A stretch of 64,000 bases of DNA, from NCBI GenBank assembly GCA_041660005.1, contig JBAZXG010000002.1, positions 24,356-88,355 of the forward strand, given 5' to 3'. This stretch comes from Patescibacteria group bacterium (GTDB taxonomy: Bacteria > Patescibacteriota > Patescibacteriia > GWA2-46-9). The notes below the pieces were generated by a model. It searched no databases and was not told where the DNA came from. It saw nothing but the letters and a program-made list of their open reading frames with translations. Positions 1 through 64,000 of this stretch are shown here, one piece after another; position 1 is the first letter of the stretch; the number at the start of each line of letters is the position of its first letter. The position numbers were made by a program, and so were the translations under genes.

Positions 1-115
1 TGCGTACGCACAAAATGGTGTAATTTGATACTTACGTAGCTCTGTCGCACTCCCTTTTTCAGTTCGCTCGGTGACAGATAAAGGGCTTCGGGGCTTTCTA
101 TGGGGTTAATACCAT

Positions 116-1660
116 TTATTTATTTTGCTGCAAACAGACGTACTGATAAACAAACTGGTTCAGCTGATGGAAGCACTCGGCATCAAGTGGTGTGGCGAGT
201 AGCTTTGGCGAAGAAACATAAACATAGGGTGCAATTGGATAGCGGTTCATGAGGGCTTGGCGGCGCACTGATTCTGACGTAGTCCAAAATTCAAACCACT
301 CATCATAGTTCCATTTATCTCTAAATAACCCCGGGGCAATTACGTCGTGTCCGCTCCAGCCCCATACCCATGGGGCGTCATTCGAGGAAACCACCATAAC
401 AGGAACTTGCTTATCAAGTGTCTGCAATTGACGAACTGACTGAAGGAAACTCTCGGTAATGGTATTACCGCGAAAAAGTATTACCAAAGCCCACGGGATA
501 AAAAACATCGGCAAAAAAATTAAAGAGACGATGCGAGATGAAGAAGTTTTTAATTGTGTCAAAATTTTTCCTGCAGCAAATCCTGCATAAAAAATCACAC
601 TGAGATCAAGAAAAATTAATGTCCGCTTATAAAAAGGTAACTGAAAAATAATAAAAATAATGCTAGCTACCCCCAACCAAAAAAGTGGTTGGTGAAAACG
701 TTTTTTACTGTAATACGCCCCAGCTAAAGCTAGGGGCAACAAAAACGCATTTACAATTAAGTAAGTATTTACCGAAATAAATTGACCTTCGCGAACAGCA
801 AAGTAGTCTGGAGCACTCGTTCCTAAAATGAGGATACGCTCTAAAATAAACAATGCTTCTCTTTGCCACCACAAAAAACCAATCGCCACTGGAGCTATGG
901 CAAGTAATATCCAACGGCGATATTGAGGATACATACACCAGAGAGTTGGAAATACTGAGAGCAAAAGAAAAACGCCAGTGGTGCGGTGGCTCACCAGTAT
1001 GAATAGGGCGGGCAAAATTGCCCAGGCAGATTTTTTATAAAGGGCTACGTACGTAAGGAGTAAAAGCGCAAGAGCAAAAAATTGTTTCCAAAGGAAAAAT
1101 TGATATGCGGACGCTTGGGTGAATGATAGTGCAAATAAAATTAAGGTGACGCTCGCCACTGTTGCGCCGTACTCTTTGCGACTTAAAACAAAGAGTCCTA
1201 GTCCAGTCAGCGCAAAAAGACCGGCCATGCTGCCGTACAATATAAAATCTACCGGCAGTCTGCTGAGACTTAATAAATCGAGAAACACACGCGAGCCAAT
1301 GGCGCTACTCGGCAGAAGTAAAGCGGGCGGTCGAGGAAAGGTCAACGTCGGCTGCTCTAAATAATGCTTATAGAAACCAACGTCATAGCCAAAATAAATT
1401 TCTCCTGACCTGAAAAGCGGAGTGAATGCGCTCGTAATAAGCAAAATAATACCAAGAGCAAAAAGACAATTTTTTAACGTTGGTGCTACCTCGATTTTTC
1501 CTTCGCTAAACTTTTTATGCATCAAACCCAAGGTGCCACCACCAAGGAGCACCACCAACGATAACGGCCACGGAGTGAAAAAAGCGACCAGCGCCGAACT
1601 CATGGCGATGCTATAGCTGACGACTGGGAGTTTATCAATGGCTGCGAGAAATTTATGCAT
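116..1660 (-). CDS. GT-C fold membrane glycosyltransferase (GT39/ArnT/PMT-like), about 12 TM helices
   Basis: 514 aa ORF, multiple hydrophobic helices followed by a C-terminal soluble domain; typical architecture of dolichyl/undecaprenyl-phosphate sugar dependent glycosyltransferases. Confidence 0.6.
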   Translation of the reverse strand: MHKFLAAIDKLPVVSYSIAMSSALVAFFTPWPLSLVVLLGGGTLGLMHKKFSEGKIEVAPTLKNCLFALGIILLITSAFTPLFRSGEIYFGYDVGFYKHYLEQPTLTFPRPPALLLPSSAIGSRVFLDLLSLSRLPVDFILYGSMAGLFALTGLGLFVLSRKEYGATVASVTLILFALSFTQASAYQFFLWKQFFALALLLLTYVALYKKSAWAILPALFILVSHRTTGVFLLLSVFPTLWCMYPQYRRWILLAIAPVAIGFLWWQREALFILERILILGTSAPDYFAVREGQFISVNTYLIVNAFLLPLALAGAYYSKKRFHQPLFWLGVASIIFIIFQLPFYKRTLIFLDLSVIFYAGFAAGKILTQLKTSSSRIVSLIFLPMFFIPWALVILFRGNTITESFLQSVRQLQTLDKQVPVMVVSSNDAPWVWGWSGHDVIAPGLFRDKWNYDEWFEFWTTSESVRRQALMNRYPIAPYVYVSSPKLLATPLDAECFHQLNQFVYQYVCLQQNK

Positions 1661-1850
1661 GATTCTAAGTATAGACGCGAAATGTTTTGAATACTAATGT
1701 ACACCTTATCAAAAAATCCTTTAACTCTAAGCAACGCCGTTGACAGCTTAGCTCGTGTCAAATAACATGCGACCATCATCTTTAGAACAAAGGTGACCCA
1801 AGTTCGCCGGGGTATGGCGACCACCGCTCGTTAACAAAGGGCTACAGAAC

Positions 1851-2171
1851 ATGAAAAAGTTCAGAACGCAAATCAGCCGCAATGCAAAACGCGGATTGTT
1901 GTGTGGGCTGTTCCTCATGCTCTCTATGTTCGCCCTTTCAGGGTGGGTGGACGCTATAGAAGCACGGAATAGCATCATGCCAGGGCTCAAGCAGTCAGGA
2001 GCTTGGGCGCTCTTCACTCTTGCTGCGTCGTCTGGCGCGTTAGGAGTAGGGCTCGGACTGGTAGAAAGCTGCATGGTTGAGCCGACTTCGAGAGTCACGG
2101 TGGCACTCATGGCTTGCTCGGCGATCTTCGCTGCAGTGGGTGACTGGCTTTACAGAATCAACGTCATCTAG
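1851..2171 (+). CDS. small membrane protein, paralog A of the downstream gene (GC-rich islet)
   Basis: 106 aa; N-terminus MKKFRTQISRNAKRGLL..TM resembles next ORF (TTTQIGRNAKHGVLLVLLL); GC well above flanks. Confidence 0.35.
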   Translation: MKKFRTQISRNAKRGLLCGLFLMLSMFALSGWVDAIEARNSIMPGLKQSGAWALFTLAASSGALGVGLGLVESCMVEPTSRVTVALMACSAIFAAVGDWLYRINVI

Positions 2172-2502
2172 CAACGGCTATCGTAGCGGTAGTAAAAGGG
2201 GTGCAATGGATATGACAAGCTACAAAACAACAACCCAAATAGGGCGCAACGCCAAACACGGAGTACTGCTAGTGCTGCTCCTCACTGGCACTGCGTTTGC
2301 AGTCTCGGAGTTGCTGTCTCTCTCGCCACCGCTGACAGAGGACGCGAAGACGATAGCCGCCGTCGCGCTCAGCTGCGGACTCGTAGGTGCTGTCAACGCG
2401 ACGGTGCTGCGAAAATTCTCACTCAGCTCCACTTTGCTGGCGGGAGCTGGGGCACTACTGTCCTCAATCGATTACTGGGTGAATGTTTTCAACGCTCCCT
2501 GA
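2077..2502 (+). CDS. small membrane protein, paralog B (likely true start near 2209, MDMTSYK...)
   Basis: 141 aa ORF with internal Met start followed by TM helices; paralogous to 1851..2171. Confidence 0.35.
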   Translation: MSRLRESRWHSWLARRSSLQWVTGFTESTSSSNGYRSGSKRGAMDMTSYKTTTQIGRNAKHGVLLVLLLTGTAFAVSELLSLSPPLTEDAKTIAAVALSCGLVGAVNATVLRKFSLSSTLLAGAGALLSSIDYWVNVFNAP

Positions 2503-2733
2503 TTACCGACCCGTGCCTAAACCCCGCACCTCGCGGGGCAATGGCCGAATGAACACGAAAGGCCCTTGCTGTCTCACCAACAGTCCGGGCCTTCGTTCTT
2601 TTTAGAAATGACGAAGGGCGGGTCGATCAGCGTTGCTGACCAATCCCGCCCTTCTCGTCGGTGTTACTCCTCCTTCTTGTGTGAGACGTGCGACCACCGT
2701 ATCGCTACGTCAACTCCCCTCCTGTTCTTCTCG

Positions 2734-3099
2734 TTACTTTGGAGCGGCTATCAACCACTTGCCGCAGAAATGCACTGGTGACTCCATCGAACGGAACATG
2801 AGTCGCGTACCGCTCTTCTCGTCGTCCAGTATCACCCACTGAGGGTGCCCGACCACCTTACGCACCGACCCGCGGCACGAGGGGTGGTGAATATTGCGAT
2901 AGACTTCGCACGGACCACTGGCCTGACATGTCGTCGGGACCGGAACGATATCAGCAACGACAAAGGGGCCGTCGCCGTACCGGGTGGGAGCATCGAACGT
3001 CTCGTCGTCTCTTGCCTTTTTGCTCCAGATGACTCGCTGCCCCTTTGTGAAGATCTCAACTGTTTCCTGCGTCATCGATCCGTCCTCCTGTTGAAGCAT
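2734..3099 (-). CDS. hypothetical protein (second gene of a 2-gene GC-rich operon; probable start at 3075 overlapping upstream stop as ATGA)
   Basis: 121 aa ORF; ATGA start/stop overlap with 3072..3317; no recognisable motif. Confidence 0.4.
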   Translation of the reverse strand: MLQQEDGSMTQETVEIFTKGQRVIWSKKARDDETFDAPTRYGDGPFVVADIVPVPTTCQASGPCEVYRNIHHPSCRGSVRKVVGHPQWVILDDEKSGTRLMFRSMESPVHFCGKWLIAAPK

Positions 3100-3317
3100 C
3101 GGGTTGGGGAGAGAACGGACTTGCTAGCTGCCGCTCTCTCGAGTTTCTGTTTCTCATACTGCGAGAGCCGCTCGAGTTCGACACCGTACGTACCGGACCA
3201 GGCTCTCCACCAAGCGAGGTGATCACCACGCGTCTCCTCGAACACTCTCGCTGCCACGCAATCAGCCGCGTACATGGCGCGGGCCATGAGTTGCTCGGTT
3301 GTTCGTGAATCAGCCAA
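3072..3317 (-). CDS. hypothetical protein (first gene of GC-rich 2-gene operon)
   Basis: 81 aa ORF, GC-rich, translationally coupled to downstream ORF. Confidence 0.4.
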   Translation of the reverse strand: MADSRTTEQLMARAMYAADCVAARVFEETRGDHLAWWRAWSGTYGVELERLSQYEKQKLERAAASKSVLSPTRCFNRRTDR

Positions 3318-3517
3318 ATGAACTCCCTCCGAAGTGAACCAACCTATTCGAAGTTGGGTTGTGAGAGAAATGCTTTCTTCAAGCTATTCCTCTGAATTTG
3401 TGAAAATGCCATCAGAAATGCGAACTAACATTTTTATCATAATAACGAGCAGGGGTCAATTGCAGTGTATAAAAAGAAACAAAATACAGCCTTCATAAAA
3501 AGGAGCTCAATTACATT

Positions 3518-3566
3518 GCCATCCACGTCAAAAATACAAAATCCCGCCGAAAGCGGGAGTTGTATT
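3518..3566 (+). repeat. 49 nt repeat containing hairpin CCCGC-CGAAA-GCGGG; second copy at 4109..4157 where it forms the terminator beside tRNA-Lys
   Basis: identical 49-mer gccatccacgtcaaaaatacaaaatcccgccgaaagcgggagttgtatt at both sites. Confidence 0.8.
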
Positions 3567-3940
3567 CTAGTGATGCCCTTCGACCCATTCAACTTCTTTC
3601 AGGGTCGCCCTGAGAATAATCGAATGGGCGACAAGCCCAGGGCATTCAACTCACAAAATACTTGGTTTACCATGAGTCCTTCATTGCCTTAGGATAAACG
3701 AGCGAAGCGATTTATGGTGAGTTCGTCGAACCAGTCGAACGGTGGGTGGGCTCCCCTCAACGGGGACTTCTTCATTTGATAACTAGACTATGGTGAGTCG
3801 TGGGAATTATTTTTACTCCGACCTGCCCGACGGCAAGGCGGGCAAAAAGCCGGCGACCGAAGGAAGTGCTTGTGGTACTCGATTCCCTTCAATAAACGCA
3901 TAAGTAAACAAATAACCCCCATACGGGGGTTCTTGTTTAC

Positions 3941-3959
3941 TGGTGGGTCGGCTGGGAAT
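3941..3959 (-). repeat. direct copy of the 3' terminal 19 nt of tRNA-Lys (att-like), start of a ~170 nt family-2 element (3941..4108)
   Basis: tggtgggtcggctgggaat identical to 4160..4178 (3' end of tRNA-Lys incl. CCA). Confidence 0.8.
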
Positions 3960-4120
3960 TCCGCCGCACTTCGTCTTCAGCAGTACGACTCAGTGCTCTG
4001 TCCGGGGCAGCGCTGCATGCTCGATTGACTCGCATCCATCGGCGTTCGGGGTATTCGTGATTGCTTCCGCAATCACTCAGCCCTCACTGCTGCCCGTTCG
4101 ATTCCCTGGCCATCCACGTC

Positions 4121-4160
4121 AAAAATACAAAATCCCGCCGAAAGCGGGAGTTGTATTTTT
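4121..4160. terminator. hairpin (CCCGC/GCGGG, GAAA-type loop) flanked by A-run/T-run; bidirectional intrinsic terminator between family-2 element and tRNA-Lys
   Basis: aaaaatacaaaatcccgccgaaagcgggagttgtattttt seen directly. Confidence 0.6.
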
Positions 4161-4235
4161 GGTGGGTCGGCTGGGAATCGAACCCAGAACCTTATCCTTA
4201 AGAGGGATCTGCTCTACCAATTGAGCTACCGACCC
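4160..4235 (-). tRNA. tRNA-Lys (anticodon CTT)
   Basis: manual fold: GGGTCGG acceptor, anticodon loop CT-CTT-AA, TTCGATT T-loop, CCA encoded. Confidence 0.85.
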
Positions 4236-4295
4236 GGGTGGCAAATGGCCTATGGCAAATTGCAAATGGCGACTCGGGAAAATTTTCTACCTGCA

Positions 4296-4367
4296 AGTGA
4301 AAAAATTATGAGTACGTCAGCCATAGAACTTTGTTCGCTGACGCACGGAATAATTTTTGAACGACCT
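4296..4367. repeat. REP/MITE-like imperfect long hairpin repeat (family 4); other copies 12673..12744 and partial 12504..12536
   Basis: agtgaaaaaattatgagtacgtcRgccRtagaactttgttcgctgacgcacggaataatttttgaacgacct; nested inverted repeats aaaaattat/ataattttt and cgtcagc/gctgacg; the six-frame ORFs covering it (4221..4436, 12565..12768) just translate the repeat. Confidence 0.7.
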
Positions 4368-4395
4368 CTGCTTGAGGGAAAGTCCGCCACCGTTA

Positions 4396-4480
4396 AAACT
4401 ATGGCGGACAGCCCTTTCTCAAAACGTCTGGCGTAAGCCAGCCGCCGTTGAAACTATGGCTGGCTCGCCAGCCGTAACTT
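4396..4480. repeat. family-3 repeat: two tandem hairpins with conserved loop CCGTTRAAACTAT; second copy 31129..31212
   Basis: 85 nt about 90% identical between the tRNA-Arg and tRNA-Ala loci; both followed by agtgaaggc then a tRNA 3' end sequence. Confidence 0.7.
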
Positions 4481-4490
4481 TAGTGAAGGC

Positions 4491-4566
4491 TGGTGCCTCC
4501 AGAGGGAATCGAACCCCCATTCCTGGTTCCGAAGACCAGTGCTCTATCCGTTGAGCTATAGAGGCC
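4491..4566 (-). tRNA. tRNA-Arg (anticodon TCG)
   Basis: manual fold: GGCCTCT acceptor, anticodon loop CT-TCG-GA, TTCGATT T-loop, CCA encoded. Confidence 0.85.
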
Positions 4567-4685
4567 AAAAAACGTACTATTGTACGCTGAGGCAAAAGTG
4601 TAAACTGTTTTTTTTATTCTGTACACCCTAACCTTTCAACGAACTAAAAAACAAGCTACCACCCAAAAACGAAGACCTGCGTAGA

Positions 4686-5726
4686 CTATAATGTTTCTGG
4701 GTTTGTCATGTAGCGTTTCGCAACGTCCGGTGCAACCACACCTTCTTTCACGAGGCGTGCAATGTCGCGATCCAATGGTTGCATTCCTTCTGCCTTGCCG
4801 GTTTCAATAGCGGTCCTCAACTGCGCAACTTTATTGTCTCGAATGAGCGAACCAACGGCTGGAGTCGCCATCATGATTTCGCGGGCAGCCACACGCCCTC
4901 CACCCACCTTCGGCAATAGTCGCTGCGACACAACGCCGCGGAGGGTCATAGAAATTTGCATGCGCACCTGATCTTGCTGATGCGACGGAAAAGTATCAAT
5001 GATGCGGTCAACAGCCTGCGCCGCACTGAACGTATGCAACGTTGCCAGAACCAGGTGTCCGGTTTCAGCGACCGTAATGGCAGTACCGATAGTTTCCAAA
5101 TCGCGCATTTCCCCAACCATGATGACATTGGGGTCCTGACGGAGCACGTGCTTTAAACCTTCTGAAAACGAAAGCATATCACTGCCAAGCTCACGCTGAA
5201 TGATCATGCTCTTCTTTGGAGTAAAAATAAACTCAACCGGGTCTTCCAGGGTGACAATGTTACAAGCTCGTTCAATGTTAATAAGTTCAATCATGGCGGC
5301 TAGCGACGTGGATTTTCCGTGGCCGGTGGGTCCGGTCATGAGAATAAGCCCTTGATCAAGCCGTGCTAGATTGTACATGACCTCTGGCATCCCCAGTTCT
5401 TCCATGCTCGGAAGAGTAGCCGGAATGACACGGGCAACAAGACCAACTAAACCCTTTTCCCAAAAAAGGTTCACCCGAAAACGACCGGCACCACTGACTG
5501 AATAAGCAAAATCAAGTTCTCTTTCTTTAACAAACTTTGCTTTCTCTGGTGCACTAATCATGCTGAGCGCCGCCTCTTCGACATCTTTGGCTGTAAGCAC
5601 AGCACCCTTCAGCGGAACCAACTCGCCGTCTACCCGCACCGTTGGAGCATAGCCAACGGCTAAATGGAGATCCGACGCTTTGGCGGCGACGGCATCTTTA
5701 AGAAGAGTGTCCACAGAAATTGCCAT
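4686..5726 (-). CDS. pilT: type IV pilus retraction/twitching ATPase PilT
   Basis: 346 aa, Walker A GPTGHGKST, PilT/GspE family order of motifs, typical PilT length. Confidence 0.85.
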   Translation of the reverse strand: MAISVDTLLKDAVAAKASDLHLAVGYAPTVRVDGELVPLKGAVLTAKDVEEAALSMISAPEKAKFVKERELDFAYSVSGAGRFRVNLFWEKGLVGLVARVIPATLPSMEELGMPEVMYNLARLDQGLILMTGPTGHGKSTSLAAMIELINIERACNIVTLEDPVEFIFTPKKSMIIQRELGSDMLSFSEGLKHVLRQDPNVIMVGEMRDLETIGTAITVAETGHLVLATLHTFSAAQAVDRIIDTFPSHQQDQVRMQISMTLRGVVSQRLLPKVGGGRVAAREIMMATPAVGSLIRDNKVAQLRTAIETGKAEGMQPLDRDIARLVKEGVVAPDVAKRYMTNPETL

Positions 5727-5735
5727 AGGATTATA

Positions 5736-6428
5736 TTACCACGACTTAACTTTAAGCGCTGCTCGAGCCGCCGACTCCTCACCCTCTTGCTTACTGGCGC
5801 CTTTCCCTTCTGCCACGAGATCACTACCTAGAAAAATGCCAATCGTAAAAATCTTGGCGTGATCCGGACCTGTTTCTGAAAGCACTCGGTAGTTCGGCGT
5901 AATGCCAACTTTCTCCTGCGCCGCCTCTTGGAAAGCACTTTTTGGATCACGGTACAGTTCATATTCTAAAATATGAGGTAGCCGAGGCAGTAACACTCGC
6001 TGGATGAAATTTTCGGCAACCGAAAAGCCTTGATCAATGTACATAGCACCAACGATCGCCTCAAAGGCGTTGGCTAAAATGTATGTTCTGGCTTTGGTAT
6101 TTGTCTCTTTCGCTTCGCCTCGTGATAAATAAAGATAATCACGCAGATGAAGTTCGTTCGCAACCTCACCGAGCATTTTTGTATTCACCAAGCTCGCTCG
6201 CCAATTCGTCAGATCCCCCTCTGGGTTCTGATAATTACGATACAAAAATTCGGTTACCACGAGCTCCAAAACAGCGTCTCCTAAAAACTCCAACCGCTCG
6301 TTGTTACCGTGTGGAAACTCCGGATTTTCGTTAAGGTACGAACGATGCACCAGCGCTTGCTCTAAAAGCTCTTTGTTCACAAAGGTAACGCCGAGGTGCT
6401 CTTCGATTTCAAAAAGATTGTGCGTCAT
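5736..6428 (-). CDS. rnc: ribonuclease III
   Basis: ERLEFLGDAVLEL signature motif, C-terminal dsRBD, 230 aa. Confidence 0.9.
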   Translation of the reverse strand: MTHNLFEIEEHLGVTFVNKELLEQALVHRSYLNENPEFPHGNNERLEFLGDAVLELVVTEFLYRNYQNPEGDLTNWRASLVNTKMLGEVANELHLRDYLYLSRGEAKETNTKARTYILANAFEAIVGAMYIDQGFSVAENFIQRVLLPRLPHILEYELYRDPKSAFQEAAQEKVGITPNYRVLSETGPDHAKIFTIGIFLGSDLVAEGKGASKQEGEESAARAALKVKSW

Positions 6429-6916
6429 GTGTTCGATGATTGATTAGATGTCTCTACGGAACTGCTTTCGTCGATGCCAGTGATGTCCTTATAAATTGCA
6501 CCGAGAACACCATTCACGAAACGACCAGAAGATTCTCCACCAAACGCTTTAGCGAGTTCGATTGCTTCGTTAATGGCAACTTTTGCCGGCACTTCGCGCG
6601 CGATTGCTAACTCAAAAATACCCAAGCGCAGAATGTTACGGTCAACGACGGTGATTTGATCGATCGGCCACTCCGGCGCGTACTTTCTTATATACGGATC
6701 AATTTCAGCAATATGCTCAACAATGCCGTCGACGAGTCGAAAAGAAAACTCTTGATCTTCGCTCCCTTGAGCAAACTCTTTAAGGTTATTGACGACAAGC
6801 GCTCGAGCAAGCGAACGCATCTCGTCAGACGAACGCCCGAGAGAGAGCGGATTGTTAAAATCGAGCTCGTAGAGCGTTTGCATGGCAACCGTCCGAGCGA
6901 GATGGCGGTTCGACAT
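6425..6916 (-). CDS. nusB: transcription antitermination factor NusB
   Basis: 163 aa, N-terminal ARTVAMQTLYELDF motif typical of NusB; overlaps rnc start. Confidence 0.8.
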   Translation of the reverse strand: MSNRHLARTVAMQTLYELDFNNPLSLGRSSDEMRSLARALVVNNLKEFAQGSEDQEFSFRLVDGIVEHIAEIDPYIRKYAPEWPIDQITVVDRNILRLGIFELAIAREVPAKVAINEAIELAKAFGGESSGRFVNGVLGAIYKDITGIDESSSVETSNQSSNT

Positions 6917-6928
6917 GCTGTAAGCTGC

Positions 6929-7174
6929 TTACTCCGCGTCCTTTTTGGCGCGGGTAGTTGCGACCGTTTTCTTCTTGGCGCTTCTGGCCTGACGAACTGA
7001 AGCCGCTGGTAGAACTTGACGACCACGGTACGTGCCGCACACCAAACATGCAGTGTGGGGTAGTTTTTTCTTGCCGCACTTATCACAGGTCGACAGCGTC
7101 ATTCGCTTAAGGGCATTATGCGACTGACGGCGACGTTTATGCGATGATGTACGGCGTTGCGCTGGTACAGACAT
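6929..7174 (-). CDS. rpmF: 50S ribosomal protein L32 (bL32) with extended basic C-terminus
   Basis: SVPAQRRTSSHKRRRQSH...CDKCGKKKLPHTACLVCGTYRGRQV zinc-ribbon L32 signature. Confidence 0.8.
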   Translation of the reverse strand: MSVPAQRRTSSHKRRRQSHNALKRMTLSTCDKCGKKKLPHTACLVCGTYRGRQVLPAASVRQARSAKKKTVATTRAKKDAE

Positions 7175-7208
7175 AGACTAAATAATAGTTAATAAACGTT
7201 ACAGCATC

Positions 7209-9707
7209 TTACCCGACCAGCGTCACAGAAGCAACCCTATCCTCTGGGTTCTTCAAGCGCATGAGGCGAACACCCTGCGTTACGCGACCGAGTAAGCTGA
7301 CTGATTTATAAGGAATACGGATAACTTGGCCAGCAGTTGAGATGACAATAATGTCCGGCATCTGTTCTTCGTCTGGCACTAAAGCGGCGCCGCCAATCAA
7401 TGGACCGGTCTTTTTGGTGACATCCGCAGCTTTGACGCCGCTTCCACCACGACCCTGCACCTTATGCTGCGCGAGCTTTGTTCGTTTACCAAAACCATAC
7501 TCACTTACCAGAATGAGTTCGTGCGCGTTGGCAGACTTACCGGCCGGCAGTACCTGCATGAGCACCACTGCATCATTGCTCTTGAGGCGAATGCCAAGAA
7601 CGCCGGCAGCAGACCGACCCATGGCACGCACGTTCTTTTCTTTGAAACGAATCGACTGACCCGCTTTGGTTACAAATAATATTTCATCCTGTCCGGTTGA
7701 TGGATGCACCCAGCGCAACGTGTCGTCCTTACGCAAGCGAATGGCAATGAGACCGGACCGGCGCACCGCACTGAATTGCTCAAAGGGCACTTTTTTAATA
7801 ACACCCCGAATAGTACCCATCACGAGGTAGGTATAGGCGGTTCGGCCCGTAACCGGTAGCACCGCGGTAACACTTTCTTCTGGAGCAAGTTGCAAGAAGT
7901 TGACGATGGCTTGACCCTTCGCTGTACGAGAAGAAACCGGAACTTCATAGGCCTTCAATTGGAAGACGCGTCCGGTCGTCGTGAAGAAGAGCAAATCAGC
8001 ATGCGTCGTTGTCGATACGAGGTGCGCAACAAAATCATCTTCTTTTGTCGTAAGACCAATAACACCCTTACCGCCGCGCGCTTGTGTGCGGAAACTGTCG
8101 GGCGGCAAACGTTTAATGTAGCCGCCGCTCGTTACTGCAACGACCGTTGCTTCGTCAGGAATCAAATCTTCTGAGGTGAACTCACCAACCGGACCTTTGA
8201 CCACAACCGTGCGGCGCGGTGAAGCGAAGCGTTCTTTCAAGTCGAGTAATTCAGTAGTCACCACGGCGCGAATTTTTTTCTGTGATGCCAAGAGAATTGA
8301 AAGTTCTTTCATGATTTGACGCTTCTCTTTTAGTTCATCTTCAATTTTCAATCGCTCCAAGTTCGCCAATTGCTGAAGGCGCATTTCCAAAATAGCAACG
8401 GCCTGGCGCTCAGAAAGTTTGAACTTCTGCATAAGCCCAAGCCGCGCTTCGTCTTTATCGGACGATTTTTTGATGAGCTTAATAACCGCATCGATGTTGT
8501 CCTCGGCAATCTTTAATCCTTCCAATATGTGTGCACGTTCTTTTGCTTTTTCCAGTTCATACTCTGCGCGGCGGCGCACAATGACCTCACGATGCTTGAC
8601 GTACTCTTCTAAAATTGTTTTAAGATTCAAAACGCGCGGCTGCTCTCCGTTGACGAGCGCCAGCATGTTTAGGTGAAACGTCTGCTGCAACTCGGTGTGT
8701 TTAAAGAGTTGGTTCAGCACCTTCTTGGGGTAGCTGTCTTTTTTGAGTTCAATCACCACCCGCACGCCAGATTTGTCTGATTCATCGCGGAGATCACGAA
8801 TGCCTTCTATTTTTTTATCCTGCACGAGGTTAGCAATGTGCTCCACAAGCGTGGCTTTGTTCACCTGGTACGGAATCTCTGTAACGATGATGCGGAACGC
8901 ACCGTTCTTTTCTTCTTCAATTTCCGCTTTGGCGCGCGTAACAATTGAACCGCGGCCGGTGCCGTAGGCCTCACGCACCGCTTTGGCGTCATAGATGGTA
9001 CCGCCGGTCGGGTAATCTGGTCCGGGAATAAAGCCAATGAGATCTTCAACCGTGGCTTCAGGATGCTCAATTAAATAAACCGTAGCGTCAATGACCTCAC
9101 CAAGATTGTGTGGTGGAATGGACGTTGCCATACCAACGGCAATACCCGCAGTACCGTTGACGAGCAGGTTAGGAACCTTGGCAGGCAAAACCAACGGCTC
9201 TTCATGCGTGCCATCATAGTTCGGCACATAGGTAACCGTGTTCTTTTCGAGATCAGCAAGAATTTCCTCGGCAATAGGGGACAATTTCGCTTCCGTATAA
9301 CGCATGGCAGCCGCACTATCGCCATCCATCGAACCAAAGTTACCTTGCCCAATAATGAGCGGCTCGCGCATGGAGAAAGGTTGCGCCAAACGAACCAGCG
9401 CTTCATACAACGCGCTGTCGCCATGGGGGTGGTATTTACCCATCACTTCACCGACGACTGTTGCGGATTTTCTTGTTTTACCGCTAGCGCGAAGTCCGGT
9501 CTGGTTCATGGCAAACAAAATACGGCGCTGCACGGGTTTCAAACCGTCGCGCACATCGGGAAGCGCCCGCGAAACAATGACTGACATCGCATAGTCAATG
9601 TAGGACTGTTCCATTTCAGCAACCAACCCGCGCTGCTCCACCTGGCCAACGTCTTTGACAATGGTGATTTCCCCTTCTGCTTTTTTCTTCTCCTGGTCTT
9701 TTTTCAT
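7209..9707 (-). CDS. gyrA: DNA gyrase subunit A
   Basis: 832 aa; [11 protein letters not shown] active-site Tyr region, [14 protein letters not shown], GyrA-box-like QARGGKG in C-terminal beta-pinwheel. Confidence 0.9.
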
Positions 9708-9715
9708 AAACGTAT

Positions 9716-10288
9716 CTATGGCTGTACGGGTAATGACTTCGGTGCAGTGTTCTCTATTACTTTCTGTTTCAATACATCGAGTTCTTCTGGTGTCAGTGGC
9801 TCCGCGCTTGCAGTATTGTTCGGCGCTACCTCAGGCGAAGCTGACGGCACGGGTATATCCTTGATCTGGCTCACCGTACTTTTGAATAACGATGAAAGAT
9901 CATTCGTGGCCTTCATAAGTTCTTGTGGTGGTTGGACACTCGGCACAACCAAGGAGTAGCGAAGCGACCATGCCCACCCAAACACAATCAAAAACATCAT
10001 ACCAGAAACTGCTGCCCACAGCGCCAACTTCCGATTCTCCTGCTTTGTGGTATTCACTGAAAAAGAACCAGTACTATACGTAGGCAATGATTCTGACGGT
10101 AGCGTCCCAACGACCGCAGTTTCAGAGTCAACTACTGTAACAATGTTTTCATCTACTGCCGCGTCTTTTTCAATGACCGCTTTTTTAGCTCGCGCCGGAC
10201 GCACCAAATCAACCGCAGTTTTTCGCGGGCGAGTCGTTCGTTTTTTCGGCACCTTAGGCGTCGAGGATGACAAGCTTGGTTTCGTCAT
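9716..10288 (-). CDS. hypothetical single-pass membrane protein with Lys-rich N-terminus and low-complexity C-terminus
   Basis: 190 aa, one TM helix ([20 protein letters not shown]). Confidence 0.4.
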
Positions 10289-10856
10289 TGGGAAGATCTT
10301 TCTTGGTCACGACAAATTTTTTGAGATGCTCCACGGTTGCCTGACCAAGTTCTTTCGCAAAGGTACCAACCGGTTCCAGTTTTGGGGCAGACTCTTCTTT
10401 GAAATGCATAGGAATAATAATGCGCGGCTCGATTTTGTTCACAACCGCCGCTGCTTCGCTTGAGCTAAGTACTTCACCGCCACCAACCGGCACAAACAGA
10501 ATATCTACCCCCTCCAAAAGCTCTGCCGCTGTTTCATCAAGCTCTTTTTGATTACCAAGATGTCCGATATGCACACCATCGACGACCATTCGAAAGACGG
10601 TTTCTCTATTCGCTCCTGATGCTTGCCCTTCAACTAAAACCTCTTTTACTTCGTACTCCCCCGGCGTTTCAATAATGAATGCATTATCCTTTAAAAAATC
10701 TCTTTCTTTCTCGGGGTAGGAACGTAACAGCAGCAAAAGGTCGGCCGCCACTTTGGGCATACGATTGCCTTTTGAACCTTCAAAAGGATCGACGACAACG
10801 GTCGCCGATTTCCCCTCAATTTTAAAACAATTCTGGCCGAGCCAGGTGATAGTCAT
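10254..10856 (-). CDS. MBL-fold metal-dependent hydrolase (UPF0173 family)
   Basis: 200 aa, motif pattern of UPF0173 beta-lactamase-fold hydrolases (HIGHLG, VPVGGG). Confidence 0.7.
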   Translation of the reverse strand: MTITWLGQNCFKIEGKSATVVVDPFEGSKGNRMPKVAADLLLLLRSYPEKERDFLKDNAFIIETPGEYEVKEVLVEGQASGANRETVFRMVVDGVHIGHLGNQKELDETAAELLEGVDILFVPVGGGEVLSSSEAAAVVNKIEPRIIIPMHFKEESAPKLEPVGTFAKELGQATVEHLKKFVVTKKDLPNDETKLVILDA

Positions 10857-11144
10857 AGATAAATGGTATTAACCCCAGGGCAAAGCCCTTGACTCCTCAA
10901 TCCGCCAGTTGGCGGATTGATAGAGGTAGCGCGGCAAGGCCGCGGGGTATTAAACCCTTTGATGCCTGCGTCGCTCGAAAATGCACATTGCTACGTGCAC
11001 TTTACTCGCTATCCTCAGCAATAAAATCTGATGTCTTTAACTCGCTTATTTTAGCACAAAATTGCGGTCTGTGAAAGTCGTAAAATTTGGATTTATTTGG
11101 GGGAGGTGCCGGCGCGGGAAACGTCGACACCACCCCCAAAGGTC

Positions 11145-11516
11145 TTACTCGATGCTCTCGCTCTGGGCGAGCTCCTCGAGCGCGGCTCGACGAATCGGGT
11201 CTTCGCCCATTTGATGGAGCGCCGCGAGGAACTCCTCAAAAGTGGGCTTCAGCCACGAGACGAGAACTTTGAGACTGGTCCGCTTCTCGTTGGTCTTGGC
11301 GATCCAACCGCCGGTCCTTACAAACTCGCGCTCGATCCTGGATCGAGCCTCATCTTCGGTCATCTGCCCGAGGCATCGGGTGAGTAGGCCTTCTGCGGTG
11401 ACGGCATGAAGGCAATAACCTCCTCCACAACCCCGACGCTTCTGGTAAATGAACCGAACACTGCCGATGTTGACCGGCGTTACAGCCACTGCGGCTGCTT
11501 CTGCATTTCTTACCAT
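11145..11516 (-). CDS. hypothetical protein, GC-rich (possible horizontally acquired)
   Basis: 123 aa ORF, codon-consistent, GC much higher than neighbours, flanked by GC-rich hairpins. Confidence 0.35.
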   Translation of the reverse strand: MVRNAEAAAVAVTPVNIGSVRFIYQKRRGCGGGYCLHAVTAEGLLTRCLGQMTEDEARSRIEREFVRTGGWIAKTNEKRTSLKVLVSWLKPTFEEFLAALHQMGEDPIRRAALEELAQSESIE

Positions 11517-11742
11517 TCAGAGACTCCTCTTCCTCTTTATCCTCTTATCCGAACTGACTTGGGATGCTTGCTTGTGCGGCAAGCTGCGACCCTCCTTCCC
11601 AATTAGAATGCACAGACTCTACAATAAAACACATAAAAAAGCAAGCCTGCCGAGACGTCGGGACTTTCTTTCGTGGTGAACGAAGTCAATTACCCCGCCC
11701 CAAAGGGGACGGGGTATGCGCCTGAATGCTATCACTCCCTTT

Positions 11743-12444
11743 TTACAAATTTCGTTCAATCAAACGAACTAACTCTGGATTTCGAGCGACAAACTTCTGC
11801 ACGAGCATATGAAAAAAACCTCGCGTTGCGGCTTCCTTTCTTAAATACAGTAACCCAAATAATGCCGTTAGCATGGCACCAAGAAAATCATTGATGATGT
11901 CCCACATGGTGTCTCGTAAACTACCATGTTGCATCATCGAACCAATCACACTATCGGTAGAGAATTCAAATATTTCCCAAAGCGCACCAATAGCCAACCC
12001 GAAAGTGCAGGAAAAAATTGCGATGAGGTACGGTTTTGCTATCAGCCGGCCAGAAACCCATAAGGTATAAAGAATAATAAAGCCGGCGAAACCGAAGAAG
12101 ACACCAGACAGCGAGTGCAGTAGCACATCCCACCACCAAAACCGCGCGTAAAAATTTGCCCCGTCGCCAAGAAAAGTAGCGGCGTATACAAAACCAATAA
12201 GCCCTAATTCAAATTCAATAGGTAAGTGGATGCGAACATTTCGGCTGATAAATGCCGGCAGCAAGGTAAGGAAATAGGCCAGCGAAGAAATGAAAAGAAT
12301 GTGCCAGTACCCTCGCCACAATGTATAGCCAATGGCGATTACTAGGGAGGTTTGCAAGATGAGCGACAGAATATATTGAATGCGCTCGGCGACGGTCAAT
12401 TGGTTATGGTATTGCATAGGAAGATACATTATACATTCCAACAA
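11743..12444 (-). CDS. polytopic membrane protein (YjdF/DUF2238-like)
   Basis: 233 aa with about 6 TM helices, FWWWD motif. Confidence 0.45.
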   Translation of the reverse strand: MLECIMYLPMQYHNQLTVAERIQYILSLILQTSLVIAIGYTLWRGYWHILFISSLAYFLTLLPAFISRNVRIHLPIEFELGLIGFVYAATFLGDGANFYARFWWWDVLLHSLSGVFFGFAGFIILYTLWVSGRLIAKPYLIAIFSCTFGLAIGALWEIFEFSTDSVIGSMMQHGSLRDTMWDIINDFLGAMLTALFGLLYLRKEAATRGFFHMLVQKFVARNPELVRLIERNL

Positions 12445-12798
12445 CCTTAAAATGAAAGCGTAGCAAGGCGCGGCTAGTTACCACAACACCCAAGGAACCT
12501 GCGAGTGAAAAAATTATGAGTACGTCGGCCGTAGAATCCCGACGCCATCATTGTTAATACGTCAATGAATCGGGATCCCGACTTCTCGTCGGGACTTCTG
12601 GGTAGCTTTCCTGTTTCTACTATTTGCAATATGCTATTTGCTATTCCTGTTTTCCTTAACGTCTTGCTCGCGAGTGAAAAAATTATGAGTACGTCGGCCG
12701 TAGAACTTTGTTCGCTGACGCACGGAATAATTTTTGAACGACCTCATGCTGAGGGAAAGGAATATTAAGGAAAACCGGGCGGTTTTCCTTAAAGTCTT

Positions 12799-12814
12799 GC
12801 CGGAGGAGGGACTC
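12799..12814 (-). repeat. direct copy of 16 nt of the tRNA-Leu 3' end (lacks CCA), start of family-1 element (12799..12940)
   Basis: gccggaggagggactc identical to 12975..12990 in tRNA-Leu. Confidence 0.75.
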
Positions 12815-12941
12815 CGCTTCGCTAGAACCCTCGTCGCTACGCTCCTCTCTGACACCTTGCGGTTTCAGTACTTCCACTGCGGGAAACCTCCCGGTTTCCC
12901 GACCCCATCCCCGGGTTCGAGTCCTGCTCCAAATACCAAAA

Positions 12942-12970
12942 AGTCCCCGACGAAATCGTCAGGGACTTTT
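12942..12970. terminator. hairpin AGTCCC..GGGACT plus T-run between family-1 element and tRNA-Leu
   Basis: aagtccccgacgaaatcgtcagggactttttg. Confidence 0.55.
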
Positions 12971-13057
12971 TGGTGCCGGAGGAGGGACTCGAACCCTCAA
13001 GCCCTTGCGGGCACAGGGTCCTAAACCCTGCGTGTATACCAGTTCCACCACCCCGGC
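12971..13057 (-). tRNA. tRNA-Leu (anticodon TAG), class II with long variable arm
   Basis: manual fold: GCCGGGG acceptor, anticodon loop TT-TAG-GA, variable arm GCCCGCAAGGGC, TTCGAGT T-loop, CCA encoded. Confidence 0.85.
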
Positions 13058-13154
13058 TCACGAAGCATCAGTATATCCTGACGCTCAAAAGACGACAATT
13101 ATTTTTCGTTATTAAAAAAGTGTATACTGAAAAGATTAATTTTTTAACAAAACT

Positions 13155-16046
13155 ATGGGCAGAGCAACGCTTTTTGTTCCGATCACCGTTCTTTTTGTTT
13201 CGCTTTTCGTTTCAGGACCAACCAGAGCAGCAGCCGTTGACCACATTGTTATTTCAAAAATACAAACCGCAGGGGTGAGCACCAAAGATGAATTTATCGA
13301 TCTCTACAACCCTACTGACGCTCCTGTTTCGCTTATTGGCTGGCGACTTAGCAAACAAACAGCAAGCGGCACCTCTTCAAACCTCCTCACCACCTTTCCC
13401 GACATAACACTGGCATCGCACGCAACTCTGCGAATTGCGCACCCAGACTACGCAGGGAGTACTCCTGCTGACGCAACTTATACAACACAAAACTCCATTG
13501 CGGCAGACAACACCGTTACGCTCTATGGCGACGCTGGCATCACCATTATTGACCGCGTCGGTTTTGGCAGCGCTACCATATATGAAGGCGCTGCAACCGT
13601 AAACCCTACGGACGGAGCACAAATTGAACGCCACTTTGTAAACGGAGCAATAGTTGACACTGACAATAATGCAGCGGACTTTGAACTTTCTACCACCGCA
13701 CCACCCGAAACTCAACCAACCCCCGAACCAGCGCCGACTTTGAACGGGAGTCCAGCAAACACCTCCGGTGGGAGCGGCATGCCAATAGTTGACGTAGGAA
13801 CGGTGCGCATCAATGAATTTGTGTCTGACCCGGCAGACAATGATGTTGAATGGATCGAGCTCTACAACACTAGGACCACTGATGTACCCATTGATGGTTG
13901 GACCATAGAAGACGGCTCAGGACAGGCAACGAAACTGTCTGGAATAATTTCGGCGAACGGATTTTTTATCGTAAGCCAACCCAAAGGTCAACTCAATAAT
14001 AGTGGTGACGCCATCACCCTCAAAGCCACATCCGGGAACATTGTTGACGCTATTGCTTACGGGGACTGGAAAAATAATAAAGACAACGCACCGAGCGCCA
14101 ACGACCCGAATGCAGTGGCGCGATCAAAAGATGGCCTCTCAACTGGCAACGATGCAGTAGATTTTGCTCTTACCACAACTCCAACGAAAGGGGTCAGTAA
14201 TACCATTGGATCACCATCAGCAACAACACCAACGGAGACAACAGCAACGGGTTTGATATTAAACGAACTATTCCCGAATCCACTTGGTAGTGATGAGGGA
14301 GAATTCGTTGAGCTCCTGAACACCGCGACAAAACCCATTGACGTTGCGGGCTGGGAACTGGCAACCGCAGACGGACAGCACTATTGGATAGAGCAAGCTG
14401 ATTTTGCCGCTACACTACTCCAACCAAACACGTATTTTATTATCCCAAAAACAATATCGGGGCTCACTATGAAAAACCAGGGCGGAGACATGGTGCGCCT
14501 CATTGCTCCCGGCAAAACCCGGGCAAGCGACACCGCACCGTATAGTGAAGATGCGCTTGAAAATGAAAGTTATAGTTTGACGTCAAATGGCTGGCTCTGG
14601 AGTAAAAATCCAACTCCTGGGGCAAGTAACAGTGTTGTTCAAAAAGACAAACCGCCAGTACCTATCCTGTATGTACCAAGAGAAGCGGCACTTTTTGAAG
14701 CGGTGGTGCTGAGCGCTGAAGACAGTTTTGATCCAGAACGTGAACCACTGACGTACGCTTGGTCTCTAGGAGACGGCTCGAATGCCACGGGCGAAATCGT
14801 CGTGTACACCTTTCCGCACGCTGGCGTTTTTCCAATTACGCTTACCGTGAGCGATGACCATGATAACCAACAAAAAATAGAACGAAATATTGCCATCGGC
14901 ACTATAACCACTTCCACTGGACGAGTCGCTGGCGCGCATGCAAGCACTACTGCGGTTAAAATAAACGAACTTTTGCCAAACCCCAATACAAATGAAGACG
15001 AATGGATAGAGCTCTACAACGACAGCATGGTCGATGTTTCTCTCGCTGGATGGAGTATAGAAGACGCGAGCAGTAAGCGCTTCACTTTTTCAAGTAATGC
15101 TACAATGCCTGCTTTTTCCTATTTAGTCATTCCTAAAACCCAAACACACATTGCTTTAAACAACGATAAAGATACGCTAACGCTTTCAACTCCTGAAGGC
15201 GACGAAGCTGATACAGTCAGCTACGCTAAAAGTTTCAGTGGCTCCTCTTTGGCGCGCAACACAGACAGTGGCTGGCAGTGGACAAGCGATCCAACGCCAG
15301 GCAGTGAAAACACCATAGAAGCAACCGCAAACATACTGACCGCCGGCAACCTGACGGTTGCAGGAACCGTACTTGCAGAACCAGGAACGATTGGCGCGCA
15401 CACGCTGTACCTCGCGCGCATTGGCGCAAGCAGCGGCATAGAGCAACTGCGCGTAGATCTTGACCCCAGCATTGAAACATCCTTTGAACGGGGGGACGAA
15501 TTTCAAATGAGCGGGACACTGCGTACCGTCGCCAGTGAACCACGATTACAAGTTACCGACGAAGCCGCAATTTCCTTGATTGGTCACGACGAAACGTCCA
15601 TAGTACCCATATCCTACACAGCTGATGCCACAAAACTCGGCGTCCTCATGAGTGCGAGTGGAACCGTCGGCAAAGGAAACAGTAATGGCTTCATCTTAGA
15701 GCTGCCCCAAGACGAAACGGTACGCATCATTATGCCAATCGGCGTAACACCAAAGCGTCCGTATGCTATCGGCAGTTCTCTCACGGTAAATGGCATACTC
15801 AGCACAACAAGCGCAGGCTTCCGGCTTCTGGTACGCGACGCCAATGATCTCATCCCTGAAACACCGGCACCAGCAGCGACACTAACCTCAAGCGTTCCAA
15901 CGACCACAGCGAAACCGTGGTCAGAAAATTATCTCATGGTAAGTGCACTGGGATGCTTGTTCATTGCGGGTGCTCTTGCCTACCGTTGGTGGCGCAGCTC
16001 TCCCGCATTGCCATTCGACATCATCGACGAAGAAGAAACAGTCTAA
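13155..16046 (+). CDS. large surface protein with four lamin-tail domains (LTD), a PKD domain and a C-terminal TM anchor
   Basis: 963 aa; signal peptide; four repeats of INEF/LNEL..P.P....DEWIELYN...V...GW LTD signature; PKD-like DPEREPLTYAWSLGDGS; C-terminal hydrophobic anchor + RWWRSS. Confidence 0.8.
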   Translation: MGRATLFVPITVLFVSLFVSGPTRAAAVDHIVISKIQTAGVSTKDEFIDLYNPTDAPVSLIGWRLSKQTASGTSSNLLTTFPDITLASHATLRIAHPDYAGSTPADATYTTQNSIAADNTVTLYGDAGITIIDRVGFGSATIYEGAATVNPTDGAQIERHFVNGAIVDTDNNAADFELSTTAPPETQPTPEPAPTLNGSPANTSGGSGMPIVDVGTVRINEFVSDPADNDVEWIELYNTRTTDVPIDGWTIEDGSGQATKLSGIISANGFFIVSQPKGQLNNSGDAITLKATSGNIVDAIAYGDWKNNKDNAPSANDPNAVARSKDGLSTGNDAVDFALTTTPTKGVSNTIGSPSATTPTETTATGLILNELFPNPLGSDEGEFVELLNTATKPIDVAGWELATADGQHYWIEQADFAATLLQPNTYFIIPKTISGLTMKNQGGDMVRLIAPGKTRASDTAPYSEDALENESYSLTSNGWLWSKNPTPGASNSVVQKDKPPVPILYVPREAALFEAVVLSAEDSFDPEREPLTYAWSLGDGSNATGEIVVYTFPHAGVFPITLTVSDDHDNQQKIERNIAIGTITTSTGRVAGAHASTTAVKINELLPNPNTNEDEWIELYNDSMVDVSLAGWSIEDASSKRFTFSSNATMPAFSYLVIPKTQTHIALNNDKDTLTLSTPEGDEADTVSYAKSFSGSSLARNTDSGWQWTSDPTPGSENTIEATANILTAGNLTVAGTVLAEPGTIGAHTLYLARIGASSGIEQLRVDLDPSIETSFERGDEFQMSGTLRTVASEPRLQVTDEAAISLIGHDETSIVPISYTADATKLGVLMSASGTVGKGNSNGFILELPQDETVRIIMPIGVTPKRPYAIGSSLTVNGILSTTSAGFRLLVRDANDLIPETPAPAATLTSSVPTTTAKPWSENYLMVSALGCLFIAGALAYRWWRSSPALPFDIIDEEETV

Positions 16047-16085
16047 CCTAGCTTCACGTAGGCAAAATTTGGTACACTACAAAGT

Positions 16086-16946
16086 ATGCAACGGATCACA
16101 AAAGCAGTTATACCGGCGGCTGGGTTTGGCACCCGGTTCCTCCCGGCCACAAAAGCCCAACCGAAAGAAATGCTGACGCTCGTGGATAAACCGGTCATCC
16201 AATACGTTGTGGAAGAAGCGGTTGCTTCAGGCATTAAAGACATTATTATCATTACCGGACAGAGTAAGCGTGCCATAGAAGACCACTTCGACCGTAACCT
16301 AGAGCTTGAATCACGTCTGCGCCGGGAAGGTAAGCGCCGCGCTTTGAAAGAAATTCAGCGCCTGGCTCACCTTGCCAACTTTATCTATATTCGTCAGCCC
16401 GAACCTTTGGGTGACGGACACGCAGTACTCGAGGCCTACAGTCTTTTGAAAAACGAACCGTTCGCCATGCTCTATGGCGACGAAATCATTCAGAGTGATT
16501 CTCCGTGCCTCGCAGAAGTGATTAAAGTGTATGAAGAATTTTTGGCGCCTGTGATTACGGTCACCAAAGTGCCGCGTGATCACGTAACGCGCTTTGGTAT
16601 CATTGGTGGTGAGCAAATTCGCCCAAACCTGCATCGCGTAACGAAATTTATCGAAAAACCATCGCTTGCTAACGCACCGTCCCGTTTGGCTAATATCGGC
16701 AGAGCCATTATCACGCCTGGCCTTTTGAAAGTTCTGCGCGGCATTAAAGTTAAGCCAGGAAAAGAGCTGCGCGTGGCGGACGCCTTTGAACCCTATCGTA
16801 AAAAACATCCGCTCTATGCCTACACGCACAGCGGTACGCGACTTGATTGCGGTGACCAAATTGGATTTTTAAAAGCGACGGTCGAAATGGGGCTCATGCA
16901 CGCCGAACTGAAAGCACCGTTTCGCCAATATCTTAAAAAAGTATGA
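16086..16946 (+). CDS. galU: UTP--glucose-1-phosphate uridylyltransferase
   Basis: AVIPAAGFGTRFLPATKAQPKEML N-terminal signature, 286 aa. Confidence 0.85.
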   Translation: MQRITKAVIPAAGFGTRFLPATKAQPKEMLTLVDKPVIQYVVEEAVASGIKDIIIITGQSKRAIEDHFDRNLELESRLRREGKRRALKEIQRLAHLANFIYIRQPEPLGDGHAVLEAYSLLKNEPFAMLYGDEIIQSDSPCLAEVIKVYEEFLAPVITVTKVPRDHVTRFGIIGGEQIRPNLHRVTKFIEKPSLANAPSRLANIGRAIITPGLLKVLRGIKVKPGKELRVADAFEPYRKKHPLYAYTHSGTRLDCGDQIGFLKATVEMGLMHAELKAPFRQYLKKV

Positions 16947-18310
16947 TGAAAAGGTTACGCACTCTACTTCCCTTACTGCTTCTGTTGTTGGCGCTCCCTG
17001 CCGTTGGGCTCGGGTGTCAACAACGCACTGCTCCAAAACCAGTGACGTTACAATACTGGCGTGTCTTCGATTCAGAAGACACCATGAAAGACATTATTGC
17101 CGCTTACCATAAATTACACCCCTACGTTAGCATAGAATACAAAAAGCTTCGGTTTGAGGAGTACGAACAGCTGATGCTAGAAGCGCTGGCAGAAGACCGA
17201 GGGCCTGATCTGTTTTCAATCCACAACACCTGGATTGGAAAGTATCAATCAAAAATTGCCCCACTACCAGCAACCACAACCGTTGCCGAAGCAACCACAA
17301 CTGGTGACAACCCCGTCTACGCCACTAAGACAACTGCCACTGCCACGGTATCGAATATCCGCCAGGCATTCATTGATGCGGTTGGTAAAGACGTCATCCG
17401 AAAAGATACTGACAAGAAAGAAAAAATCTACGGTCTTCCTCTGGGCGTTGATACACTGGCACTTTTCTATAACCGCGACATCTTAAATAGCGCCGGTATT
17501 GCAACCCCTCCCGAGGACTGGACGCAATTCCTGGCAGCCGTTTCCCGCATTACAAAACTTAGCGAAGCGGGCCAAATTGTGGTGGCAGGAGCATCGCTCG
17601 GAACTGCCAGCAACGTTCCACGTTTTTCCGATATTCTCTCCCTCCTTATGATGCAAAACGGGGCAAACATGACTGATGATAACGGCTACGCCACGTTTCA
17701 ACTCGTTCCCTCGCAATTCCCTAATAAATCATTTGTACCCGGACTTGAGGCGTTACGCTTCTATACCGACTTTGCGAATCCAACAAAAGAAGCCTATACC
17801 TGGAACAAGGAAATGCCCGATGGTCTTGAGGCGTTCTTGAGTGGACGCACAGCGTTTTTTTTCGGCTACAGCTACCAAATCCCCACTATTCGCTCACGTG
17901 CACCACAGTTGAACTGGGACATTGCTCCTGTACCGCAAGCTGATGCAGTGAACAACCGGGTCAACTTTGCAAATTACTGGATAGAGACTGTTTCAAAGAA
18001 ATCAACGAAACAAGATATCGCTTGGGACTTTTTGCAATTCGCCGCGCGAGCAGAGCAGGACCGCTCGTACCTGGCGGCTTCCGGCAAACCACCCGCACTG
18101 CGCTCACTCATCGACGAACAAAAGGGTGACCCCATGCGCGAACCTTTTGCCTCTGAGCTCCTGACTTCCCGCAGCTGGTACCGTGGCGTTGATCCGGCAG
18201 CAGCTGAGTCAGCTCTTGGTGATCTCATTACCGCAGTTGTTGATGGCACCACCGACTTAAAAAATGCCGTAGGAAACGCCGTGGAACGTATTAACCAAAC
18301 CATTAAGTAG
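16943..18310 (+). CDS. ABC transporter extracellular solute-binding lipoprotein (family 1, sugar-type)
   Basis: 455 aa, lipobox LGC, SBP_bac_1-like composition; start overlaps galU stop. Confidence 0.7.
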   Translation: MMKRLRTLLPLLLLLLALPAVGLGCQQRTAPKPVTLQYWRVFDSEDTMKDIIAAYHKLHPYVSIEYKKLRFEEYEQLMLEALAEDRGPDLFSIHNTWIGKYQSKIAPLPATTTVAEATTTGDNPVYATKTTATATVSNIRQAFIDAVGKDVIRKDTDKKEKIYGLPLGVDTLALFYNRDILNSAGIATPPEDWTQFLAAVSRITKLSEAGQIVVAGASLGTASNVPRFSDILSLLMMQNGANMTDDNGYATFQLVPSQFPNKSFVPGLEALRFYTDFANPTKEAYTWNKEMPDGLEAFLSGRTAFFFGYSYQIPTIRSRAPQLNWDIAPVPQADAVNNRVNFANYWIETVSKKSTKQDIAWDFLQFAARAEQDRSYLAASGKPPALRSLIDEQKGDPMREPFASELLTSRSWYRGVDPAAAESALGDLITAVVDGTTDLKNAVGNAVERINQTIK

Positions 18311-18315
18311 CTAAT

Positions 18316-18750
18316 ATGCACAAAGTTCGCGGTCATTTTTTGTTCGGTACGGCAATACTCAGTATGCTCATGCTACCAATTTTAGTTAGCGCAGCTGGCC
18401 TTATTCCAGCCAACTGTACCGCGATCGGCGCATCAAACTGTGGCCTGCTTGATTTCCTTCAACTCGGCAACAATATCTATGAGTGGCTCTTTGGTATTCT
18501 CGGCAGCGTAACGCTCGTCATTTTTATGTATGGTGGGCTCGTTTGGCTCACTTCGGCAGGCAATGCGCAGCGCGTCGAGCAGGGAAAAAAAATCTTTGAA
18601 GGCGCGCTCATCGGCTTAGCTCTTATTTTTAGTTCCTGGCTCATTGTGAATTTTGTTGTCACCGCACTAACGGGAGGAGATTTGGAGAAACCAGCTACGA
18701 TCTTCAATCGTCCTGCGCTCGAAGCACCAGCAACACTCCCTACGCAATAG
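18316..18750 (+). CDS. VirB2/TrbC-like (T4SS-type) pilin paralog 1
   Basis: signal peptide, TM helix, loop motif YGGLVWLTSAGNAQRVEQGKK, second TM; family motif GG..WMTA.GNEE. Confidence 0.65.
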   Translation: MHKVRGHFLFGTAILSMLMLPILVSAAGLIPANCTAIGASNCGLLDFLQLGNNIYEWLFGILGSVTLVIFMYGGLVWLTSAGNAQRVEQGKKIFEGALIGLALIFSSWLIVNFVVTALTGGDLEKPATIFNRPALEAPATLPTQ

Positions 18751-18857
18751 GTTCTGCATTGACCTTTTTGTCATTCACCCTTATGCTAATAACAGCAGAA
18801 TTATATCGTAGCTGCCAACCCTTAGCTCCCACCGGGAGATCGAGAGGAGGTGATACC

Positions 18858-19250
18858 ATGAAGAAACAACTCATCAAACGACTCGCAGCAACAGGCGTCG
18901 CCATCGGCATGATGGCGCCTTTGGTTGCTTTTGCTCAGGGCAGTGACCTCAACAACTCCCTTGATCTTAATAACATCGGCAATGAACTCGGTCTCAGCCA
19001 AGAGACGAACGTTAAAATTGTCGTAGCAAGAATTATTCGCGTCCTCCTCGGCTTCCTCGGTATCGTCGCAGTATTAATCGTACTTTACGGCGGATTCCAA
19101 TGGATGACTGCAGCAGGTAACGAAGAACGCGTTTCATCCGCTCGCGCCACTTTAACGGCTGGCCTTATCGGTCTCGTTATTATTTTGAGCGCTTACGCTA
19201 TCGCTAGCTACATCATCACCACGATTCTCGACGTCACTTCGGCAAACTAA
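18858..19250 (+). CDS. VirB2/TrbC-like pilin paralog 2 (ORF track 18759..19250; start set at MKKQLIKRL after RBS GAGGAGG)
   Basis: YGGFQWMTAAGNEERVSSAR loop motif between two hydrophobic helices. Confidence 0.65.
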   Translation: MKKQLIKRLAATGVAIGMMAPLVAFAQGSDLNNSLDLNNIGNELGLSQETNVKIVVARIIRVLLGFLGIVAVLIVLYGGFQWMTAAGNEERVSSARATLTAGLIGLVIILSAYAIASYIITTILDVTSAN

Positions 19251-19329
19251 TAGTTCATTGAGTAACTAGAGAGTTAGCTACACCCCTCGCCTTTTTGGGC
19301 AGAGGGGTGTAGTATTATGTACATAAAAC

Positions 19330-19731
19330 ATGTCCTGGTCAGCACGCACAACTCTTCGAGCCCTGTCGCTTACCTTACTGTTGGCTACTGTTTTAGTCGC
19401 CGTACCGATCTTTGCCCAAACGTCAGATCCTTCGTACGGACTTAACAAAACAGCAACAGAAGCTAAACTGAACGTCAGTCAAAATTTAAATCAAGTCATC
19501 GGTGGCATCATTAAAACGACGCTCAGTATTGCGGCCATACTGTTTATGATTACCATCCTTGGTGCCGGTCAAATGTGGTTGGCCTCAGAAGGTAACGAAG
19601 AAAAAATAGAAAAGGCGCGTGGCATTATTTTTAACGCGGCAGTGGGTTTTATGATTACCTTTGGCGCCTACCTCGGCACTGATTTTATATTAAACGCAGT
19701 TTTCTCAGCAGTTGGCATTGGCAGTAAGTAA
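19330..19731 (+). CDS. VirB2/TrbC-like pilin paralog 3
   Basis: GAGQMWLASEGNEEKIEKAR motif. Confidence 0.65.
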   Translation: MSWSARTTLRALSLTLLLATVLVAVPIFAQTSDPSYGLNKTATEAKLNVSQNLNQVIGGIIKTTLSIAAILFMITILGAGQMWLASEGNEEKIEKARGIIFNAAVGFMITFGAYLGTDFILNAVFSAVGIGSK

Positions 19732-20162
19732 TGGAAAATATGAACAAAGGATTCTCTCTCGCATTTGTTACAGTAACTTCGCTCGTTTTTATTATTGCGG
19801 GCATTCAACCGTATGCGGTCAATGCAAGCGGTCCAAGTGGTCTTTCTAACCTCGTTAAAAATAGTTTCCAAGAAGCCGGCAACGCCGCAGGGCTCAAACC
19901 TAGTACTAACGACTTGTCAGTACTTGATCTCTTTGGTCTCTATGTGGCCGTAGCCCTTGGCTTCATTGGGGTTCTATTCCTTGTACAAGTAGTGCATGGC
20001 GGCATTCTATGGATGAGCGCCGGTGGCAATGAAGAACAGATTACGCACGCACGGAAAAAAATTCTAAACGCAGGCATAGGAGCAGCTATTGTTTTTGCCT
20101 GCTTCGTCTTTACCGTTTTCATTATGACGCAAATCGCAACCACGGTTGGGGTACAATTTTAA
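19731..20162 (+). CDS. VirB2/TrbC-like pilin paralog 4
   Basis: HGGILWMSAGGNEEQITHAR motif. Confidence 0.65.
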   Translation: MENMNKGFSLAFVTVTSLVFIIAGIQPYAVNASGPSGLSNLVKNSFQEAGNAAGLKPSTNDLSVLDLFGLYVAVALGFIGVLFLVQVVHGGILWMSAGGNEEQITHARKKILNAGIGAAIVFACFVFTVFIMTQIATTVGVQF

Positions 20163-20619
20163 TATGCAAAATTCTTCAAAATTCTTAACAGCGACCGCAC
20201 TCTGCTTGCTGCTCTTTGCCCCACTGGCAACCGCGCAGGCCACCACTGGTTTCCGTTCATCCTGTGACACGAATCAAATTCAAGGGTTTGGCGCAGGGTT
20301 AAGACGTGTGGCATGCGACGCTGGTCTCATATCTTCAGCTGAGGGTGGGGACTCAATCAACGAAGACACTATTATTCAAATTTTTGGGAGTGTTATAAGC
20401 TTGGTTTTTGGCTTTGTTGGAGTTGTCTTTGCGGTTTTGACCATCTATGGTGGCTACCTCTGGATGACGGCTCGCGGCAATGAAGAGCAGGTGCAGCAGT
20501 CGCAAAACTACATTCGTAACTCAGTCATTGGTATCATTATTGTGCTCGCTGCTTTCTCTATCACCCAGTTTATTATTGCGCGTCTTATTTCCGCGGTTTC
20601 CCAAACATCAGTATTATGA
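20146..20619 (+). CDS. VirB2/TrbC-like pilin paralog 5
   Basis: YGGYLWMTARGNEEQVQQSQ motif. Confidence 0.65.
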   Translation: MGYNFNMQNSSKFLTATALCLLLFAPLATAQATTGFRSSCDTNQIQGFGAGLRRVACDAGLISSAEGGDSINEDTIIQIFGSVISLVFGFVGVVFAVLTIYGGYLWMTARGNEEQVQQSQNYIRNSVIGIIIVLAAFSITQFIIARLISAVSQTSVL

Positions 20620-21029
20620 AATCACCTTCCTTGTGGAAAAGCATTGTTAACGCAGCAATCTTACTTTCCTTGCCAGCTGCTGCGGCTGCTGACACCAACA
20701 GTTCTTCTGGTTTTGAAGCAGTGCAACATAACCTCGGAGTTCTTCAAACCTTTGTCATTGGCGACCAAACACCGCAAACACCACAAGAGATTATTGCTCG
20801 CGTCATAGGCATTGCCCTTGGCCTCATTGGCATCGTCTTCGTTATTCTCATGATCTACGGTGGATACCTTTGGATGACCGCTCGCGGCAATGAAGAGCAG
20901 GTCAACAAAGCGCGAGATTTAATTATTCAATCAATTATTGGTGCTGTTATTGTCTTTCTCGCCTATTTTGTCACCGCCTTCGTCGTACAACGAGTAGGAG
21001 AAGCGGTCTTTGAACCAATTTTCTATTAA
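20616..21029 (+). CDS. VirB2/TrbC-like pilin paralog 6
   Basis: YGGYLWMTARGNEEQVNKAR motif, 18 nt identical to paralog 5 over the loop. Confidence 0.65.
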   Translation: MKSPSLWKSIVNAAILLSLPAAAAADTNSSSGFEAVQHNLGVLQTFVIGDQTPQTPQEIIARVIGIALGLIGIVFVILMIYGGYLWMTARGNEEQVNKARDLIIQSIIGAVIVFLAYFVTAFVVQRVGEAVFEPIFY

Positions 21030-21447
21030 TCATATGAGCATGAAAAAACTAGTAGCGAGCTCTCTTCTCTTTTTCGTGCTCATGGCAACAGGGGTCTCTT
21101 TTGCTTCAGCTGCTGTTGCACCACTGGACGAAATTTATCATAACTTGGGGCCGATTGCTAACACCTACGGACAGAGCTCTCTCCTGGACTCCCAAAACAC
21201 GCAACACGCACTAGTAGTGCGAGTTGCTCGAGTTATTAATGTCGCTCTTTCACTTCTCGGAATCATTTTTTTAGTACTCACCATCTACGCTGGTGCACGT
21301 TGGATGACGGCTCGAGGTAATGACGAACTAGTAACAACGGCTCGGGATACCTTACTCAATGCCCTTATTGGACTTGTTATTATTTTTGCCTCTTACGCCT
21401 TTACTACCTACCTGGTAACAAAAATTCTACAGGGAACAATTGGATAA
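21010..21447 (+). CDS. VirB2/TrbC-like pilin paralog 7
   Basis: YAGARWMTARGNDELVTTAR motif. Confidence 0.65.
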   Translation: MNQFSINHMSMKKLVASSLLFFVLMATGVSFASAAVAPLDEIYHNLGPIANTYGQSSLLDSQNTQHALVVRVARVINVALSLLGIIFLVLTIYAGARWMTARGNDELVTTARDTLLNALIGLVIIFASYAFTTYLVTKILQGTIG

Positions 21448-21455
21448 TAAGCCCT

Positions 21456-21492
21456 CAAATGCTTCGACAATAAACGCCTCACCAAGGTGTTT
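21456..21492. terminator. bidirectional intrinsic terminator between pilin array (+) and GT2 gene (-)
   Basis: aataaacgcctcaccaaggtgtttattttattttt hairpin + T-run. Confidence 0.55.
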
Positions 21493-21495
21493 ATT

Positions 21496-22248
21496 TTATT
21501 TTTGGATCTGACACCTTAACCTACGTAAACGAGGTCGTAAAAGTAGGAGTTCACGAGTATACTCTACGCTTGTACGTACAATAGGAAGTGTACTTACTGA
21601 TACTCCGACTTTCCTCTCTTCCCAAATCACCGGCACCTCAGCAATTTTTTCCTTGGTGGCCTCCGCGATGAGTAACAACTCTGAATCAAAAAACCACTGC
21701 ATACTCTTAACTTGCGGCAACAGTCTGTCCCGAGCTTGACGGGTTACTGCTTTAAAACCACAAGGTAAATCAGTAAGTTTGGTGCCAACCAACAATTGTG
21801 AAAGGAGATGGTAAGACCGAGAAATAAACTGTCGAAACAAACTTCGATGCGCGATACTGTTTGGCAAAAATCGGGAACCAACTACCACAGTTGCTCCTTT
21901 TACAAAGGCGTCGAGTGCCTTAGGCAGCGCCTCTGCAAGGTCCGCAGAAAGATCAGCGTCTGTGAAAAAATAAATATCAGCAACTGCTGCTTCCCACCCA
22001 GCGGACAGAGCTGCACCTTTACCAGCAGTCGGCAACTGAAGCAATGAAACATTGGATAACCGCCGACTTGCCGCCAGTACCAAGGATGACGACCCGTCCG
22101 TGGAGCCATTGTCAACAATAATGATTTTCCAGTTCTGTTTAAAAACATCACCACAAATTGCATGGGCTTTATGAATACTCTCAACAATAATACCCGCTTC
22201 GTTATAAGCAGGTAACACAAGAACAACCGTGGGACATTCGTTCATCAT
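21496..22248 (-). CDS. GT2 family glycosyltransferase (polyprenyl-phosphate sugar synthase-like)
   Basis: 250 aa; VVLPAYNE, IIVDNGSTDGS, DAD motif region of GT-A fold. Confidence 0.75.
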   Translation of the reverse strand: MMNECPTVVLVLPAYNEAGIIVESIHKAHAICGDVFKQNWKIIIVDNGSTDGSSSLVLAASRRLSNVSLLQLPTAGKGAALSAGWEAAVADIYFFTDADLSADLAEALPKALDAFVKGATVVVGSRFLPNSIAHRSLFRQFISRSYHLLSQLLVGTKLTDLPCGFKAVTRQARDRLLPQVKSMQWFFDSELLLIAEATKEKIAEVPVIWEERKVGVSVSTLPIVRTSVEYTRELLLLRPRLRRLRCQIQK

Positions 22249-23822
22249 AAAGGAAGAGAGAAAATAGCTCCATCGCTATCAGTATAGCGCAACCGGTAAC
22301 CAGACCGACGGAGCGCGGAAACAAGTTTTTGAGACTGATCTCTAGCGCTAATAACCAGAATGTTTGAATGTATCTCTTGCATCAAAGTCTTTAGTGGAGC
22401 GGCATCACCCTCTACTAAATTTTTCCTTGCCTCAATTACTTCAGACGCGTTTGGTAAAAACCGAGCATCCAGCCCCCACAGATATCGTACATTTTGATTA
22501 TAATAGAACAGCTGCGGAAACTCATCCCAGCGCAGATTGAAGATCAAATCTCCGGGTTCACCAACAACAGAAAGATGTTCAGCTACTGACTTGAGTGTCT
22601 GCACAGGGGAACTCGCACGAAACACCTCATAGGTCTGATAGTCATTGACAAAAAAGTAGCCACCAACGGTAACGCCAAGCAAGTAAAGCAACAAAAAAGT
22701 GGCGGTCGTTTCACGTCGGAAATTTTGCTTCATGCTCTCAAAGAGCGCTCTCCAAACACCGAGCTCTGAGAGGTAGGCTGCCCATAGACTGACTGATAAA
22801 AAACCCAACGGGACTAAATACTCAACGTAACGGCGAGAGAGCATAGTTGCAATCAAAAAAAGTACGGCCATACCAGTTGTCAAAAAACGCAAACGTCCCG
22901 AAGAGCCGACCTGACTGCCCTGAAACAACCTTTTTGGCTCTACTGATAGTGCAAAAAAACCAACCAACAAAACTACAAGAAAGGCCATGACTAAAGGCAA
23001 GATGCGAGGAAAAAGCATCGCAGGGTCTAAGGACGACCACTCTTGACCGGCCGCTGCGTTGCCGCCCGGCGCCAAAGCAATTTCAACAACCTGATACCAA
23101 TAAAAAACGACGTTCTGAGGGAACCAAGGATTTACGACAAGGCCAACCAAACTACCTGCACTAGCCGCAAAAAAACCATTAAACATTTCCCGGCTCAGTT
23201 TTTTCTCCAAGCATACTCGAACGGGCACAATGATCAAACTTGTCACCCAAAGAAGCGGCCAACCCCCATATGCCCAGACATACAATGCAGAAATGAAAAA
23301 AAGTCGCCACTGTCGGCGTTCAACCAATGCAGAGAGCCCTAAAAGATAAAAAATAAGAGACAAAGAAAGCGCTTTAACGAGATTCAGCCGAAAGAGAAAG
23401 GGCGCTGTTATGAATGCTAGTATCGTCCACCAAAAAGCACCCGGCACACGATAGCGACGTAAAACTTCGTAATAGACAACCATTGAAAGTGAAGCGAGGA
23501 GCGCTGTAGTGACCTTTATACCAGTCAGTCCACCAAGCGCCACAAATGGTGCCTCAAAAACATGCAGCAAAAAATGATGGTCGGCAAAGGACTGAGCCAG
23601 TACGGTTAGTGGCAGCCAGGTAAAATGACGTACTACCTCGCCGTGGCTTATCTGCGAGGCAAGTGCGGCATGGTAGTAAACATCTGGATCAGGAAAACCA
23701 TGGCCCCAACTAAGTAGAGCAGCAACACCGCTAACAATACTGACTAATGACGTAACAGCAAGTGCATGTCTCGAGCGAGCACCAAGCGCGCTCACGTGAA
23801 GAGCAGACAGACCGCGCTGCAT
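22245..23822 (-). CDS. polytopic membrane protein with C-terminal soluble domain (GT-C-like glycosyltransferase candidate)
   Basis: 525 aa, >10 TM helices then about 130 aa soluble domain; translationally coupled to GT2 gene. Confidence 0.45.
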   Translation of the reverse strand: MQRGLSALHVSALGARSRHALAVTSLVSIVSGVAALLSWGHGFPDPDVYYHAALASQISHGEVVRHFTWLPLTVLAQSFADHHFLLHVFEAPFVALGGLTGIKVTTALLASLSMVVYYEVLRRYRVPGAFWWTILAFITAPFLFRLNLVKALSLSLIFYLLGLSALVERRQWRLFFISALYVWAYGGWPLLWVTSLIIVPVRVCLEKKLSREMFNGFFAASAGSLVGLVVNPWFPQNVVFYWYQVVEIALAPGGNAAAGQEWSSLDPAMLFPRILPLVMAFLVVLLVGFFALSVEPKRLFQGSQVGSSGRLRFLTTGMAVLFLIATMLSRRYVEYLVPLGFLSVSLWAAYLSELGVWRALFESMKQNFRRETTATFLLLYLLGVTVGGYFFVNDYQTYEVFRASSPVQTLKSVAEHLSVVGEPGDLIFNLRWDEFPQLFYYNQNVRYLWGLDARFLPNASEVIEARKNLVEGDAAPLKTLMQEIHSNILVISARDQSQKLVSALRRSGYRLRYTDSDGAIFSLPL

Positions 23823-23854
23823 AACAACACTCGAATTGTTCTTCTCAAGAAACG

Positions 23855-25852
23855 CTAACTCAAAATGAACGCAACAACGAGTAATGCAACAATATTCAAG
23901 ACTTTAATCATGGGATTAATGGCCGGACCAGCAGTATCCTTATAAGGGTCGCCCACCGTGTCCCCGGTAACCGCAGCTTGGTGCGCAGGAGAACCTTTGC
24001 CACCATATGCTCCCGATTCAATGTATTTTTTAGCATTATCCCATGCGCCGCCACCAGTCGTCATGGAAATGGCGACAAAAATACCCGTAATAATTGCTCC
24101 AATAAGTAGCCCGCCGAGCGCTTCAGCTCCCAAAGCAAAACCAACAACGATTGGCGCGAGCACCGCAAGAAGTGCAGGAGGAATCATTCTCCGAATAGCT
24201 TCTTTGGTGACAATATCAACCGCCTTGCCGTAGTCAGGCTTGCCGCTGCCATCCATGATTCCTGGAATTTCTCTAAACTGCCGGCGCACCTCTTCAACAA
24301 CGCTACCAGCAGCAACGCCGACCGCTTGCATAGCTAGCGCTGCAAACCAAAATGTTACGAGGCCACCGAGAAATAATCCGGCAATGACTGCAGGCGTACT
24401 CAGCGAAAAGTCGAGAAGCGAACCCGTTTGTTCAACGGCATGCAGGTAGTCACCAAAAAGCACCAACGTTGCTAACCCAGCAGAGCCAATGGCATACGCT
24501 TTCGTAACTGCTTTCGTGGTATTGCCAACAGCATCCAAAGGATCGGTAACCTGACGTACTGACTCTGGTAGGTGGGCCATTTCAGCGATACCTCCCGCGT
24601 TGTCCGTAATGGGACCATAGGCATCAATCGTCACAATGATACCAGTTAGGGAAAGCATGGCCATTGCGGCAACGGCGATTCCCAAAAGACCCGAAAGATA
24701 ATTCGCAAACAGTATGCCAAGTACAATCACAATCACGGGTGCAGCCGTTGCCCGCATCGATAAAGCGAGTCCAGCAATAATATTCGTGCCATGACCGCCA
24801 ACTGAAGCGGCAGCAAGATCTTTCACTGGACGATGTGCAGTGCTGGTGTAGTACTCAGTGATATAAATAAGAGCGCCGGTCACCGCCAGACCAATAAGCG
24901 CAGAGAGAAAAACTGCTTTAACCGAAAGCCCTGGAATACCAGCGAGCATGCGATCCGTCACGGGCCAGAATCCAATGGCTGCTAAGATGCCGGAAATAAT
25001 CAACCCGTGATAGAGCGCCGCCATAATACGGGTCCCCTTCAAGGTAATGAACCAAGTTCCAATAATTGAAGCAACAATAGCCACAGCGCCGAGCGCCAAC
25101 GGGTAAAGCACGACTGCCGGATACCCAGGGTAAAGCAGTGTCGCGAGTAGCATTGTTGCAATTGAAGTAACCGCATAGGTTTCAAACAGGTCAGCTGCCA
25201 TACCCGCGCAGTCTCCTACATTATCCCCGACGTTGTCGGCAATGACCGCAGGGTTTCTCGGATCATCTTCAGGAATACCTGCTTCGAGTTTACCAACAAG
25301 GTCCGCACCAACGTCCGCAGCCTTGGTAAAAATACCGCCGCCGAGTCTGGCAAAAATAGAAATTAAACTACCACCAAAGGCAAGACCCAAAAGCGCATGC
25401 ACGTCGCCACTTATTAAATAGAAACCAGCCACACCAAGAAGACCTAACCCCACAACCAAAAACCCAGTAACCGCACCGCCACGAACGGCTACCTGGAACG
25501 CTTCGGACAACCCCTTTTTTGCGGCTTCAGTTGTGCGCACATTTGCTTTTACCGAAATACGCATGCCCGTATAACCAGCAAGCGCAGAAAGGAATGCTCC
25601 AACAGCAAAACCGACAGCGGTCAGCCAGGAAATAAAAAGGCCAATAAGCAAGAAGATAGGAATCGCCACAACAAGCACACTCGTATACTGCCGTTTCAAG
25701 TACGCACGCGCACCTTCTTCAATAGCACGAGCAATCACTTGCATCTGTTCGTCGCCCGGAGAAAGTTTCAAAAGCCAACGAATAAGAAAGAGCCCATATA
25801 ACACTGCAGCAGCACCGGCGAACAATGCAAACAAAATAGTAGATGAAATCAT
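23855..25852 (-). CDS. hppA: membrane-bound H+/Na+-translocating pyrophosphatase
   Basis: 665 aa; [18 protein letters not shown] and [26 protein letters not shown] signatures. Confidence 0.9.
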
Positions 25853-25883
25853 AAATGCAAACGGGTTAATAAATGACGAACGT

Positions 25884-27173
25884 CTATGATGTTTTTTCTT
25901 CTGCTGAACTTTGTTCTACTGGCGCATCTTTTGACCCCGCCTCGTCGGGTAGACCACTTTCGATAATGGGCTCTGCAACATCTTCTTCATCATACACCCC
26001 GGGAATGATTACTGGCTCATCGTCAGACTCTGTAATTTCTTGCAACTCTCCCTCTTCAGATCGAATATCAATACGCCAGCCGGTCAACTTGGCGGCCAAT
26101 CGGACATTCTGTCCGCCCTTACCAATGGCTAAGGACAACTGATCTTCAGCAACGGTCGCAACAGCCGTGTGGGCTTCTTCGTCTACCTCAAGCGTCAAAA
26201 CTTTCGCTGGCGAAAGAGCGTTAGAAATGTAACGAATAGGGTCTTCGCTAAACTCAATGATATCAATTTTTTCGCCACCGAGCTCGCCAATAATCGTCTG
26301 CACACGCGTTCCCCGCTGTCCAACACATGAACCAATTGGATCAACATTGGGGTCCACCGCCGCCACCGAAACCTTGGAGCGGGAACCAGCTTCTCGCGCC
26401 AGTCCTTTTATCTCAATAAGCCCATTGGCAATTTCAGGAATTTCCATAGCAAAAACCTGCCGAACAACTTCAGGGTGCGAACGTGAAAGTAAAATTTCCG
26501 GTCCTTTTGAAGTCTCGTTAACACTCATCAAATAAACGCGCAGTCGGTCTCCTGGATTGTAGTGCTCACGGGGAATCTGCTCTTCAAAAGGAAGAACCCC
26601 TGTGCCGCGACCAAGTTCCATAATCACCGATCGACCGTCACGGCGCTGCACCGTAGCAGTCAGCACCTGACGCACTCTGTCTTTGTACGCCTCGAAGACG
26701 TTAGCATGTTCTGCCTCTCTAATCTTTTGAATAATGACCTGCTTTGCCGTTTGCGCCGCCATTCTTCCGTATTCACCTGGCACAGAAAGCTCGCTACGAA
26801 TTTCTTCACCAACCTCTGCACTTGATTTAAATTCCTGAGCTTGGGAAAGACCGATATGCAACTTGGGATTGTAACGCAGCTCTTCCTCTCCTTCGGGTTC
26901 AGTAATAGCACCAGAGGCGTCTGCCTCCGCATCCGACCGTGCCTCTGCCGCTTCTATTAAAGCATTATCAACGACGATTTTTACGTCATAGACATGCGTC
27001 TCGCCGGTCTCCAGGTCAAATGTGACTTTAATATTCTGATTTTTTTCTCCAAAATCTTTTCGATAGGCAGCCGCTAGCGCCGCTTCAATAGTGTTTACAA
27101 TTGATGCGACTGTTAAGCCCTTTTCTTCGGCAATCTGCTCAACTGCCGCTTTAATTGATGACGCTATCGCCAT
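25884..27173 (-). CDS. nusA: transcription termination/antitermination factor NusA with acidic C-terminal tail
   Basis: 429 aa; N-terminal NusA domain, S1 and tandem KH regions ([16 protein letters not shown]), acidic tail. Confidence 0.85.
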
Positions 27174-27253
27174 GTTGATAATCCTTTAAGCCCGTGTGGG
27201 GCAAATAAAAAACTCATTCTGATGGAATGAGGTCTGTCAAAAGTCTAGCGCAT

Positions 27254-27655
27254 CTATGAAAGAAACGCAAGCCGACCGTTCCCCACGGCACGAAAATGTT
27301 TCACCCGAGGTTTTGTCCCTTCACTAAAGTAAACTGAGACGACATCGATACGCGCATGAGCAACTTCCCGATGCTCTGCCACATAACGGGCAAGTGCCTG
27401 TTCAAGATTATGGAGCTTGCGGGTGGTTACTGCTTCTTCTGGCGTGCCATAGGCACTGCCCGTACGTGCTTTTACCTCAACGAAGACGAGGTCTTTACCG
27501 TCGCGCGCTATAATATCAACTTCATGATGTCCCAGACGTGCGTTCTTTTCTAAAATAGAGAAGCGTCGATACACCAAATACTGACACGCTAACTCCTCAC
27601 CTTGTCGACCAACCTTACTCTTTCCCTCCATAAAAATTTGAAAGAGCCTGTTCAA
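27254..27655 (-). CDS. yraN: YraN family (UPF0102) endonuclease
   Basis: 133 aa; GEELACQYL...HHEVDIIARDGKDLVFVEVKAR motif. Confidence 0.7.
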   Translation of the reverse strand: MNRLFQIFMEGKSKVGRQGEELACQYLVYRRFSILEKNARLGHHEVDIIARDGKDLVFVEVKARTGSAYGTPEEAVTTRKLHNLEQALARYVAEHREVAHARIDVVSVYFSEGTKPRVKHFRAVGNGRLAFLS

Positions 27656-27804
27656 AATTTCGTGGTACCCGTTCTGAAAATGCAGGTTTTTGAGCGAAAA
27701 ACAATACGAGGGACGTACCGTAATGGTGTTACGGTAAGTGCGAGACGAAGTTTTGCAGCCAAAAACATAGCATTTTAAGGATGGGGGAAGGTGTTGAACG
27801 GGCT

Positions 27805-28212
27805 CTAGGGCAGATACTTTCTTCGACGGCGGTCGTCTGCTTCAAGGGTAGCTTTGGCCGGAACGTCACGCCAAGCCAAAAAACCAAGGTAAGCGCTCCA
27901 GGCGAGCAGTAACAAAACCCACAGCACTATCCAATAACGCGCAGAAAACCAGGGTGTCTGCTCCTGCCGAAAAAACAACAGGATAAAAGCAAATACGCCG
28001 AACGTTACTGCAGCCGCACCAACGCGTTGCCACCACTTCACCCATGCTGGCAAAAAATCCTTGCGATAATGTGACCAAATACGAAGCATAATACCGCCAA
28101 CGATCATGATAATACCAATGGCTATCCAAGCCCTCAGAAAACCACTACTGAGCGGCCTCGGAAAATTCATAAAAAGATAGCTGGGCGAAGCAAACTTCAA
28201 AATATCAATCAT
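27805..28212 (-). CDS. hypothetical membrane protein
   Basis: 135 aa, 3 predicted TM helices, Trp-rich. Confidence 0.4.
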   Translation of the reverse strand: MIDILKFASPSYLFMNFPRPLSSGFLRAWIAIGIIMIVGGIMLRIWSHYRKDFLPAWVKWWQRVGAAAVTFGVFAFILLFFRQEQTPWFSARYWIVLWVLLLLAWSAYLGFLAWRDVPAKATLEADDRRRRKYLP

Positions 28213-28258
28213 AGAGACAAGTTAGTGAATGATGCTTACTAATAGTATAGCAAGTTTT

Positions 28259-28912
28259 TTAGAGAAGACTGAAGGATCGGCGATGTATGGGGCTTGCGCC
28301 TAGACGGCGGATAGCACGACGATGTTCAACCGTTCCGTAACCAACATGTTGGCAAAAACCGTAACCGGGGTAGCGTTTATCCATTTGCACCATTAAAGCA
28401 TCGCGATACACCTTGGCAATGACAGAAGCGGCGGCAATAACGCGCACTTCGCGATCTCCCCCACGTACTCCTTCGATGGTACAAGTGAAACCATCGAGAG
28501 AGAAATAATCTGCCAATACATAGTTCGGCTGCGGCAAAAGCTGCTTCAGCGCCCGCATAAATGCTAGGTCGTTGGCGGCGGCAATACCTAACGTATCAAT
28601 CTCTTTCGGCGACACAGATCCAAAAGCATAGGAGAGTGCATGTTGGGTGATATGGATAGCGAAACGTTCACGTTGTTTTGCGCTGAGTGCTTTTGAGTCT
28701 TTCAACCCTGGAAGTTTTACGTGGGGACGCAAAATTAATCCTGCGGCAACAAGTGGTCCAGCGAGCGCTCCCCTCCCCACTTCATCGATACCAGCAATAA
28801 GCGCGTACCCTTGTTGCCGACGGTACGACTCGACGTAACGAAAATGGTGAGTACGGCGTCGCATCGTCAATTCACAAATTCTGGAACCTCGTAATGCCAC
28901 CCAGGCTGCCAA
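28259..28912 (-). CDS. rnhB: ribonuclease HII
   Basis: AGIDEVGRGALAGPLVAAGLIL and DSKALSAKQRE motifs. Confidence 0.85.
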   Translation of the reverse strand: MAAWVALRGSRICELTMRRRTHHFRYVESYRRQQGYALIAGIDEVGRGALAGPLVAAGLILRPHVKLPGLKDSKALSAKQRERFAIHITQHALSYAFGSVSPKEIDTLGIAAANDLAFMRALKQLLPQPNYVLADYFSLDGFTCTIEGVRGGDREVRVIAAASVIAKVYRDALMVQMDKRYPGYGFCQHVGYGTVEHRRAIRRLGASPIHRRSFSLL

Positions 28913-29412
28913 CGAAAAGGTGCCGCAACAACTTTAGCCAGACTCTTATGATTCAATACCTGCTCAAGCCCATACTGAGTTGCCCGGTGTCCAATGACGA
29001 GAATTGTTTTGTCCTGGTGCCGCAGCACTACATCTTTCAAAAACGCTTTTACATTTTCTGTTGTCTCAAGATAGCTCTGTCCGCCAGGGAACGGCCTCTC
29101 TATACGATTCATTTTTTCATGCTCAATCACTACACTTGAAAATCGTGTCATAGTGCCGTAATCGCACTCATTCAATCGTGCGTCCGTAAGCAAAGGCACA
29201 TTGCTACCTTCAAAAGCAAGGTATCCCGTTTCATAAGAACGTCGCAATGCAGAGCAATAGACAGCAACGAGCTTAACGTCTCGATAGCGTTCTCCTAATT
29301 CTTGCGCTTGCCGCTCGCCAGCGGCTGAAAGTTTTGGATCAGAGCAACCGGAAGCAATATCCTGTTCGTTATCTGTACTCGTTGAGTGCGTTTCAAAAAT
29401 TAATTCCACCAT
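28867..29412 (-). CDS. histidine phosphatase family protein (phosphoglycerate mutase-like), divergent
   Basis: 181 aa; fold-consistent motifs (ETHSTS instead of RHGE, CSALRRSYETG); weak. Confidence 0.5.
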   Translation of the reverse strand: MVELIFETHSTSTDNEQDIASGCSDPKLSAAGERQAQELGERYRDVKLVAVYCSALRRSYETGYLAFEGSNVPLLTDARLNECDYGTMTRFSSVVIEHEKMNRIERPFPGGQSYLETTENVKAFLKDVVLRHQDKTILVIGHRATQYGLEQVLNHKSLAKVVAAPFRWQPGWHYEVPEFVN

Positions 29413-29444
29413 ACACCATTAGCAACCGCACTCCCCTTTTTGAA

Positions 29445-29771
29445 TTAACGAATAAGTGCGTCTAATTTTTTACTAAGAGCATCTTCTGATTGCACGCCAA
29501 CAATCTGGTCTTGCACCTTGCCGCCCTTAAAAAGGAGAATGGTCGGAATGCTCATGATGTTAAAGCTGCCTGCTGTTGTTTGGTTCTCGTCAACATTTAA
29601 TTTTCCAATTTTGATTGGCTTACCTTCGTATTCGTGTGCCAATTTTTCAATGATTGGTCCCATGACGCGACACGGTCCGCACCAAGGTGCCCAAAAATCA
29701 ACGAGCACAGGAACGGGCGATTGCAGCACTTCTGCTGGGAAGTTCTGGTCATTTAATAGTATTTCGGCCAT
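29445..29771 (-). CDS. trxA: thioredoxin
   Basis: WAPWCGPCR active site, 108 aa. Confidence 0.9.
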   Translation of the reverse strand: MAEILLNDQNFPAEVLQSPVPVLVDFWAPWCGPCRVMGPIIEKLAHEYEGKPIKIGKLNVDENQTTAGSFNIMSIPTILLFKGGKVQDQIVGVQSEDALSKKLDALIR

Positions 29772-29794
29772 AAAATGTATTAATTGATAAATAA

Positions 29795-30136
29795 CTAATA
29801 TAACCTTCCGCCAATTACCGCCTGGTCAATGTCTGGAACAATAAGTATACACTCACCCGATTGATCTGGCACGCCGAGCGTCAAAACCTCTGAAATAAAG
29901 GGTCCAATTTGCTTGTTTGGGAAGTTAACAACAGCCAAAGCCAGCTTTCCGATAAGCTCCTGCTTAGTGTAATGGGCGCATAGTCTCGCACTCGACATTT
30001 TCGTACCAATAGATTCACCAAAATCTATCTTCAATTTGTACGCTGGTATTTTTGCTTCAGGAAAATCTTCCACCGCAACAATTTTTCCAACGCGAATATC
30101 AAGTGCTGTAAATTCGTTGTAAGATGCCATAAACAA
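29795..30136 (-). CDS. tRNA-binding protein (CsaA/EMAP OB-fold domain)
   Basis: 113 aa; ALDIRVGKIV OB-fold tRNA-binding motif. Confidence 0.65.
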   Translation of the reverse strand: MFMASYNEFTALDIRVGKIVAVEDFPEAKIPAYKLKIDFGESIGTKMSSARLCAHYTKQELIGKLALAVVNFPNKQIGPFISEVLTLGVPDQSGECILIVPDIDQAVIGGRLY

Positions 30137-30174
30137 ACGGTTAGTCGCGCTTTTAATTAAACGCTAATAATGAG

Positions 30175-30618
30175 TTAACGGTTGCGTCGAACCTTCAAAT
30201 ACTCCTCTACTCCCGTCAGCCATCCACCTTCAAAGTACTTTGCAGGATCAAACGTGTCGATTGAAACCCAGAGCATTTCTATATGCAGATCAGAAAGGTG
30301 AATGATTCCACTTTTCAAAACTCCGGCATACCCAAGAGCAAAGATTCGCACGGTGGGTAAACCGGGCACTTGCTCAACTCTTTGGTGTCGCATAAAAACT
30401 TTTGCTTCACCAATCTCGTACTGAATCTCGTCCCCCAATTCCTCCAACATCTTCCTCTTAATGACCTCGTCCAGAGAAACGGTGAATTCATCCTTTCTTA
30501 TTCTGCCGCCGGGTAAATCCCAATCACCAAATTTATCGCGAAGGATAAGTAGTTTGCCGTCCTTTTCTAAGAAGACCTTAACGGCAACAAAGTAGGTATC
30601 TTTTTGTTCAACGCTCAT
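30175..30618 (-). CDS. NUDIX hydrolase
   Basis: Nudix box GGRIRKDEFTVSLDEVIKRKMLEELG. Confidence 0.75.
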   Translation of the reverse strand: MSVEQKDTYFVAVKVFLEKDGKLLILRDKFGDWDLPGGRIRKDEFTVSLDEVIKRKMLEELGDEIQYEIGEAKVFMRHQRVEQVPGLPTVRIFALGYAGVLKSGIIHLSDLHIEMLWVSIDTFDPAKYFEGGWLTGVEEYLKVRRNR

Positions 30619-31075
30619 TGTATAACTTATGTTTCAAAAGTGCGTGTGCTCGCGTCAAAAAAAGTGCGGCATTCCCCCACACAAACGGTAGCCATGCCGG
30701 AAAACCCAAGACATTATAATTCTTGTAACTCCAAATTCCATACTGAATAGCCAGAGACTCTGACAGCGGACCAAGTACGAAAGCAATGATATATAAATAG
30801 AATGCGGCCCTGTTTCTCTCAACGGCAAGCATGAGCAAACTAATTATGCTAAGAAGAAAAACAAGTACAATAGTATTCCTCCACAAGAACAAAACAAACA
30901 AAATTGTAACAACTGCTAGAATAAAATTGATCAGCGATTTTTTCCGTTCGCTATACATAGACAATGTAATAATGAATGACTTGCCATTTGTCCTTCGGCT
31001 ATCTGTGGTCGCTTCCCTCGGTGAGACACCTCGGGATCTTCGACAGGATATTTCGACCGAGAAAGAACTAACCAT
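30608..31075 (-). CDS. hypothetical membrane protein
   Basis: 155 aa, 4 TM helices. Confidence 0.4.
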   Translation of the reverse strand: MVSSFSVEISCRRSRGVSPREATTDSRRTNGKSFIITLSMYSERKKSLINFILAVVTILFVLFLWRNTIVLVFLLSIISLLMLAVERNRAAFYLYIIAFVLGPLSESLAIQYGIWSYKNYNVLGFPAWLPFVWGNAALFLTRAHALLKHKLYNER

Positions 31076-31128
31076 AAACTATTCGTCCGCCGTCGTTAAC
31101 CACCTACGCTAAGGCTTCGGCGGTCAAG

Positions 31129-31212
31129 AACTATGGCGGACAGCCTCAACTCAAAACGTCTGGCGTAAGCCAGCCGCCGTTGGAACTGTGGCTGGCTCGC
31201 CAGCCGTAACTT
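31129..31212. repeat. family-3 double-hairpin repeat (second copy, see 4396..4480)
   Basis: aactatggcggacagcc...gccgtaactt about 90% identical to the copy beside tRNA-Arg. Confidence 0.7.
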
Positions 31213-31262
31213 GCCACCTCCGCCAAAGTAGCCAAAGGCTACGGCGGCTGGATAGTGAAGGC

Positions 31263-31282
31263 TGGTGGACCTGGGGGGAATC
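31263..31282 (-). repeat. direct copy of the 3' terminal 20 nt of tRNA-Ala (incl. CCA), start of family-1 element (31263..31410)
   Basis: tggtggacctggggggaatc identical to 31460..31479. Confidence 0.8.
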
Positions 31283-31420
31283 CGTCACTCCGCCCGTCGG
31301 CGGAGCTCCTAGAACCTGTCGCTTCGCTCTTTCAAACCCATCGGTTTGAATAATTCCGCCGCAGGGAAACTCCCGTTTCCCCGACCCCTTTCCCGTGTTC
31401 GATTCCCTCGCAGTATATCA

Positions 31421-31460
31421 AAAAATAAATTAGCTGGCATATAGCCAGCAATTTATTTTT
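31421..31460. terminator. bidirectional terminator hairpin GCTGGCatatAGCCAGC flanked by A/T runs
   Basis: aaaaataaattagctggcatatagccagcaatttattttt. Confidence 0.6.
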
Positions 31461-31533
31461 GGTGGACCTGGGGGGAATCGAACCCCCGACTAATCCATGC
31501 CATGGATTCGTGTTACCGCTATACCACAGGCCC
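31460..31533 (-). tRNA. tRNA-Ala (anticodon GGC), G3:U70 present
   Basis: manual fold: GGGCCTG acceptor with G3:T70, anticodon loop AT-GGC-AT, TTCGATT T-loop, CCA encoded. Confidence 0.75.
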
Positions 31534-31817
31534 TTGCACGTATTTCTCATTGATCACCTCGCAAATGAGAGTCAGCTCATTATACACATCCGCTGAATAA
31601 TAATCTATACACAAAACTTTATAAATTGTTTGGTCTGCATTGTAAAGTTATTATAACAGAAGTTTGACAAAAGATTAAATTTGTTATGTATACTATATAA
31701 TATAACACTATCACTATAAAAAAGCAATAGTAATCATCCAAGTTATTACTAATAAACATACGTATTATTCATTTTTTACCAATGAATTCAGTGTTTTTTC
31801 AGTTTTTGACTAAAAAT

Positions 31818-31831
31818 GTTCCACGTGGAAC
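31818..31831. promoter_or_regulatory. perfect 14 bp palindrome GTTCCACGTGGAAC (operator-like) in AT-rich leader
   Basis: exact palindrome; identical copy 128 bp downstream. Confidence 0.5.
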
Positions 31832-31945
31832 AGATTTTTGGCTAAATTAACTGGGAGTGCGCCTCAAGATACTCTTCGTGTCCAAAGTCCCGTGCGGACA
31901 AATATAAGAAACTTCATGAAAGCAAGGACAAATTTTAGTTTTTTT

Positions 31946-31959
31946 GTTCCACGTGGAAC
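31946..31959. promoter_or_regulatory. second copy of palindrome GTTCCACGTGGAAC upstream of ABC exporter gene
   Basis: exact repeat of 31818..31831; third identical 14-mer lies inside livG at 37727..37740. Confidence 0.5.
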
Positions 31960-32103
31960 ATCTATAGAAATAATAAATCGATAGTTTTAACCATTTTTAC
32001 TAGTAAATATTGATTTTTTTTATAAATTATTCTATAATCGAATTTCCAGGCAGCGTCGAATCAACCAAGTTGAGCTTTAACGTCAGTGTGAACATACGAT
32101 TAT

Positions 32104-33867
32104 ATGAAAAAGGAAATTCGGGGAACAAACAGAGAAATAGGAAGGATTTTCTGGCAACACAGTGCACGCTATAAAAAAGTCGTTGCGCTTGGTCTTACCA
32201 GTATTCTCATCTATAACCTGGCTAGCTTAACCGCACCTTGGTTTTATAGAGCTTTTTTCAATACATTAGCTGCACATCCGGCTGACGCGGTCTCTCAATT
32301 GTCAATAATACTGCTTAAAATACTGGGACTTTACATCATTTCCGTCGTTTTTCGGAGAGTTTCTGCGTTTTCAAACATCTATTGGCAGGCGAAAATTATG
32401 GGCGACCTTTCGCAAACAAGTGAGGCATACATGCTGCAGCATTCGCACCAGTTTTTCATGAATAACTTCGCAGGCTCCTTGGTGCGTAAAGTAAACAAAT
32501 TTTCCCGTGCCTTTGAAGATATAAGTGATAAAATTGTCTTCAACTTTTTACCACTCGTTATTTCTATTTGTGTCATTTTGCCCGTCCTGTTCTCAAGAAG
32601 TATAATTTTGGGCACAGTTTTAACCCTATGGATCACGGTATTTGTTCTTTTGAGCTACCTTTTTGCTCGATGGAAGCAAAAATATGACATAGAACGAAGC
32701 GAAAAGGACTCTGAGGCAACCGGGGTACTCGCTGATATCATCGGCAACAGTTCAACGGTTGAGCTATTCGCTGGGCACAAAAACGAAGAAAACCGCTACA
32801 AAAAAGTTACTGATGAACTCACTGCTATTAGACGTTATTCGTGGGCGCTTAACGAAAAAATGGATGCCGTACATGCAATATTGGCAACATTTACCGAAAT
32901 CGGAGTTATGTATGTGGCTATTAGACTTTGGCAACGAGGGCTTTTAACCCTTGGAGATTTTGCGCTTATACAGTCTTATCTCATTGTACTTATTAACCGC
33001 ATTTGGGATCTCGGAAGCATTATTCGACGATTCTATGAGGGCATGGCAGACGCTGCAGAAATGGTCGGTATTCTTAAGACACCCCATGGCATTCAAGATA
33101 GAAGAAACGCGAAGCCAATAAAGATATTAAAAGGGAAGCTAGAGTTCCAGGATGTAGGTTTTAGCTATCGACAAACGCGAACAATACTGCACAACTTCAA
33201 TCTCACCATTAAACCAGGAGAGCATGTTGCTTTTGTTGGACCGTCTGGGGCTGGAAAAACCACAATCACGAAGCTTATTCTCCGACTTTATGACATAGAT
33301 CAAGGGCGTATTCTCGTTGATGAACAAAACATTGCGGAAGTTACACAAGAAAGTCTGCGGCAACAAATTGCCATGGTGCCTCAGGAACCAATGTTGTTTC
33401 ACCGAACGCTCGCTGAAAATATTCGCTATGGTCGGCCGGGGGCAAGCGATGAAGAGGTAATCGAAGCATCAAAAAAAGCGCATTGCCATGATTTTATTTT
33501 AGAGCTACCGCGTGAGTACGGAACGTATGTTGGAGAGCGAGGCGTTAAGTTGTCTGGCGGCGAACGCCAGCGCGTGGCGATAGCCCGCGCCATCCTGAAA
33601 GACGCGCCGATACTTTTGCTCGACGAGGCAACTTCTTCTCTGGACTCCGAGTCTGAGGCACTCATTCAAGATGCGTTAAAAACACTCATGCAGCACCGAA
33701 CGACAGTCGTGGTCGCTCACCGTCTTTCAACTATCATGCAGATGGATAGAATTGTCGTGGTTGATCAAGGGCAGGTGGTTGACTCAGGGACGCACACTGA
33801 ACTTTTGCAAAGAGAGGGTATATATAAAAAGTTGTGGGATATTCAGGCAGGCGGTTTTATTCCGTAA
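32104..33867 (+). CDS. ABC exporter, fused permease/ATP-binding (ABCB/MsbA-like)
   Basis: 587 aa; 6 TM N-terminal domain; Walker A GPSGAGKTT, signature LSGGERQR, Walker B LLLDEATS. Confidence 0.85.
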   Translation: MKKEIRGTNREIGRIFWQHSARYKKVVALGLTSILIYNLASLTAPWFYRAFFNTLAAHPADAVSQLSIILLKILGLYIISVVFRRVSAFSNIYWQAKIMGDLSQTSEAYMLQHSHQFFMNNFAGSLVRKVNKFSRAFEDISDKIVFNFLPLVISICVILPVLFSRSIILGTVLTLWITVFVLLSYLFARWKQKYDIERSEKDSEATGVLADIIGNSSTVELFAGHKNEENRYKKVTDELTAIRRYSWALNEKMDAVHAILATFTEIGVMYVAIRLWQRGLLTLGDFALIQSYLIVLINRIWDLGSIIRRFYEGMADAAEMVGILKTPHGIQDRRNAKPIKILKGKLEFQDVGFSYRQTRTILHNFNLTIKPGEHVAFVGPSGAGKTTITKLILRLYDIDQGRILVDEQNIAEVTQESLRQQIAMVPQEPMLFHRTLAENIRYGRPGASDEEVIEASKKAHCHDFILELPREYGTYVGERGVKLSGGERQRVAIARAILKDAPILLLDEATSSLDSESEALIQDALKTLMQHRTTVVVAHRLSTIMQMDRIVVVDQGQVVDSGTHTELLQREGIYKKLWDIQAGGFIP

Positions 33868-34050
33868 ATTATTTGATCCGCCACGTACACAGGCGGCTTT
33901 ATACCTTAATAATTTTTTGTACTGCCAGGTGAACAGGCTGGTGGATTTATTTTTCGACAACTCCTTGCGTCGCCGAGCAAACCATTGCTTTACCCACAAA
34001 AGCTATTTCCACGAGCTTGTTTACATGCTCATAATTGATTCAATCGTTGT

Positions 34051-34076
34051 GCTTCCATGTACTAGTACATGGAAGC
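34051..34076. promoter_or_regulatory. perfect 26 bp palindrome GCTTCCATGTACTAGTACATGGAAGC about 45 bp upstream of a TTGACA box; core GTACTAGTAC recurs at 34661..34671 before the paralogous gene
   Basis: seen directly; same relative position upstream of both mini-genes. Confidence 0.5.
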
Positions 34077-34193
34077 ATATACGAAACATCTATTTATACA
34101 AGCATAATATACATATAATTGACAACATTAAACTGCGTTGGTTAACTACCAATGTCTACAACGTAGAAATGCTCACAATGCTGGAGGTGCAAC

Positions 34194-34535
34194 GTGATAC
34201 TTTTTCTTAGGCCCCAGGAATGTTCCGTTCAGAATCCTTGTGCTGAACCGCTGACGGCCGATCCTCGGTTTCCGGTTCTGGTTCAGTACGAGATGCTACA
34301 CGGAGGGTGCCGTGGTTCAGTCGAAGCACTGGAAGATGGCCATACCGGCTACCGCCTGAAGTGCATGAAGTGCGGAGAGCAGGTAACGATTTCCCCGCAA
34401 ACGGTCCTTGACGACATCTTCCGCTCTGTCGTGATACGCCAGAATTACTGGAAAGGGGGCGACACGACAGTCTTCCCGTGGACATGGGAACTGGTGATGG
34501 CGACGATACAGATCGCCGACGAGCTGAAGCCCTAG
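34194..34535 (+). CDS. small zinc-ribbon-like protein, paralog 1 (GTG start after GGAGG)
   Basis: 113 aa; H-x3-C ... C-x2-C pattern (HGGC...CMKCG) shared with 34796..35107; GC-rich vs AT-rich flanks. Confidence 0.5.
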   Translation: MILFLRPQECSVQNPCAEPLTADPRFPVLVQYEMLHGGCRGSVEALEDGHTGYRLKCMKCGEQVTISPQTVLDDIFRSVVIRQNYWKGGDTTVFPWTWELVMATIQIADELKP

Positions 34536-34582
34536 CGTCGACCACACAAGCCGATCTAGCCACAAAGAGGGACCGAGGACAG

Positions 34583-34616
34583 AAGCCGGGCACGCACCAT
34601 GCGTCGCCCGGCTTCC
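34583..34616 (+). terminator. hairpin GAAGCCGGGC..GCCCGGCTTC followed by T-rich tract; near-identical copy at 35141..35174 after the paralog
   Basis: 10 bp stem, duplicated with one mismatch. Confidence 0.55.
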
Positions 34617-34795
34617 TCTTATTTATAAGAGTACTCATCACTTTAGTGCCCGTGTTTCCTTGTACTAGTACGTAGATATTAGAAAAGCTCAACTTTTAGG
34701 TAAAACAACTACTGTATCGTTGACAGAATAGAGTTTAACTGTTTAGCTATCGCTATTCGCACTAGCGAAAAGACTGACGAAGGAGGAACGTCACG

Positions 34796-35107
34796 ATGAT
34801 GATTGGTGTAATGATTGATGACTTCGCTGGCCCTCAGCATACGGAACAAGGAGCGAACTTGAAAGTGCACCATCTCGCTCAGCTCCTCTACCTACATGTC
34901 CCGTGTATGAAACCGGTGCGGCTTAGGAAGGAAGGGGGCAACTACCGATTCGTCTGCGAAGATTGTGGGGCAAACGAGGCCACTATACGGCAGGTCAACC
35001 TGCAAGAGGCCCTCAAAATCGTCCTGCGTTGCAAGCTGTACTACAGGGACGAAAAACATAAACTCCTAATGCTGGAGCTGCCATACGACGAAGGAGTGGG
35101 TTCCTAA
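34796..35107 (+). CDS. small zinc-ribbon-like protein, paralog 2
   Basis: 103 aa; strong RBS GAAGGAGG; HVPC...CEDCG motif; homologous core YxxLHxxC...GYRxxCxxCG..TI. Confidence 0.55.
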   Translation: MMIGVMIDDFAGPQHTEQGANLKVHHLAQLLYLHVPCMKPVRLRKEGGNYRFVCEDCGANEATIRQVNLQEALKIVLRCKLYYRDEKHKLLMLELPYDEGVGS

Positions 35108-35140
35108 AGAGAGACCCGACAGCGAAGGCGCAGAAGCACA

Positions 35141-35174
35141 GAAGCCGGGCACGCACCATGCGTCGCTCGGCTTC
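35141..35174 (+). terminator. duplicate of the 34583..34616 terminator hairpin
   Basis: gaagccgggcacgcaccatgcgtcgctcggcttc + T-rich tail. Confidence 0.55.
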
Positions 35175-35192
35175 CTCACTTTTCAAATTACA

Positions 35193-36374
35193 CTAGCGGG
35201 CTAACTGGTAGAGAACTTCGTAAACTGCGCTCGCAAAAAAAATGCCAATAATGAGAGCGTAGTGAACCTTACCAAAAGGCAGAAATGTTTGACCGCCTGG
35301 ATTCTTTTTTCGCATGGTGCGCATCATAAACATGATAAAAATAGCGTCAACCGCAATAAAAAGACCACCGACAAGGGCGATCAGGTTTATGAAATTCTCA
35401 GCACCGTACATAAACGGAATAATCGGCACGAGCATTGCCAAAGCCCAAGCAGAAAGCGGACTCATTTTAACATCAAATACATAGAGCTCTTTCAAATCGT
35501 AACCAATAGCCAAATACGAAGTAAACACCGCCAATAGTCCCATGGCAGCACCAAACTGCACAACACCTACGCCAAGCGTTGGCACAAGTCCGGAAATGGC
35601 ATCGACACTAACAGATGTGCCGGACGCCATCAGCACCCCAATACCAAATATGATGCTTACGAAAAAGGGGATAGCACTACCTACCACAATGGCTTCGCGC
35701 AAGTGAAATCTATTTTTGCGCGCACCATGAAAAATCTGGTACACGTCAGGAATAATAGTGTAGCCAGTGAGCGAAAAAACAATAACGGCAAAAACAAAGA
35801 ATGGATCCGTTGGCGTAATTGCTAAATGAACAAAACTGCCACGTGTGGCAGCAGCAATGGCTATGGCGAGCAATGCACCAACAAGGGGAATCGTCAAAAT
35901 TAAGTCGATCTCGCCAATCTGTGTTGCCTTGCCGATAAGCAGAGCACCGCAGACAATAAAAAAAACGAGCGTCCATAGAGCAATGGAACCGCCGAAAAGT
36001 TGGCTCAAAAAAATGCCCGCCAAGAGCGCGTAACCAACGAGGATGCCGTTCAATGTCAAAATCTGGTTGACTGATTCAAACCTTCCCGCAAAAGACCCAA
36101 GATAATGCCGAACGTAACCCGGTAGGCGGTGACGGCCTGGCGTGTTCACCACGACTTCACCATACGCAAGCTGAACAGAAATAACCGCAAAAAAAGCGAC
36201 CACACTAAAAAGGAGCGACCAACGCAAACCAGAAACTCCCATGGCAAAGGGGAGCGCAAAAAGTCCTGATCCTAAAATCATACCACTCATGAGACCAACC
36301 GCCGACCAAAAATTTTTTCCTGTCTCTTTCATATACTTAATCAAAAGCGCCGACAAAAACTTTACGAAGTACAT
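35193..36374 (-). CDS. amino acid permease-like polytopic membrane transporter
   Basis: 393 aa, about 11 TM helices, N-terminal pattern typical of amino acid/aromatic amino acid permeases; adjacent to liv operon. Confidence 0.55.
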   Translation of the reverse strand: MYFVKFLSALLIKYMKETGKNFWSAVGLMSGMILGSGLFALPFAMGVSGLRWSLLFSVVAFFAVISVQLAYGEVVVNTPGRHRLPGYVRHYLGSFAGRFESVNQILTLNGILVGYALLAGIFLSQLFGGSIALWTLVFFIVCGALLIGKATQIGEIDLILTIPLVGALLAIAIAAATRGSFVHLAITPTDPFFVFAVIVFSLTGYTIIPDVYQIFHGARKNRFHLREAIVVGSAIPFFVSIIFGIGVLMASGTSVSVDAISGLVPTLGVGVVQFGAAMGLLAVFTSYLAIGYDLKELYVFDVKMSPLSAWALAMLVPIIPFMYGAENFINLIALVGGLFIAVDAIFIMFMMRTMRKKNPGGQTFLPFGKVHYALIIGIFFASAVYEVLYQLAR

Positions 36375-37056
36375 TACTGTTTTTTAGATTAACGGTGTCG
36401 TCGTCAGCAATGACTGCTCCGTCAACCATGATAATACCACGATTTGCGATATCTAAAACACTACGGATATTATGTTCGACGATCAACACCGTTAAACCAA
36501 AGCGCTCTTTAATTTGAGCAATGGTGGCAAACGTATCTTTTACTAATTTCGGTGAAAGACCGAGAGATGGTTCATCGAGAAACAGAACGCGAGGAATATT
36601 AACAAGTGCTCGAGCAATTGCCAACATTTGCTGTTCACCGCCAGAGAGACTGAAGGCATAGCCATTGCTCTTTTTCTTGAGAACGGGAAAGGTTTCGTAC
36701 ATCGCTTCAATATTTTTCTGGATGCGCTCTTCGTCGTGCAGATGATATGCACCGAGTCGCAAGTTTTCAGCAACGGTCAAAAGCCCAAAATTAATTCGTC
36801 CCTGCGGCACAAATCCCAGCCCGTGCTCTGCACGACAATGCGTGGGTGTTGTTGTTATTTCATTACCCAAAAAGGTAACGCTGCCGTTAGTAATGGAAGT
36901 CAACCCATAGAGCGCTTTCAACAATGTTGATTTACCTGCGCCATTCGGACCCATTAAAACAGTGATGCTGCCTTCTTTCAACTCAAAAGAAACATCTTGC
37001 AAAACTGGAATGTCGCCGTAACCAGCACTTAGATTTGATACCGTAAGCATACTCAT
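36337..37056 (-). CDS. livF: branched-chain amino acid ABC transporter ATP-binding protein LivF
   Basis: Walker A GPNGAGKST, signature LSGGEQQM, 239 aa. Confidence 0.85.
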   Translation of the reverse strand: MSMLTVSNLSAGYGDIPVLQDVSFELKEGSITVLMGPNGAGKSTLLKALYGLTSITNGSVTFLGNEITTTPTHCRAEHGLGFVPQGRINFGLLTVAENLRLGAYHLHDEERIQKNIEAMYETFPVLKKKSNGYAFSLSGGEQQMLAIARALVNIPRVLFLDEPSLGLSPKLVKDTFATIAQIKERFGLTVLIVEHNIRSVLDIANRGIIMVDGAVIADDDTVNLKNSNVLRKVFVGAFD

Positions 37057-37802
37057 AGACCGAGATACGCTTCTAAAACGCGCTCATCACGCAACGCAGT
37101 GTCTGGATGACCAGCTACTAAAACACGACCGGCATCCATGACAACGACATGATCGGCTAAGCGTTTTACAAAACCCATGTCGTGCTCCACGATGAGCATC
37201 GTCTCAACGGAATCAGACCCGGAGGTGGGGGACGCTTTCATGGCAAGCAAGAGCGACTCAATTTCCTGCTGGACAACGGCGTTCACGCCAGCAACTGGTT
37301 CATCGAGCAGCAACAGGTGGTGCGGCTTCAATGTGGCCATGGCAAGTTGCAACAACTTGCGCTGACCATAACTCAAATCAGCGACTAGTGTAGTAAGCGG
37401 TTTTTTTAGTTGAAACCGTTCAAGATGCGCGGAAAAAAAATCGTGATCAATTGGTGGATGGCGCCAAACGTTTTTTAGGAGGTTCATATCATCGTTATCT
37501 TTGGCCATGAGCAGATGATCAATAATGGTCAGGTTACGGAAAAGTCGCACCTGTTGGAATGTTCTGCTGATACCGGCATTTGCAACAACGTGCGACGGCT
37601 TATTCGTCAAATTTTGCTCACCCAAAAAAACATGGCCAGTGTCGAGCTTGATGAGACCCGTAATGATATCAAACACCGTCGTTTTACCGGCACCATTGGG
37701 GCCAATAAGCGCCGTTACTGTTCCTGGTTCCACGTGGAACGTACAGCCCGTAACGGCCGCAACGCCGCCAAAATGTTTTGAAACATTCTCAACGCGCAGC
37801 AT
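37053..37802 (-). CDS. livG: branched-chain amino acid ABC transporter ATP-binding protein LivG
   Basis: Walker A GPNGAGKTT, signature LSYGQRK, 249 aa. Confidence 0.85.
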   Translation of the reverse strand: MLRVENVSKHFGGVAAVTGCTFHVEPGTVTALIGPNGAGKTTVFDIITGLIKLDTGHVFLGEQNLTNKPSHVVANAGISRTFQQVRLFRNLTIIDHLLMAKDNDDMNLLKNVWRHPPIDHDFFSAHLERFQLKKPLTTLVADLSYGQRKLLQLAMATLKPHHLLLLDEPVAGVNAVVQQEIESLLLAMKASPTSGSDSVETMLIVEHDMGFVKRLADHVVVMDAGRVLVAGHPDTALRDERVLEAYLGL

Positions 37803-37804
37803 AT

Positions 37805-38671
37805 TTATTCAAGCGTAACAGTACCAAAAAGACCGCGAGGTCTATACATCAGCACTAAGAGAAGAATGACGGCATAGAGTAGCTGGCGAGCTGGCCCCAA
37901 AACCGATGAAGGTAAAGAAACAAAACGCAGTAGCTCAGGAAGCAAAACAAGGAGAACGACCGCACTGACCGTACCGCGCAAAGAAGCTAAGCCACCGACA
38001 ACCACAACAGAAACAATAAAGATGACCTCCGATATGTCATAGCCCGACGGGTCGATATAGCTAATGTAGTGGGCGCCGATACTGCCTGCGATACCTGCCA
38101 AAAAAGCGGCGAGGGCAAGACTCTCCATTTTTAAACGCAAAACATTTTTTCCAAGCATTGCCACACCGCGCTCGTCATCACGAACTGCGCCGAGCAGTAT
38201 GCCGTAACGAGAAGTGGTGAGACGGTGGAGAAAAAAAAGAACGAGTGCTGCCATCACGATAGAGAATGCGAGAAAGTCAAAACGACTTGTGATGACAAAA
38301 CCAAAAACGGCTGGGCGAGGGATGCCAGGAATGCCGAGCGGTCCACGGGTAAGACTGAGCCAATTCAAAAAAATAGAGTGAAGAACGAGGCCAAATCCTA
38401 ATGTGGCAAGCGCAAGGTAATCTCCTTTCGTTTTTTTTGTTATGAGAATAAGCAAAGGGGCAAACAGCGCAGCCAAACAACCAGAGGCAAGGAACGCGAT
38501 CGGGAAAGGGACGCCAGCAAGCGTCAGCAGAGCTGAGGTATACGCACCAATACCAAAAAAAGCTATGTGTCCTAAATTAAGAAGACCGGTAAAACCAAAG
38601 GATAAATTCAGACCAGCAGCCAACACAATATCAACGGCAATAAGAACAAGAAGGTGGTTAAGGTACGGCAT
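37805..38671 (-). CDS. livM: branched-chain amino acid ABC transporter permease LivM
   Basis: 288 aa polytopic permease, operon context. Confidence 0.8.
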   Translation of the reverse strand: MPYLNHLLVLIAVDIVLAAGLNLSFGFTGLLNLGHIAFFGIGAYTSALLTLAGVPFPIAFLASGCLAALFAPLLILITKKTKGDYLALATLGFGLVLHSIFLNWLSLTRGPLGIPGIPRPAVFGFVITSRFDFLAFSIVMAALVLFFLHRLTTSRYGILLGAVRDDERGVAMLGKNVLRLKMESLALAAFLAGIAGSIGAHYISYIDPSGYDISEVIFIVSVVVVGGLASLRGTVSAVVLLVLLPELLRFVSLPSSVLGPARQLLYAVILLLVLMYRPRGLFGTVTLE

Positions 38672-38674
38672 AGT

Positions 38675-39595
38675 TTATTCGCGCACTCCTTTGGTAACGC
38701 CGAGAATCCCAATGGGACGAATAACAAGAAAAATAATAAGAAGACCAAAAACAATGGCATCTTTGTAACCACTCGGTAAGAACCAGGCGCCGAAGTTTTC
38801 CATTAACCCAACGAAATAGCTGCCAAGAATGGCTCCGGGAAGCGACGTTATGCCGCCAATCACAGCGCCACTAAACCCTTTGATGACAAGCTTTGTCGCC
38901 ATAAAAGGCGTAGCATTTTGTTCAAGCACAATAAAAACGGCGGCTATTCCCGCAAGAGCAGAGCCCAAAATGAAACTTAGCTCCTGCACTCGTTCGGTGT
39001 TGATGCCACTGATGCGTGCAAGTTCTGAATGGTCAGCCACTGCACGAATGGTAATGCCGATTTTTGAATAGCGCATCAATACCCAAAATAAAATTAAAAA
39101 AAGCACCGACAAAAGTACAATAGAAATTTGCAATGGTGTTACGGCCGCACCCAACAAGTTAACACCCTTCTCGGTCACAAAATAATTGATTGATTTCACG
39201 TTTGAGCCAAAAGAAAGAATGATACTATTTTCGAAAAAAAACAGAAGCGCCAAACCAGCAATTAACAGAATAGAACTTGAAGCCCCGCGACGTACTAATG
39301 GACGGTACACAACCCGATACGTTGCAAGACCAGCCAAGGTGGCAACGGCAACGGCAAAGATCGCTGCTAGAAAAAGGGGGAGATTAAACTTAGTGAACCC
39401 ACACCATAATGCATAAGCGCCGACCGTCACTATGCTGCCATGTGCAAAATGCATAAAACGGTTGGTGTTGTAGATCAACGAAAAACCCGCTGCCACTAAA
39501 GCGTAAATTGATCCGGCTATGAGCCCGTTAGCTATAATTTGTGCAACATCCATACAGCAAGAAGAGTAGCAACGAAAACCGCCCCGGCGCAACAC
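38675..39595 (-). CDS. livH: branched-chain amino acid ABC transporter permease LivH
   Basis: 306 aa polytopic permease, operon context. Confidence 0.8.
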   Translation of the reverse strand: MLRRGGFRCYSSCCMDVAQIIANGLIAGSIYALVAAGFSLIYNTNRFMHFAHGSIVTVGAYALWCGFTKFNLPLFLAAIFAVAVATLAGLATYRVVYRPLVRRGASSSILLIAGLALLFFFENSIILSFGSNVKSINYFVTEKGVNLLGAAVTPLQISIVLLSVLFLILFWVLMRYSKIGITIRAVADHSELARISGINTERVQELSFILGSALAGIAAVFIVLEQNATPFMATKLVIKGFSGAVIGGITSLPGAILGSYFVGLMENFGAWFLPSGYKDAIVFGLLIIFLVIRPIGILGVTKGVRE

Positions 39596-39628
39596 CGGAG
39601 CGGTCTTGGTTTCGAACTTTACCTTTGG

Positions 39629-40735
39629 TTACTTAGCAGGAACAAAAGCGCCGTTCTTCACAACAAGCACATCGTAGCCACCAGCGACGTCGCCATGTTC
39701 ATCAAAAGAAATGTGTCCCGACGCACCTTCGAAAGATAACTTGTGGAGAGCATCGGCAATCTCTTTTCCGGTTCTGGCGCCACCGAGAATAGCAAGGTTC
39801 ACTGCGCGCATAGCGTCATACCCTTGTGCTGCAAACGGACCTGGGTCAGCACCGTTGTTTTCAGCACGATGACGATCGATAAATCCGCTTGTTCCTGAGC
39901 TCACCGAAGAAACGATTAATCCTTCAGAAACATTACCGGCGGCGGTAACATCTGGACTCTTCAACCCCTCTGAGCCAAACAGCGATACCTTCACCCCAAG
40001 TTCCTTGATCTGTTTCAAAGCAGCAACCGCAGTTTCGGGGTTATTCACAATGAGATAAACAGCGTCTGGATTGGCATCGCGAACTTTTGTTACCTGCGTG
40101 CGGACATCCGTATCGTCTCGACCGAACGTCTCACTGGCAACAACTTCACCGCCAAGTTCTTTAAACTTCGCACTCAGCACGTCATTAAATCCAATACCAT
40201 ACTCTTCATTGCTATAGAGAACGGCTAACTTGCGGAATCCTTTGTTGTAAACAAGCTCAGCACCATACGAACCTTGTAGTGTGTCAGATGGTACCGTACG
40301 AAAAATGTATCTACCAGCTTCGGAAAGTTTTGGGCTTGTTGACGCTGGACTGATGAGTACGGTTTCGTCCTGATTAGCAATTGGCGCAGCAGCGAGCGTG
40401 GCACCGGAACAAACCTCACCAATAATTGCTGAAACGTGATCGACTGAAATCAGTTTTGTAACGGCATTCACGGCGTCTGCACCCTCACACTTGGTATCTT
40501 CATAAATGAGCTCAACCGTGCCAGCATTTACTTCCTTGGCAGCCATTTCGACTCCTCGCTTAATACTTTCACCATAGCTTGCCGCTGCCCCAGACAATGG
40601 ACCAATCCAACCAATTTTCACCGGACCGGTAGCGACGGGCTCTTCAACCCTTTGCTGCTGGTAGATAGTAAAAGCAGACCATGCTAAAACGACGACCACA
40701 ATGACACCAATAAGATACTTCGTTGTATTATTCAT
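39629..40735 (-). CDS. livJ: branched-chain amino acid ABC transporter substrate-binding protein (LivJ/K-like)
   Basis: 368 aa, N-terminal TM/signal anchor, Peripla_BP_6-like. Confidence 0.8.
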   Translation of the reverse strand: MNNTTKYLIGVIVVVVLAWSAFTIYQQQRVEEPVATGPVKIGWIGPLSGAAASYGESIKRGVEMAAKEVNAGTVELIYEDTKCEGADAVNAVTKLISVDHVSAIIGEVCSGATLAAAPIANQDETVLISPASTSPKLSEAGRYIFRTVPSDTLQGSYGAELVYNKGFRKLAVLYSNEEYGIGFNDVLSAKFKELGGEVVASETFGRDDTDVRTQVTKVRDANPDAVYLIVNNPETAVAALKQIKELGVKVSLFGSEGLKSPDVTAAGNVSEGLIVSSVSSGTSGFIDRHRAENNGADPGPFAAQGYDAMRAVNLAILGGARTGKEIADALHKLSFEGASGHISFDEHGDVAGGYDVLVVKNGAFVPAK

Positions 40736-40799
40736 ATAAACAATAAATGGTAAATGACCTATTTATGATAGCAAATGCGGCCCAAAGAACAAAATGGGA

Positions 40800-41210
40800 C
40801 TAATTACTTTTCTCAAAAAAAATTAACACCTCTATTATCCACTCACCTCGCAGCTTACCCTTCATGCTTTGAATTTCTTCGGAGGTAAACCACTGAACAT
40901 CCAATAACTGATCTTCTGGAATATGTAAATCTCCACCGACTATTTTTGCCTCAAAAATATGCTTTGGTGGATCTGTCGCCAGGTTCTGAAAAATATCAAT
41001 TTTTCTAACTAGGGCAACATCAAAGCCCGTTTCCTCCTTCGCTTCTTTGATTGCTGTTTCCTCTATGGTATCTCCGGCGTCAACTCGACCAGCAGGAAAA
41101 TTCCAAAGCCCATATACTTTGGGCTTTTTTTCCTGTACCAACAAGTACTTACCATCCTGTTTAACAACAACGCCCGCAACGACTGATACTTTTTGAATTT
41201 CTTTTTCCAT
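40800..41210 (-). CDS. NUDIX hydrolase
   Basis: Nudix box GRVDAGDTIEETAIKEAKEETG. Confidence 0.75.
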   Translation of the reverse strand: MEKEIQKVSVVAGVVVKQDGKYLLVQEKKPKVYGLWNFPAGRVDAGDTIEETAIKEAKEETGFDVALVRKIDIFQNLATDPPKHIFEAKIVGGDLHIPEDQLLDVQWFTSEEIQSMKGKLRGEWIIEVLIFFEKSN

Positions 41211-41220
41211 AATTTACTTC

Positions 41221-41778
41221 CTATAACTCGCTTACCACCTTCACGACGTCCTCAACCGGTTTACGAATACGCGGACGTTTTTCTTTCTCTTGCACAACTG
41301 GGTCTAAACTTTCTAGTGTGCCTTCGTAGCCAATAGCAACTACGACCACCGGAGCTTCCTCAGGAGACATTCCTAACACGCGGTGTAATACTTCTTCTTT
41401 AAAACCGGCCATTTGATGAGCGCGCAACCCCTGATGCTCGGCTTCAACAACGAGACTCATCACGGACAAAGCGACATCATAGGCGCCATACTCTCTTGAT
41501 TCCGATTTATGGTCGAGCGAAGTGTCGCGCGTCACCGCAAGTATGAGCGGCGCCTTGAGTGCCCACTGGTTTCCAGTATTTAGTGCTTCAGAAAGTTTTT
41601 CCCGTGCGCTGCCAACAACAGCATAATAATGCCAGTCTTGTTTGTTGGAAAAACTTGGCGCCCACTGCGCGGCAGCCCAAAGCGCATCGAGTTTCTCTGG
41701 CTCAATTTTTTGCTCCAAAAATGCACGAACGGATTTGCGCTGATTTAGTTCTTTTAAAATGGGCTTATCGGTGTTCAT
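41221..41778 (-). CDS. nitroreductase family protein
   Basis: 185 aa; RKSVRAF N-terminal motif and fold-typical spacing. Confidence 0.7.
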   Translation of the reverse strand: MNTDKPILKELNQRKSVRAFLEQKIEPEKLDALWAAAQWAPSFSNKQDWHYYAVVGSAREKLSEALNTGNQWALKAPLILAVTRDTSLDHKSESREYGAYDVALSVMSLVVEAEHQGLRAHQMAGFKEEVLHRVLGMSPEEAPVVVVAIGYEGTLESLDPVVQEKEKRPRIRKPVEDVVKVVSEL

Positions 41779-41793
41779 TTGAGGCAGAAATAC

Positions 41794-42084
41794 TTAGTGG
41801 CCGTGTTGCTTTTCTAAGCTTAATAACTTTTCAGTTTTCCTTTTATAAAGATACTGAACGCCATCCTTTTTTTCCAACTCGGTTTGTCCTAAGACTAAAA
41901 CAACTTCGTACAAGCCACTCGCAGTGGCTTGCTCGGCTCTCTTGCACGCATCTTGAAACTGTTCAGGAATAGTATGATGAAACGAATACAGAGATTCCCA
42001 CCCCTCTGATTCTAACTCAGCAATCGTTTTGTCGGTTGTTCGGCAGGGCATGACGTCTAACTGCTTTCTGATTTCGGAGTCCAT
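41794..42084 (-). CDS. hypothetical protein
   Basis: 96 aa ORF. Confidence 0.4.
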   Translation of the reverse strand: MDSEIRKQLDVMPCRTTDKTIAELESEGWESLYSFHHTIPEQFQDACKRAEQATASGLYEVVLVLGQTELEKKDGVQYLYKRKTEKLLSLEKQHGH

Positions 42085-42155
42085 AGTTTTAATGACTAAT
42101 TACAAATTCAATAACGCGATAAATAGCGATTGAGTTGTTTGATATCTACTAAACG

Positions 42156-42221
42156 CTCTCCTCTATAGTATAGGTGTTTCAAACTGTTTTGCCAGATAAT
42201 GATTTATGCACGTGGGTCGGG
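42156..42221. repeat. about 65 bp promoter-bearing direct repeat, copy 1 (copy 2 at 42504..42566; rearranged partial copy at 44196..44240)
   Basis: ctctatagtataggYgtttcaaactgttWtgccagataaYgattta...ggtcgggg about 88% identical. Confidence 0.65.
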
Positions 42222-42527
42222 GCCAGAATTTTTTCGGTAGAGAAAATACTGAATGAGGGTAATACCCCACATGACGATTCCTACTGCAAAAGAAATAAGT
42301 GGAAGATAGGCACCCGTTGCTGTGAAAAAACCAATTTGGGAAGCATAAAACCCTAACGCAATGAATATAGTAAGGAGGGGCTGTCCCGAACGTTTTTCAC
42401 GATAGTTTTTTGTAATTTGTGCGGGTATTCCAACCAATACCAAAGCGAGTGAGAAAATGCTGACCAAAATACTCAAAAGAAAGGTAAGATTCATAGAATA
42501 ATTCTCTCTATAGTATAGGCGTTTCAA
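42204..42527 (-). CDS. small membrane protein (probable true start at 42494, MNLTF...)
   Basis: 3 TM helices; flanked on both sides by the 65 bp direct repeat. Confidence 0.45.
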   Translation of the reverse strand: MKRLYYRENYSMNLTFLLSILVSIFSLALVLVGIPAQITKNYREKRSGQPLLTIFIALGFYASQIGFFTATGAYLPLISFAVGIVMWGITLIQYFLYRKNSGPDPRA

Positions 42528-42566
42528 ACTGTTATGCCAGATAACGATTTAGGTATGTTGGTCGGG
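42504..42566. repeat. 65 bp promoter-bearing direct repeat, copy 2
   Basis: see 42156..42221. Confidence 0.65.
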
Positions 42567-42628
42567 GGTTGGCGATTCAAATTTTAGTTTATTTGACTAC
42601 GCACGACTCAGCATTACGGACATCACTT

Positions 42629-43378
42629 CTAATCTTCGACTTTCTTCGTCGAGAGCACAAATCCACTATCTTCACGAGTTTGATACCCTAGTTTTTCGGT
42701 ACTCGCTACTAATCGGCCGAGGTCTGTAGGATCTTCGGGTACCAACCGAGAGAATATCAGCGAACAAGCATTATCTTTGGCAACGCGCTCGGCGATCAAT
42801 AGTAACTGTTTGCCTGCTCCTTGTCCTTGCAAAGGAGGCGCCACGTATCTATCGGCGATATACAAATACTTTTTTCTTGACCCGTCTTTCAAGACCAAGT
42901 TGAAAATTTTGAGATTTATGAAACAGTGATGATTCTCACTGCCAATATTCACGAGGTGTGCGATGGACTTTTCATAATCAATAGTTGTAGCACTTATGGC
43001 GTTATCTATAGATATAGCATCGGAATAGTTACTAATTTCATTGGCTCTTGCTTGAAGAGCCAGATTCTTACCACTAAGACGTAATCTGTATTCTTCTTGA
43101 ATAAACGGTTTTGTTTTACCGCTATCGCCAATCAATCGCCGATCTCCTAGTCCTCTAAGTGCTTCCTGCAGCAATTGACGATATCTATTTTTTAGTGGAC
43201 CTGGCTCAACCTCTGCTACTTTGGCTTCGAGAAGTTCAATTAATTTTGTTCCTTCACCCTCGTTTAAATTTTCGAGTACCGACCTTTCTGGTCTCTCCGG
43301 ATTTTCTAAATTTTCGTCAAACCATACTTCTGGCGACGACCATTCTCTTTCAAGTCTATTTCTTTCCATTTCAGACAT
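42629..43378 (-). CDS. GNAT family N-acetyltransferase with N-terminal extension of unknown function
   Basis: C-terminal LQGQGAGKQLL (Q/RxxGxG/A acetyl-CoA motif). Confidence 0.55.
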   Translation of the reverse strand: MSEMERNRLEREWSSPEVWFDENLENPERPERSVLENLNEGEGTKLIELLEAKVAEVEPGPLKNRYRQLLQEALRGLGDRRLIGDSGKTKPFIQEEYRLRLSGKNLALQARANEISNYSDAISIDNAISATTIDYEKSIAHLVNIGSENHHCFINLKIFNLVLKDGSRKKYLYIADRYVAPPLQGQGAGKQLLLIAERVAKDNACSLIFSRLVPEDPTDLGRLVASTEKLGYQTREDSGFVLSTKKVED

Positions 43379-43515
43379 ACATCTTGAATGTTTTCCTTTA
43401 AACTATATTTTCATGAGGGCAAATGGGGCGCTCGATAAAAAACATGGAATTCCTTTTAGGAACTAACTGACTTTTCGGTGGTCACGACTACGTCTTGACC
43501 TATTTTATTGATGTC

Positions 43516-43702
43516 GGAGAGGGAGGGATGCTTCGCTTGTGGAACCCGTCGCTACGCTCTTTCAAACCCAGTTGCTTGGCGCGACACTTACTGATCTTTG
43601 ATTTTGCTGTTGATGTCAGTTTGAATAATTCCGCCACGGGAAACTCCCGTTTCCCAGCCTGTCCGCCTTCGGCGGAACCCCTTCCCGGGGTTCGAATCCC
43701 TA
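43516..43702 (-). repeat. family-1 element (copy A) beginning with a 14 nt copy of the tRNA-Ser 3' end (43516..43529); marks the left border of the island
   Basis: ggagagggagggat matches 58195..58208 of tRNA-Ser; body shares cgctctttcaaaccca..gtttgaataattccgccRcgggaaactcccgtttccc..ggttcgaatccct with the Ala and Leu loci; contains a 50 nt insertion in the P1 loop. Confidence 0.7.
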
Positions 43703-43926
43703 CCAACTATTCTAAGTGGTCTGTGCATTACCCTACAAGAGAGGAGGATTCGCCTACAAGTCGCCTCGCCTTCCGGCTTGGCGCTCGCAGGCCGCCCCTC
43801 GCGGTCTTGCTCGCCCAATTGCGTCGCAAGACATCGCTGCGGTCTTCGAATCCCTCACGCGAGCAAAGCAGTTTGCTCGCTCCTCTCCTCGGCGTTTTTA
43901 TCTTTGATATTTTAAGGAAACTCCTC

Positions 43927-44150
43927 GGAGAGGGAGGGATTTCCGCGTTCCTCGTCGCCAGCATAGCGACTCGTCGCTCTGTCCGGGGCAGCGCTGAAAG
44001 CTGCGCCCGCTCACTTTCATCGGCGCTCGCTTCATTCGCTTTGTCTTCCGCCAAAACTCATGGCTCGCTGCTGCCCGTTCGAATCCCTCTCCATCTTACC
44101 AAAAATGAGCTGTGCCGCCCACGCACACGTGGGCACCACAGCTCATTCGG
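43927..44150 (-). repeat. family-2 element (copy B) beginning with a second 14 nt copy of the tRNA-Ser 3' end (43927..43940), followed by a long hairpin
   Basis: body shares ctctgtccggggcagcgctg...catcggcg...ctgctgcccgttcgaatccct with the element next to tRNA-Lys; 11 bp stem hairpin aatgagctgtg/cacagctcatt at about 44103..44149. Confidence 0.7.
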
Positions 44151-44412
44151 TGTGTCGCGGTCTAGAACCGCCCCATCGCTAGTATTGTAAGGGGTTTCAA
44201 GGGGTTTGGCGATTCAGCGTTTTTAACCGTCTCGGTCGGGGTCTGCTTGAGAAGAGCGAAGCTGAATGCCAAAAAATGCCAAATATTTTCACCTGCCATA
44301 TTATATACAAATAGCGTACTCCTGCTCAGGATACGCCTATTACTGTTATTAAATGCGGATTAGCACCCTCCTCTCTCATTGAGCGCACCACAGACTTTTG
44401 GCATTTGACGAA

Positions 44413-44892
44413 TCAGATCACTCGGCACTCCATTAGGTGACGACAGAGCGCTTCTTTGCTCACTAAGTATTTTTTTGCCAAAAATTCAAGATCGGGATTT
44501 CGTGAGAAGTCTCCTCTAATAAACGCGAGCGGTATCAGGAGCTCGGCTCCAAATTGATAGGCTTCCCGTTCTGCATTACTGTCAGGGTTTTGCCCACAGA
44601 CGTGCCCCATAAGGAAGTGTCCAATCTCGTGAGCAATCGTGAGTCGCCGCCGTACCCAGGCCGGCGTTGGGTTGAAGCCAATCGTCGGCTGACCATCGAT
44701 CATGAGAAGTGCACCATCAACGGTTTCAAACTCAACGCGCATGATATCAAGGCCACGCTGTGCCTTGAGGTGATTAATGACCTTCCACAGCGAGACCGGA
44801 ATTTCATTCACCCCGGAATCTTTAAAGAGCTTTCTGGCGAGTTTCCTCGCCCCACCTACATTCGGACCAAGCTGTACGTCATCATTTTCCAC
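44413..44892 (-). CDS. ImmA/IrrE family metallo-endopeptidase
   Basis: HEIGHFLMGH (HEXXH) motif, 159 aa, downstream of and overlapping XRE gene. Confidence 0.75.
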   Translation of the reverse strand: MENDDVQLGPNVGGARKLARKLFKDSGVNEIPVSLWKVINHLKAQRGLDIMRVEFETVDGALLMIDGQPTIGFNPTPAWVRRRLTIAHEIGHFLMGHVCGQNPDSNAEREAYQFGAELLIPLAFIRGDFSRNPDLEFLAKKYLVSKEALCRHLMECRVI

Positions 44893-45211
44893 GGCGTTTT
44901 TTAGCTAGCTCGATGAAGCGTAGGAGAGCTTCCTTGTCTTTGGCCGTCAGGTCCTTATCAGCCCTGAGAGCAACTTTGATATCCACGGGGCGACTCTCTT
45001 GCCCAAGGAAGTAGGCAATGTCTCGATGCAACGCTTTAGCAGCTTTGTGTAGGTCTTCGGATCTGAGTTTGCGTTCTCCCGCCTCAATAAGCGAAATGGC
45101 TGTAGCTGACTCATAGTCCAAGGCCTTTGCTAATTGCGCCTGAGACAGTCCGGCCGCTTCACGCGCGGCCCGCAAACGAGCCCCAATTTGAACATTCACC
45201 TCATCTTTCAT
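44882..45211 (-). CDS. XRE family HTH transcriptional regulator (ImmR-like)
   Basis: LRAAREAAGLSQAQLAKAL HTH. Confidence 0.75.
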   Translation of the reverse strand: MKDEVNVQIGARLRAAREAAGLSQAQLAKALDYESATAISLIEAGERKLRSEDLHKAAKALHRDIAYFLGQESRPVDIKVALRADKDLTAKDKEALLRFIELAKKRRGK

Positions 45212-45328
45212 ATTGATATTCTAAATCAATCAGAATGATTTGACAAGGAATTTGCCACTTTGCTAAACTAGATATATCATTATGTTTATATGGATTAGAC
45301 AGCCCTTACCCTACCTAACAACTCCCTT

Positions 45329-46591
45329 ATGAAAATTGAACATGTCAACGTAGGCGATCTTAAACCCTCAGTCTACAATCCCAGAAAGTGGGATGAGAAA
45401 ATTATCGCGGATATGACCGAGAGCATCAAGCGGTTCGGTCTGTGCGATCCCCTGATTGTGAATGGTGCCCCCGACAGAAAGAATATCGTAATTGGTGGCC
45501 ATCTGCGCCTGAAGGTTGCGACCAGCCTCGGATTCACCGAGGTGCCAGTCGTTTATCTGAACATTCCAGAGATTGAGCGTGAGCAGGAACTCAACCTTCG
45601 TCTCAATAAAAATCTCGGTAATTGGGACGACGAGCTTCTAAAGGCGTTCGACATGAACCTTCTGCTTGATGTCGGATTCACCCCCGACGAACTGAACTTC
45701 CACTTCGATGACGTCCTCGACGTGAGCGACGACGGATTCAACGTCAAGGAGGAACTTGCCAAAATCACAACGCCGGAGAGTAGGCCGGGCGACCTCTACG
45801 AACTTGGACAACATCGACTGCTCTGTGGCGACGCGCTCGATCTCAATAATATCACAAAGCTAATGGGCAACGAGAAAGCGCATATGATCTTCTGCGATCC
45901 GCCGTACAACATCGGTCTTGACTACAGGAATGGCATCGGCACAGCTGGAAAGTACACCACGGACAAGCTCGTAAACGATAATAAAAGCATAAAAGATTAC
46001 GAGCAGTTTATCGAACAATCCTTACAAAACGCCTTGGCCGCAAGTCGTGACGACGTCCATGTCTTCTACTGGTGCGATGAAAAAAATGTCTGGCTTTTGC
46101 AACAACTCTACCAGAAGCACGGCATCACGAACCGGCGGCTGTGCCTCTGGGTGAAAAACAATTTCGATCCTACACCGCAGGTTGCCTTTAACAAGGTTAT
46201 TGAACCATGCGTCTATGGCACCCGCGGCAAACCCGCACTTAACTCTAGCATTAAGAACCTGTCGGAAATCATGAACCAAGATGTGAACTCTATTGGTATG
46301 TACGACGACCTCATGAGCATCGTCCAGCTCTGGCTCGTGAAGCGCGACAACACCGCCGACTATGAGCACCCCACTCAAAAGCCAATCACTCTAAATGAGA
46401 AGCCGATGAAGCGCTGCAGTGCACCTGGAGAAATCGTACTCGACTTCTTCGGCGGAAGCGGATCGACACTCATTGCTGCCGAGCAGTTGAAACGCCGCGC
46501 TTTCCTCGTTGAGCTCGATCCCATATTTTGCGATCTCATTATTCGACGCTATGAACACTTCACCGGCAACCACGCCAAAAGAATCCAATAA
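45329..46591 (+). CDS. ParB-like nuclease domain fused to beta-class DNA methyltransferase (N6-adenine or N4-cytosine)
   Basis: N-terminal ParB/Srx fold (IVIGGHLRLKVA); motif IV DPPYNIG then motif I FFGGSGSTLIAAEQLKRRAFLVE at C-terminus (IV before I = beta class). Confidence 0.8.
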   Translation: MKIEHVNVGDLKPSVYNPRKWDEKIIADMTESIKRFGLCDPLIVNGAPDRKNIVIGGHLRLKVATSLGFTEVPVVYLNIPEIEREQELNLRLNKNLGNWDDELLKAFDMNLLLDVGFTPDELNFHFDDVLDVSDDGFNVKEELAKITTPESRPGDLYELGQHRLLCGDALDLNNITKLMGNEKAHMIFCDPPYNIGLDYRNGIGTAGKYTTDKLVNDNKSIKDYEQFIEQSLQNALAASRDDVHVFYWCDEKNVWLLQQLYQKHGITNRRLCLWVKNNFDPTPQVAFNKVIEPCVYGTRGKPALNSSIKNLSEIMNQDVNSIGMYDDLMSIVQLWLVKRDNTADYEHPTQKPITLNEKPMKRCSAPGEIVLDFFGGSGSTLIAAEQLKRRAFLVELDPIFCDLIIRRYEHFTGNHAKRIQ

Positions 46592-47333
46592 TCCCTCCGA
46601 CGGCCTATGGCGGCTCGGCAGTCACCGCCTTCTTCGCGGAGACGCCACAAAGAAGGCGGATGTGGACAGGCTCATCAACGGCGACAAAGTGACGCTGCTT
46701 TTAACCGATCCTCCGTACGGTGTTGGGTACGTTGAAGGCAAGCAAGAATTCTTGAAAACAATTCACCGAGGAAACAAATCAAAAAAATTTACTGCCATCC
46801 AAGGAGACGGTGTGGGGGATGACTACTACGACTTCTCACGAAAATGGCTGGAAACGGTTCGGCCTCACTTCAAGGACAAAAATGCATTTTATATTTTTAA
46901 CGGAGACGCGAAGCTCAGAGAGTTCCTGAACGCCCTGCACGACACGGGATACACAAAGTCGGCACTCCTCATCTGGCTGAAGAACCATCTCGTCGTCGGC
47001 CGAAAAGATTTTCACCCGCAGCACGAGCTCATCGCCTACGGCTGGTACGGCAGACACGCGTTTTTCGGCAACAAGGATAGGACGACACTCTTCTACCCCA
47101 AACCGAGCAGCAGCAAGCTCCACCCCACCATGAAGCCACCCGCACTTCTGCGACGCCTCATCTATCACAGCACCAAGCCGGGAGATATCGTCCTGGATTT
47201 ATTTGGTGGTTCCGGATCGACTTTGATCGCCTGCGAGCAGCTAGGCAGACGATGCTTCATGATGGAATGCGACACCTCGTACTGCGCCACCATCGTCGAA
47301 CGATGGCAGAAACTCACCAAGGGAAAAGCATAA
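46509..47333 (+). CDS. beta-class DNA methyltransferase (second, stand-alone; start probably internal Met)
   Basis: motif IV LLTDPPYGVGY, motif I LDLFGGSGSTLIACEQLGRRCFMMEC; overlaps upstream MTase in another frame. Confidence 0.8.
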   Translation: MSSIPYFAISLFDAMNTSPATTPKESNNPSDGLWRLGSHRLLRGDATKKADVDRLINGDKVTLLLTDPPYGVGYVEGKQEFLKTIHRGNKSKKFTAIQGDGVGDDYYDFSRKWLETVRPHFKDKNAFYIFNGDAKLREFLNALHDTGYTKSALLIWLKNHLVVGRKDFHPQHELIAYGWYGRHAFFGNKDRTTLFYPKPSSSKLHPTMKPPALLRRLIYHSTKPGDIVLDLFGGSGSTLIACEQLGRRCFMMECDTSYCATIVERWQKLTKGKA

Positions 47334-47749
47334 CCCTGTCCTCATGTATCACGTCTATGGAAAGTACGGAGGCCGAACATTCGAAAACCATATCAGTGTA
47401 CAAGAAACAAGAATTCGAGGCCTACGTGCTGTGGCGATCGATGCCGTCAATCCTGCGTGGCCAGCCGAGGCACGTCATCGAAAAACTTGGCATCGACGAC
47501 GAGATTGCTATGTCGCTCCTCGACATCAAGAACCAGACCGAGTTCGCCAAGCGGTATGGCATCAAGGATCTCGGGACCCTGACAGACTGGAACAAACGAA
47601 TCGATGAGATGGGCGGACTCATGCGCTACATCAACGCCTGGGCCAAGCGCCTGACTCCGAACGTTATCTCAGCCCTGTACCGCGAGGCCACGAAGAGCGG
47701 ACGGGCCGCCGAGGTCAAAGCCTGGATGGAAATTATTGAAGGGATGTAA
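47252..47749 (+). CDS. putative HTH DNA-binding protein (terminase-small-subunit/Nu1-like helix-turn-helix); probable start at 47360
   Basis: EFAKRYGIKDLGTLTDWNKR resembles wHTH of phage small terminase/Nu1; weak. Confidence 0.3.
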   Translation: MLHDGMRHLVLRHHRRTMAETHQGKSITLSSCITSMESTEAEHSKTISVYKKQEFEAYVLWRSMPSILRGQPRHVIEKLGIDDEIAMSLLDIKNQTEFAKRYGIKDLGTLTDWNKRIDEMGGLMRYINAWAKRLTPNVISALYREATKSGRAAEVKAWMEIIEGM

Positions 47750-47754
47750 ACAAT

Positions 47755-47973
47755 ATGGAGATTGAAGAAAAAAATCTACGGAAAACACTCAGCATAGAAG
47801 AAGCGGCGGGCATTTTGTCTGACACGCTCCGCGATGTGGCCGAGCGCAAGACTACAGTGCGGCGGGCGCTGGTAATGTCGCGCCTGGCGTTGGCACTCTC
47901 CAGAGTACTCGAAATTGCCGACCTCAAAGCTCGCGTCGAGTTTTTAGAGCAAATGTTAAAGAAACGACGCTAA
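47755..47973 (+). CDS. small coiled-coil hypothetical protein
   Basis: 72 aa ORF tightly packed between neighbours. Confidence 0.3.
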   Translation: MEIEEKNLRKTLSIEEAAGILSDTLRDVAERKTTVRRALVMSRLALALSRVLEIADLKARVEFLEQMLKKRR

Positions 47974-47974
47974 T

Positions 47975-49816
47975 ATGGCCAACCTCTCCACCGCTCTGCG
48001 GACCGGGAACCTGACCGCACGCGAACGGTTCCTGCTCCTCATCCAAAACGACATCCAGCGCATGAAGACGGGAAAAGATATCCTGACGACGGCCGACAAA
48101 GCCGCGCTCGAGAATTGGCAAGCTAAAAATAACGTCGAAGCGTCTGAGTGGAACCGCCTGAACGAGGGGTGGAAACACACTGGACGCATGGACATTGAAG
48201 TTGAGTTCGCCTACCAGGAAGCGAACGCCGCACATCTCGCCAAGCTGCCAATCATCATTGAGCTCCTCACCTACCGGGCTGATCGAGAGATGAGCCGCTG
48301 TATCAATGTCCTGAAGCGATTGAAAAAAGTAAACCCAAAAGAAGCGAGCGTGATCATCGCCAAGCAGAAAGCCGCCAAACTCAAAGAAGGCATAGACGTC
48401 GAGTACGCGGTTTACCGGTTGGCCTTCGAGCGCCTCACTCCGGCAGAACAACAGCAAATGAAAGAGCTCTACGGCGACGTTGAAACTGACCATCAGTACC
48501 TCGACCAAGAGGAGGTTATCGCCAATCTGTACGGCAACCAAACCGAGCTCACCCCCGAGGCAAAAGATAAGCTCGCCACGCTGGTAGCCGAACGGAGCTA
48601 TAACGCATTTGCCAAAGAACATCAACTCTTCCATTACTTCGCCTGCATCCCGCTTGCTGAGGTGGCCCGATACTTCATCGCGCTAAAAAATATCATCCTG
48701 CCAAGCGAATCATCGCCTGCAGACGGAAAGGAAAAGGACCCATTCGCCGATCTCAATCAGTGCAACGAGTTGGCTGAAGCATTACAAACGTACGCGACGA
48801 CGCACCACACCACGGTCGAGAAGCTGCTCACGGAAGCGTGCCGCGTCTGGCTCGATGACGGCCTTCTTGAAACTTACACGCCGCTCGTCACGAGCAACAA
48901 TGCCGCGCTTTTTGAGCGGTGGCTCGCGGCCAAAATTGAAGCCAAGACGGTTATAACTCAACACGTTAGTGCTGGTGAACTCATGCTGCGCCATCGTACG
49001 GAGGAAGAAACAAGAAAGGAAAAGCTCTTGAGCAAAGACAGCTACGACCGTGAGTTAGCCACGGCACAAGCAGTACTTGAGGAGATCGGACGGGAGGCGA
49101 CAATCAAAGGAGAGCTTGATGAAAAATCAGCCTTCGAGACGTTCGCCGATCAGGTCATTACTGGCGAGAGTCTCTACGCATTCCCGGGCGACTACGAATT
49201 TGTGAAAAGCTTCAAGGAGCGAGCCGACATATACGACCCCAACCTCGGCATTGTCTACGCGGACGATGATCCAAACCACGCAGGCGAGCACTTGGACCAG
49301 GAACTCCTCATCTGCGACATAACCGACAGCGGCGACGCGAGCGTCTTTAGCCGCTACGGCATGGCGATATCGCTACTCGCAAACATCTTCGATAAAAAAA
49401 TGTTTTTTGAGGAGGTTGCCGAGGACGGAAAACTATTCCTTCACTTCAAGGATTCGCAGATTGAGGAGGCGTTCCGGGCAAGACAACAAAACCTCGTCGA
49501 TGGCTACGCCAAACTCCTCGCCTATCAAGCGGTGTTTAGCAAAGTGGCCGCCATCTACGAGGCCGACCTTGCCTACCACGTCACGGAACGGCTGACGGGG
49601 TTACGCGAAAATATTACCCAGCACAACGAGGCAGTTCAGCAAGCGACGAACCTCGGCGAACGGCTGCACCGAAAAGCAAAGTACGACTTCTTCCGGAGAC
49701 GTGACCGGCTATACTTGAAAGAGGATCTTGTTATAAATATCGATACGATCAAGCCTGACCAAGCAACCATGAAAGAGCACGAAGCGAAGTTGAAAAGGAT
49801 TTTTGGGAACTTCTAA
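47975..49816 (+). CDS. large hypothetical alpha-helical protein (island cargo)
   Basis: 613 aa, no P-loop or known motif recognised. Confidence 0.5.
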   Translation: MANLSTALRTGNLTARERFLLLIQNDIQRMKTGKDILTTADKAALENWQAKNNVEASEWNRLNEGWKHTGRMDIEVEFAYQEANAAHLAKLPIIIELLTYRADREMSRCINVLKRLKKVNPKEASVIIAKQKAAKLKEGIDVEYAVYRLAFERLTPAEQQQMKELYGDVETDHQYLDQEEVIANLYGNQTELTPEAKDKLATLVAERSYNAFAKEHQLFHYFACIPLAEVARYFIALKNIILPSESSPADGKEKDPFADLNQCNELAEALQTYATTHHTTVEKLLTEACRVWLDDGLLETYTPLVTSNNAALFERWLAAKIEAKTVITQHVSAGELMLRHRTEEETRKEKLLSKDSYDRELATAQAVLEEIGREATIKGELDEKSAFETFADQVITGESLYAFPGDYEFVKSFKERADIYDPNLGIVYADDDPNHAGEHLDQELLICDITDSGDASVFSRYGMAISLLANIFDKKMFFEEVAEDGKLFLHFKDSQIEEAFRARQQNLVDGYAKLLAYQAVFSKVAAIYEADLAYHVTERLTGLRENITQHNEAVQQATNLGERLHRKAKYDFFRRRDRLYLKEDLVINIDTIKPDQATMKEHEAKLKRIFGNF

Positions 49817-50029
49817 CTCATTAGTCTACCCGGACCACCTCGAGACCGGACCCAAATTGGTCAACGCCGATAAGGTTTTTGAAGCCTATTTATGATTATT
49901 GAAACAACGTACCCTAAGCACCCTGAAATATAATCTCCCAAACATTAATACCCACATAAGGTGTACGGAGAAAATAGACCACAGAAACGAAGTGTATTCC
50001 GTCCTCCACTTTCCATATTTCAGAACTTT

Positions 50030-51116
<1,087 letters not shown>

Positions 51117-51122
<6 letters not shown>

Positions 51123-51485
51123 ACATCCCCTATAACTAAAGTGCAGCAAGAAATACCGATTGTGCAAAAACTCTACGATCTCTACAAAACCTTCTACGGC
51201 TTCGCCGTGCTTTTTCCGAAGAAAGATAAGTACACACTCGGCGCAAAGTGTGAACAGTACATAATCAACACACTGGAATTGATACTGGCAGCAAGTGCAG
51301 TTACTCCGGCAGAGAAGCTTGGTCTACTACGTCAAGCAAACGTAAAGTTCGATACGCTTAAGGTATTTCTTCGATTATCCCGTGAGATTGGAGCAATCGA
51401 CGCGAAAAAATATCTTGTCCTCCAGAGAGAAATTCAAGAAATTGGTCGCATGCTTGGCGGCTGGCAACGGTCGCTCAGTGCATAA
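51117..51485 (+). CDS. avd: DGR accessory variability determinant Avd (four-helix-bundle protein)
   Basis: 122 aa; KLYDLYKTFYGFAVLFPKKDKYTLG...EIGRMLGGWQRS resembles Bordetella phage bAvd (..EVGRILGSWIAR) and the four-helix-bundle family; start ATG overlaps RT start in palindrome ATGCAT. Confidence 0.75.
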
Positions 51486-51544
51486 TCAACATCGGGGACC
51501 TGTAAGAACAGAATCCCCGAGCCAACTGCTATCGTAGACACAAT

Positions 51545-51663
51545 CCGAGGAAGGACACTCCACCAGAGTAGTTGTCGTTCGCATTCGCAAGATTCGTCCT
51601 GTTGTCGAACTCGAGCTTATCGTCGTTCGGGTTCAGGTAGAGCGAGTACTCAGCGGACTGCCA
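51545..51663 (-). repeat. DGR template repeat (TR)
   Basis: 119 nt about 89% identical to 52085..52203; 12 of 13 differences are at TR adenines (coding strand). Confidence 0.85.
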
Positions 51664-51965
51664 GAATATACCATTCCCCACCGATATGCACCGGCCCTCG
51701 GCCAGAGTTTCCTCTAGCTCCGAGCCTGAATTTTATTCGGTTCATTAGAGAACCCTAGAAAATGGTACGTAGTGTCTACGTGCTCTGCATACGCTCTGGC
51801 AATCAAGTATTTCCTTACCTGACAACTACCAGACTCTGATACATTGATGAGCATGAAGGATTTCGGCGGCCGTGATTAGATGAAGCCAACCACGGTACAT
51901 GAGCCTAATCTCAAAAGCAGTGTAGCATCAGTTCTCGTTTGTTGAAAAATTTTGAAAAAGGAAAA

Positions 51966-51990
51966 GCGGCATGACTGGAAATCATGCCGC
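51966..51990 (-). terminator. terminator hairpin for the DGR target gene (GCGGCATGA/TCATGCCGC), T-run on minus strand
   Basis: 9 bp stem, followed on minus strand by ttttcctttttcaaaattttt. Confidence 0.55.
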
Positions 51991-52080
51991 TGTCCGTAGG
52001 AGGGATCCGGAAGAAAACCGGAAGACCAAAAACCGAAATCCTTGGTCCAAGGTTCAAACTTCCGAAACCCGAAGTCCACA

Positions 52081-52983
52081 CTACCCGAGGAAGGACACCC
52101 CACCAGAGGAGTCGTCGCACGCATGCGCAAGAGCCGTCCTGTTGTCGAACTCGAGCTCCTCGTCGTGCGGGAGCAGGTAGAGCGAGTACTCAGCGGACTG
52201 CCACTGGTAGGCGGAGAGGTCGATCACCGGGGTGTTGTTGTCCCGGCAGATGACCTCTGGCCACATGATGGCTGAGAGGATGGCGTTGAAGCCGTTGAGG
52301 ATGAACCCCTCCGGCAACGTCGCCATCTGCTCACGCTGGGCGTGCACCGAGAATCCCTGCGTTGCACAAGGCAGCTCGATCGTGGCGATCGGACCTTCCT
52401 TGGCGCGAACGAGGAGAAGATCGAGCCGACTCTCCGGCACGACCGTCACTTGCCCTTCGAGCTGACCCCGACGGTGGTTGGTAAAACCACGACCAGGGAA
52501 CTCGGCCTTGTACGCACGCTCGAGCGCCGAGAGAAGAAACTCGAGCATCTGGCCGTGGTCGTGGACAACCATCTGCGGAACGATGATTGGCAGGTGCACA
52601 CCCATCCCGACGTTCACCACCGAGGAATCGTCGAGGATGACCATGAGACGGCCGACCTCGTCCTCGAACCAAGCCGCGTCGGGCAACACGATGTTGCCTT
52701 CGAAGGCGTGATCCATGCGCTCGCGACGAGCTGCGTAGTCAATGACCTCCGGCTGGAGCAGATGGTACGCGCGATTGGCGTCGCAGACCTTGGCCTTGAT
52801 GCCACGAGGTGGAATACGCCGACCGTGACGATCGAAGAACATCGAGATGACCTCTTCGATCGTTACCTTGGCACCGGCCAAGATTGCGTTCACGGCTCCG
52901 AGCCCGTCGCCGCCGTAGACGCATCCCAGCAGATCGATGAGCTTCTCGTTCTGATTCCCTGTCAAAGATCCGTACTTTGCCAT
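52081..52983 (-). CDS. DGR variable (target) protein; VR occupies the last about 40 codons
   Basis: 300 aa, GC-rich; C-terminus ...QSAEYSLYLLPHDEELEFDNRTALAHACDDSSGGVSFLG aligned to TR-encoded ...QSAEYSLYLNPNDDKLEFDNRTNLANANDNYSGGVSFLG (Asn AAC/AAT codons diversified). Confidence 0.8.
   Translation of the reverse strand: MAKYGSLTGNQNEKLIDLLGCVYGGDGLGAVNAILAGAKVTIEEVISMFFDRHGRRIPPRGIKAKVCDANRAYHLLQPEVIDYAARRERMDHAFEGNIVLPDAAWFEDEVGRLMVILDDSSVVNVGMGVHLPIIVPQMVVHDHGQMLEFLLSALERAYKAEFPGRGFTNHRRGQLEGQVTVVPESRLDLLLVRAKEGPIATIELPCATQGFSVHAQREQMATLPEGFILNGFNAILSAIMWPEVICRDNNTPVIDLSAYQWQSAEYSLYLLPHDEELEFDNRTALAHACDDSSGGVSFLG
52085..52203 (-). repeat. DGR variable repeat (VR) at the 3' end of the target gene
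   Basis: see TR; adenine-specific substitution pattern. Confidence 0.85.
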
Positions 52984-53402
52984 TGCTGGCCTCCGTTATC
53001 AGGCATCATGTGCCCGATGTCTTTAGCCAATTCCCTTGGCCGTTGGGGTCTTTTCCTCTACAGGATCAATCTAGAAATACTAGGGAAAAGACATTGCAAT
53101 GTAGCAGAAATGACAGGAAAAGTCAATGACTTTCGGGTGAATATTTAAATGGTTGATTCAATACAATCTGCTTGCACATATCACAATAAATAAAGGCATC
53201 AATAACTCCTAAAGTATAACCACCAAAAATCAGCCGGATGTAAAACATCAATACCCAGGCTTTCGCCTGGGTATTGATCCTAATGTGTATTCTGTGGGAA
53301 CGATGCTTCTCGATGCTCGTTCTTAACGTGATTGAAAATCCGGTGCCGTTTATTGGGTTCGTATAACCTATCCCACGCTAAGTCGGACAAATGCAGCAAC
53401 AC

Positions 53403-53867
53403 TTACCGCTCAAGAATTTGTTTCTTCTTGGCCTGAAATTCTACTTCCGTTAAGACACCCTTATCTCGAAGATCAGCATATTTCGCCAGCTCATCAACGC
53501 CACTAACCGCTGAACCTCCTCCTCGAATCTGGGCTATTCTTGCTTCGATAAGCTCTCTGACTTTTGCAGAGCGTTCATTGTTGTTATTGGTGATATGGAA
53601 GTTAATACTATTTTCGTCAGTGGCGGACTGAAAAAGACCGCTCTTTGCCTCTGAACCACCAACCAAGGTTAGCTGGAGATAGCCGGCAGTCATACCTGCT
53701 TTTTTGAGTTGCACGGCGACAATGGAGCTATAGGGAATTGTTTTTTCGCCTCGCAGCATCATACCGCCAAGGAGGAAACCCTTTACCCCTCGCTTTATAA
53801 CGACGCCAACATCGGTGAGGATAAGCGTTCCGTTATAGCCGCGAAATTCTTCTATTGATTCGTTCAT
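53403..53867 (-). CDS. DUF4429 (PH-like) domain protein with C-terminal SHOCT domain
   Basis: C-terminal LAKYADLRDKGVLTEVEFQAKKKQIL SHOCT motif. Confidence 0.55.
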   Translation of the reverse strand: MNESIEEFRGYNGTLILTDVGVVIKRGVKGFLLGGMMLRGEKTIPYSSIVAVQLKKAGMTAGYLQLTLVGGSEAKSGLFQSATDENSINFHITNNNNERSAKVRELIEARIAQIRGGGSAVSGVDELAKYADLRDKGVLTEVEFQAKKKQILER

Positions 53868-53878
53868 AAAAGAGTGTG

Positions 53879-54895
53879 TTATTTCTCCCAGGTTGTGCCG
53901 TCGGTAAAATGAACATGGTATGGCTCAACCTCGATCTTCGACGTGGTGTCGTGACCAAAGAGACTCCACGCATCCGAACCTGTTTTGCTGGGAGCAATAA
54001 GAGAACCTTGGCTAAGACCATTGAAGACGTTATCTCCCAGAAAGCTGGCGGGCTCCCCAAAACTGTTAAACATCCTGATATGCAGCTTGTATGCGTCGAT
54101 GGTTTTGTCTGACACATTCTTAATCGTCACATTCGCTTGAGGCATACCAATGATGTCTTTGGTAACACTGCTTTTCACAATCTCGAGAGGAATTGGTTCT
54201 TGTGCGATTGTTGCGGCTGATGGCTTAGACGAAACTACTGGCGTTGTTGTCGCCGTAGATGAATCTAATTTATTTGTGCTAGTTGATGAAGCAGCGGCTA
54301 CAATCACCAGAACAACCAAGACCGCGACCGTGATTGCAGTCTTATGCCGCGTTATGTTTTCCTCCCACTTACTTAAGTGGGGTTGTGCCAGTGGTTCTCC
54401 TTCCATACGATGCGTGTATCGAGAAGCAAGGAGGTGCATAATAATACCGCCGGACAACCCAACAACAAACCCTAGTCCAACCGCTAATGTCCCGCCTATC
54501 GCCGTACCAATAGCTGCGCCAGCTTGCGCTGCCCCGCTCGTGTTCCTCACCGCCGCCGCGCCGACATGAAACATTATAGCGAGTGCAGAGATGGGCAGAA
54601 GAAAGAAGCCAATCTCTGTGGCCCGAAACAAATCCTTCAGTACTTTATTCTTGTTCGTATCCGACCACACATGCAGAATTAGCAGAGCCCAAAAAATTAT
54701 AAACCCGAGACCCATGGCTCGGTTTCCAGACATCCACGCCCAATTTTGAGTAAATACAGCGGCAGGAAGGAGAGTGGCCAATATCTTCGTTGGCAAGAAT
54801 CGATTCTTCGATTGAGGAGTGTGTTGCTCCATAAAAATAAAGAATAAAAAAATAAGCACCTCGGGTATGACGAGACGCTTTGGGTATATACACAA
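53879..54895 (-). CDS. membrane protein with 5-6 TM helices and C-terminal extracytoplasmic domain, hypothetical
   Basis: 338 aa. Confidence 0.45.
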   Translation of the reverse strand: MCIYPKRLVIPEVLIFLFFIFMEQHTPQSKNRFLPTKILATLLPAAVFTQNWAWMSGNRAMGLGFIIFWALLILHVWSDTNKNKVLKDLFRATEIGFFLLPISALAIMFHVGAAAVRNTSGAAQAGAAIGTAIGGTLAVGLGFVVGLSGGIIMHLLASRYTHRMEGEPLAQPHLSKWEENITRHKTAITVAVLVVLVIVAAASSTSTNKLDSSTATTTPVVSSKPSAATIAQEPIPLEIVKSSVTKDIIGMPQANVTIKNVSDKTIDAYKLHIRMFNSFGEPASFLGDNVFNGLSQGSLIAPSKTGSDAWSLFGHDTTSKIEVEPYHVHFTDGTTWEK

Positions 54896-55085
54896 AGCCC
54901 CCCGCCAGCGATAGCCTTACGGCTACCCATACCCGTTTCCAGGTATGACCGGTAAGGGTGCTCTGACGAGGAGCCCTTTATTCCTTACCGGTTTTCGGCC
55001 ATGCCCAGAGCGAACTCTGAGTTTAGGCCATACTCAAATTGTGCTCACATGGTAGCAGGGAAACCCCTATAAATAAAGGGTCTTT

Positions 55086-56540
55086 ATGGGGACTTACCTA
55101 CAAGTTACCTACAGCTCGTTTAGGGACTTTTTGCGGATTCCAGTGATTCTAGCCGCTCTGGACTCCCTAGAGGGGTTGCGTCATCAATGTGGCTATATGA
55201 ACCACGGTAATACAACGGGGCCGGACGGAGCGGACGCCCCAACCAAGGAACAACCGCTCCCTATTAACGTGCGGTACTGCCTGTACGCAAGGAAAAGTAC
55301 CGAATCGGAGGAACGCCAGATCCTCTCCATTGATTCGCAGATTAAAGAGATGCTGGAATTGGCTGAGCGGGAGGGGTTGGAGGTAGCCGAGATAAGGCGC
55401 GAGAGCCACTCGGCTAAGAGTTCTGGTGCGAGAAAGGTGTTCAACGAAATCCTCGTTGACATTAGAGGGGGCCGCTTCAATGGACTTCTAACCTGGGCTC
55501 CAGATAGGCTTGCGCGTAATGCGGGTGACCTAGGGTCGTTAGTTGACCTTATTGACCAGAAAACGCTTATTGAAATACGCACGTTCAGCCAACGGTTCAC
55601 GAACAACCCGAATGAGAAATTCCTCCTCATGATTCTCGGCAGCCAGGCAAAGCTCGAGAACGATAACCGTGGCATTAATGTCAAGCGCGGTATGAAGACC
55701 CGCTGCGAAATGGGACTACGGCCGAACGTCGCACCGACCGGATACTTGAATGAGAAACGGACGGATAAAAAGTGCCACGCTATCGTTGACCCCGAACGTG
55801 GGCCCATCATCAAACAAATGTTTGAGAAAGTAGCGAACGAACACTGGTCAGGACGGAAGCTCTACCACTGGTTGAAGTTCGAGTTGAACTTTAAGACCAA
55901 AGGAAATAAAAACTTGTCGCTCTCCAATATTTACATCATCATCAATAATCCCTTCTACTACGGTGTCTTCGAATTCCCGCGAGGCAGCGGTAACTGGTAT
56001 ACCGGAATCCATACGCCACTAGTCGCGAAGGAGCTCTACGACCAAGCCCATACCCAGTTAAAGCGTGACCGCATTGTCCGAGCTGAGATTAAAGAATTCG
56101 CCTTCACGAAGCTCCTAGCCTGTGGCGATTGCGGGTCTGGAATCTCGGCTGACGAGAAGTACAAGCATCTCAAAGATGGCACCATGGCACGGTATGTGTA
56201 CTACGGCTGCACGCGAGCAAGAAACCTGCACTGCAAAGGTGGATACATCCGCGAGGAGGAACTGATCAATCAAATGATTGCCATCATTGATCAGCTCGAC
56301 ATCAACGAGATTGGCATGCGGTACAAGTTTGACGAAGAGATGGCAAGGCTCGCCAAGTTCCAAAAGAACTTCTACGGCGCAGCTGGCGGCACCGCACCTA
56401 AACTTGAGAACGTGGACTTGAAGGGCTACGCCAAATACTTACTGCGCGAGGGCAGCGTCATTGAAAAACGTGAACTCATGGCCTGCATCAAAAGCAAGCT
56501 CGTGCTGACGCGGAAAGTGTTGACGCTGCAAACACAGTAA
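55086..56540 (+). CDS. large serine recombinase/integrase (start probably at internal Met about 55197)
   Basis: resolvase catalytic domain YARKSTESEERQILSIDSQ, recombinase domain, zinc ribbon CGDCGS...YYGCTRARNLHCKGG, C-terminal coiled coil. Confidence 0.8.
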   Translation: MGTYLQVTYSSFRDFLRIPVILAALDSLEGLRHQCGYMNHGNTTGPDGADAPTKEQPLPINVRYCLYARKSTESEERQILSIDSQIKEMLELAEREGLEVAEIRRESHSAKSSGARKVFNEILVDIRGGRFNGLLTWAPDRLARNAGDLGSLVDLIDQKTLIEIRTFSQRFTNNPNEKFLLMILGSQAKLENDNRGINVKRGMKTRCEMGLRPNVAPTGYLNEKRTDKKCHAIVDPERGPIIKQMFEKVANEHWSGRKLYHWLKFELNFKTKGNKNLSLSNIYIIINNPFYYGVFEFPRGSGNWYTGIHTPLVAKELYDQAHTQLKRDRIVRAEIKEFAFTKLLACGDCGSGISADEKYKHLKDGTMARYVYYGCTRARNLHCKGGYIREEELINQMIAIIDQLDINEIGMRYKFDEEMARLAKFQKNFYGAAGGTAPKLENVDLKGYAKYLLREGSVIEKRELMACIKSKLVLTRKVLTLQTQ

Positions 56541-56573
56541 GACCACCTTCGTCAGCCAGACTGTCTATTGATA

Positions 56574-58019
56574 TTATCCCCAAATTGAATTGATAACGTC
56601 TGTACCGAGAAAATCTGCTAATTGCCCCTCTGGTTTTTTATCTCCAATACACTTAGCTACCCGTTGGGTCCAGGGAACATTTTTCGAGCTGAGTATTTGT
56701 GATAATTGCAAAATTACATCTTTAATATCAGCATTTTTTCTGTCCCAGGAATCACATTGATCCAATTGAGTCTTTTTCTCTCCATAATTTTGGCTTTCTT
56801 CTTTAACTTTTGTCTTCGCCGCTTCCCAATTCTCAAAACCGAGCGACGTCAAGACTTCATCGGATAGAAAAAGATTCTCGCTTTCGCGACATTCTAGTTT
56901 GACATACTTTATATTTGTCTGTGGATTGTTCGCGTCAGCAACCGGAAGGGTTTGATCACCATCAAGTAGCGCAAAGCCAACGGCTTTGGTTTGGTCTGTC
57001 CTTAGGCTGGCAAATATTTTTTCCAGTGTTTTTTGATACCGCTTAACTTCGTCCGCCCCACTACAAGGAATAACCGCCAGCTTCACATTGTTATATCTTG
57101 GCACTTGACTCCAAATTTTATTGTCATCATCTCCCTCTACCAATAATAACGGCGCACTGAACAGGGGCCCCATGAGAGCATGCCCGCCGAGACACGTTGA
57201 GAGCTCCTGCAAAATTTTGTCGAACTGTACCGCTTTCTGTTCGCTGACAGAGTTATTGAGATAGATGACACTTGTCCTCTCACCGCCATGATAGCCGAGT
57301 GCCGACAGAAGAGTGGTACTATGAGAGGCGATAATCATTTGCACCTTATATTTACTCAAAAGTTGTACCAAAAAATGGCCGAGGTGCTGTTGTAGATCGG
57401 GATGTAAGTGTGTGTCTGGTTCGTCAATCAGAAGAACTCGTTCGCTCTGATTATCCAACTCCCATATCGCGCAAATCGTCAACAAATCCAATGCGAGAGT
57501 CAGTATTTCTGCTTCGCCACTGCTTAATGTATTGACGCTTGAAACGCGATCATCGCCGTGAATCCGCCTGAATTCATAAGGAGGGTTTTCTCCTGTAATG
57601 GAGAACTGAAAGTCAGGAAGTAGAACCTGTAAAAAATTTTCAATATCCCCAAGATCGACTGAGCTGGCAGTCGCTCGTCCGGCAACATTTCCAATTTTAA
57701 TTAATAAGGCTTGTATCCGCGAGACTGCTTCCTGACGGTAAGTAGACGACAAATTTTGCTGTCGACGGTTTGCTCTACCGGGGGCCGTTAGTTCTTCCTG
57801 CGTTATTCCAACTTCGTGCGTGATGTCTCCAGCTCTTTCGGGGGAAGTATAGTGATAGACGTTCTGATTACTATTTCGTAAAGTACGCAACAACTGACTC
57901 TTGCCAGAACCGTTTTTCCCAAACAAAATTGTTATCTCATTTAAGTCCTTGAGTTCCCACTGATTTCCGCCAAGATAGTCAGGTCTTATTATATTCAATT
58001 CTTGAAAATATTTTGCCAT
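56574..58019 (-). CDS. OLD-family ABC-type ATPase fused to TOPRIM/DUF4435-like nuclease domain (PARIS/AriAB- or OLD-like defence candidate)
   Basis: Walker A GKNGSGKSQ, LLIDEPDTHLHPDL (DEP..HLHP hallmark), H-loop ASHS; C-terminal LLLVEGDDDNKIW ... GFALLDGD TOPRIM-like acidic motifs. Confidence 0.65.
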   Translation of the reverse strand: MAKYFQELNIIRPDYLGGNQWELKDLNEITILFGKNGSGKSQLLRTLRNSNQNVYHYTSPERAGDITHEVGITQEELTAPGRANRRQQNLSSTYRQEAVSRIQALLIKIGNVAGRATASSVDLGDIENFLQVLLPDFQFSITGENPPYEFRRIHGDDRVSSVNTLSSGEAEILTLALDLLTICAIWELDNQSERVLLIDEPDTHLHPDLQQHLGHFLVQLLSKYKVQMIIASHSTTLLSALGYHGGERTSVIYLNNSVSEQKAVQFDKILQELSTCLGGHALMGPLFSAPLLLVEGDDDNKIWSQVPRYNNVKLAVIPCSGADEVKRYQKTLEKIFASLRTDQTKAVGFALLDGDQTLPVADANNPQTNIKYVKLECRESENLFLSDEVLTSLGFENWEAAKTKVKEESQNYGEKKTQLDQCDSWDRKNADIKDVILQLSQILSSKNVPWTQRVAKCIGDKKPEGQLADFLGTDVINSIWG

Positions 58020-58189
58020 ATATAAATTTAAGAACAGGTCTATCTTAGCTCAAATCTCACAATAAACAAAAAAGACCGGGTGACCGGTCGTTTTTGTTTT
58101 GGTATGCCAATAACATGCAGTAGCGTGGGGGAACCGTCTCGGTCGCGCTGACCTATCGACTGACTCGGTCCCTCGATACTAAATGTTGT

Positions 58190-58279
58190 TGGCGGAGAGG
58201 GAGGGATTCGAACCCTCGAGGCCCTTGCGGGCCTACCGCTTTTCGAGAGCGGCACCTTCAACCACTCGGCCACCTCTCC
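58190..58279 (-). tRNA. tRNA-Ser (anticodon CGA), class II
   Basis: manual fold: GGAGAGG acceptor, GCCGAGTGGTTGAAGG D-arm, anticodon loop CT-CGA-AA, long variable arm GGCCCGCAAGGGCC, TTCGAAT, discriminator G, CCA. Confidence 0.85.
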
Positions 58280-58377
58280 ATATTTCTCGGCAAAGCCTCG
58301 GTCAAAAAATTGAGGCCTCTGGTTGCCGGGGCGGTCTTTTACCGCCCGTTTAATCCTGCGCCACTCGGATTAAACCC

Positions 58378-58394
58378 ACTCGGCCACCTCTCCA
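58378..58394 (-). repeat. 17 nt direct copy of the tRNA-Ser 5' end (GGAGAGGTGGCCGAGT..) about 100 bp upstream of the gene
   Basis: actcggccacctctcca identical to 58264..58280. Confidence 0.7.
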
Positions 58395-58522
58395 TAGATT
58401 GGCTATTTTGTTTTGCTCACCTTTTTTTATCCGTCCGGGTAGCGCTTTTTCAACTACCTCCAAACAATAAAGTATTCGCACGCTACCACGCTCTTCTATA
58501 GTCGACAAGAGCGATGCGCTGT

Positions 58523-60145
58523 TTAATTCAATGGGCGCAATCGAATGCCAACAACTCCAAGGTAATTCTCGTCTTCTTCGCTATACCGCTCTCGCAGTAC
58601 TGCCATACCATGCTCATGGTTATCAAAGCCAAGCTCTGCTGGATGAAACGCTGCTAGAAGCTCTGTGAAACTTGGTCGTGGTGTTACCTCAATAACTTCT
58701 GCGCGCATGCACTCATAGGTATTATGGTGCGGATAACAGAGTAGGAGATCGCCAACTTGAATATCGCGTTGTTGTCGGTCGAAAAGTCTCGCCTCAACAC
58801 GCTTCAGCCCACGCATCAGCTGGTTATACGATTCGCTGCCGACATTCAAGACATGCACTCGACGACTCTCCAGAAGTGGGATTGCCATAATAACCCAAAA
58901 AAGAATTGAAAGGTCGTTTTTAAAATAGGGAACATCAACAAGACCATGAACGAGGAGCGCCACCATCGCTGCCATAGCGGCAATGCTTAATGCCTGCCCG
59001 CGTCGCTGCCACGCCGTGTGAAAGAAAGCGCCGAGCAACCAGACAAATACCAAGAGACCAGCAACCCCAAGTTCGGTCCAGGCGTTCAAGAATACATTGT
59101 GAGGGTAGAGAAAAATTTCTAACTTATAAGGTGACACGTCATGTCGCCATTCTTGATGATAGGGAACAAGCGCACTTTGGTAACCCGCGAGTCCAGACCC
59201 AACAATAGGATGGTCGCGAAGGAGTGCCAGGGTTTCTTGCCAAACAACAATGCGCATTTTCCCTGAAGGGGAGTGCAGTGTTACTTGGTTGAGCAAGGCC
59301 ACCCGTGTTGGTGGTACGACAAAAATAGCAATCAAAGCTAGGGTAGCAACCCCAACAAGTATGACACGACGGCTCCCTGTGAGCGCCAAGAAAGCGCCAA
59401 AAAGAATACCCACCACAACACCGACCCAGGCGCCTTTGGTCACGGAGAAAACAATTGCTACGAGACCAAACAAAAACACTACCATCAACCACAAAAGTCG
59501 TGACCCGTGTTTGGCGCTATAGAGCACCCAGGTGCCGTAAAGAGCAATGACTGGCGCTAAAAATAAACCAACGGCATTCGGATAAGAAAAGAAGCTCGTT
59601 ACCTTGAACGACTCGGCGAGCGCATACGGTTCAGGAATAAAAAGACCCGTCACTTTTTGAAACCAGGCACCAAGTGCTATAGCAAGGGCTGCAATGCCGA
59701 GGGCATAGACTGGCCAGTGACGCTCTGGCGTGCCCCGAAATTCAACAACAAAAATAGCAAAAACAAGTAACGGCTCAATAAAATATGCTTTCCAAATGCC
59801 GAGCGCACTAAATAGGTTAGGGGAAATAACAACGCTTACCGTTGCAACAAGTAGCCAAAGGAGAATCGGAAAAAAATAGGGGCGAAACGGATTACTCTCT
59901 GACAAAGCTAACGATGGTCGCGGTAAAGGCAATCCCTGATGCTCTTGGTACTTCAAGAAAAACCATGTAATGGCAACCGTCCAAATACTCACCTCGAGCA
60001 AAGTAAACGGAACCCCAAACACAGTGAACCGAATAAGGTAGGATGGTAATAAAACAATTAAAAGCGAGAGTGCTAAACGCGCCGAGCGATAGGTTAGATA
60101 GGCAAAGAAAAAAATGTAGAGCGTAAGAAGTAACGGCATGGTCAT
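58523..60145 (-). CDS. O-antigen ligase/polymerase-like (Wzy_C) polytopic membrane protein with C-terminal ASCH (PUA-like) domain
   Basis: 540 aa; 10-12 TM helices with large periplasmic loop typical of Wzy_C; C-terminal about 110 aa soluble domain resembling ASCH. Confidence 0.55.
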   Translation of the reverse strand: MTMPLLLTLYIFFFAYLTYRSARLALSLLIVLLPSYLIRFTVFGVPFTLLEVSIWTVAITWFFLKYQEHQGLPLPRPSLALSESNPFRPYFFPILLWLLVATVSVVISPNLFSALGIWKAYFIEPLLVFAIFVVEFRGTPERHWPVYALGIAALAIALGAWFQKVTGLFIPEPYALAESFKVTSFFSYPNAVGLFLAPVIALYGTWVLYSAKHGSRLLWLMVVFLFGLVAIVFSVTKGAWVGVVVGILFGAFLALTGSRRVILVGVATLALIAIFVVPPTRVALLNQVTLHSPSGKMRIVVWQETLALLRDHPIVGSGLAGYQSALVPYHQEWRHDVSPYKLEIFLYPHNVFLNAWTELGVAGLLVFVWLLGAFFHTAWQRRGQALSIAAMAAMVALLVHGLVDVPYFKNDLSILFWVIMAIPLLESRRVHVLNVGSESYNQLMRGLKRVEARLFDRQQRDIQVGDLLLCYPHHNTYECMRAEVIEVTPRPSFTELLAAFHPAELGFDNHEHGMAVLRERYSEEDENYLGVVGIRLRPLN

Positions 60146-60241
60146 AACAACAGTATAGCGCGATGAAATAATGAGCGGTAGTGAAAACCCGGCGAGCTTA
60201 AAATAACTAGACTAGACGGCTTTATAGAAAACTTCGCACAC

Positions 60242-61837
60242 CTAATTATTCTCTGCTTTAGAAAAAATTTCTATCAGCAGTTTTCGTGGCGTTGGGTCAA
60301 TTGCCAAGAGTACGGCAGCATAAATCACAACCGCCAGTGGAATTGTCAGAATGACTGAAAAATTTATTGCGAGCCAGAGAAATAGCGCCATTACAATTGT
60401 TGCAAGAAGAGACGGAAGAAGTGGAGCAAGAGTAAAAAAAGAATTAATCCGTCGTCTGAGATAGTAGTAAAGGAGCACTGCGATAAGTAATTCCACTGCA
60501 ACCGTAACCGCTGCCGCACCGATAGCGCCGGCAACGGGAATGACTACAAGATAGGCAACGAGACTGAACGCCGCAGCAAGTGCATACGCCCACAGTACCG
60601 AGCGCTGCTCATTAATGGCAACGATAATATGCCCAAAAAATGTACCAACAAAAATAATTGCGGTTGCTACACCAAGGAGACGCAGAACATCGCCGCCTTG
60701 CGCGGTAAAGTCTGAACCAAAAAGCGCAACGACCTTTGGCGCTGTAATCGCTAGGCCAACCGCCAAGGGAAGAGCAATAGACACGATGGCGGTAAAAGAT
60801 TCAGCTACGGTACGACGAAAATCTTCATAGCGTTTATTTGCCCAGGCAGTGGTGAGTATGGGCAAAAGAAGACCGGCAAACATGGTCGGGAAAGTAACGA
60901 GCACTTCCAACACGCGATACATGGCGCCATACACACCTACCTCGGTTTCGGAACGTACAAAAGAGAGAATGAGCGTGTCTGCTTTGAGGTACACCAGGTT
61001 AAAAACAACACCAAGCGCAATCGGCCAAGAACGATGCCAAATGAGTTTCCAGTACTCGGGTTCAAAAGCAATGCGAACTTTTACAACGTTATGGCTAAGT
61101 AAAGCGGCGAGCGCAAGATTAAGGAGACTGCCAACCGTTACCCCAATAACGATGAACAAAATACCGCGCTCTTGCGTGACCGCGAAGAGAACAAAGCCAA
61201 GAAGCGTCGTGCGTCCAAGCAACTCACCGGCAACCGAACGCCACATGGTAAGTGCTTGCTGGAAAAAACCGGTAAACACCTGCAGAAGCGCCACGAATAA
61301 AAATGACAAGGTCAAAATGACGACGCCTGCTTTCACTGTTGTTGAATAAGGAAAAAGCCAAATGACGAGCGGTGCAGCCATTAAAATAGCGGCGCTCGTT
61401 ACGAGCCGAAACCCCAAGAGGTTGGCAAAGATGCGTTCTTTCTCGTTCGCCCGCTCGGCAAAGAGCTGTGAACTGACCAACACCAGGCCGAGATCTGCGG
61501 CCACACCAAAAAATTGCAGGTAGGCGGTCATGATAGTGTACGAACCAAACCCTGCAGCTCCCAAATAATTGGTCATGGCGAGCACTGTTCCCCAACCCAA
61601 AATGACGCTTAGAATTTTTCCGAGCGTTTGAATGATTGTATTACGAGTTAAAGCCCGACGCTCAAGCATGACTAGTGGGGTTGACAGAAAGGATGCGCTG
61701 TGATAGGGTGATCTGTTTCGAGGAAGCGGAACTGCATCCACGACAAGCGTGGAATTCAGTGCTGGAGGAGTTCTCGGTGTGTCCCACTTAGGTCTTCCCC
61801 GCGCAGGATTCCTTGGATGCAGTTCCCCTTCTTCCAA
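60242..61837 (-). CDS. polysaccharide biosynthesis protein / Wzx-type flippase (MOP superfamily)
   Basis: 531 aa, about 14 TM helices. Confidence 0.7.
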   Translation of the reverse strand: MEEGELHPRNPARGRPKWDTPRTPPALNSTLVVDAVPLPRNRSPYHSASFLSTPLVMLERRALTRNTIIQTLGKILSVILGWGTVLAMTNYLGAAGFGSYTIMTAYLQFFGVAADLGLVLVSSQLFAERANEKERIFANLLGFRLVTSAAILMAAPLVIWLFPYSTTVKAGVVILTLSFLFVALLQVFTGFFQQALTMWRSVAGELLGRTTLLGFVLFAVTQERGILFIVIGVTVGSLLNLALAALLSHNVVKVRIAFEPEYWKLIWHRSWPIALGVVFNLVYLKADTLILSFVRSETEVGVYGAMYRVLEVLVTFPTMFAGLLLPILTTAWANKRYEDFRRTVAESFTAIVSIALPLAVGLAITAPKVVALFGSDFTAQGGDVLRLLGVATAIIFVGTFFGHIIVAINEQRSVLWAYALAAAFSLVAYLVVIPVAGAIGAAAVTVAVELLIAVLLYYYLRRRINSFFTLAPLLPSLLATIVMALFLWLAINFSVILTIPLAVVIYAAVLLAIDPTPRKLLIEIFSKAENN

Positions 61838-61868
61838 ACAGCCCCGACGTAATGTCGGGGTTATTTGT

Positions 61869-62090
61869 TTATTCGCTTTGTAAAATTTCGTTCAATAATT
61901 TTCGTGTCTGCTCACGCTCGTCATCTTTAGCGTCGTCCTCTGAACGCAAACTCAGAGCAATGGTACTACCTTCTTTGGCGCCAAAAGGTAAGTCAGCACT
62001 GCGCCAACGAACTTCTTGCCCATCATCGGTTTTCAGAATGGCGACATCTCCCTCTAGTCGATCAACAATAACCTTGCGTGTTGTTGGCAT
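61869..62090 (-). CDS. small protein, DUF3006-like
   Basis: 73 aa, VIVDRLEGDVAILKTDDG pattern. Confidence 0.4.
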   Translation of the reverse strand: MPTTRKVIVDRLEGDVAILKTDDGQEVRWRSADLPFGAKEGSTIALSLRSEDDAKDDEREQTRKLLNEILQSE

Positions 62091-62093
62091 ATA

Positions 62094-62549
62094 TTATAGT
62101 GCATCAATTTCTCGCACCGAAACCGACGTAGGTTCGCTGCGTTTTATTATAATAGTGAGGACTCCATTTTTCATTATCGCTTCAGCGCTATCCGCCTGAA
62201 CGGGCATCGGCAGCACGACTGACCGAGAAAAAGCGCCCCAATGACATTCCTGCAAGACGTAGTGACGGTTTGTTTCGGTGTGCTCTTCGTTGCGCCGACC
62301 ACGAATCGTTAAGAGATCATTATGTAACGCCACGCTAATATCTTCCGGACGAACACCAGCCACAACCGTGCGTACCACAACATTCGTGTCAGTAACATAA
62401 ACATCTAACGATAACTCACCCTCTTGCTCAACCCAGTTACCAGCATTTGCCACCTGGAGAATATCAGCACCTTGCCAGGTTGCTTCTGCGTCATCAGCTA
62501 TCGGTATAGAGAGATTTTTTGTTGGTTTTGTATTTTTGAATAGTGCCAT
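62094..62549 (-). CDS. Hsp20/alpha-crystallin family small heat shock protein
   Basis: 151 aa alpha-crystallin domain (LDVYVTDTNVVVRTVVAGVRPEDISVALHNDLLTIRGRR). Confidence 0.8.
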   Translation of the reverse strand: MALFKNTKPTKNLSIPIADDAEATWQGADILQVANAGNWVEQEGELSLDVYVTDTNVVVRTVVAGVRPEDISVALHNDLLTIRGRRNEEHTETNRHYVLQECHWGAFSRSVVLPMPVQADSAEAIMKNGVLTIIIKRSEPTSVSVREIDAL

Positions 62550-62603
62550 ACTGTTTAATTCGTTATGACTAGTATAGAAGAGGAGACAACGTGGGGCAAG
62601 CTC

Positions 62604-63716
62604 TTAGTCGTTACCAAAGGTTACCGCACCGTCCCGACTCATAGAGGCAATCTCGACCCAGACCGGACCGCGAGCAAAAGCGAACGGCAAACCGTTGGCA
62701 TCAAGGTACTTGGTGGGGCTTCCCGCACTACTCTTTTCCCAGCTACCAGAAAATGCTTGTCCGTCTCGGAAAAACCAGGCCTTCCCTTTGCCCACAGTGC
62801 CTACTGTCACCGCGTCGGGGACTGCTGCGCGAGGTGCTGGTGTTATCTTTGTAATTTCGGCAACGATCGTGGCGGCACGAATAACTTCGGCGTTTTCGCG
62901 GTCGGTCGCCTGAACCCCGTCGATGAAACGCGCATAACGCTTGCGTTCACTATCCCAGCGCCACAGCACCCCATAACTTGGCACAGAAAAATCAACCCGG
63001 ACAACTTGTGCTGGTTCGCCACCCTTCGGCGCTTCGTCTGAGAACGTCTGTTGATGGAGCTTAACCGTACTCTCCCAACCACGACGTGTAACAAGGTCAT
63101 CTAACTTTTCCGTCGTGGTAAAAAGATTATGCGGAGGTATCAAGCCGGACCGACGATAATACGCATAACCATTTGCAAATTCGTCTGCATTCGCAATCGT
63201 CTGCATATCAGAGAGCGCAGCAAGCGCCGCAGGACTACCGCCTGAATGTACGTACACGGCAGAAAGCTCACTCGCTAACGGCAAAAAATATTCTCGCGCT
63301 GAACGCACGGGTCCGATGACGACCTTATTGGTGCTTTGGAACACCGCCATGAGTCTCGTCACACCACCTTCAACGAGCGTCTCCCATACCCAACTTGCTT
63401 GACTGAGACCAGAAGCCGGGCGAACACTTGGAAAATTATCAACCATAATTGCATAAGGTCGTTTTACTGCCTGTGCCTCAGGAATATACTCACCCGTAAG
63501 CTCTGAACGAATCATGCCGATGGGTGGTTCTTCGACGGCTGGTGTTGGCACTATTGGGGTCGGTGGCGTTGCGGTGGTAAAAAAGATGACGTAAATAAAA
63601 ACTGCGTTTATTACCAAGACCGCCAGTGCAAGAAAAAGCCAAACATTTTTTTTGAAAAACTCTTTCACCTTTACCGTGAACCCCTTGGGAGAAGTGGAAG
63701 AGATCGCGTCAGCCAT
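62604..63716 (-). CDS. DUF3048 domain-containing secreted/membrane-anchored protein
   Basis: 370 aa; N-terminal TM anchor; VDNFPSVRPASGLSQASWVWETLVEGGVTRLMAVF matches DUF3048 N-domain. Confidence 0.6.
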   Translation of the reverse strand: MADAISSTSPKGFTVKVKEFFKKNVWLFLALAVLVINAVFIYVIFFTTATPPTPIVPTPAVEEPPIGMIRSELTGEYIPEAQAVKRPYAIMVDNFPSVRPASGLSQASWVWETLVEGGVTRLMAVFQSTNKVVIGPVRSAREYFLPLASELSAVYVHSGGSPAALAALSDMQTIANADEFANGYAYYRRSGLIPPHNLFTTTEKLDDLVTRRGWESTVKLHQQTFSDEAPKGGEPAQVVRVDFSVPSYGVLWRWDSERKRYARFIDGVQATDRENAEVIRAATIVAEITKITPAPRAAVPDAVTVGTVGKGKAWFFRDGQAFSGSWEKSSAGSPTKYLDANGLPFAFARGPVWVEIASMSRDGAVTFGND

Positions 63717-63719
63717 GGT

Positions 63720-64000
63720 TACACAATCGATGGGAGTTTTGGTAGGGGAAACTCCTCGTCAGTAACCACGCTTTGAATGCGATAGGCGCCGTGCGTTGGC
63801 GCTTCTACGTAGCCGCTCCAGGCCATGCGCGCAAGCCCGCCGCTCTCCACCCAATCAAAAAGCCATTCATTAGTGTACTGGGGGTCATTTTGTGGAACGC
63901 CGCCGCCAACAGTCTGCAGCCAACGGGCATTAAAATCTTCCTGTGACCCAAGCGGTGGCGCAATAATAATAGGAATACCCGCACCAGTATAGAATGACTG
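63720..64000 (-). CDS. 3' end of a glycosyltransferase-like gene (GT28/MGDG-synthase-like C-terminal region), runs off window
   Basis: reverse translation ...GIPIIIAPPLGSQEDFNARWL..GGGV...; partial, no start in window. Confidence 0.35.

Follow-up and report, generated by a model that had tools for sequence, protein, structure and literature searches.

How an island of mobile genes came to lie beside a tRNA-Ser(CGA) gene in a patescibacterial chromosome, and where this island ends, are the questions raised by the locus described here, which was analysed within a window of 64,000 nucleotides. The preliminary description let the island extend from the tRNA to two repeats that duplicate 14 nt of its 3' end, and pointed to a mismatch between such repeats, which are the footprint of tyrosine integrases, and a serine recombinase as the only recombinase present. 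The arrangement favoured by the present analysis, with a probability of about 80%, is that two separate things adjoin at this site: an island of 14.04 kb (about 44148-58192) inserted by a large serine recombinase (LSR), and three older mini-elements, arranged in tandem at 43515-44147 and devoid of ORFs (Table 1).

Table 1. Features of the island and of its borders, in window positions.
Feature	Position	Strand	Remarks
Mini-element Ser-1 (type A)	43515-43747		X1, tRNA-Ser 3'-end copy, 43515-43529; type-A core (hpA/hpB) about 43548-43686; X', inverted T-loop/T-stem copy (ggggttcgaatccctacc), about 43686-43705
Mini-element Ser-1.5 (type C)	43748-43925		Degenerate tRNA 3'-end copy agagaggaggattcg, about 43748-43762; X', TTCGAATCCCTC-[hairpin]-TCCTCTCC, about 43849-43893
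Mini-element Ser-2 (type B)	43926-44147		X2, 16-nt tRNA 3'-end copy, 43926-43941; X' 44079-44095; terminator-like hairpin 44104-44147
Putative attL of the island	44148-44243	+	Core CGG 44148-44150, then P' arm TGTGTCGCGGTCTAGAACCGCC...TTGTAAGGGG...CGGTCGGGGTCTG
ImmA/IrrE (M78) peptidase	44413-44892	-	Family match; PADLOC capP-like match
XRE HTH repressor	44882-45211	-	Family match
ParB_N-N6/N4 DNA methyltransferase fusion	45329-46591	+	Pfam, PHROGs, PADLOC
Second N6/N4 methyltransferase	46509-47333	+	Pfam, PHROGs, PADLOC
Three genes without assigned function (165, 72 and 613 aa)	47252-49816	+	
DGR reverse transcriptase (RT)	50030-51122	-	Two frames; C12(TC)~15 tract about 50538-50580
DGR accessory protein bAvd	51141-51485	+	Strand opposite to RT, TR and target
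DGR template repeat (TR), 126 nt	51538-51663	-	
DGR target gene, 300 aa	52081-52983	-	VR at its 3' end, 52078-52203
DUF4429-SHOCT protein	53403-53867	-	
Uncharacterised protein, 278-338 aa	53879-54895	-	
LOOT RNA (Rfam RF03000)	54910-55029	-	90.7 bits, gathering score 46.4; full-length model coverage
LSR, putative island integrase	55086-56540	+	Resolvase, Recombinase and Zn_ribbon_recom domains
ABC-type ATPase of the OLD / PARIS AriA-AriB / PtuA kind	56574-58019	-	AAA_21/AAA_15 domain
Putative attR of the island	58132-58195	+	Element-side P arm AACCGTCTCGGTCG...CGGTCcctCGATACTAAATGTTGT, then core TGGCGG 58190-58195
tRNA-Ser(CGA)	58190-58279	-	ARAGORN and Rfam; putative integration target (B' half of attB)

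The recombinase has the composition of a large serine recombinase, with an N-terminal catalytic domain and a C-terminal Recombinase/zinc-ribbon part. PF00239 is matched at residues 66-210 with 73.3 bits (cutoff 23.3), PF07508 with 42.5 bits and PF13408 with 33.9 bits, both also above their cutoffs, and the catalytic-serine motif YARKST (YARKSTESEERQ) is present. The protein matches the integrase family phrog_95 (2e-55) and also a CcrB-like profile. It is the sole recombinase of the island, as had been proposed; Pfam finds no tyrosine integrase (Phage_integrase) among the island ORFs of at least 250 aa, nor was any recombination directionality factor recognised. A scan of genome contigs yielded at least 568 relatives, mostly in Patescibacteria MAGs, to which nearly all of the best 80 of them belong. 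The clade is associated with tRNA-Ser: in 41 of these best 80 loci the nearest tRNA on the right-hand side of the LSR is a minus-strand tRNA-Ser, and a minus-strand tRNA lies just to the right of the LSR in at least 12 of 33 viral contigs. What the LSR clade of the window recognises appears to be the acceptor/T-arm DNA of tRNA-Ser.

The right border of the island coincides with the end of this tRNA, whose identity and position, as previously given, are borne out by ARAGORN and Rfam. The core TGGCGG is the complement of the tRNA 3' end CCGCCA. The related loci share, on the element side, a conserved arm, GGGTC..CCGATAAnAAATTGTCC, which runs directly up to TGGCGG, where the tRNA ends with its discriminator base and CCA. 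The GGTC motif of this arm stands 22-24 nt from the discriminator base irrespective of the tRNA, a distance equal to the size of an LSR half-site. An HMM of this P arm, built without the window, has a single match in the window, at 58167-58203 (E = 6.7e-6).

The left border was approached through relatives. In about 15 related islands whose left junctions were identified (among them L112, L062, L118, L068, L067, L078, L110 and L048, and further L100, L087, L079, L054, L042 and L043), only (T)(G)GCGG is common with the tRNA, and the order is host flank, (T)(G)GCGG and a P' arm in which a pseudo-T-arm hairpin and a yATAAGG motif can be recognised. Where both ends are defined, related islands measure 3.7-15.3 kb. 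In two loci (L121, L013) the P arm is followed directly by P', as expected of an attP-like or tandem junction. The junctions of the window are homologous to these. Its attL shares CGGTCTAGAACC (12 nt) and CGGTCGGGGTCTG (13 nt) identically with the left end of L048, and L042 and L043, which have the closest LSRs, show the same left-end layout. The match score of the window's left end was equalled by 1 of 2000 shuffles; a P' profile built without the window has no match in the window. The left border is therefore probably at 44148, a position 207 nt rightward of where the second repeat ends; this placement rests on these three relatives, on short exact matches and on the completeness of the Ser-2 unit. 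Comparison of the att sites gives a core of only (T)(G)GCGG with the P-arm motif 22-24 nt away, the crossover itself being invisible in sequence data.

These junctions suggest the following course of events. With the mini-elements already present downstream of the tRNA, the island would have been inserted by its own LSR at the 3' terminus of tRNA-Ser(CGA). The LSR would recognise an attB made up of the DNA just downstream of the tRNA and the acceptor/T-arm DNA of the tRNA itself, and strand exchange would take place inside (T)GGCGG, which is complementary to the CCGCCA terminus and would contain the crossover dinucleotide. An exchange at this place would leave the tRNA intact, with only 3-6 bp common to both junctions. 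The predicted attP is ..CGATACTAAATGTTGT-TGGCGG-TGTGTCGCGGTCTAGAACC.. and the predicted attB is ..CACCACAGCTCATT-GGCGG-AGAGGGAGGGATTCGAACC... Neither an empty site nor a circular attP junction of this island was found; its proteins are carried by one sample only, and no exact copy of the tRNA-Ser sequence turned up in the collections of genomes and metagenomes.

As the contig is metagenome-assembled, the island might have been joined to the chromosome artificially through the repeated tRNA and mini-element sequences. The Logan assembly does break at 43648, 44043, 50565/50574 and 58216/58256, that is, in repeats, in the RT tract and inside the tRNA. However, one Logan contig (L004) crosses the left junction at 44148 and another (L003) the right junction at 58190, both into host-side sequence, and the junction sequences match the attL and attR patterns of the whole family, so that an artefact is highly improbable.

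The repeats on which the island had formerly been delimited are real. GGAGAGGGAGGGAT occurs on the plus strand of the window exactly three times, at 43516, 43927 and 58194, and none of 100 dinucleotide shuffles contained three matches. Both 14-nt copies are thus exact as described, but the shared core is longer, 15-16 nt (CGGAGAGGGAGGGAT[T]). If they were the att sites, the island would extend from the repeat at 43516 or 43927 to the T-loop of the tRNA, crossover would have taken place in the T-loop, the island would have brought a replacement tRNA 3' end, and the type-B module at 43942-44147 would be its left end. The orientation of the 16-nt repeat fits this geometry, two related loci (L112, L062) also have a tRNA 3'-end copy several kb to the left of the LSR, and the Dehalococcoides ssrA islands, likewise served by a serine recombinase, are reported to have 20-bp repeats and to be inserted in the T-loop (PMC3146451). 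In the same two loci, however, the P' arm of the island begins after a complete mini-element and not at the repeat. Most related islands with both ends in view lack such a repeat, the P-arm motif is about 40 nt away from the T-loop, too far for an LSR half-site, and units of a repeat plus a module are found beside tRNA-Ala, tRNA-Lys and tRNA-Leu without any island, and also beside protein-coding genes. Borders at the repeats are accordingly unlikely, and the copies are assigned to the mini-elements. An island bounded by its LSR junctions has no long direct repeat at its left end, and the mismatch between tyrosine-type repeats and a serine recombinase disappears; of a classical tyrosine-integrase tRNA island, neither the tyrosine recombinase at one end nor the bounding repeat of the tRNA 3' end was found.

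The mini-elements are each built, in this order, from a copy of a gene end, a structured core, an inverted copy of the target site and a hairpin. A type-A HMM matches Ser-1 at 43616-43686 (E = 1.3e-11), and a type-C HMM matches 43738-43897 with E = 3.3e-21, a value that is partly circular, Ser-1.5 being one of the four seeds (L008, L112, L062 and the window copy). Over 162 nt the Ser-2 module shares 73% identity with the module beside tRNA-Lys, one of those places in the window (tRNA-Ala, -Lys and -Leu) at which a tRNA 3'-end copy is followed by a module of ~170-220 nt. The two kinds of element are independent of each other: in L044 the LSR island and the tRNA are separated by a mini-element, and in L062 and L112 a mini-element stands outside the left junction of the island.

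An exact 25-nt core of one type of mini-element was found in 83 metagenome stretches, adjoining 14 kinds of tRNA and also the 5' ends of L11-, LepA-, EF-G-, MetRS- and RNase HI-like ORFs. The conserved structured core of about 105 nt has GTCGCTnCGCTCC as its left and CCCTTTCCC as its right end, and its hairpins TTGAAACC/GGTTTCAA and GGGGAAAC/GTTTCCCC are backed by compensatory changes. It occurs at ultra-conserved positions within essential genes. In tRNAs of 14 or more species this is the T-loop; in protein-coding genes it is the ANP|APP motif of ribosomal protein L11, the AHI|DHGK P-loop in both LepA and EF-G, the region of the HIGH motif in MetRS, or a motif of RNase HI. Every copy consists of an orphan gene end, the core, a 12-15-nt inverted target copy, a spacer and the restored gene. 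The orphan copies of protein-gene ends diverge mainly at synonymous or conservative positions, and no recombinase or integrase gene is linked to the mini-element copies. It is conceivable, at somewhat less than even odds, that the tRNA-end repeats are the footprints of mobile elements, about 200 bp long and without ORFs, whose class is apparently undescribed. The way in which the inverted copy can fold back on the restored gene end suggests two possible mechanisms: an attachment site of the single-stranded hairpin type, as in CTX-phi or integron attC, or a scaffold-plus-guide RNA programming the choice of target.

The genes formerly listed for the island are all present and were confirmed by Pfam, PHROGs, PADLOC and NCBIfam. 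A backbone of ParB-methylase, second methylase and ImmA/XRE switch may be distinguished from a cargo that would comprise the DGR with its 300-aa target gene, the DUF4429-SHOCT gene, the OLD/PARIS-like ATPase and the LOOT RNA beside the recombinase. By tblastn, the ParB-methylase is found in 52 and the second methylase in 50 of about 113 LSR loci, and both are conserved backbone of this element family. The ImmA/XRE pair is likely an induction switch. The ATPase, which had been called an OLD/TOPRIM protein, has a clear ATPase domain and matches AriAB best (PADLOC, 1.4e-26), together with ATPase-Toprim and Old, the profiles reaching to about residues 400-450, but Pfam detects no TOPRIM domain in it; it is probably a defence gene. 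The GC content of several cargo genes was said to depart from the backbone. Only the kilobase of the DGR target (GC 0.60) clearly does so, the backbone itself ranging from 0.40 to 0.57.

The same gene content bears on whether the island is a decayed prophage, or a phage satellite that has no structural genes, instead of a dedicated integrative island. LSR relatives occur on IMG/VR viral contigs, some of 30-56 kb, and an ImmA/XRE pair, a ParB-methylase and a DGR are all frequent in temperate phages. Neither Pfam nor PHROGs, however, finds a capsid, portal, terminase or tail gene in the island, related islands with both ends defined reach only 3.7-15 kb, and the 613-aa protein does not have a phage-like fold. 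The latter gave no family or domain match and no informative fold match, and the few members of its family with a named source are all labelled as Patescibacteria lineages. A phage origin is thus quite improbable, and the earlier view of an integrated island rather than a prophage stands.

The DGR has all the expected parts, with RT, Avd, an adenine-biased TR/VR pair and the VR at the 3' end of the target, but its RT frame is broken. TR and VR are 88% identical, and 13 of the 15 differences are at TR adenines (coding strand). The relatives align to residues 7-192 of the RT in one frame and to residues 201-351 in another; the intervening tract region has 76 nt in the window versus 24 nt in relatives, and the Logan contigs break exactly at this tract. 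Because the RT is frameshifted, the DGR may be inactive. The previous identification of RT, bAvd and TR/VR is confirmed, with the corrections that the RT is split in two frames and that Avd is on the opposite strand. A DGR is common to 8-9 related loci, and the divergent Avd/RT layout recurs in 8 of the related LSR loci. The LOOT RNA lies 57 nt upstream of the LSR gene in divergent orientation. It travels with this LSR clade: other LSR loci contain it in 5 of 12 and 18 of 100 cases, usually immediately before the LSR gene in antisense or immediately after it in sense orientation.

The island is evidence for a large, Patescibacteria-centred clade of serine integrases (more than 560 loci) that would use the extreme 3' end of tRNA-Ser. 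Serine integrases are preferred tools for the insertion of large DNA, and practical interest attaches to a clade whose members read a tRNA sequence that is nearly universal; the predicted attP and attB are directly testable. In hosts whose genomes are tiny, a single mobile vehicle brings together DGRs, orphan methylases, defence ATPases and an orphan LOOT RNA. If the mini-elements are mobile, they represent a new route of selfish DNA into the most conserved sites of a genome, in which a replacement gene end spares the host. Their partial tRNA repeats would then also lead to systematic errors in the calling of element borders, as happened with this island.

Among known systems, the serine integrases of phages and SCC elements (phiC31, Bxb1, A118, CcrAB) resemble the LSR of the window in their three-domain architecture and catalytic serine. 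Their att sites are short, have element-side arms of about 25 bp and lack long direct repeats, and the att sites predicted for the window fit this description. To our knowledge, the targets of characterised large serine integrases are protein-coding genes or rlmH and not the 3' terminus of a tRNA. The mini-elements recall CIMEs and tRNA att sites of the T-loop class, in which a direct repeat from the T-loop to the tRNA 3' end flanks a gene-less element, and the fold-back of CTX-phi attP1/attP2 resembles the inverted target copy beside the restored gene end. They differ from CIMEs, CTX-phi and attC in being only about 200 bp long and in having one core that serves 14 or more tRNA species as well as several protein-coding genes.

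A precedent for a serine recombinase acting at a tRNA-like gene is provided by the Dehalococcoides ssrA islands (McMurdie et al. 2011, PMC3146451). Like the island described here, they are integrative, non-conjugative and of similar size, are located at the 3' end of a tRNA-like gene, have a CcrB-like LSR, and occur in tandem arrays with integrase-less neighbours; in both, the integration module includes a protein with a ParB domain, a methylase for DNA modification and a large uncharacterised protein of about 600-700 aa (PMC3146451). The full ssrA module (DsiB-like LSR, DsiA, RecF-like, ParB, Mom-like and ~700-aa proteins, 20-bp repeat) is not reproduced in the window, DsiB having been compared by description. 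The target here is tRNA-Ser and not ssrA, the hosts are Patescibacteria, and the small serine recombinase DsiA and the RecF-like gene are absent from the island. The shared core is 3-6 bp at the CCA end, as opposed to a 20-bp repeat and T-loop insertion, ParB is fused to the methylase, and the cargo is a DGR with defence genes instead of rdh operons. A second precedent is given by a minority of the tycheposons, 27 of 937 of which carry a large serine recombinase (Hackl et al., bioRxiv 10.1101/2020.12.28.424599). Tycheposons, too, bring cargo and lie in stacks behind tRNA genes, and partial copies of the tRNA are found both between and beside them. Most of them use a tyrosine recombinase, with the partial tRNAs serving as att sites of the tycheposons themselves, whereas the copies in the window belong to separate units without ORFs.

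The island beside the tRNA-Ser(CGA) gene is real, and it represents a variant of the already known islands that have a serine recombinase and lie at tRNA-like genes. The preliminary description recognized the island but bounded it by two direct copies of the 3' end of the tRNA, and these borders do not stand. What the copies point to may be more novel than the island. The tRNA call was confirmed, and the 14-mer GGAGAGGGAGGGAT does occur in exactly three plus-strand copies, at 43516, 43927 and 58194, a number that none of 100 shuffles reached; the true length of the stretch common to the copies is 15-16 nt. The gene list of the preliminary description proved correct in checks against Pfam, PHROGs, PADLOC and NCBIfam. 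As the preliminary description had it, the island does not look like a prophage, virion genes being absent from it, and no tyrosine integrase was found in the island.

Features of the island, its flanks and the tRNA-associated mini-elements in the window
Feature	Position	Strand	Remarks
tRNA-Ser(CGA)	58190-58279	minus	right edge of the island
tRNA-Lys unit	3942-4159		type B
Fragments of further units, left of the tRNA-Lys unit	3507-3566; about 3880-3941		
tRNA-Leu unit	12802-12970		type A
tRNA-Ala unit	31264-31459		type A
tRNA-Ser tandem unit 1	43515-43747		type A
tRNA-Ser tandem unit 2	43748-43925		type C
tRNA-Ser tandem unit 3	43926-44147		type B
ImmA/XRE	island		gene pair; family match
ParB-N6/N4 methylase and second methylase	island		family match
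Three genes of 165, 72 and 613 aa	island		without any family match
DGR (diversity-generating retroelement)	island		TR/VR (template/variable repeat) pair of 126 nt
LOOT RNA (RF03000)	54910-55029	minus	57 nt upstream of the LSR gene
LSR (large serine recombinase)	55086-56540		all three domains present; YARKST catalytic motif
DUF4429-SHOCT gene	island		
ABC ATPase	island		OLD/PARIS-like
Left flank			housekeeping: Liv-type transporter, NUDIX, nitroreductase, GNAT
Right flank			housekeeping: Wzy-like ligase, polysaccharide flippase

When the region 43400-44400 was compared with the rest of the window, pieces of it were found to recur just downstream of tRNA-Ala and tRNA-Lys. The tRNA-Ala, tRNA-Lys and tRNA-Leu genes each carry on their 3' side an ORF-less unit of about 170-220 nt, a mini-element. 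Each unit starts with a segment X, a direct copy of the 3' end of its own tRNA that ends in the T-loop (20 nt for Ala, 19 for Lys and 17 for Leu); this is followed by a structured module, by X', in which the T-loop and T-stem are copied in inverted orientation, and by a hairpin abutting the tRNA. Three such units stand in tandem just outside the left end of the island, and the third is 73% identical to the tRNA-Lys unit over 162 nt. The repeats at 43516 and 43927, taken earlier for the attachment sites of the island, correspond to the segments X of units one and three, which speaks against that role. An Rfam search of 43300-44500 at permissive E-values returned nothing credible.

Other repeats surround the tRNA genes. 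The 5' end of tRNA-Ser recurs as a 21-nt exact direct repeat, CCACTCGGCCACCTCTCCATA (58262-58282 and 58376-58396), 114 nt upstream of the gene; the spacer is hairpin-rich and contains a further CCACTCGG. This repeat may belong to a mirror-image unit that restores the 5' end of the tRNA. Repeated intergenic blocks lie at 4320-4490, 12700-12760 and 31150-31262. One block, ctcaaaacgtctggcgtaagccagccgccgttg.aact.tggctggctcgccagccgtaac...agtgaaggc, stands before the real 3' end of tRNA-Arg and also before the orphan tRNA-Ala copy, and another near tRNAs is gtagaactttgttcgctgacgcacggaataatttttgaacgacctc. The sequence gagggaaagtccgcc at about 4375 is like the RNase P P4 sequence and has no Rfam match.

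The right border, placed at about 58192, is defined by relatives of the recombinase. On viral contigs there are 33 of them (42-65% identity), and in at least 12 of these loci, as in the window, the plus-strand LSR gene is followed directly on its right by a minus-strand tRNA. At least 568 relatives are present in the genome collection. A closer survey of the best 80 of these, at 60-72% identity and almost all from Patescibacteria MAGs, found a minus-strand tRNA-Ser of any isoacceptor as the first tRNA rightward in 41 loci; the remainder have an Arg, Lys, Gln, Trp, Val or Asp tRNA or lie on a contig that is too short. Common to the LSR loci is an element-side arm (the P arm), sGGTC-N3-8-CCGATAAnAAATTGTCC, which abuts TGGCGGAGAG; the right junction of the window is CGGTCcctCGATACTAAATGTTGT/TGGCGGAGAG. 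The distance from the GGTC motif to the discriminator base is 22-24 nt independently of the tRNA. This is the length of an LSR half-site, so the centre of the site is placed at the 3' terminus of the tRNA and not in the T-loop. A P-arm profile built without the window sequence has a single match in the window, at 58167-58203 (E = 6.7e-6).

Left of the canonical P arm, at 58132-58169, lies a second P-arm-like piece, CCGTCTCGGTCGCG, which resembles the arm subtype GGTCGCG..CCGTCTCAC of four related loci (L044, L045, L047 and L048) and may be what remains of another element, earlier or in tandem. Two viral-contig loci, L013 and L008, are parts of one contig with two tandem recombinase elements and attP-like internal junctions (L013, about 6057-6100 and 7294-7385); in L008 (15977-16064) the recombinase island adjoins a tRNA-Ser with the anticodon ACT. 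In L017 (6460-6556) the recombinase island adjoins a tRNA 3' fragment, which is followed by a second tRNA.

A profile of the element-side arm at the left junction (the P' arm) was seeded with the sequences that follow mini-elements in the related loci L112 and L062 and with a junction in L013. In a dozen further loci, it has plus-strand matches on the left side of the LSR. At these left junctions the host flank, in many cases a terminator, gives way to (T)(G)GCGG and this to the P' arm, which contains a pseudo-T-arm hairpin such as CTCGGGTTAAGTACCC; about 20 nt beyond this hairpin, the aligned junctions have yATAAGGGTATTCTAGC. The (T)(G)GCGG is the sole sequence that left junctions and the tRNA side have in common. 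The junctions so defined give sizes of 3.7-15.3 kb for related islands. In L121 and L013, P' directly follows the P arm, as expected of an attP-like or tandem junction.

The left border of the island in the window, at 44148, is less firm than the right one, because a P' profile from which the window sequence was excluded has no match in the window; the subgroup of L048, L042 and L043, the carriers of the closest LSRs, was used instead. The left end of the window's island groups with these loci. It reads ...cacagctcatt/CGG/TGTGTCGCGGTCTAGAACCGCC...TTGTAAGGGG...CGGTCGGGGTCTG, shares exact matches of 12 nt and 13 nt with L048 and has the layout of L042 and L043. Three further observations fit a border at 44148. 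The third tandem unit is complete to its hairpin at 44147, comparable with tRNA-Lys, where the hairpin abuts the tRNA; GAACC lies 19-23 nt from the junction in both the P' arm and the tRNA; and the 14-nt motif AACCGTCTCGGTCG occurs near each end of the island, at 44225 and 58132. Each island junction is spanned by contigs of Logan, a separate assembly of run SRR18595301. Exact-protein look-ups of flank and island genes gave only colinear Logan contigs of this run and no alternative junction, and an exact search for an empty site or attP with a 37-nt piece of the window's tRNA-Ser had no match in the genome or metagenome contig collections. A scan of viral contigs for the ParB-methylase gave too few loci for defining left ends.

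Islands and mini-elements also occur in other combinations. In L044, the P arm of the LSR island is adjacent to a copy of 18 nt from the tRNA end, and a type-A unit of about 160 nt lies between this copy and the tRNA; L062 and L112 have a type-C unit on the outer side of the left junction. A long repeat is missing from most related islands of which both ends can be seen. As judged from these arrangements, LSR islands and mini-elements are independent of each other. The mismatch noted earlier between a footprint typical of tyrosine integrases and a serine recombinase therefore does not exist; the LSR makes its own short-core junctions.

The mini-elements form a family that is found well beyond the window. 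The type-A motif TTCCGCC-N2-3-GGGAAACTCCCGTTTCCC (25 bases) has 83 exact matches in metagenome contigs (L122-L201, e.g. L149, L187, L157, L179, L194, L191, L164, L182 and L122), of which 81 copies were analysed. A minus-strand tRNA lies 24-95 nt to the right of 40 of the 81 copies, with 14 amino-acid identities represented, and 32 copies have 12-24 nt of the 3' end of that tRNA repeated on their left side, at a distance of 50-100 nt. X' follows the cognate tRNA, with a mean of 12.3 of 14 positions matched versus 9.4 for non-cognate tRNAs; at least 12 of 14 match in 20 of 26 cognate cases versus 5.7% of non-cognate pairs, and the match persists with unusual T-loops. Two core hairpins of type A show compensatory changes: 99.1% of the cells are paired, five pairs are altered on both sides, G-U pairs are entirely absent, and the observed score is reached in none of 500 shuffles.

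Other type-A copies lie at the 5' ends of ORFs which, as read from the N-terminal sequences alone, are L11-, LepA-, EF-G-, MetRS- and RNase HI-like, together with a PHP-domain-like protein. Here every junction is at an ultra-conserved motif, the inverted copy spans the junction, and there is an orphan N-terminal coding fragment, most of whose differences from the live copy are synonymous or conservative. Topologically, the mini-elements combine a direct repeat of the gene end with an inverted copy of the target that folds back on the restored end. This arrangement fits best with either a single-stranded attachment site of the hairpin type or a guide together with an RNA scaffold, both of which we infer. 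No recurrent recombinase or transposase was found beside the type-A core in 80 loci. The family has no Rfam match and no description in the searched literature. An intron-based reading was rejected because such introns are located in the anticodon loop, and IS200/IS605-PATE, IS110 bridge-RNA, CAST homing-spacer and inverton systems do not fit the combination of a direct repeat, an inverted copy and no ORF.

Of the island genes, the methylases belong to the backbone: about 50 of some 113 related loci have them, and 8-9 have a DGR in which Avd and RT are divergent as in the window. Thirteen of the 15 differences between TR and VR of the DGR are at TR adenines. The frame of its reverse transcriptase (RT) is broken by a C12(TC)~15 simple-sequence tract (about 50538-50580, minus strand) and is restorable by a change of -1 or +2 nt. 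At this position the window has 76 nt versus 24 nt in relatives, from which the tract is absent, and Logan contigs end exactly at the tract. It may reflect phase variation of the DGR, its inactivation (a pseudogene) or an error of assembly. For the 613-aa protein, a 100% identical NCBI entry comes from a 'Patescibacteria group bacterium' MAG, and there are no matches in Pfam, PHROGs, PADLOC, NCBIfam, PDB sequences and viral contigs. The AF2 model of the protein resembles generic helical bundles only; its identification as a terminase or primase is unsupported.

A search model built from six LOOT copies detected this RNA in 18 of 100 further LSR loci, in addition to 5 of the 12 first scanned, about 24 of about 113 in total (among them L007, L008, L010, L012, L015, L057, L074, L078 and L079). 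LOOT usually lies either upstream of the LSR, at a distance of 100-330 nt and in antisense orientation, or in sense right behind the LSR stop codon. It is not discussed in the main text of the paper introducing these motifs, and nothing on its function was found in the searched literature.

In the proposed working of the island, the LSR would bind an attP of the form P-TGGCGG-P' and an attB composed of the terminator flank, GGCGG and the acceptor/T-arm DNA of tRNA-Ser. The predicted attP junction is ...CTCGATACTAAATGTTGT[TGG]CGGTGTGTCGCGGTCTAGAACC..., and the predicted empty attB is ...GTGGGCACCACAGCTCATT[..]GGCGGAGAGGGAGGGATTCGAACC...; strand exchange would take place at the CCA/discriminator end, and the tRNA would stay intact. 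Induction may plausibly be switched by ImmA/XRE, protection of the element DNA would fall to the methylases, and the ATPase is probably a defence gene. No excision factor was identified in the island.

A serine recombinase at a tRNA or tRNA-like gene has precedents. A minority of tycheposons have a serine recombinase at tRNA genes (bioRxiv 10.1101/2020.12.28.424599), and the Dehalococcoides ssrA islands are a case of a serine recombinase at a tRNA-like gene (PMC3146451). The likeness to the ssrA islands lies in the module of LSR, ParB, methylase and large unknown protein; CcrB, the relative named for their recombinase DsiB (PMC3146451), is also the best NCBIfam match of the LSR described here.

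Follow-up and report, generated by a model that had tools for sequence, protein, structure and literature searches.

Tandem non-coding units at a tRNA-Ser(CGA) gene of a Patescibacteria group bacterium and their relatives at other gene ends

The array at tRNA-Ser(CGA) and its surroundings

In the 64,000-nucleotide stretch of DNA analysed here (the window), the tRNA-Ser(CGA) gene lies on the minus strand at 58190-58279, and its 3′ end (58193-58207) is one of three copies of a repeat. The 15-nt sequence CGGAGAGGGAGGGAT, the complement of that 3′ end, occurs exactly three times, at 43515-43529, 43926-43940 and 58193-58207, against an expectation of 0.05 matches in shuffled sequences with up to two mismatches allowed. 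A preliminary description of this DNA had placed the same 14 nt of tRNA-Ser in front of each of two elements of different families; the copies were confirmed, but as an exact 15-mer, and neither the number of elements nor their direction was upheld. The stretch 43515-44150 is an array of three non-coding units of 120-190 bases each, namely a family-1 unit, a unique middle unit and a family-2 unit. On the minus (tRNA-sense) strand, the one most likely to be read, the order within each unit is an arm antisense to the T-loop and 3′ end of the tRNA, a structured core and a displaced tRNA 3′ end, so that the copy follows its unit as the displaced old tRNA end rather than leading into it. A 231-codon ORF annotated across the region (43495-44190) is an artefact of the array.

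The displaced 3′ end of the family-1 unit, the outermost copy, is an exact 15-mer on the minus strand (43515-43529) that spans the 3′ strand of the acceptor, the 3′ strand of the T-stem and the first bases of the T-loop. The core (43530-43686, minus strand), delimited by alignment and nhmmer and by covariation in its second helix, consists of two hairpins: H1, the conserved hairpin GGGAAAC GGGA GUUUCCC at 43638-43655, and H2, with arms at 43561-43569 and 43617-43625. The copy at tRNA-Ser is decayed, because about 47 nt have been inserted in the H2 loop. The antisense arm (43687-43704, minus strand) appears on the plus strand as GGGGTTCGAATCCCTACC, and complements the T-arm of tRNA-Ser on the minus strand. 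Some family-1 copies are GGTTCTAG variants, which may have been left behind by nested units as scars.

A spacer recognized by reading the sequence (43705-43738) separates the family-1 arm from the displaced copy of the middle unit, a degenerate tRNA-Ser 3′ end at 43739-43750 that reads AATCCTCCTCTC on the minus strand and is predicted to pair with the arm of the unit. The core of the middle unit (43751-43843, minus strand), defined by repeat search and folding, is unique within the window and the fetched loci; the predicted fold of the unit is more stable on the minus strand (−60.9 kcal/mol, z = −4.1) than on the plus strand (−49.1, z = −2.1). Its arm at 43844-43858, GTGAGGGATTCGAAG on the minus strand, is the T-arm-like motif that had been reported between the two elements. 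That motif (GGTCTTCGAATCCCTC, 43841-43856) and the hairpin beside it (GCGAGCAAAGCAGTTTGCTCGC, 43859-43880, within the spacer of the middle unit at 43859-43925) are indeed present, but the motif is an antisense copy of the target and not a second tRNA fragment, and together with the degenerate tail the two define the third unit.

In the family-2 unit, all of whose features lie on the minus strand, an exact 15-mer at 43926-43940 is again the displaced tRNA-Ser 3′ end. The core, at 43941-44076, contains a long-range helix (GGGCAG.../...CUGCCCC), a conserved GGACA junction and covarying internal hairpins. The arm (44077-44095; GTTCGAATCCCTCTCCATC on the plus strand) is on the minus strand the complement of the tRNA-Ser from the T-loop to the acceptor, less 4 nt that have been deleted. 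A terminator hairpin with a T-run at 44103-44147, part of the family-2 spacer, corresponds to the terminators that separate tRNA and unit at tRNA-Lys, tRNA-Leu and tRNA-Ala.

The sequence that ends the region (44165-44240) had been taken for a rearranged fragment of the 65-nt repeat found at 42156 and 42504. It does align with that repeat, but only as a diverged third copy: mean column identity was 60% in a four-sequence alignment of 44165-44240, the repeats at 42156 and 42504, and 58100-58192. At 44225-44238 this copy contains AACCGTCTCGGTCG, a 14-nt direct repeat that recurs at 58132-58145 (about 56,000 position pairs compared, chance about 2e-4), and between the two lies a 14 kb island at 44239-58131 (alternative limits 44151-58189), delimited by Pfam and PHROGs scans and a repeat search. 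The island carries XRE and an M78 peptidase, a ParB-methylase, a second methylase, a diversity-generating retroelement, a LOOT RNA, a large serine recombinase and an AAA_21 ATPase. Outside it, the Pfam and PHROGs scans found no recombinase or reverse transcriptase gene in the window, and a tyrosine recombinase is absent from the 64-kb window, with none recurring in the fetched loci. The island seems to be a separate insertion that landed in the spacer of the youngest (family-2) unit, and it either has its own 14-nt direct repeat or lies immediately between the end of the tRNA and the terminator of the unit. The suggestion that the units are attachment sites of the island has to be abandoned: each unit is an element in its own right, about 180 bp long, and most are found without any island. 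Given the ambiguous island limits, and given that serine-recombinase islands also adjoin units at two other loci (L005 and L084), a link of the units to a serine recombinase is possible.

Two short-read contigs from run SRR18595301 reproduced the flanks of the array, 36613-43648 with one mismatch and 44043-50565 with none; both outer junctions were thus independently assembled, and the interior (43649-44042) comes from the source assembly alone. These same-run contigs break inside family-1 (43648) and family-2 (44043), indicating that the interior is hard to assemble, as would be expected if the tandem arrangement were an artefact of a chimeric join or a mis-resolved repeat. We consider such an artefact very improbable, however, because the outer junctions were recovered with no more than one mismatch, the three units differ from one another and so offer no long exact repeat to collapse, and comparable arrays occur in unrelated assemblies.

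Related units in the window and in other genomes

Comparison with the tRNA-Lys, tRNA-Ala and tRNA-Leu loci, which had been proposed in the preliminary description, confirmed that two different families are present: the family-1 unit at tRNA-Ser matched units at tRNA-Leu and tRNA-Ala by alignment and nhmmer (E 1e-11 to 1e-19), and the family-2 unit is 78% identical to that at tRNA-Lys (nhmmer E 1e-38 to 1e-40). Each of these relatives lies on the minus strand and, read along the coordinates, consists of a displaced copy, a core, an arm and a terminator. A single family-2 cassette at tRNA-Lys occupies 3941-4159 (displaced copy 3941-3959, arm 4096-4111, terminator 4119-4158), and single family-1 cassettes occupy 12798-12973 at tRNA-Leu (12798-12814, 12913-12930 and 12938-12970, respectively) and 31263-31459 at tRNA-Ala (31263-31281, 31397-31411 and 31420-31459); the periods between target copies are 219 nt (Lys), 176 nt (Leu) and 197 nt (Ala). 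Stacking of the kind seen at tRNA-Ser also occurs at tRNA-Lys, and the tRNA-Arg gene in the window has no unit.

The same layout recurs in about 100 loci from Patescibacteria, as a tRNA of any type, an optional terminator, an arm, a conserved core and an exact copy of 12-25 nt of the tRNA end. The family-1 pattern matched 93 stretches, almost all labelled Patescibacteria/CPR, and the family-2 pattern matched nine metagenome contigs. A tRNA lay 20-270 nt from the family-1 match in 49 of 95 cases, covering about 17 tRNA specificities; the tRNA and the unit had the same relative orientation in all but one of these (48 of 49), and in 37 the sequence beyond the core repeats 10 nt or more of that tRNA's end exactly. 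Single occupancy is the norm: the median distance between target copies is 176 nt, and the distance stays within 350 nt in 49 of 52 loci. Arrays exist as well, such as the five tandem family-2 units recognized by nhmmer in L104. The cassettes, of 105-350 bp, have a tight size distribution and contain no ORF and no gene fragments. Identical cores occur at different tRNAs within one genome (L075, L089), and the core subtype does not follow the target.

Family-1 units were also found at the 5′ ends of protein genes (EF-G, LepA, rplK and a ComM-like gene), in the opposite orientation and with displaced pseudo-starts, the unit-sense strand being antisense to host transcription. The repeats at these genes are exact over 13-51 nt and form part of longer duplications of about 50-65 nt. 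The displaced copy in L054 borders on the native upstream gene, and by visual count all 13 differences between the two gene-end copies are synonymous, as are most of those in L093. Because the copies in these two loci differ mostly or only at synonymous sites, one of them came in with the element. A fill-in target-site duplication was rejected on the same grounds, and because the displaced copy adjoins the native flank.

The arms fit their own targets, with a score of 11.2 against the intact tRNA compared with 7.9 against the context of the displaced copy (p = 2e-5) and 7.95 against other tRNAs (p = 3e-6). The repeat starts inside the T-loop in most cases. Its exact start ranges from G53 to tRNA position 60, so the crossover is not tied to one point; no motif common to the targets or their flanks, of the TAM or PAM kind, was found. 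At tRNA targets the stem ends read ...GAAC / GTTC..., and the EF-G and LepA copies lack GTT at the junction. Two other readings of the arm were discarded: it is not a retrovirus-like tRNA primer-binding site, because it usually stops short of the tRNA 3′ end and the protein-gene targets would be left unexplained, and it is not the 5′ strand of the T-stem of an old tRNA body, because in L098, L084 and L046 it runs on into the complement of the acceptor strand.

Sequence conservation in the core is strong, its joints are purine-rich and its loops GNRA-like, and its helices covary in both families; for H2 of family-1, 314 of 344 positions in 43 variants are Watson-Crick. The GGGA loop on H1 is invariant, GNNG/GNRA loops occur only on the unit-sense strand, and G-U mismatches outnumber A-C mismatches by 26 to 9. 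The unit-sense strand folds better than the opposite strand in 28 of 30 family-1 units and in the middle unit. In the predicted folds, arm and tail are locked together in one long stem rather than forming internal guide loops. A multi-copy Saccharibacteria version of family-1, with similar hairpins near both ends and a position after TTAAT-like flanks, ends in a hairpin and U-run, the unit-sense strand thus having its own terminator, and in L028, L069 and L075 the units abut the tRNA without a terminator. An archaeal-type bulge-helix-bulge intron was considered and dismissed, the two splice-site contexts being identical and not complementary.

No linked protein recurred: all-against-all clustering of 757 ORFs from the loci gave no family in more than six loci, and no integrase-bearing parent element was present among the 104 fetched loci (each of at most 8 kb, with one of 14.7 kb). 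Against Rfam 15 the array and typical family-1 and family-2 units fell below the gathering threshold, E-value scans giving chance-level matches only; at that threshold the window contains only tRNAs and LOOT. A tRNA-like or tmRNA-like molecule on the plus strand was rejected, ARAGORN and Rfam being negative and a T-stem lacking. Two pattern scans of viral contigs gave one chance match, a BLAST search with a typical unit found no match in phage and plasmid collections, and a search of the literature found no description of the units, the nearest topic being TIGR-Tas, which is array-based and of unrelated layout. Family-1 and family-2 are apparently undescribed families.

Comparison with known elements

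Integrase-mediated insertion classically leaves direct repeats of a tRNA 3′ end whose limit lies in the T-loop, and tRNA genes contain known sublocations for islands. The cassettes resemble tRNA islands, prophages and CIMEs (cis-mobilisable elements, which lack an integrase) in their insertion at the tRNA 3′ end, with the crossover region in the T-loop, a new 3′ end supplied and the old one left on the far side, so that a direct repeat stands at both element ends, and also in their tandem accretion at one site and their use of other conserved gene ends. They differ in being gene-less and only about 105-350 bp long, in having one core for many targets and a target-antisense arm, and in the lack of an integrase, whether linked or inside the element. 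As in CIMEs, att-type flanking repeats are present without an integrase or excisionase gene; CIMEs arise by deletion from an integrase-bearing relative at the same site, and for the cassettes no such parent appeared among the 104 fetched loci. MITEs have identical terminal inverted repeats and a target-site duplication of fixed length; here the arm differs with each target and the repeat varies from 12 to 51 nt, with copies that differ mostly or only synonymously in L093 and L054.

A second likeness is to integron attC sites and the folded single-stranded attP of CTX phage, which are likewise small, promoter-less and often gene-less units. Their sole functional part is an imperfect inverted repeat that, as a single strand, folds into a recombination-site mimic with an unpaired centre; once inserted, they draw the outer half of the site from the target, and arrays arise by repeated insertion. 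Crossover at attC takes place between G and TT in conserved R boxes, and the stem ends of the tRNA-targeted cassettes are close to those boxes (RYYYAAC / GTTRRRY). However, the cassettes have no integron integrase, attI or Xer site, and no array beside an integrase gene and attI was found in the window or in the fetched loci; moreover, their stem follows the target, the protein-gene copies lack GTT, and their centre is strongly conserved in sequence, whereas that of attC is not. With IS200/IS605 elements and PATEs they share a single-strand logic, the absence of target-site duplication and the pairing of ends and target by a short internal guide, and the end hairpins and TTAAT-like flanks of the Saccharibacteria version add to the likeness. 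The known guides are, however, of 4-5 nt for a fixed tetra- or pentanucleotide target, compared with a varying cassette arm of 10-23 nt; the cassettes carry a rescue gene end, and insertion is not 3′ of one fixed 4-5 nt target, there being no common target motif. Neither TnpA nor TnpB genes were seen in the 64-kb window or in the slices of about 8 kb from the other genomes.

The bridge (seek) RNAs of IS110/IS1111 are also structured, non-coding, element-encoded sequences of about 150-200 nt that match both target strands and are programmable, but they lie beside a DEDD recombinase gene, carry short bipartite guides in two loops and use a 2-nt shared core. These features were not seen in the cassettes, and no adjacent DEDD recombinase gene was found in the window or the fetched loci. 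A guide of the OMEGA (TnpB/IscB) type was rejected, as there is no common adjacent motif, no such gene nearby and no Rfam match. Finally, the Rickettsia palindromic elements and the Correia elements of Neisseria, small palindromic insertions that are tolerated within genes, resemble the cassettes in being structured and non-coding, in occurring as multiple copies of 100-200 bp in small genomes and in sparing the host gene; unlike the cassettes, they have fixed ends, no target-matched arm and no duplication or replacement of a gene end.

Origin of the units

On balance, we favour the reading of 43515-44150 as a tandem array of three non-coding cassettes that replace gene ends and were inserted successively at the T-loop and 3′ end of tRNA-Ser(CGA), the island being separate. 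Successive insertion at one tRNA, as proposed in the preliminary description, is still the best interpretation and agrees with the similar arrays at tRNA-Lys in the window and elsewhere, although that account as a whole is supported only in part. A complete cassette would be built from a replacement gene end, a spacer that is usually a terminator, a 10-23 nt arm that spans the insertion point and is antisense to the target in its intact form, and a structured core some 100-150 nt long. Its insertion would join the replacement tail to the tRNA body, keeping the tRNA intact, and would push the old tail outward to a position just after the core; each new insertion would push the older cassettes further out, giving the stack of family-1 outermost, the middle unit and then family-2. 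Targeting would depend on complementarity or homology among the arm, the rescue copy and the gene end, and not on a protein that reads a fixed sequence. The likeliest step would involve a folded single strand, in which the hairpin of the arm and the target-like tail, with its imperfect centre, mimics the target duplex, and strand exchange at the base of the stem would fall to a factor in trans, be it a recombinase or an annealing step that takes place at a replication fork or follows DNA uptake.

The data show the recurrent architecture, the covarying core helices and the fit between arm and target and, in two protein-gene loci, that one gene-end copy is of foreign origin. No empty and occupied allele pair, excised form or enzyme was seen, so it is from the architecture that we infer the cassettes to be non-autonomous mobile elements. 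The cassette model cannot explain how a new arm and rescue copy are acquired at a different gene, and the conserved core, the types of loop, the excess of G-U over A-C and the Saccharibacteria terminator point to RNA rather than DNA structure, which counts against a DNA fold. The variable start of the repeat, the isolation of the middle unit in the window and the fetched loci, the single assembly behind the interior of the array and the ambiguous limits of the island also weigh against the model.

These same features would suit a rather unlikely alternative, that insertion is guided by RNA: a tRNA-sense transcript with an antisense 5′ arm and a sense 3′ tail would programme a recombinase, nuclease or reverse transcriptase in trans, serving it as guide or template like a bridge RNA, omega RNA or co-transcribed retroelement RNA. 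The strand preferences of the loops and of folding argue for such a transcript, as do the co-transcription implied by the terminator-less tRNA/unit junctions and the presence of reverse transcriptase genes close to family-2 units, both in L097 and in the island of the window. Yet no promoter is visible and most of the small units have a terminator just upstream; at protein-gene targets the transcript would run antisense to the host's; the arm is predicted to be locked in its stem; the folding bias may reflect G-richness; and neither a protein encoded in cis or recurrent nearby, nor a conserved TAM/PAM-like motif beside the targets, nor a match to omega-RNA or other Rfam models was found.

That the units are ordinary debris, attL-side remains of integrase-driven islands or prophages without mobility or function of their own, appears improbable. 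The repeats do bear the integrase signature, the family-2 unit at tRNA-Ser lies at the far end of the 14 kb recombinase island, and L084 and L097 may be similar cases. Against this, 49 of 52 elements are no longer than 350 bp and free of gene fragments, the same conserved, covarying core serves protein genes as well as about 17 tRNA types, each arm is specific to its own target, identical cores stand at different tRNAs in one genome, and the island recombinase is of the serine type, in an island with a candidate repeat of its own. A conserved host function, namely a small RNA or processing signal 3′ of tRNA genes with selected ends, concerned for example with handling by RNase P or RNase Z, would account for the very wide distribution in CPR, the high sequence conservation and the arm-tail stem that at tRNA targets reproduces the acceptor/T-stem helix. 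We hold this to be quite improbable, because protein genes too carry units at their 5′ ends, oriented the other way and accompanied by displaced pseudo-starts, one gene-end copy is apparently foreign in L054 and L093, tandem arrays decay, only some tRNAs per genome are occupied (tRNA-Arg in the window is not), and the core subtype does not track the target.

Returning to the cassette reading, one core family serves about 17 tRNA types and several protein genes, and the target is therefore apparently written in the arm of the element. We tentatively raise the possibility of a new class of programmable, protein-less mobile cassettes, in which the arm and core direct insertion to whichever gene end is chosen, as RNA guide or folded single-stranded DNA, with a conserved CPR factor acting in trans. 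If so, the targeting rule could be tested directly by an arm swap, and the trans-acting enzyme or pathway might be of use for programmable insertion. Even on a modest reading, the units explain breaks in CPR assemblies at tRNA genes, they add two widespread families of structured elements that are missing from Rfam, and the pseudo gene starts and tRNA tails that they create are prone to misreading by annotation pipelines. If the cassette reading is correct, the Patescibacteria, whose genomes are among the smallest of bacteria, would host a very compact site-specific element, gene-less, of about 180 bp and harmless to its essential target, and essential genes such as those for tRNAs, EF-G, LepA and L11 would survive its insertion by means of the replacement end that it carries.

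Unit layout and the stack behind tRNA-Ser

All five tRNA genes of the window lie on the minus strand. Read on the tRNA-sense strand, the units of the window share a single order: tRNA gene, a short spacer that is mostly a bidirectional terminator hairpin, an arm, a structured core and an exact copy of the tRNA 3' end. The arm is the antisense of the tRNA T-loop, the 3' strand of the T-stem and part of the acceptor 3' strand, and the exact copy, which starts in the T-loop and reaches the discriminator or CCA (19 nt at tRNA-Lys, 17 at Leu, 19 at Ala and 15 at Ser), is predicted to pair with it and so close the core. The two tRNA-end copies lie 219 nt apart at Lys, 176 nt at Leu and 197 nt at Ala; at Ser the distances are 411 nt across two units, and 14,267 nt across one unit and an island.

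The preliminary description placed two elements of different families behind tRNA-Ser(CGA) (58190-58279, minus strand), each with its own copy of the tRNA 3' end, and both points held. There are exactly three matches to the complement of that end, CGGAGAGGGAGGGAT, located at 43515, 43926 and, within the gene, 58193, against a shuffled-sequence expectation of 0.05 matches with two mismatches permitted. The sequence following 43515 is homologous to the flanks of tRNA-Leu and tRNA-Ala (family-1), and that following 43926 to the tRNA-Lys flank, at 78% identity (family-2); nhmmer profiles found three family-1 and two family-2 copies, and no others, in the whole window. The T-arm-like motif and hairpin reported between the two elements are present, but they are not a mere motif: they belong to a third, unique unit between the other two, with its own arm (43844-43858, minus strand, reading GTGAGGGATTCGAAG), a core of about 90 nt and, as its displaced tail, a degenerate tRNA-Ser tail at 43739-43750. 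On the minus strand this middle unit has a predicted folding energy of −60.9 kcal/mol (z = −4.1); for the plus strand the value is −49.1 kcal/mol (z = −2.1). The outermost, family-1, unit carries a 47-nt insertion in hairpin H2 of its core. For the interior of the array, support comes from a single assembly. An ORF of 231 codons (43495-44190, plus strand) crosses all three units and may be annotated as a protein by gene callers; we take it to be a by-product of unit composition, not a real gene.

Cores, arms and targets in other genomes

Contigs from one genome per species were scanned with a degenerate family-1 core pattern, which matched 93 stretches, several genomes having multiple matches, and a family-2 pattern matched nine metagenome contigs; both scans used exact patterns, so that they underestimate abundance and favour conserved cores. 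Nearly all named records with family-1 are Patescibacteria/CPR, among them Saccharibacteria, Parcubacteria, Uhr-, Azam-, Jorgensen-, Lipton- and Komeilibacteria. A tRNA of one of about 17 specificities lies 20-270 nt from the unit in 49 of 95 family-1 matches, in the same relative orientation in 48 of these 49, and in 37 an exact copy of at least 10 nt of the tRNA's own end follows the core (we estimate the chance of a 12-mer copy at about 3e-4 per locus). When all target types are taken together, 52 elements matching family-1 have a second copy of at least 13 nt, at a median spacing of 176 nt (interquartile range 156-197; 350 nt or less in 49). The exact repeat begins at T-loop positions 57-60 in 25 of 36 cases and at G53 in three. 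Family-2 loci have the same layout, and at two of them (L099 and L103) a proper terminator follows the displaced copy and none follows the tRNA-attached copy, which identifies the displaced copy as the original tRNA end.

The near-invariant stretch of family-1 consists of GGGAAGGGGUC, hairpin H1 (GGGGAAAC GGGA GUUUCCCC) and GUGGCGGAA, and is followed by H2. Among 43 distinct versions of H2, 314 of 344 positions are Watson–Crick, and the distal four pairs vary freely (CUAA/UUAG, UUGA/UCAA, UGCA/UGCA, UGGG/CCCA); family-2 has a conserved long-range helix, GGGCAG.../...CUGCCCC, with covarying inner hairpins. On the unit-sense strand G-T mismatches outnumber A-C mismatches (10 versus 3 in H2, 16 versus 6 in the closing stem), loops are of the GNNG or GNRA type, and predicted folding is better in 28 of 30 family-1 units, a bias for which G-richness may account in part. 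Because of the covarying helices, the G-T excess, the loops and the folding bias, the functional form is a single strand of tRNA-sense polarity, RNA or DNA.

The arm is specific to its target: its mean complementarity score is 11.2 against its own intact tRNA, compared with 7.9 against the sequence now following the core (p = 1.8e-5) and 7.95 against other tRNAs (p = 3e-6). Core subtype is independent of target, as tRNA-Thr(GGU) carries three subtypes in three genomes, and identical cores lie at different tRNAs of one genome (Val and Leu in L075, Glu and Arg in L089); these two observations argue that cores move between targets. The arm and the rescue copy, that is, the new end joined to the gene, would then be renewed at each such move.

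Family-1 units are also seen at protein-gene 5' ends, pointing the opposite way to the gene: at EF-G (L023, L093), at LepA (L082, at the AHID G-motif, as in EF-G), at ribosomal protein L11 (L042, L054, L095) and at a ComM-like gene (L048). The first 20 or so codons occur twice, and similarity stops exactly at the start codon. Here too the arm crosses the junction, comprising a few bases of gene body and 9-13 bases of repeat, and therefore the stem that it forms with the displaced or rescue tail mimics the duplex of the target, its centre, close to the junction, being imperfect. In L054, nusG and its native spacer precede the displaced copy and the gene-joined copy has only a 17-nt foreign leader; the copies, compared by eye, are identical for 21 nt beside the core and then show 13 differences, all synonymous. 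The differences in L093 are mostly synonymous and distributed across the whole repeat. Since the copies at both loci differ only or mostly at synonymous sites, one of them is not an insertion duplication; that copy came from another lineage together with the element and rescues the end of the gene. The copies in L023, L048 and L095 are identical across 45-51 nt and hence uninformative on this origin. The tRNA loci fit the same logic, the element supplying tRNA tail and terminator. In all five loci in which both starts were located automatically (L023, L048, L082, L093, L095), and in L054 by hand, the frame from the displaced start is open through the unit for 53-63 codons, and its stop falls in the range from 24 nt ahead of the rescue start to 8 nt inside. 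Such a frame is compatible with translational coupling, and could also result from the C-richness of the antisense strand.

The island, neighbouring genes and other repeats

An island of about 14 kb is situated between the family-2 terminator and tRNA-Ser. Its genes code for two methylases, one of them a ParB-methylase, for an XRE regulator together with an M78 peptidase, for an AAA_21 ATPase and for a large serine recombinase, and it also contains a diversity-generating retroelement. The retroelement has its reverse transcriptase divided between two minus-strand ORFs (50030-50431 and 50517-51167), a bAvd-like gene on the plus strand (51024-51485) that overlaps a reverse transcriptase ORF, and a 126-nt template/variable repeat pair of 88% identity (51538-51663 and 52078-52203), the latter copy at the 3' end of an ORF of 300 aa (52081-52983) that is probably the variable target gene. 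Between the recombinase gene and a 338-aa ORF (53879-54895), directly upstream of that ORF, lies a full-length LOOT RNA (54910-55029, minus strand; Rfam RF03000, 90.7 bits). The island edges are either a 14-nt direct repeat, AACCGTCTCGGTCG, with the palindrome ACCG-TCT-CGGT (44225-44238 and 58132-58145; chance about 2e-4 by our estimate over about 56,000 position pairs), or exactly between tRNA end and terminator (GCCA/AATGAGC...), where rejoining would restore a perfect A-tract/T-tract terminator, as at other units. Whichever edges apply, we judge the island to have inserted separately, into the family-2 cassette's spacer.

A large serine recombinase 71% identical to that of the island lies in L005 (1202-2530), adjoining an SMC-like ATPase gene, past the displaced tail of a tRNA-Ser(GCU) with a family-1 unit, and the ORF of a 44% homologue in L084 (3923-5629) runs directly into a family-1 unit; a functional link between this recombinase family and the units is nevertheless unlikely, in our view, because the units have many different targets. 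No neighbouring protein family recurred in more than six loci when 757 ORFs from the loci were clustered. Outside the island the window has housekeeping genes only (gyrA, RNase III, NusA, NusB, RNase HII, a PilB-like ATPase, H+-pyrophosphatase, ABC transporters and pilin paralogues). The units are non-autonomous. Lamin-tail-domain and pilin paralogues, together with the distribution of the two families, point to a CPR bacterium as the source of the window. Seven tandem paralogous genes of about 135-155 aa occupy 18316-21447, with a conserved 27-nt segment every 410-475 nt; the four scanned all match type IV secretion pilin-like (PF18895). In L097 (1387-5834) a stretch of about 3 kb that encodes a Fic/DOC-HTH protein and a protein with an AEP-TOTE primase domain lies between two family-2 units and may be a cassette with cargo; a reverse transcriptase gene is found just outside.

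Several further repeats were noticed. The tRNA-Ser 5' end is also duplicated (TATGGAGAGGTGGCCGAGTGG, 58262-58282 and 58376-58396), the intervening 93 nt containing two hairpins and a promoter-like pair, TTGACC-N17-TATGGA; a similar duplication around an insert of about 72 nt at tRNA-Phe in L075 suggests a second kind of cassette, replacing tRNA starts. The tRNA-Lys flank (3500-3945) is a second graveyard of units: tRNA-Lys tails survive in degenerate form near 3741-3756 and 3791-3809, TCGATTCCCT at 3881-3893 resembles an arm, and 3507-3566 retains part of a family-2 end with a terminator and is 93% identical to 4098-4157. An 84-nt repeat (93% identity) directly follows tRNA-Arg (4397-4480) and the displaced tRNA-Ala tail (31129-31212), preceded in both places by GCCTTCACTA; its two hairpins have covarying stems (GCCAGCC/GGCTGGC and GTCCGCC/GGCGGAC) and a conserved loop, ATAGTTTYAACGG, and it may be a further element or RNA motif tied to tRNA flanks. 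A 90-nt repeat (GTGAAAAAATTATGAGTACGTC..., 92% identity) lies between tRNA-Arg and tRNA-Lys (4293-4382) and twice downstream of the tRNA-Leu cassette (12497-12536 and 12670-12759). A sequence of about 65 nt occurs upstream of two small paralogous minus-strand ORFs (42156-42225 and 42504-42580) and again inside or at the edge of the island (44165-44240), with a minus-strand promoter-like pair, TCGCCA-17-TACAAT, from 44212 to 44184. Saccharibacteria MAGs have a multi-copy version of the family-1 core, of about 250 nt and with at least eight copies in one assembly. Its 5' hairpin module (CTCCCCGCAGAAT...) is fixed, its 3' hairpin ends in TTTTTATT, and TTAAT is often the end of the flanks. No target repeat was seen at its 12 loci (L003, L008, L011, L016, L017, L019, L030, L032, L035, L055, L076, L088), and it resembles a small-RNA gene in dispersed copies or a miniature element of the IS200/IS605 type.

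How the units may move

With the architecture and its recurrence, the covariation of cores, the target-specific arm, the foreign rescue copy in two protein-gene loci and the stacking of the array observed, we lean towards reading the units as cassettes with a single-strand, homology-guided step, their movement being what we infer from sequence. An excised or copied form would hold the core contiguous with the rescue tail; the arm would pair with that tail into a hairpin imitating the target, a factor in trans would exchange strands at the base of this stem, and resolution would leave gene body, rescue end, spacer, arm, core and old end. Repeated rounds at tRNA-Ser would give the observed stack with the oldest unit outermost, an order that agrees with the damage to the outermost family-1 unit. 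Our working analogies are integron cassettes, CTX phage with its folded attP, and IS200/IS605 with its base-paired guides.

The main rival, in which the unit serves as RNA guide or template, we hold to be rather improbable. The remaining probability is shared by island debris, a host RNA gene and an assembly artefact.

In behaviour the units resemble integrative elements that target tRNA genes, and the integrase-less derivatives of these. They differ from MITEs in having no common terminal repeats and no fixed duplication, from integron cassettes in having no integrase or attI, with GTT not in all copies, from IS200/IS605 derivatives in having no fixed short target, and from bridge RNAs and omega RNAs in having neither an adjacent enzyme gene nor an adjacent motif. 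They fit no Rfam family. In the literature searched, whose coverage is incomplete, we found no published description of them. We class the units as miniature, target-restoring, site-specific elements, and it is possible, if doubtful, that they represent a genuinely new programmable class.

Follow-up and report, generated by a model that had tools for sequence, protein, structure and literature searches.

Why would a patescibacterial genome carry two overlapping DNA methyltransferase genes with no restriction enzyme beside them? The genes, ORF1 and ORF2, lie at 45329-47333 of a 64,000-nucleotide stretch of DNA (the window), and a preliminary description had taken both for beta-class enzymes, the first with a ParB domain. 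This assignment was borne out. Pfam placed ParB_N at residues 2-81 of ORF1 (E 2.7e-9, 37.4 bits against a cut-off of 26.3) and N6_N4_Mtase (PF01555) at residues 185-404 (E 2.2e-26, 93.6 bits against a cut-off of 26.7); ORF2 matched PF01555 as well (E 3.5e-30, 106 bits against 26.7). The motifs could be read directly off the sequences, DPPY at 190 and FGGSG at 374-378 in ORF1, DPPY at 53 and FGGSG at 218-222 in the 260-aa form of ORF2, and motif IV is thus N-terminal to motif I in both proteins as described before, which is the order of the beta class. Alignment revealed HPTxKP just before motif I in both, as in M.RsrI. The motifs of ORF1 (DPPY, HPT.KP, F-G-S-G) were invariant or nearly so among 117 homologues, and those of ORF2 were retained in 58 of 67 alignments.

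The expected specificity, N6-adenine or N4-cytosine, also held and could be narrowed. N4-cytosine methyltransferases usually have SPPY/F in place of DPPY. The nearest solved relatives of ORF1 and ORF2 are M.RsrI, CcrM, M.BceJIV, a DpnA-like enzyme of H. pylori and MboIIA, which are all N6-adenine enzymes, and N4-cytosine enzymes scored far lower. Because of the DPPY motif and the specificity of these relatives, both proteins are probably beta-class methyltransferases of N6-adenine. The best solved-structure matches, CcrM (GANTC; PDB 6pbd), M.BceJIV (GTWWAC; PDB 8urk) and M.RsrI (PDB 1eg2), share the PF01555 fold and the motif order DPPY ... HPTxKP ... FxGSG with ORF1 and ORF2; CcrM and M.BceJIV, like the two enzymes studied here, have no cognate nuclease, whereas M.RsrI has one. 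However, the similarity is mainly limited to the SAM-binding C-terminal block, the NCBIfam scores are far under the equivalog cut-offs (59 versus 830 bits for CcrM), and the three relatives are chromosomal regulators that are not element-borne and lack a ParB domain. Since the target-recognition regions differ, the specificity of these enzymes cannot be transferred to ORF1 and ORF2. The methyltransferase domain of ORF1 and ORF2 are only 28% identical to each other and, therefore, their recognition regions are likely different.

The N-terminal domain of ORF1 had been called a ParB-like nuclease, a label of which the ParB part stands and the nuclease part is only the old Pfam name of the ParB/Srx fold. 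Its PDB matches were the N-terminal domains of Spo0J and Noc. Box II of the ParB_N domain (PF02195) reads GGHLR (residues 56-60). G56, G57 and H58 do not vary among the 117 homologues, 116 of which have R60; the GxxR phosphate-binding motif is kept, and the ParB domain is conserved to the same degree as the catalytic one. Compared with GERRxRA of canonical CTPase ParB proteins, GGHLRLK misses two arginines and the glutamate, and nucleotide binding is therefore not assured. Fusions of ParB and methyltransferase domains have been treated as nucleotide-binding ParB-CTPase folds (PMC12704722), and for the domain in ORF1 binding of a nucleotide is no less likely than nuclease activity. Its most likely task is not that of a nuclease but binding of a nucleotide and/or DNA, by which the enzyme would be loaded or regulated. 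ORF1 is not a canonical partition ParB: the ParB match comprises the N-terminal domain only and the remainder is methyltransferase, no ParA gene was found among its neighbours, and its TIGR00180 score was under the cut-off of that model. An identical ORF1 with its neighbour genes was present on a Logan contig of run SRR18595301.

That the two genes overlap in different frames was confirmed, but the length of about 80 nt given before was not. An overlap of 83 nt requires a TTG start at 46509, whereas the ORF2 frame of related loci often opens just ~52 nt before the stop codon of ORF1, and these loci share an ATG start that lies 41 nt (or 20 nt) upstream of this stop. The conserved ATG at 46551 was preferred to the TTG, which was dropped, and is most likely the start of ORF2; the predicted overlap amounts to 41 nt.

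The pair stands first in a five-gene operon with the order ParB-MTase, MTase, p130, p72 and p613, in which the 41-nt overlap is followed by gaps of 23, 5 and 1 nt (Table 1). In agreement with the preliminary description, the annotated ORFs of the surrounding island and its flanks (~39.6-60.1 kb) did not include a restriction endonuclease, and the adjacent cognate endonuclease of a Type II restriction-modification system is missing from the pair. Pfam, PHROGs, PADLOC and NCBIfam gave no nuclease family match for p130, p72 or p613 and no nuclease or NTPase signature in the sequence of p613, and the structure model of p613 had no nuclease or ATPase fold. Since p613 homologues exist without a methyltransferase, a loss that a cognate restriction enzyme could not tolerate, p613 is not the cognate nuclease.

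Table 1 Features of the methyltransferase operon and the island around it (positions in the window)
Feature	Position	Strand	Remarks
Direct repeat 1, tRNA-Ser 3' end (CGGAGAGGGAGGGAT)	43515-43529	.	outer left boundary, att-like
Direct repeat 2, tRNA-Ser 3' end	43926-43940	.	inner left boundary of the island
Left terminal arm	43941-44095	.	73-76% identical to a ~200-nt insert adjoining tRNA-Lys
ImmA/IrrE-type M78 metallopeptidase, HEIGH motif, CapP-like	44413-44892	-	Pfam Peptidase_M78 2.4e-15; PADLOC CapP 2.5e-18
XRE-family HTH repressor, ImmR/CapH-like	44882-45211	-	Pfam HTH_31/HTH_3 ~1e-12; PADLOC CapH 1.7e-10
Divergent control region, overlapping promoter-like sites, short inverted repeats	45212-45328	.	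consensus matches only
ParB_N–N6_N4 DNA methyltransferase fusion (ORF1)	45329-46591	+	420 aa
Second beta-class N6_N4 DNA methyltransferase (ORF2, MT2)	46551-47333	+	260 aa
p130	47357-47749	+	highly conserved, all-helical, weakly HTH-like; without family assignment
p72	47755-47973	+	small helical protein
p613	47975-49816	+	orphan, mostly helical; hallmark of the Patescibacteria mobile-element family
DGR reverse transcriptase	50030-51167	-	frameshift split at (GA)14.5 tract, 50539-50567
bAvd accessory protein of the DGR	51024-51485	+	Pfam bAvd 1.1e-18
DGR template repeat	51538-51663	-	
DGR target gene	52081-52983	-	variable repeat (52078-52203) at 3' end
Large serine recombinase	55086-56540	+	Pfam Resolvase + Recombinase + Zn_ribbon_recom
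PARIS-like (AriAB)/OLD-family ATPase-Toprim defence protein, cargo	56574-58019	-	PADLOC AriAB 1.4e-26
tRNA-Ser(cga)	58190-58279	-	third repeat copy at 3' end (58193-58207), right boundary

The operon recurs in ~25 Paceibacterota loci with differing flanks, and none of the close relatives with sufficient sequence lacks it. A search via the ParB-MTase yielded the loci L002, L004, L011-L013 and L015-L018, with an apparently degenerate MT2 in L016; the sequence of L014 ends within MT2. Via p613, the operon was found in 14 of 14 loci of clade A, the lineage of the window, that have at least 2.8 kb of upstream sequence. The methyltransferases of clade A are never lost and, with 77-89% identity, are conserved to the degree of a core gene. 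Dispensable cargo would be expected to be kept less well, and the genes may thus take part in the life cycle of the element itself, for example in replication, packaging or regulation. Across relatives p613 has ~50% identity compared to ~80% for the methyltransferases and p130. Homologues of p72 and p613 without any methyltransferase were found in ~50 loci, small elements which carry a primase, a PC4-like protein and a tyrosine integrase; there the p613 homologue is preceded by F4, a protein of ~123 aa to whose C-terminus p72 is homologous (E 2e-5 to 3e-6). Because they are present without methyltransferases, p72 and p613 are regarded as core genes of the element and not as a methyltransferase-dependent effector.

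Upstream of the pair and divergent from it lies the ImmA/XRE switch noted before, now corroborated by Pfam and PADLOC matches of both proteins (Table 1). The two genes overlap by 11 nt. A pair with the same domains was called beside the operon in L001-L005, and among the 14 clade-A loci, 11 had tblastn matches to ImmA/XRE. An XRE-type HTH gene overlapping an M78 (HExxH) peptidase gene, next to the operon presumably controlled, is the arrangement of ImmR/ImmA (ICEBs1), DdrO/IrrE and CapH/CapP; as a difference from these, two unrelated versions of the pair are seen across related loci, and it stands in either of two orientations. Cleavage of the repressor by the ImmA-type protease is established for all three known pairs and, by analogy, cleavage of the XRE protein would de-repress the operon in the window. 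The spacer between the divergent genes contains TTGACA-18-TAAACT on the plus strand (from 45240) and TTGTCA-17-TAGAAT on the minus strand (from 45246). A scan of the whole 5.8-kb region gave 4 promoter-like sites where 5.3 were expected, which is no better than chance, but the clustering of three of them within the 117-nt spacer is suggestive.

The operon is located in a 14.7-kb island that has exact copies of the tRNA-Ser 3' end at its boundaries. The 15-mer is present in three copies in the window, with none expected from shuffled sequences. An 18-nt stretch of the tRNA-Lys 3' end is duplicated on either side of the ~200-nt insert to which the left arm is similar. The segment 43490-44190 is read as att repeats and element arms; Rfam gave no match to a known RNA there at E up to 1 and ARAGORN no tRNA or tmRNA gene, and an "intron-containing tRNA" called by ARAGORN at a lowered threshold only was distrusted. 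The large serine recombinase is the probable integrase. In L002, L016 and L046, a homologue with 59-64% identity is encoded downstream of the operon. The island also carries a DGR, in which 13 of the 15 differences between template and variable repeat are at template adenines (minus strand). The flanks of the operon differ between the window, L002 and L004, and tRNA-Ser(cga) adjoins the operon in L004 too. With its repeats, its recombinase and its varying neighbourhoods, the island is an integrative mobile element at a tRNA gene, in line with the mobile origin suggested earlier. A repeat-bounded insertion at a tRNA 3' end and a layout of recombinase, repressor switch and accessory cargo (here a DGR, a PARIS-like protein and the methyltransferases) are known from integrative mobilisable elements, phage satellites and genomic islands. 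Unlike these, the island has a large serine recombinase in place of the tyrosine integrase usual at tRNA sites, has no recognisable replication, conjugation or capsid genes, and its hallmark genes p72 and p613 have no described homologues.

Is the element, then, derived from a phage, as had also been proposed? ParB-MTase fusions are indeed typical of phages and plasmids, with 849 phage and 403 plasmid records, and an enrichment of fusions of the ParB-CTPase fold with N6_N4 methyltransferases in phages and prophages has been described in a survey of the class (PMC12704722). The phage and prophage fusions of phrog_498, among them the "adenine-specific methyltransferase" found in Javan prophages of Streptococcus, have the two-domain architecture of ORF1 over its full length (E 4.6e-100), and 261 phage records cover at least 80% of ORF1 at ~33-35% identity. 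In phages a second methyltransferase gene often follows directly, as ORF2 follows ORF1, and both arrangements reside on mobile DNA. The enzymes themselves are ordinary, since a ParB/N6_N4 fusion with a second methyltransferase is already known from phages and plasmids. Streptococcus phage Javan320 has the gene order ParB-MTase, second MTase, TerS, TerL and portal. In an Oscillospiraceae phage, ParB-MTase and C5 MTase are followed at some distance by TerL; a 604-aa protein after the ParB-MTase of this phage was considered as a p613 homologue but turned out to be a C5 methyltransferase unrelated to p613. In the distant relatives L019, L006 and L020 from Patescibacteria (CPR), ParB-MTase and MT2 are followed by an HTH_Tnp_1_2 protein and then by TerL and a serine recombinase, an order that puts the pair ahead of TerS/TerL; TerL of L019, the one locus tested, matched phrog_38 (4.8e-74). 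While the phage partner is often a C5 methyltransferase, followed by terminase, it is a second beta-class N6_N4 enzyme in the window, where the pair leads to three Patescibacteria-specific orphan genes and no virion genes. No PHROG or Pfam match to terminase, portal, capsid or tail proteins was found in the scanned ORFs of the island (PHROGs: 42629-51167 only), and neither p613 nor the clade-A operon was found in 2.9 million IMG/VR contigs, also when a profile was used as query. "Phage-derived" therefore fits the ancestry of the methyltransferase pair, not the present element.

Taken together, we favour with moderate confidence that ORF1 and ORF2 are orphan beta-class methyltransferases of a Patescibacteria integrative element, predicted from their sequences to be active, most likely on N6-adenine and at two target motifs. 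Their role is most likely self-methylation of the element against restriction, switched on once the repressor is removed; anti-restriction is the conventional reading of orphan methyltransferases borne by mobile elements. In the resting state, the operon, which is probably translationally coupled and whose putative promoter overlaps that of the divergent XRE/ImmA genes, would be repressed by the XRE protein. A stress or transfer signal would activate the ImmA-type protease and lead to cleavage of the repressor, as in ImmR/ImmA of ICEBs1, DdrO/IrrE of Deinococcus and CapH/CapP of CBASS. The methyltransferases would then be made along with the core proteins p72 and p613, and element DNA and, incidentally, host DNA would be methylated at the two motifs. 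The element would thereby be protected in advance from the restriction-modification systems of its next host.

The same operon could instead be the remnant of a late/packaging module of a prophage, with p130 as a TerS-like DNA-recognition protein of a satellite-like or defective element and the methyltransferases modifying DNA around packaging. This is unlikely, even though ParB-MTase and second methyltransferase stand upstream of TerS/TerL in phages, the pair precedes the HTH_Tnp_1_2 protein, TerL and serine recombinase in the CPR relatives named above, and the size and repressor/integrase layout of the island resemble those of phage satellites: the profile of p130 does not resemble the TerS-like proteins of L019 and L020, no genes for terminase or virion proteins were found among the scanned ORFs of the island, and the IMG/VR search gave neither p613 nor the clade-A operon.

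Quite improbable is a new methylation-based defence system following the logic of R-M, BREX or MADS, in which the methyltransferases mark self, p613 (with p130 and p72) is an effector that detects or attacks unmodified foreign DNA, and a damage-responsive switch of the CapH/CapP type controls the whole. A methylation-dependent effector should not stand alone, as p72 and p613 do in the methyltransferase-free loci; moreover, p613 resembles no nuclease, helicase or ATPase in motif or fold, and p130, p72 and p613 are not covered by any PADLOC model. Strict co-conservation of the operon, the faster divergence of p613, as seen in arms-race proteins, and other defence cargo (PARIS-like AriAB here, GmrSD/HNH in L002) would suit such a system. 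So would the matches of XRE and ImmA to the CapH/CapP models of defence-system regulators, but ImmR/ImmA pairs are just as typical of mobile-element switches. A housekeeping role as epigenetic regulators of the host, comparable to CcrM or Dam, in genes that merely adjoin a mobile element is very improbable. The best NCBIfam and PDB relatives do include the orphan regulators CcrM and M.BceJIV, and sequence conservation is high across many Paceibacterota, but the score relative to the CcrM equivalog is low, the genes are inside the repeat-bounded island and always travel with XRE/ImmA, p130, p72 and p613 through unrelated neighbourhoods. Short peptide patterns derived from ORF1 matched 10 of 185,579 species-representative genomes, which is weak evidence of a patchy distribution because such a scan finds close relatives only.

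Self-methylation of the element against restriction stays the preferred reading, and it bears on how such elements spread. Patescibacteria are regarded as relying strongly on restriction-modification and not on CRISPR; if so, self-methylation at two motifs would equip an element well for passing from one of these hosts to another. The element around the methyltransferases appears to be undescribed, and no specific description of the operon, or of LOOT RNA biology, was found in the literature. With p130, p72 and p613 as its defining proteins, a family of CPR mobile elements that seems not to have been described before can be recognised and catalogued. More tentatively, the pair may be the conserved front end of small, Patescibacteria-specific integrative elements with p72/p613 as hallmark, in which the methyltransferases of clade A are perhaps required for the life cycle, for example as a ParB-loaded heterodimer, and are not dispensable anti-restriction cargo; we regard this as possible but doubtful. 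Clade A combines XRE/ImmA, ParB-MTase, second MTase and p130, often with a DGR and a serine recombinase. The sister lineage, clade B, has MerR/HTH_17 regulators, a DnaG-type primase, the PC4-like protein and a tyrosine integrase, and its elements form tandem arrays.

The preliminary description of this locus, two overlapping orphan methyltransferases on a mobile island, was essentially right, both in what was observed and in how it was interpreted. Two long open reading frames were found on the forward strand at the place described (ORF1 and ORF2, see table) and the product of ORF1 indeed carries a ParB_N domain (residues 2-81, E = 2.7e-9) fused to an N6_N4 DNA methyltransferase domain (residues 185-404, E = 2.2e-26). 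The second methyltransferase, MT2, encoded by ORF2, matched the N6_N4 methyltransferases with an E value of 3.5e-30, and both proteins matched phrog_498 "DNA methyltransferase" (4.6e-100 and 5.7e-75, respectively); their methyltransferase domains are only 28% identical. The catalytic DPPY (motif IV; residue 190 in ORF1, 53 in the 260-aa form of ORF2) lies N-terminal to the SAM motif FGGSG (motif I; 374-378 and 218-222), and HPTxKP directly precedes motif I in both proteins, as it does in the beta-class enzyme M.RsrI in an alignment, which bears out the beta-class order. Among 117 ORF1 homologues, DPPY, HPTxKP, FGGSG and the ParB Box II, GGH[LF]R, were invariant or nearly so, and mean identity was about equal in the ParB domain (77%), the linker (73%) and the methyltransferase domain (74%). 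Both enzymes are probably N6-adenine methyltransferases with two specificities. The ParB/Srx domain of ORF1 retains GxxR and is under a constraint equal to that of the catalytic domain; its probable role is the binding of a nucleotide or of DNA, not DNA cleavage. The overlap in different frames was found as described, but not its length of about 80 nt: a start at TTG 46509 gives 83 nt, whereas in related loci the open ORF2 frame often reaches back only ~52 nt from the ORF1 stop codon, and the start codon that these loci have in common is an ATG 41 nt (sometimes 20 nt) upstream of this stop. Since the counterpart of this ATG in the window is at 46551, an overlap of 41 nt is the most likely.

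Features of the methyltransferase operon and the surrounding island
Feature	Position	Strand	Remarks
ImmA/IrrE M78 peptidase gene	44413-44892		overlaps XRE gene; CapP model of PADLOC, 2.5e-18
XRE HTH gene	44882-45211		divergent, upstream of operon; CapH model of PADLOC, 1.7e-10
ORF1	45329-46591	+	420 aa; ParB_N + N6_N4 DNA methyltransferase
ORF2 (MT2)	46509/46551-47333	+	N6_N4 methyltransferase; 260 aa in ATG form
p130	47357-47749	+	
p72	47755-47973	+	
p613	47975-49816	+	
DGR reverse transcriptase	50030-51167	-	split into 50030-50431 and 50517-51167
DGR bAvd	51024-51485		
DGR template repeat (TR)	51538-51663		126-nt TR/VR pair
DGR variable repeat (VR)	52078-52203		at 3' end of target ORF
DGR target ORF	52081-52983	-	300 aa
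LOOT RNA	54910-55029	-	Rfam RF03000, 90.7 bits (cut-off 46.4)
PARIS-like AriAB ATPase-Toprim protein	56574-58019	-	481 aa; PADLOC 1.4e-26
tRNA-Ser(cga)	58190-58279	-	

ORF2 is followed on the same strand, after gaps of 23, 5 and 1 nt, by the genes of three orphan proteins, p130, p72 and p613. The five genes were found together in all close relatives whose sequence extends far enough, whatever gene served as query: with the ParB-methyltransferase in the related loci L002, L004, L011-L013 and L015-L018 (the MT2 of L016 looks degenerate; the sequence of L014 stops within MT2), and with p613 in 14 of 14 loci of the lineage to which the window belongs (clade A) that have at least 2.8 kb of upstream sequence. 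Identity to the window was ~80% for the ParB-methyltransferase, ~72% for MT2, ~80-85% for p130, ~65% for p72 and ~50% for p613. The 117-nt spacer between ORF1 and the XRE gene contains overlapping divergent promoter-like sites (consensus matches only). An XRE/ImmA pair adjoins the operon wherever examined, in two unrelated versions, and is either divergent, as in the window, or co-directional. The exact ORF1 protein is recorded from a Patescibacteria MAG, and about 100 homologues with 65-85% identity were found in Paceibacterota, Minisyncoccia, Adlerbacteria and Taylorbacteria MAGs. The methyltransferases themselves belong to a well-known kind of enzyme; the novelty lies in their setting, a strictly conserved operon that is part of a Patescibacteria integrative-element family, apparently undescribed, with p72 and p613 as its defining genes.

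Genes for GyrA, NusA, an H+-pyrophosphatase and transporters show that the window is chromosomal. A 15-mer, CGGAGAGGGAGGGAT, which is the 3' end of tRNA-Ser(cga), occurs three times (43515, 43926 and 58193; none expected by chance), as is classical for elements inserted at the 3' end of a tRNA, and delimits an island of ~14.3-14.7 kb. The 155 nt that adjoin the inner repeat on the island side share 73-76% identity with an insert of ~200 nt beside tRNA-Lys. This insert lies between two exact copies, 18 nt long, of the tRNA-Lys 3' end; therefore, the arm of the island belongs to a recurrent element. The island carries a large serine recombinase; in L002, L016 and L046, its homologues (59-64% identity) lie downstream of the operon. 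The genes flanking the operon differ from genome to genome and, therefore, the unit moves between genomic sites. Together, these features uphold the proposed mobile origin. The non-coding left end (43490-44190) contains two of the tRNA-Ser 3'-end copies, three T-loop-like motifs, TTCGAATCC, and a 20-bp hairpin (44104-44147); it gave no Rfam or ARAGORN call at normal thresholds. Parts of it also lie beside tRNA-Lys and tRNA-Ala (3942-4178 and 31312-31381), and the copies at the three tRNA genes may be what is left of one and the same integrative-element family, or MITE-like derivatives of it.

The methyltransferases had been called orphans, and no restriction endonuclease was found next to them: p130, p72 and p613 had no match in Pfam, PHROGs, PADLOC or NCBIfam, PDB sequences gave no match to a p130 or p613 profile, and the operon flanks held no other nuclease candidate. 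Decisive against p613 as the cognate nuclease is genomic context. Distant p613 homologues (clade B, 35-43% identity) never adjoin methyltransferases or p130 but lie in 7-10-kb units, often in tandem arrays, with genes for a MerR-like protein, an HTH_17 protein, a protein of 123 aa with a C-terminus homologous to p72, the p613 homologue itself, a 381-aa protein without assigned family, a DnaG-type primase, a PC4-like protein and a tyrosine integrase. Thus, p72/p613, a core module of one family of Patescibacteria mobile elements, occurs without methylation and, therefore, cannot be the cognate nuclease; the methyltransferases are rightly called orphans. This sister family comprises loci L048-L102 (for example L048, 5700-16300), with array units 80-99.9% identical; none was found in IMG/VR.

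ParB-methyltransferase fusions had been described as typical of phages and plasmids, in agreement with 849 matching phage records (261 with the full-length fusion) and 403 plasmid records with the fusion (101 covering at least 80% of the query). Fusions of a ParB-CTPase fold with an N6_N4 methyltransferase are enriched in phages and prophages, and anti-defence roles have been suggested for them (PMC12704722). In Streptococcus phage Javan320, the ParB-methyltransferase is followed by a C5 methyltransferase, a hypothetical gene, TerS, TerL and portal. In distant CPR relatives with 49-54% identity (WWE3 L019, IMG/VR L006 and Microgenomates L020), the ParB-methyltransferase/MT2 pair precedes a TerS-like protein (HTH_Tnp_1_2 in L019 and L020; the ORFs of L006 are laid out as in L019), TerL (phrog_38, 4.8e-74; of these loci, L019 was the one searched) and a serine recombinase; therefore, this is an old, phage-type pair. 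In the lineage of the Paceibacterota, p130/p72/p613 occupy the slot that terminase holds in these relatives. The suggested phage derivation thus applies to the pair, but the island ORFs scanned contained no virion genes.

We consider it rather probable that these element-encoded orphan methyltransferases protect element DNA from restriction. The ImmA-type protease would remove the XRE repressor and de-repress the operon, the methyltransferases would be expressed together with the element core genes, and the element DNA, once methylated, could survive restriction in the next host. Synteny supports the alternative of a phage packaging module, satellite-like or defective, in which p130 would be a TerS analogue, but sequence and profile comparison give this no support and we regard it as unlikely. 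More doubtful still is a defence system based on methylation, in which p613 would be the effector, since clade B has p613 without methyltransferases and no nuclease or NTPase fold was found. That the enzymes serve host housekeeping methylation is highly improbable, given the location of their genes inside the island and their patchy distribution.

The operon is adjoined by a complete DGR (50030-52983) with reverse transcriptase, bAvd, TR and VR, in which 13 of 15 TR/VR differences are at template adenines; reverse transcriptases with ~40-50% identity also follow p613 in L004, L029, L031 and L046. A perfect (GA)14.5 tract (50539-50567), which might act as an on/off switch by strand slippage or might stem from faulty assembly, lies exactly at the frame shift that splits the reverse transcriptase gene; L001, an independent Logan assembly, ends within it, and it is absent from the related genes of L004, L014, L029, L031 and L046. 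The LOOT RNA is located in the spacer between two divergent genes, one of 338 aa and no assigned function (53879-54895, minus strand) and that of the large serine recombinase; the literature searched offered no account of the biology of this RNA. Judged by its model matches, with fused AriAB of PARIS as the best and OLD, GajA, PtuA and retron Eco8 effector models besides, the AriAB-like gene is a predicted defence gene at the tRNA-proximal island end. Downstream of the operon, L002 (14549-18238; from a different Paceibacterota genome) encodes a type IV restriction-like protein, GmrSD_N/HNH, together with an EcoRI-type methylase and a serine recombinase that shares 60% identity with the one in the window; therefore, the variable cargo region of these islands collects defence genes. 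Just outside the island, a 136-aa ORF (40800-41210, minus strand) matched the PADLOC candidate defence model PDC-S07 (2.6e-13). Two 1-kb stretches have an unusually high G+C content compared with ~0.48 elsewhere: 52001-53000 (0.60), which is the DGR target gene, and 2001-3000 (0.57), downstream of a tRNA-Lys/tRNA-Arg pair.
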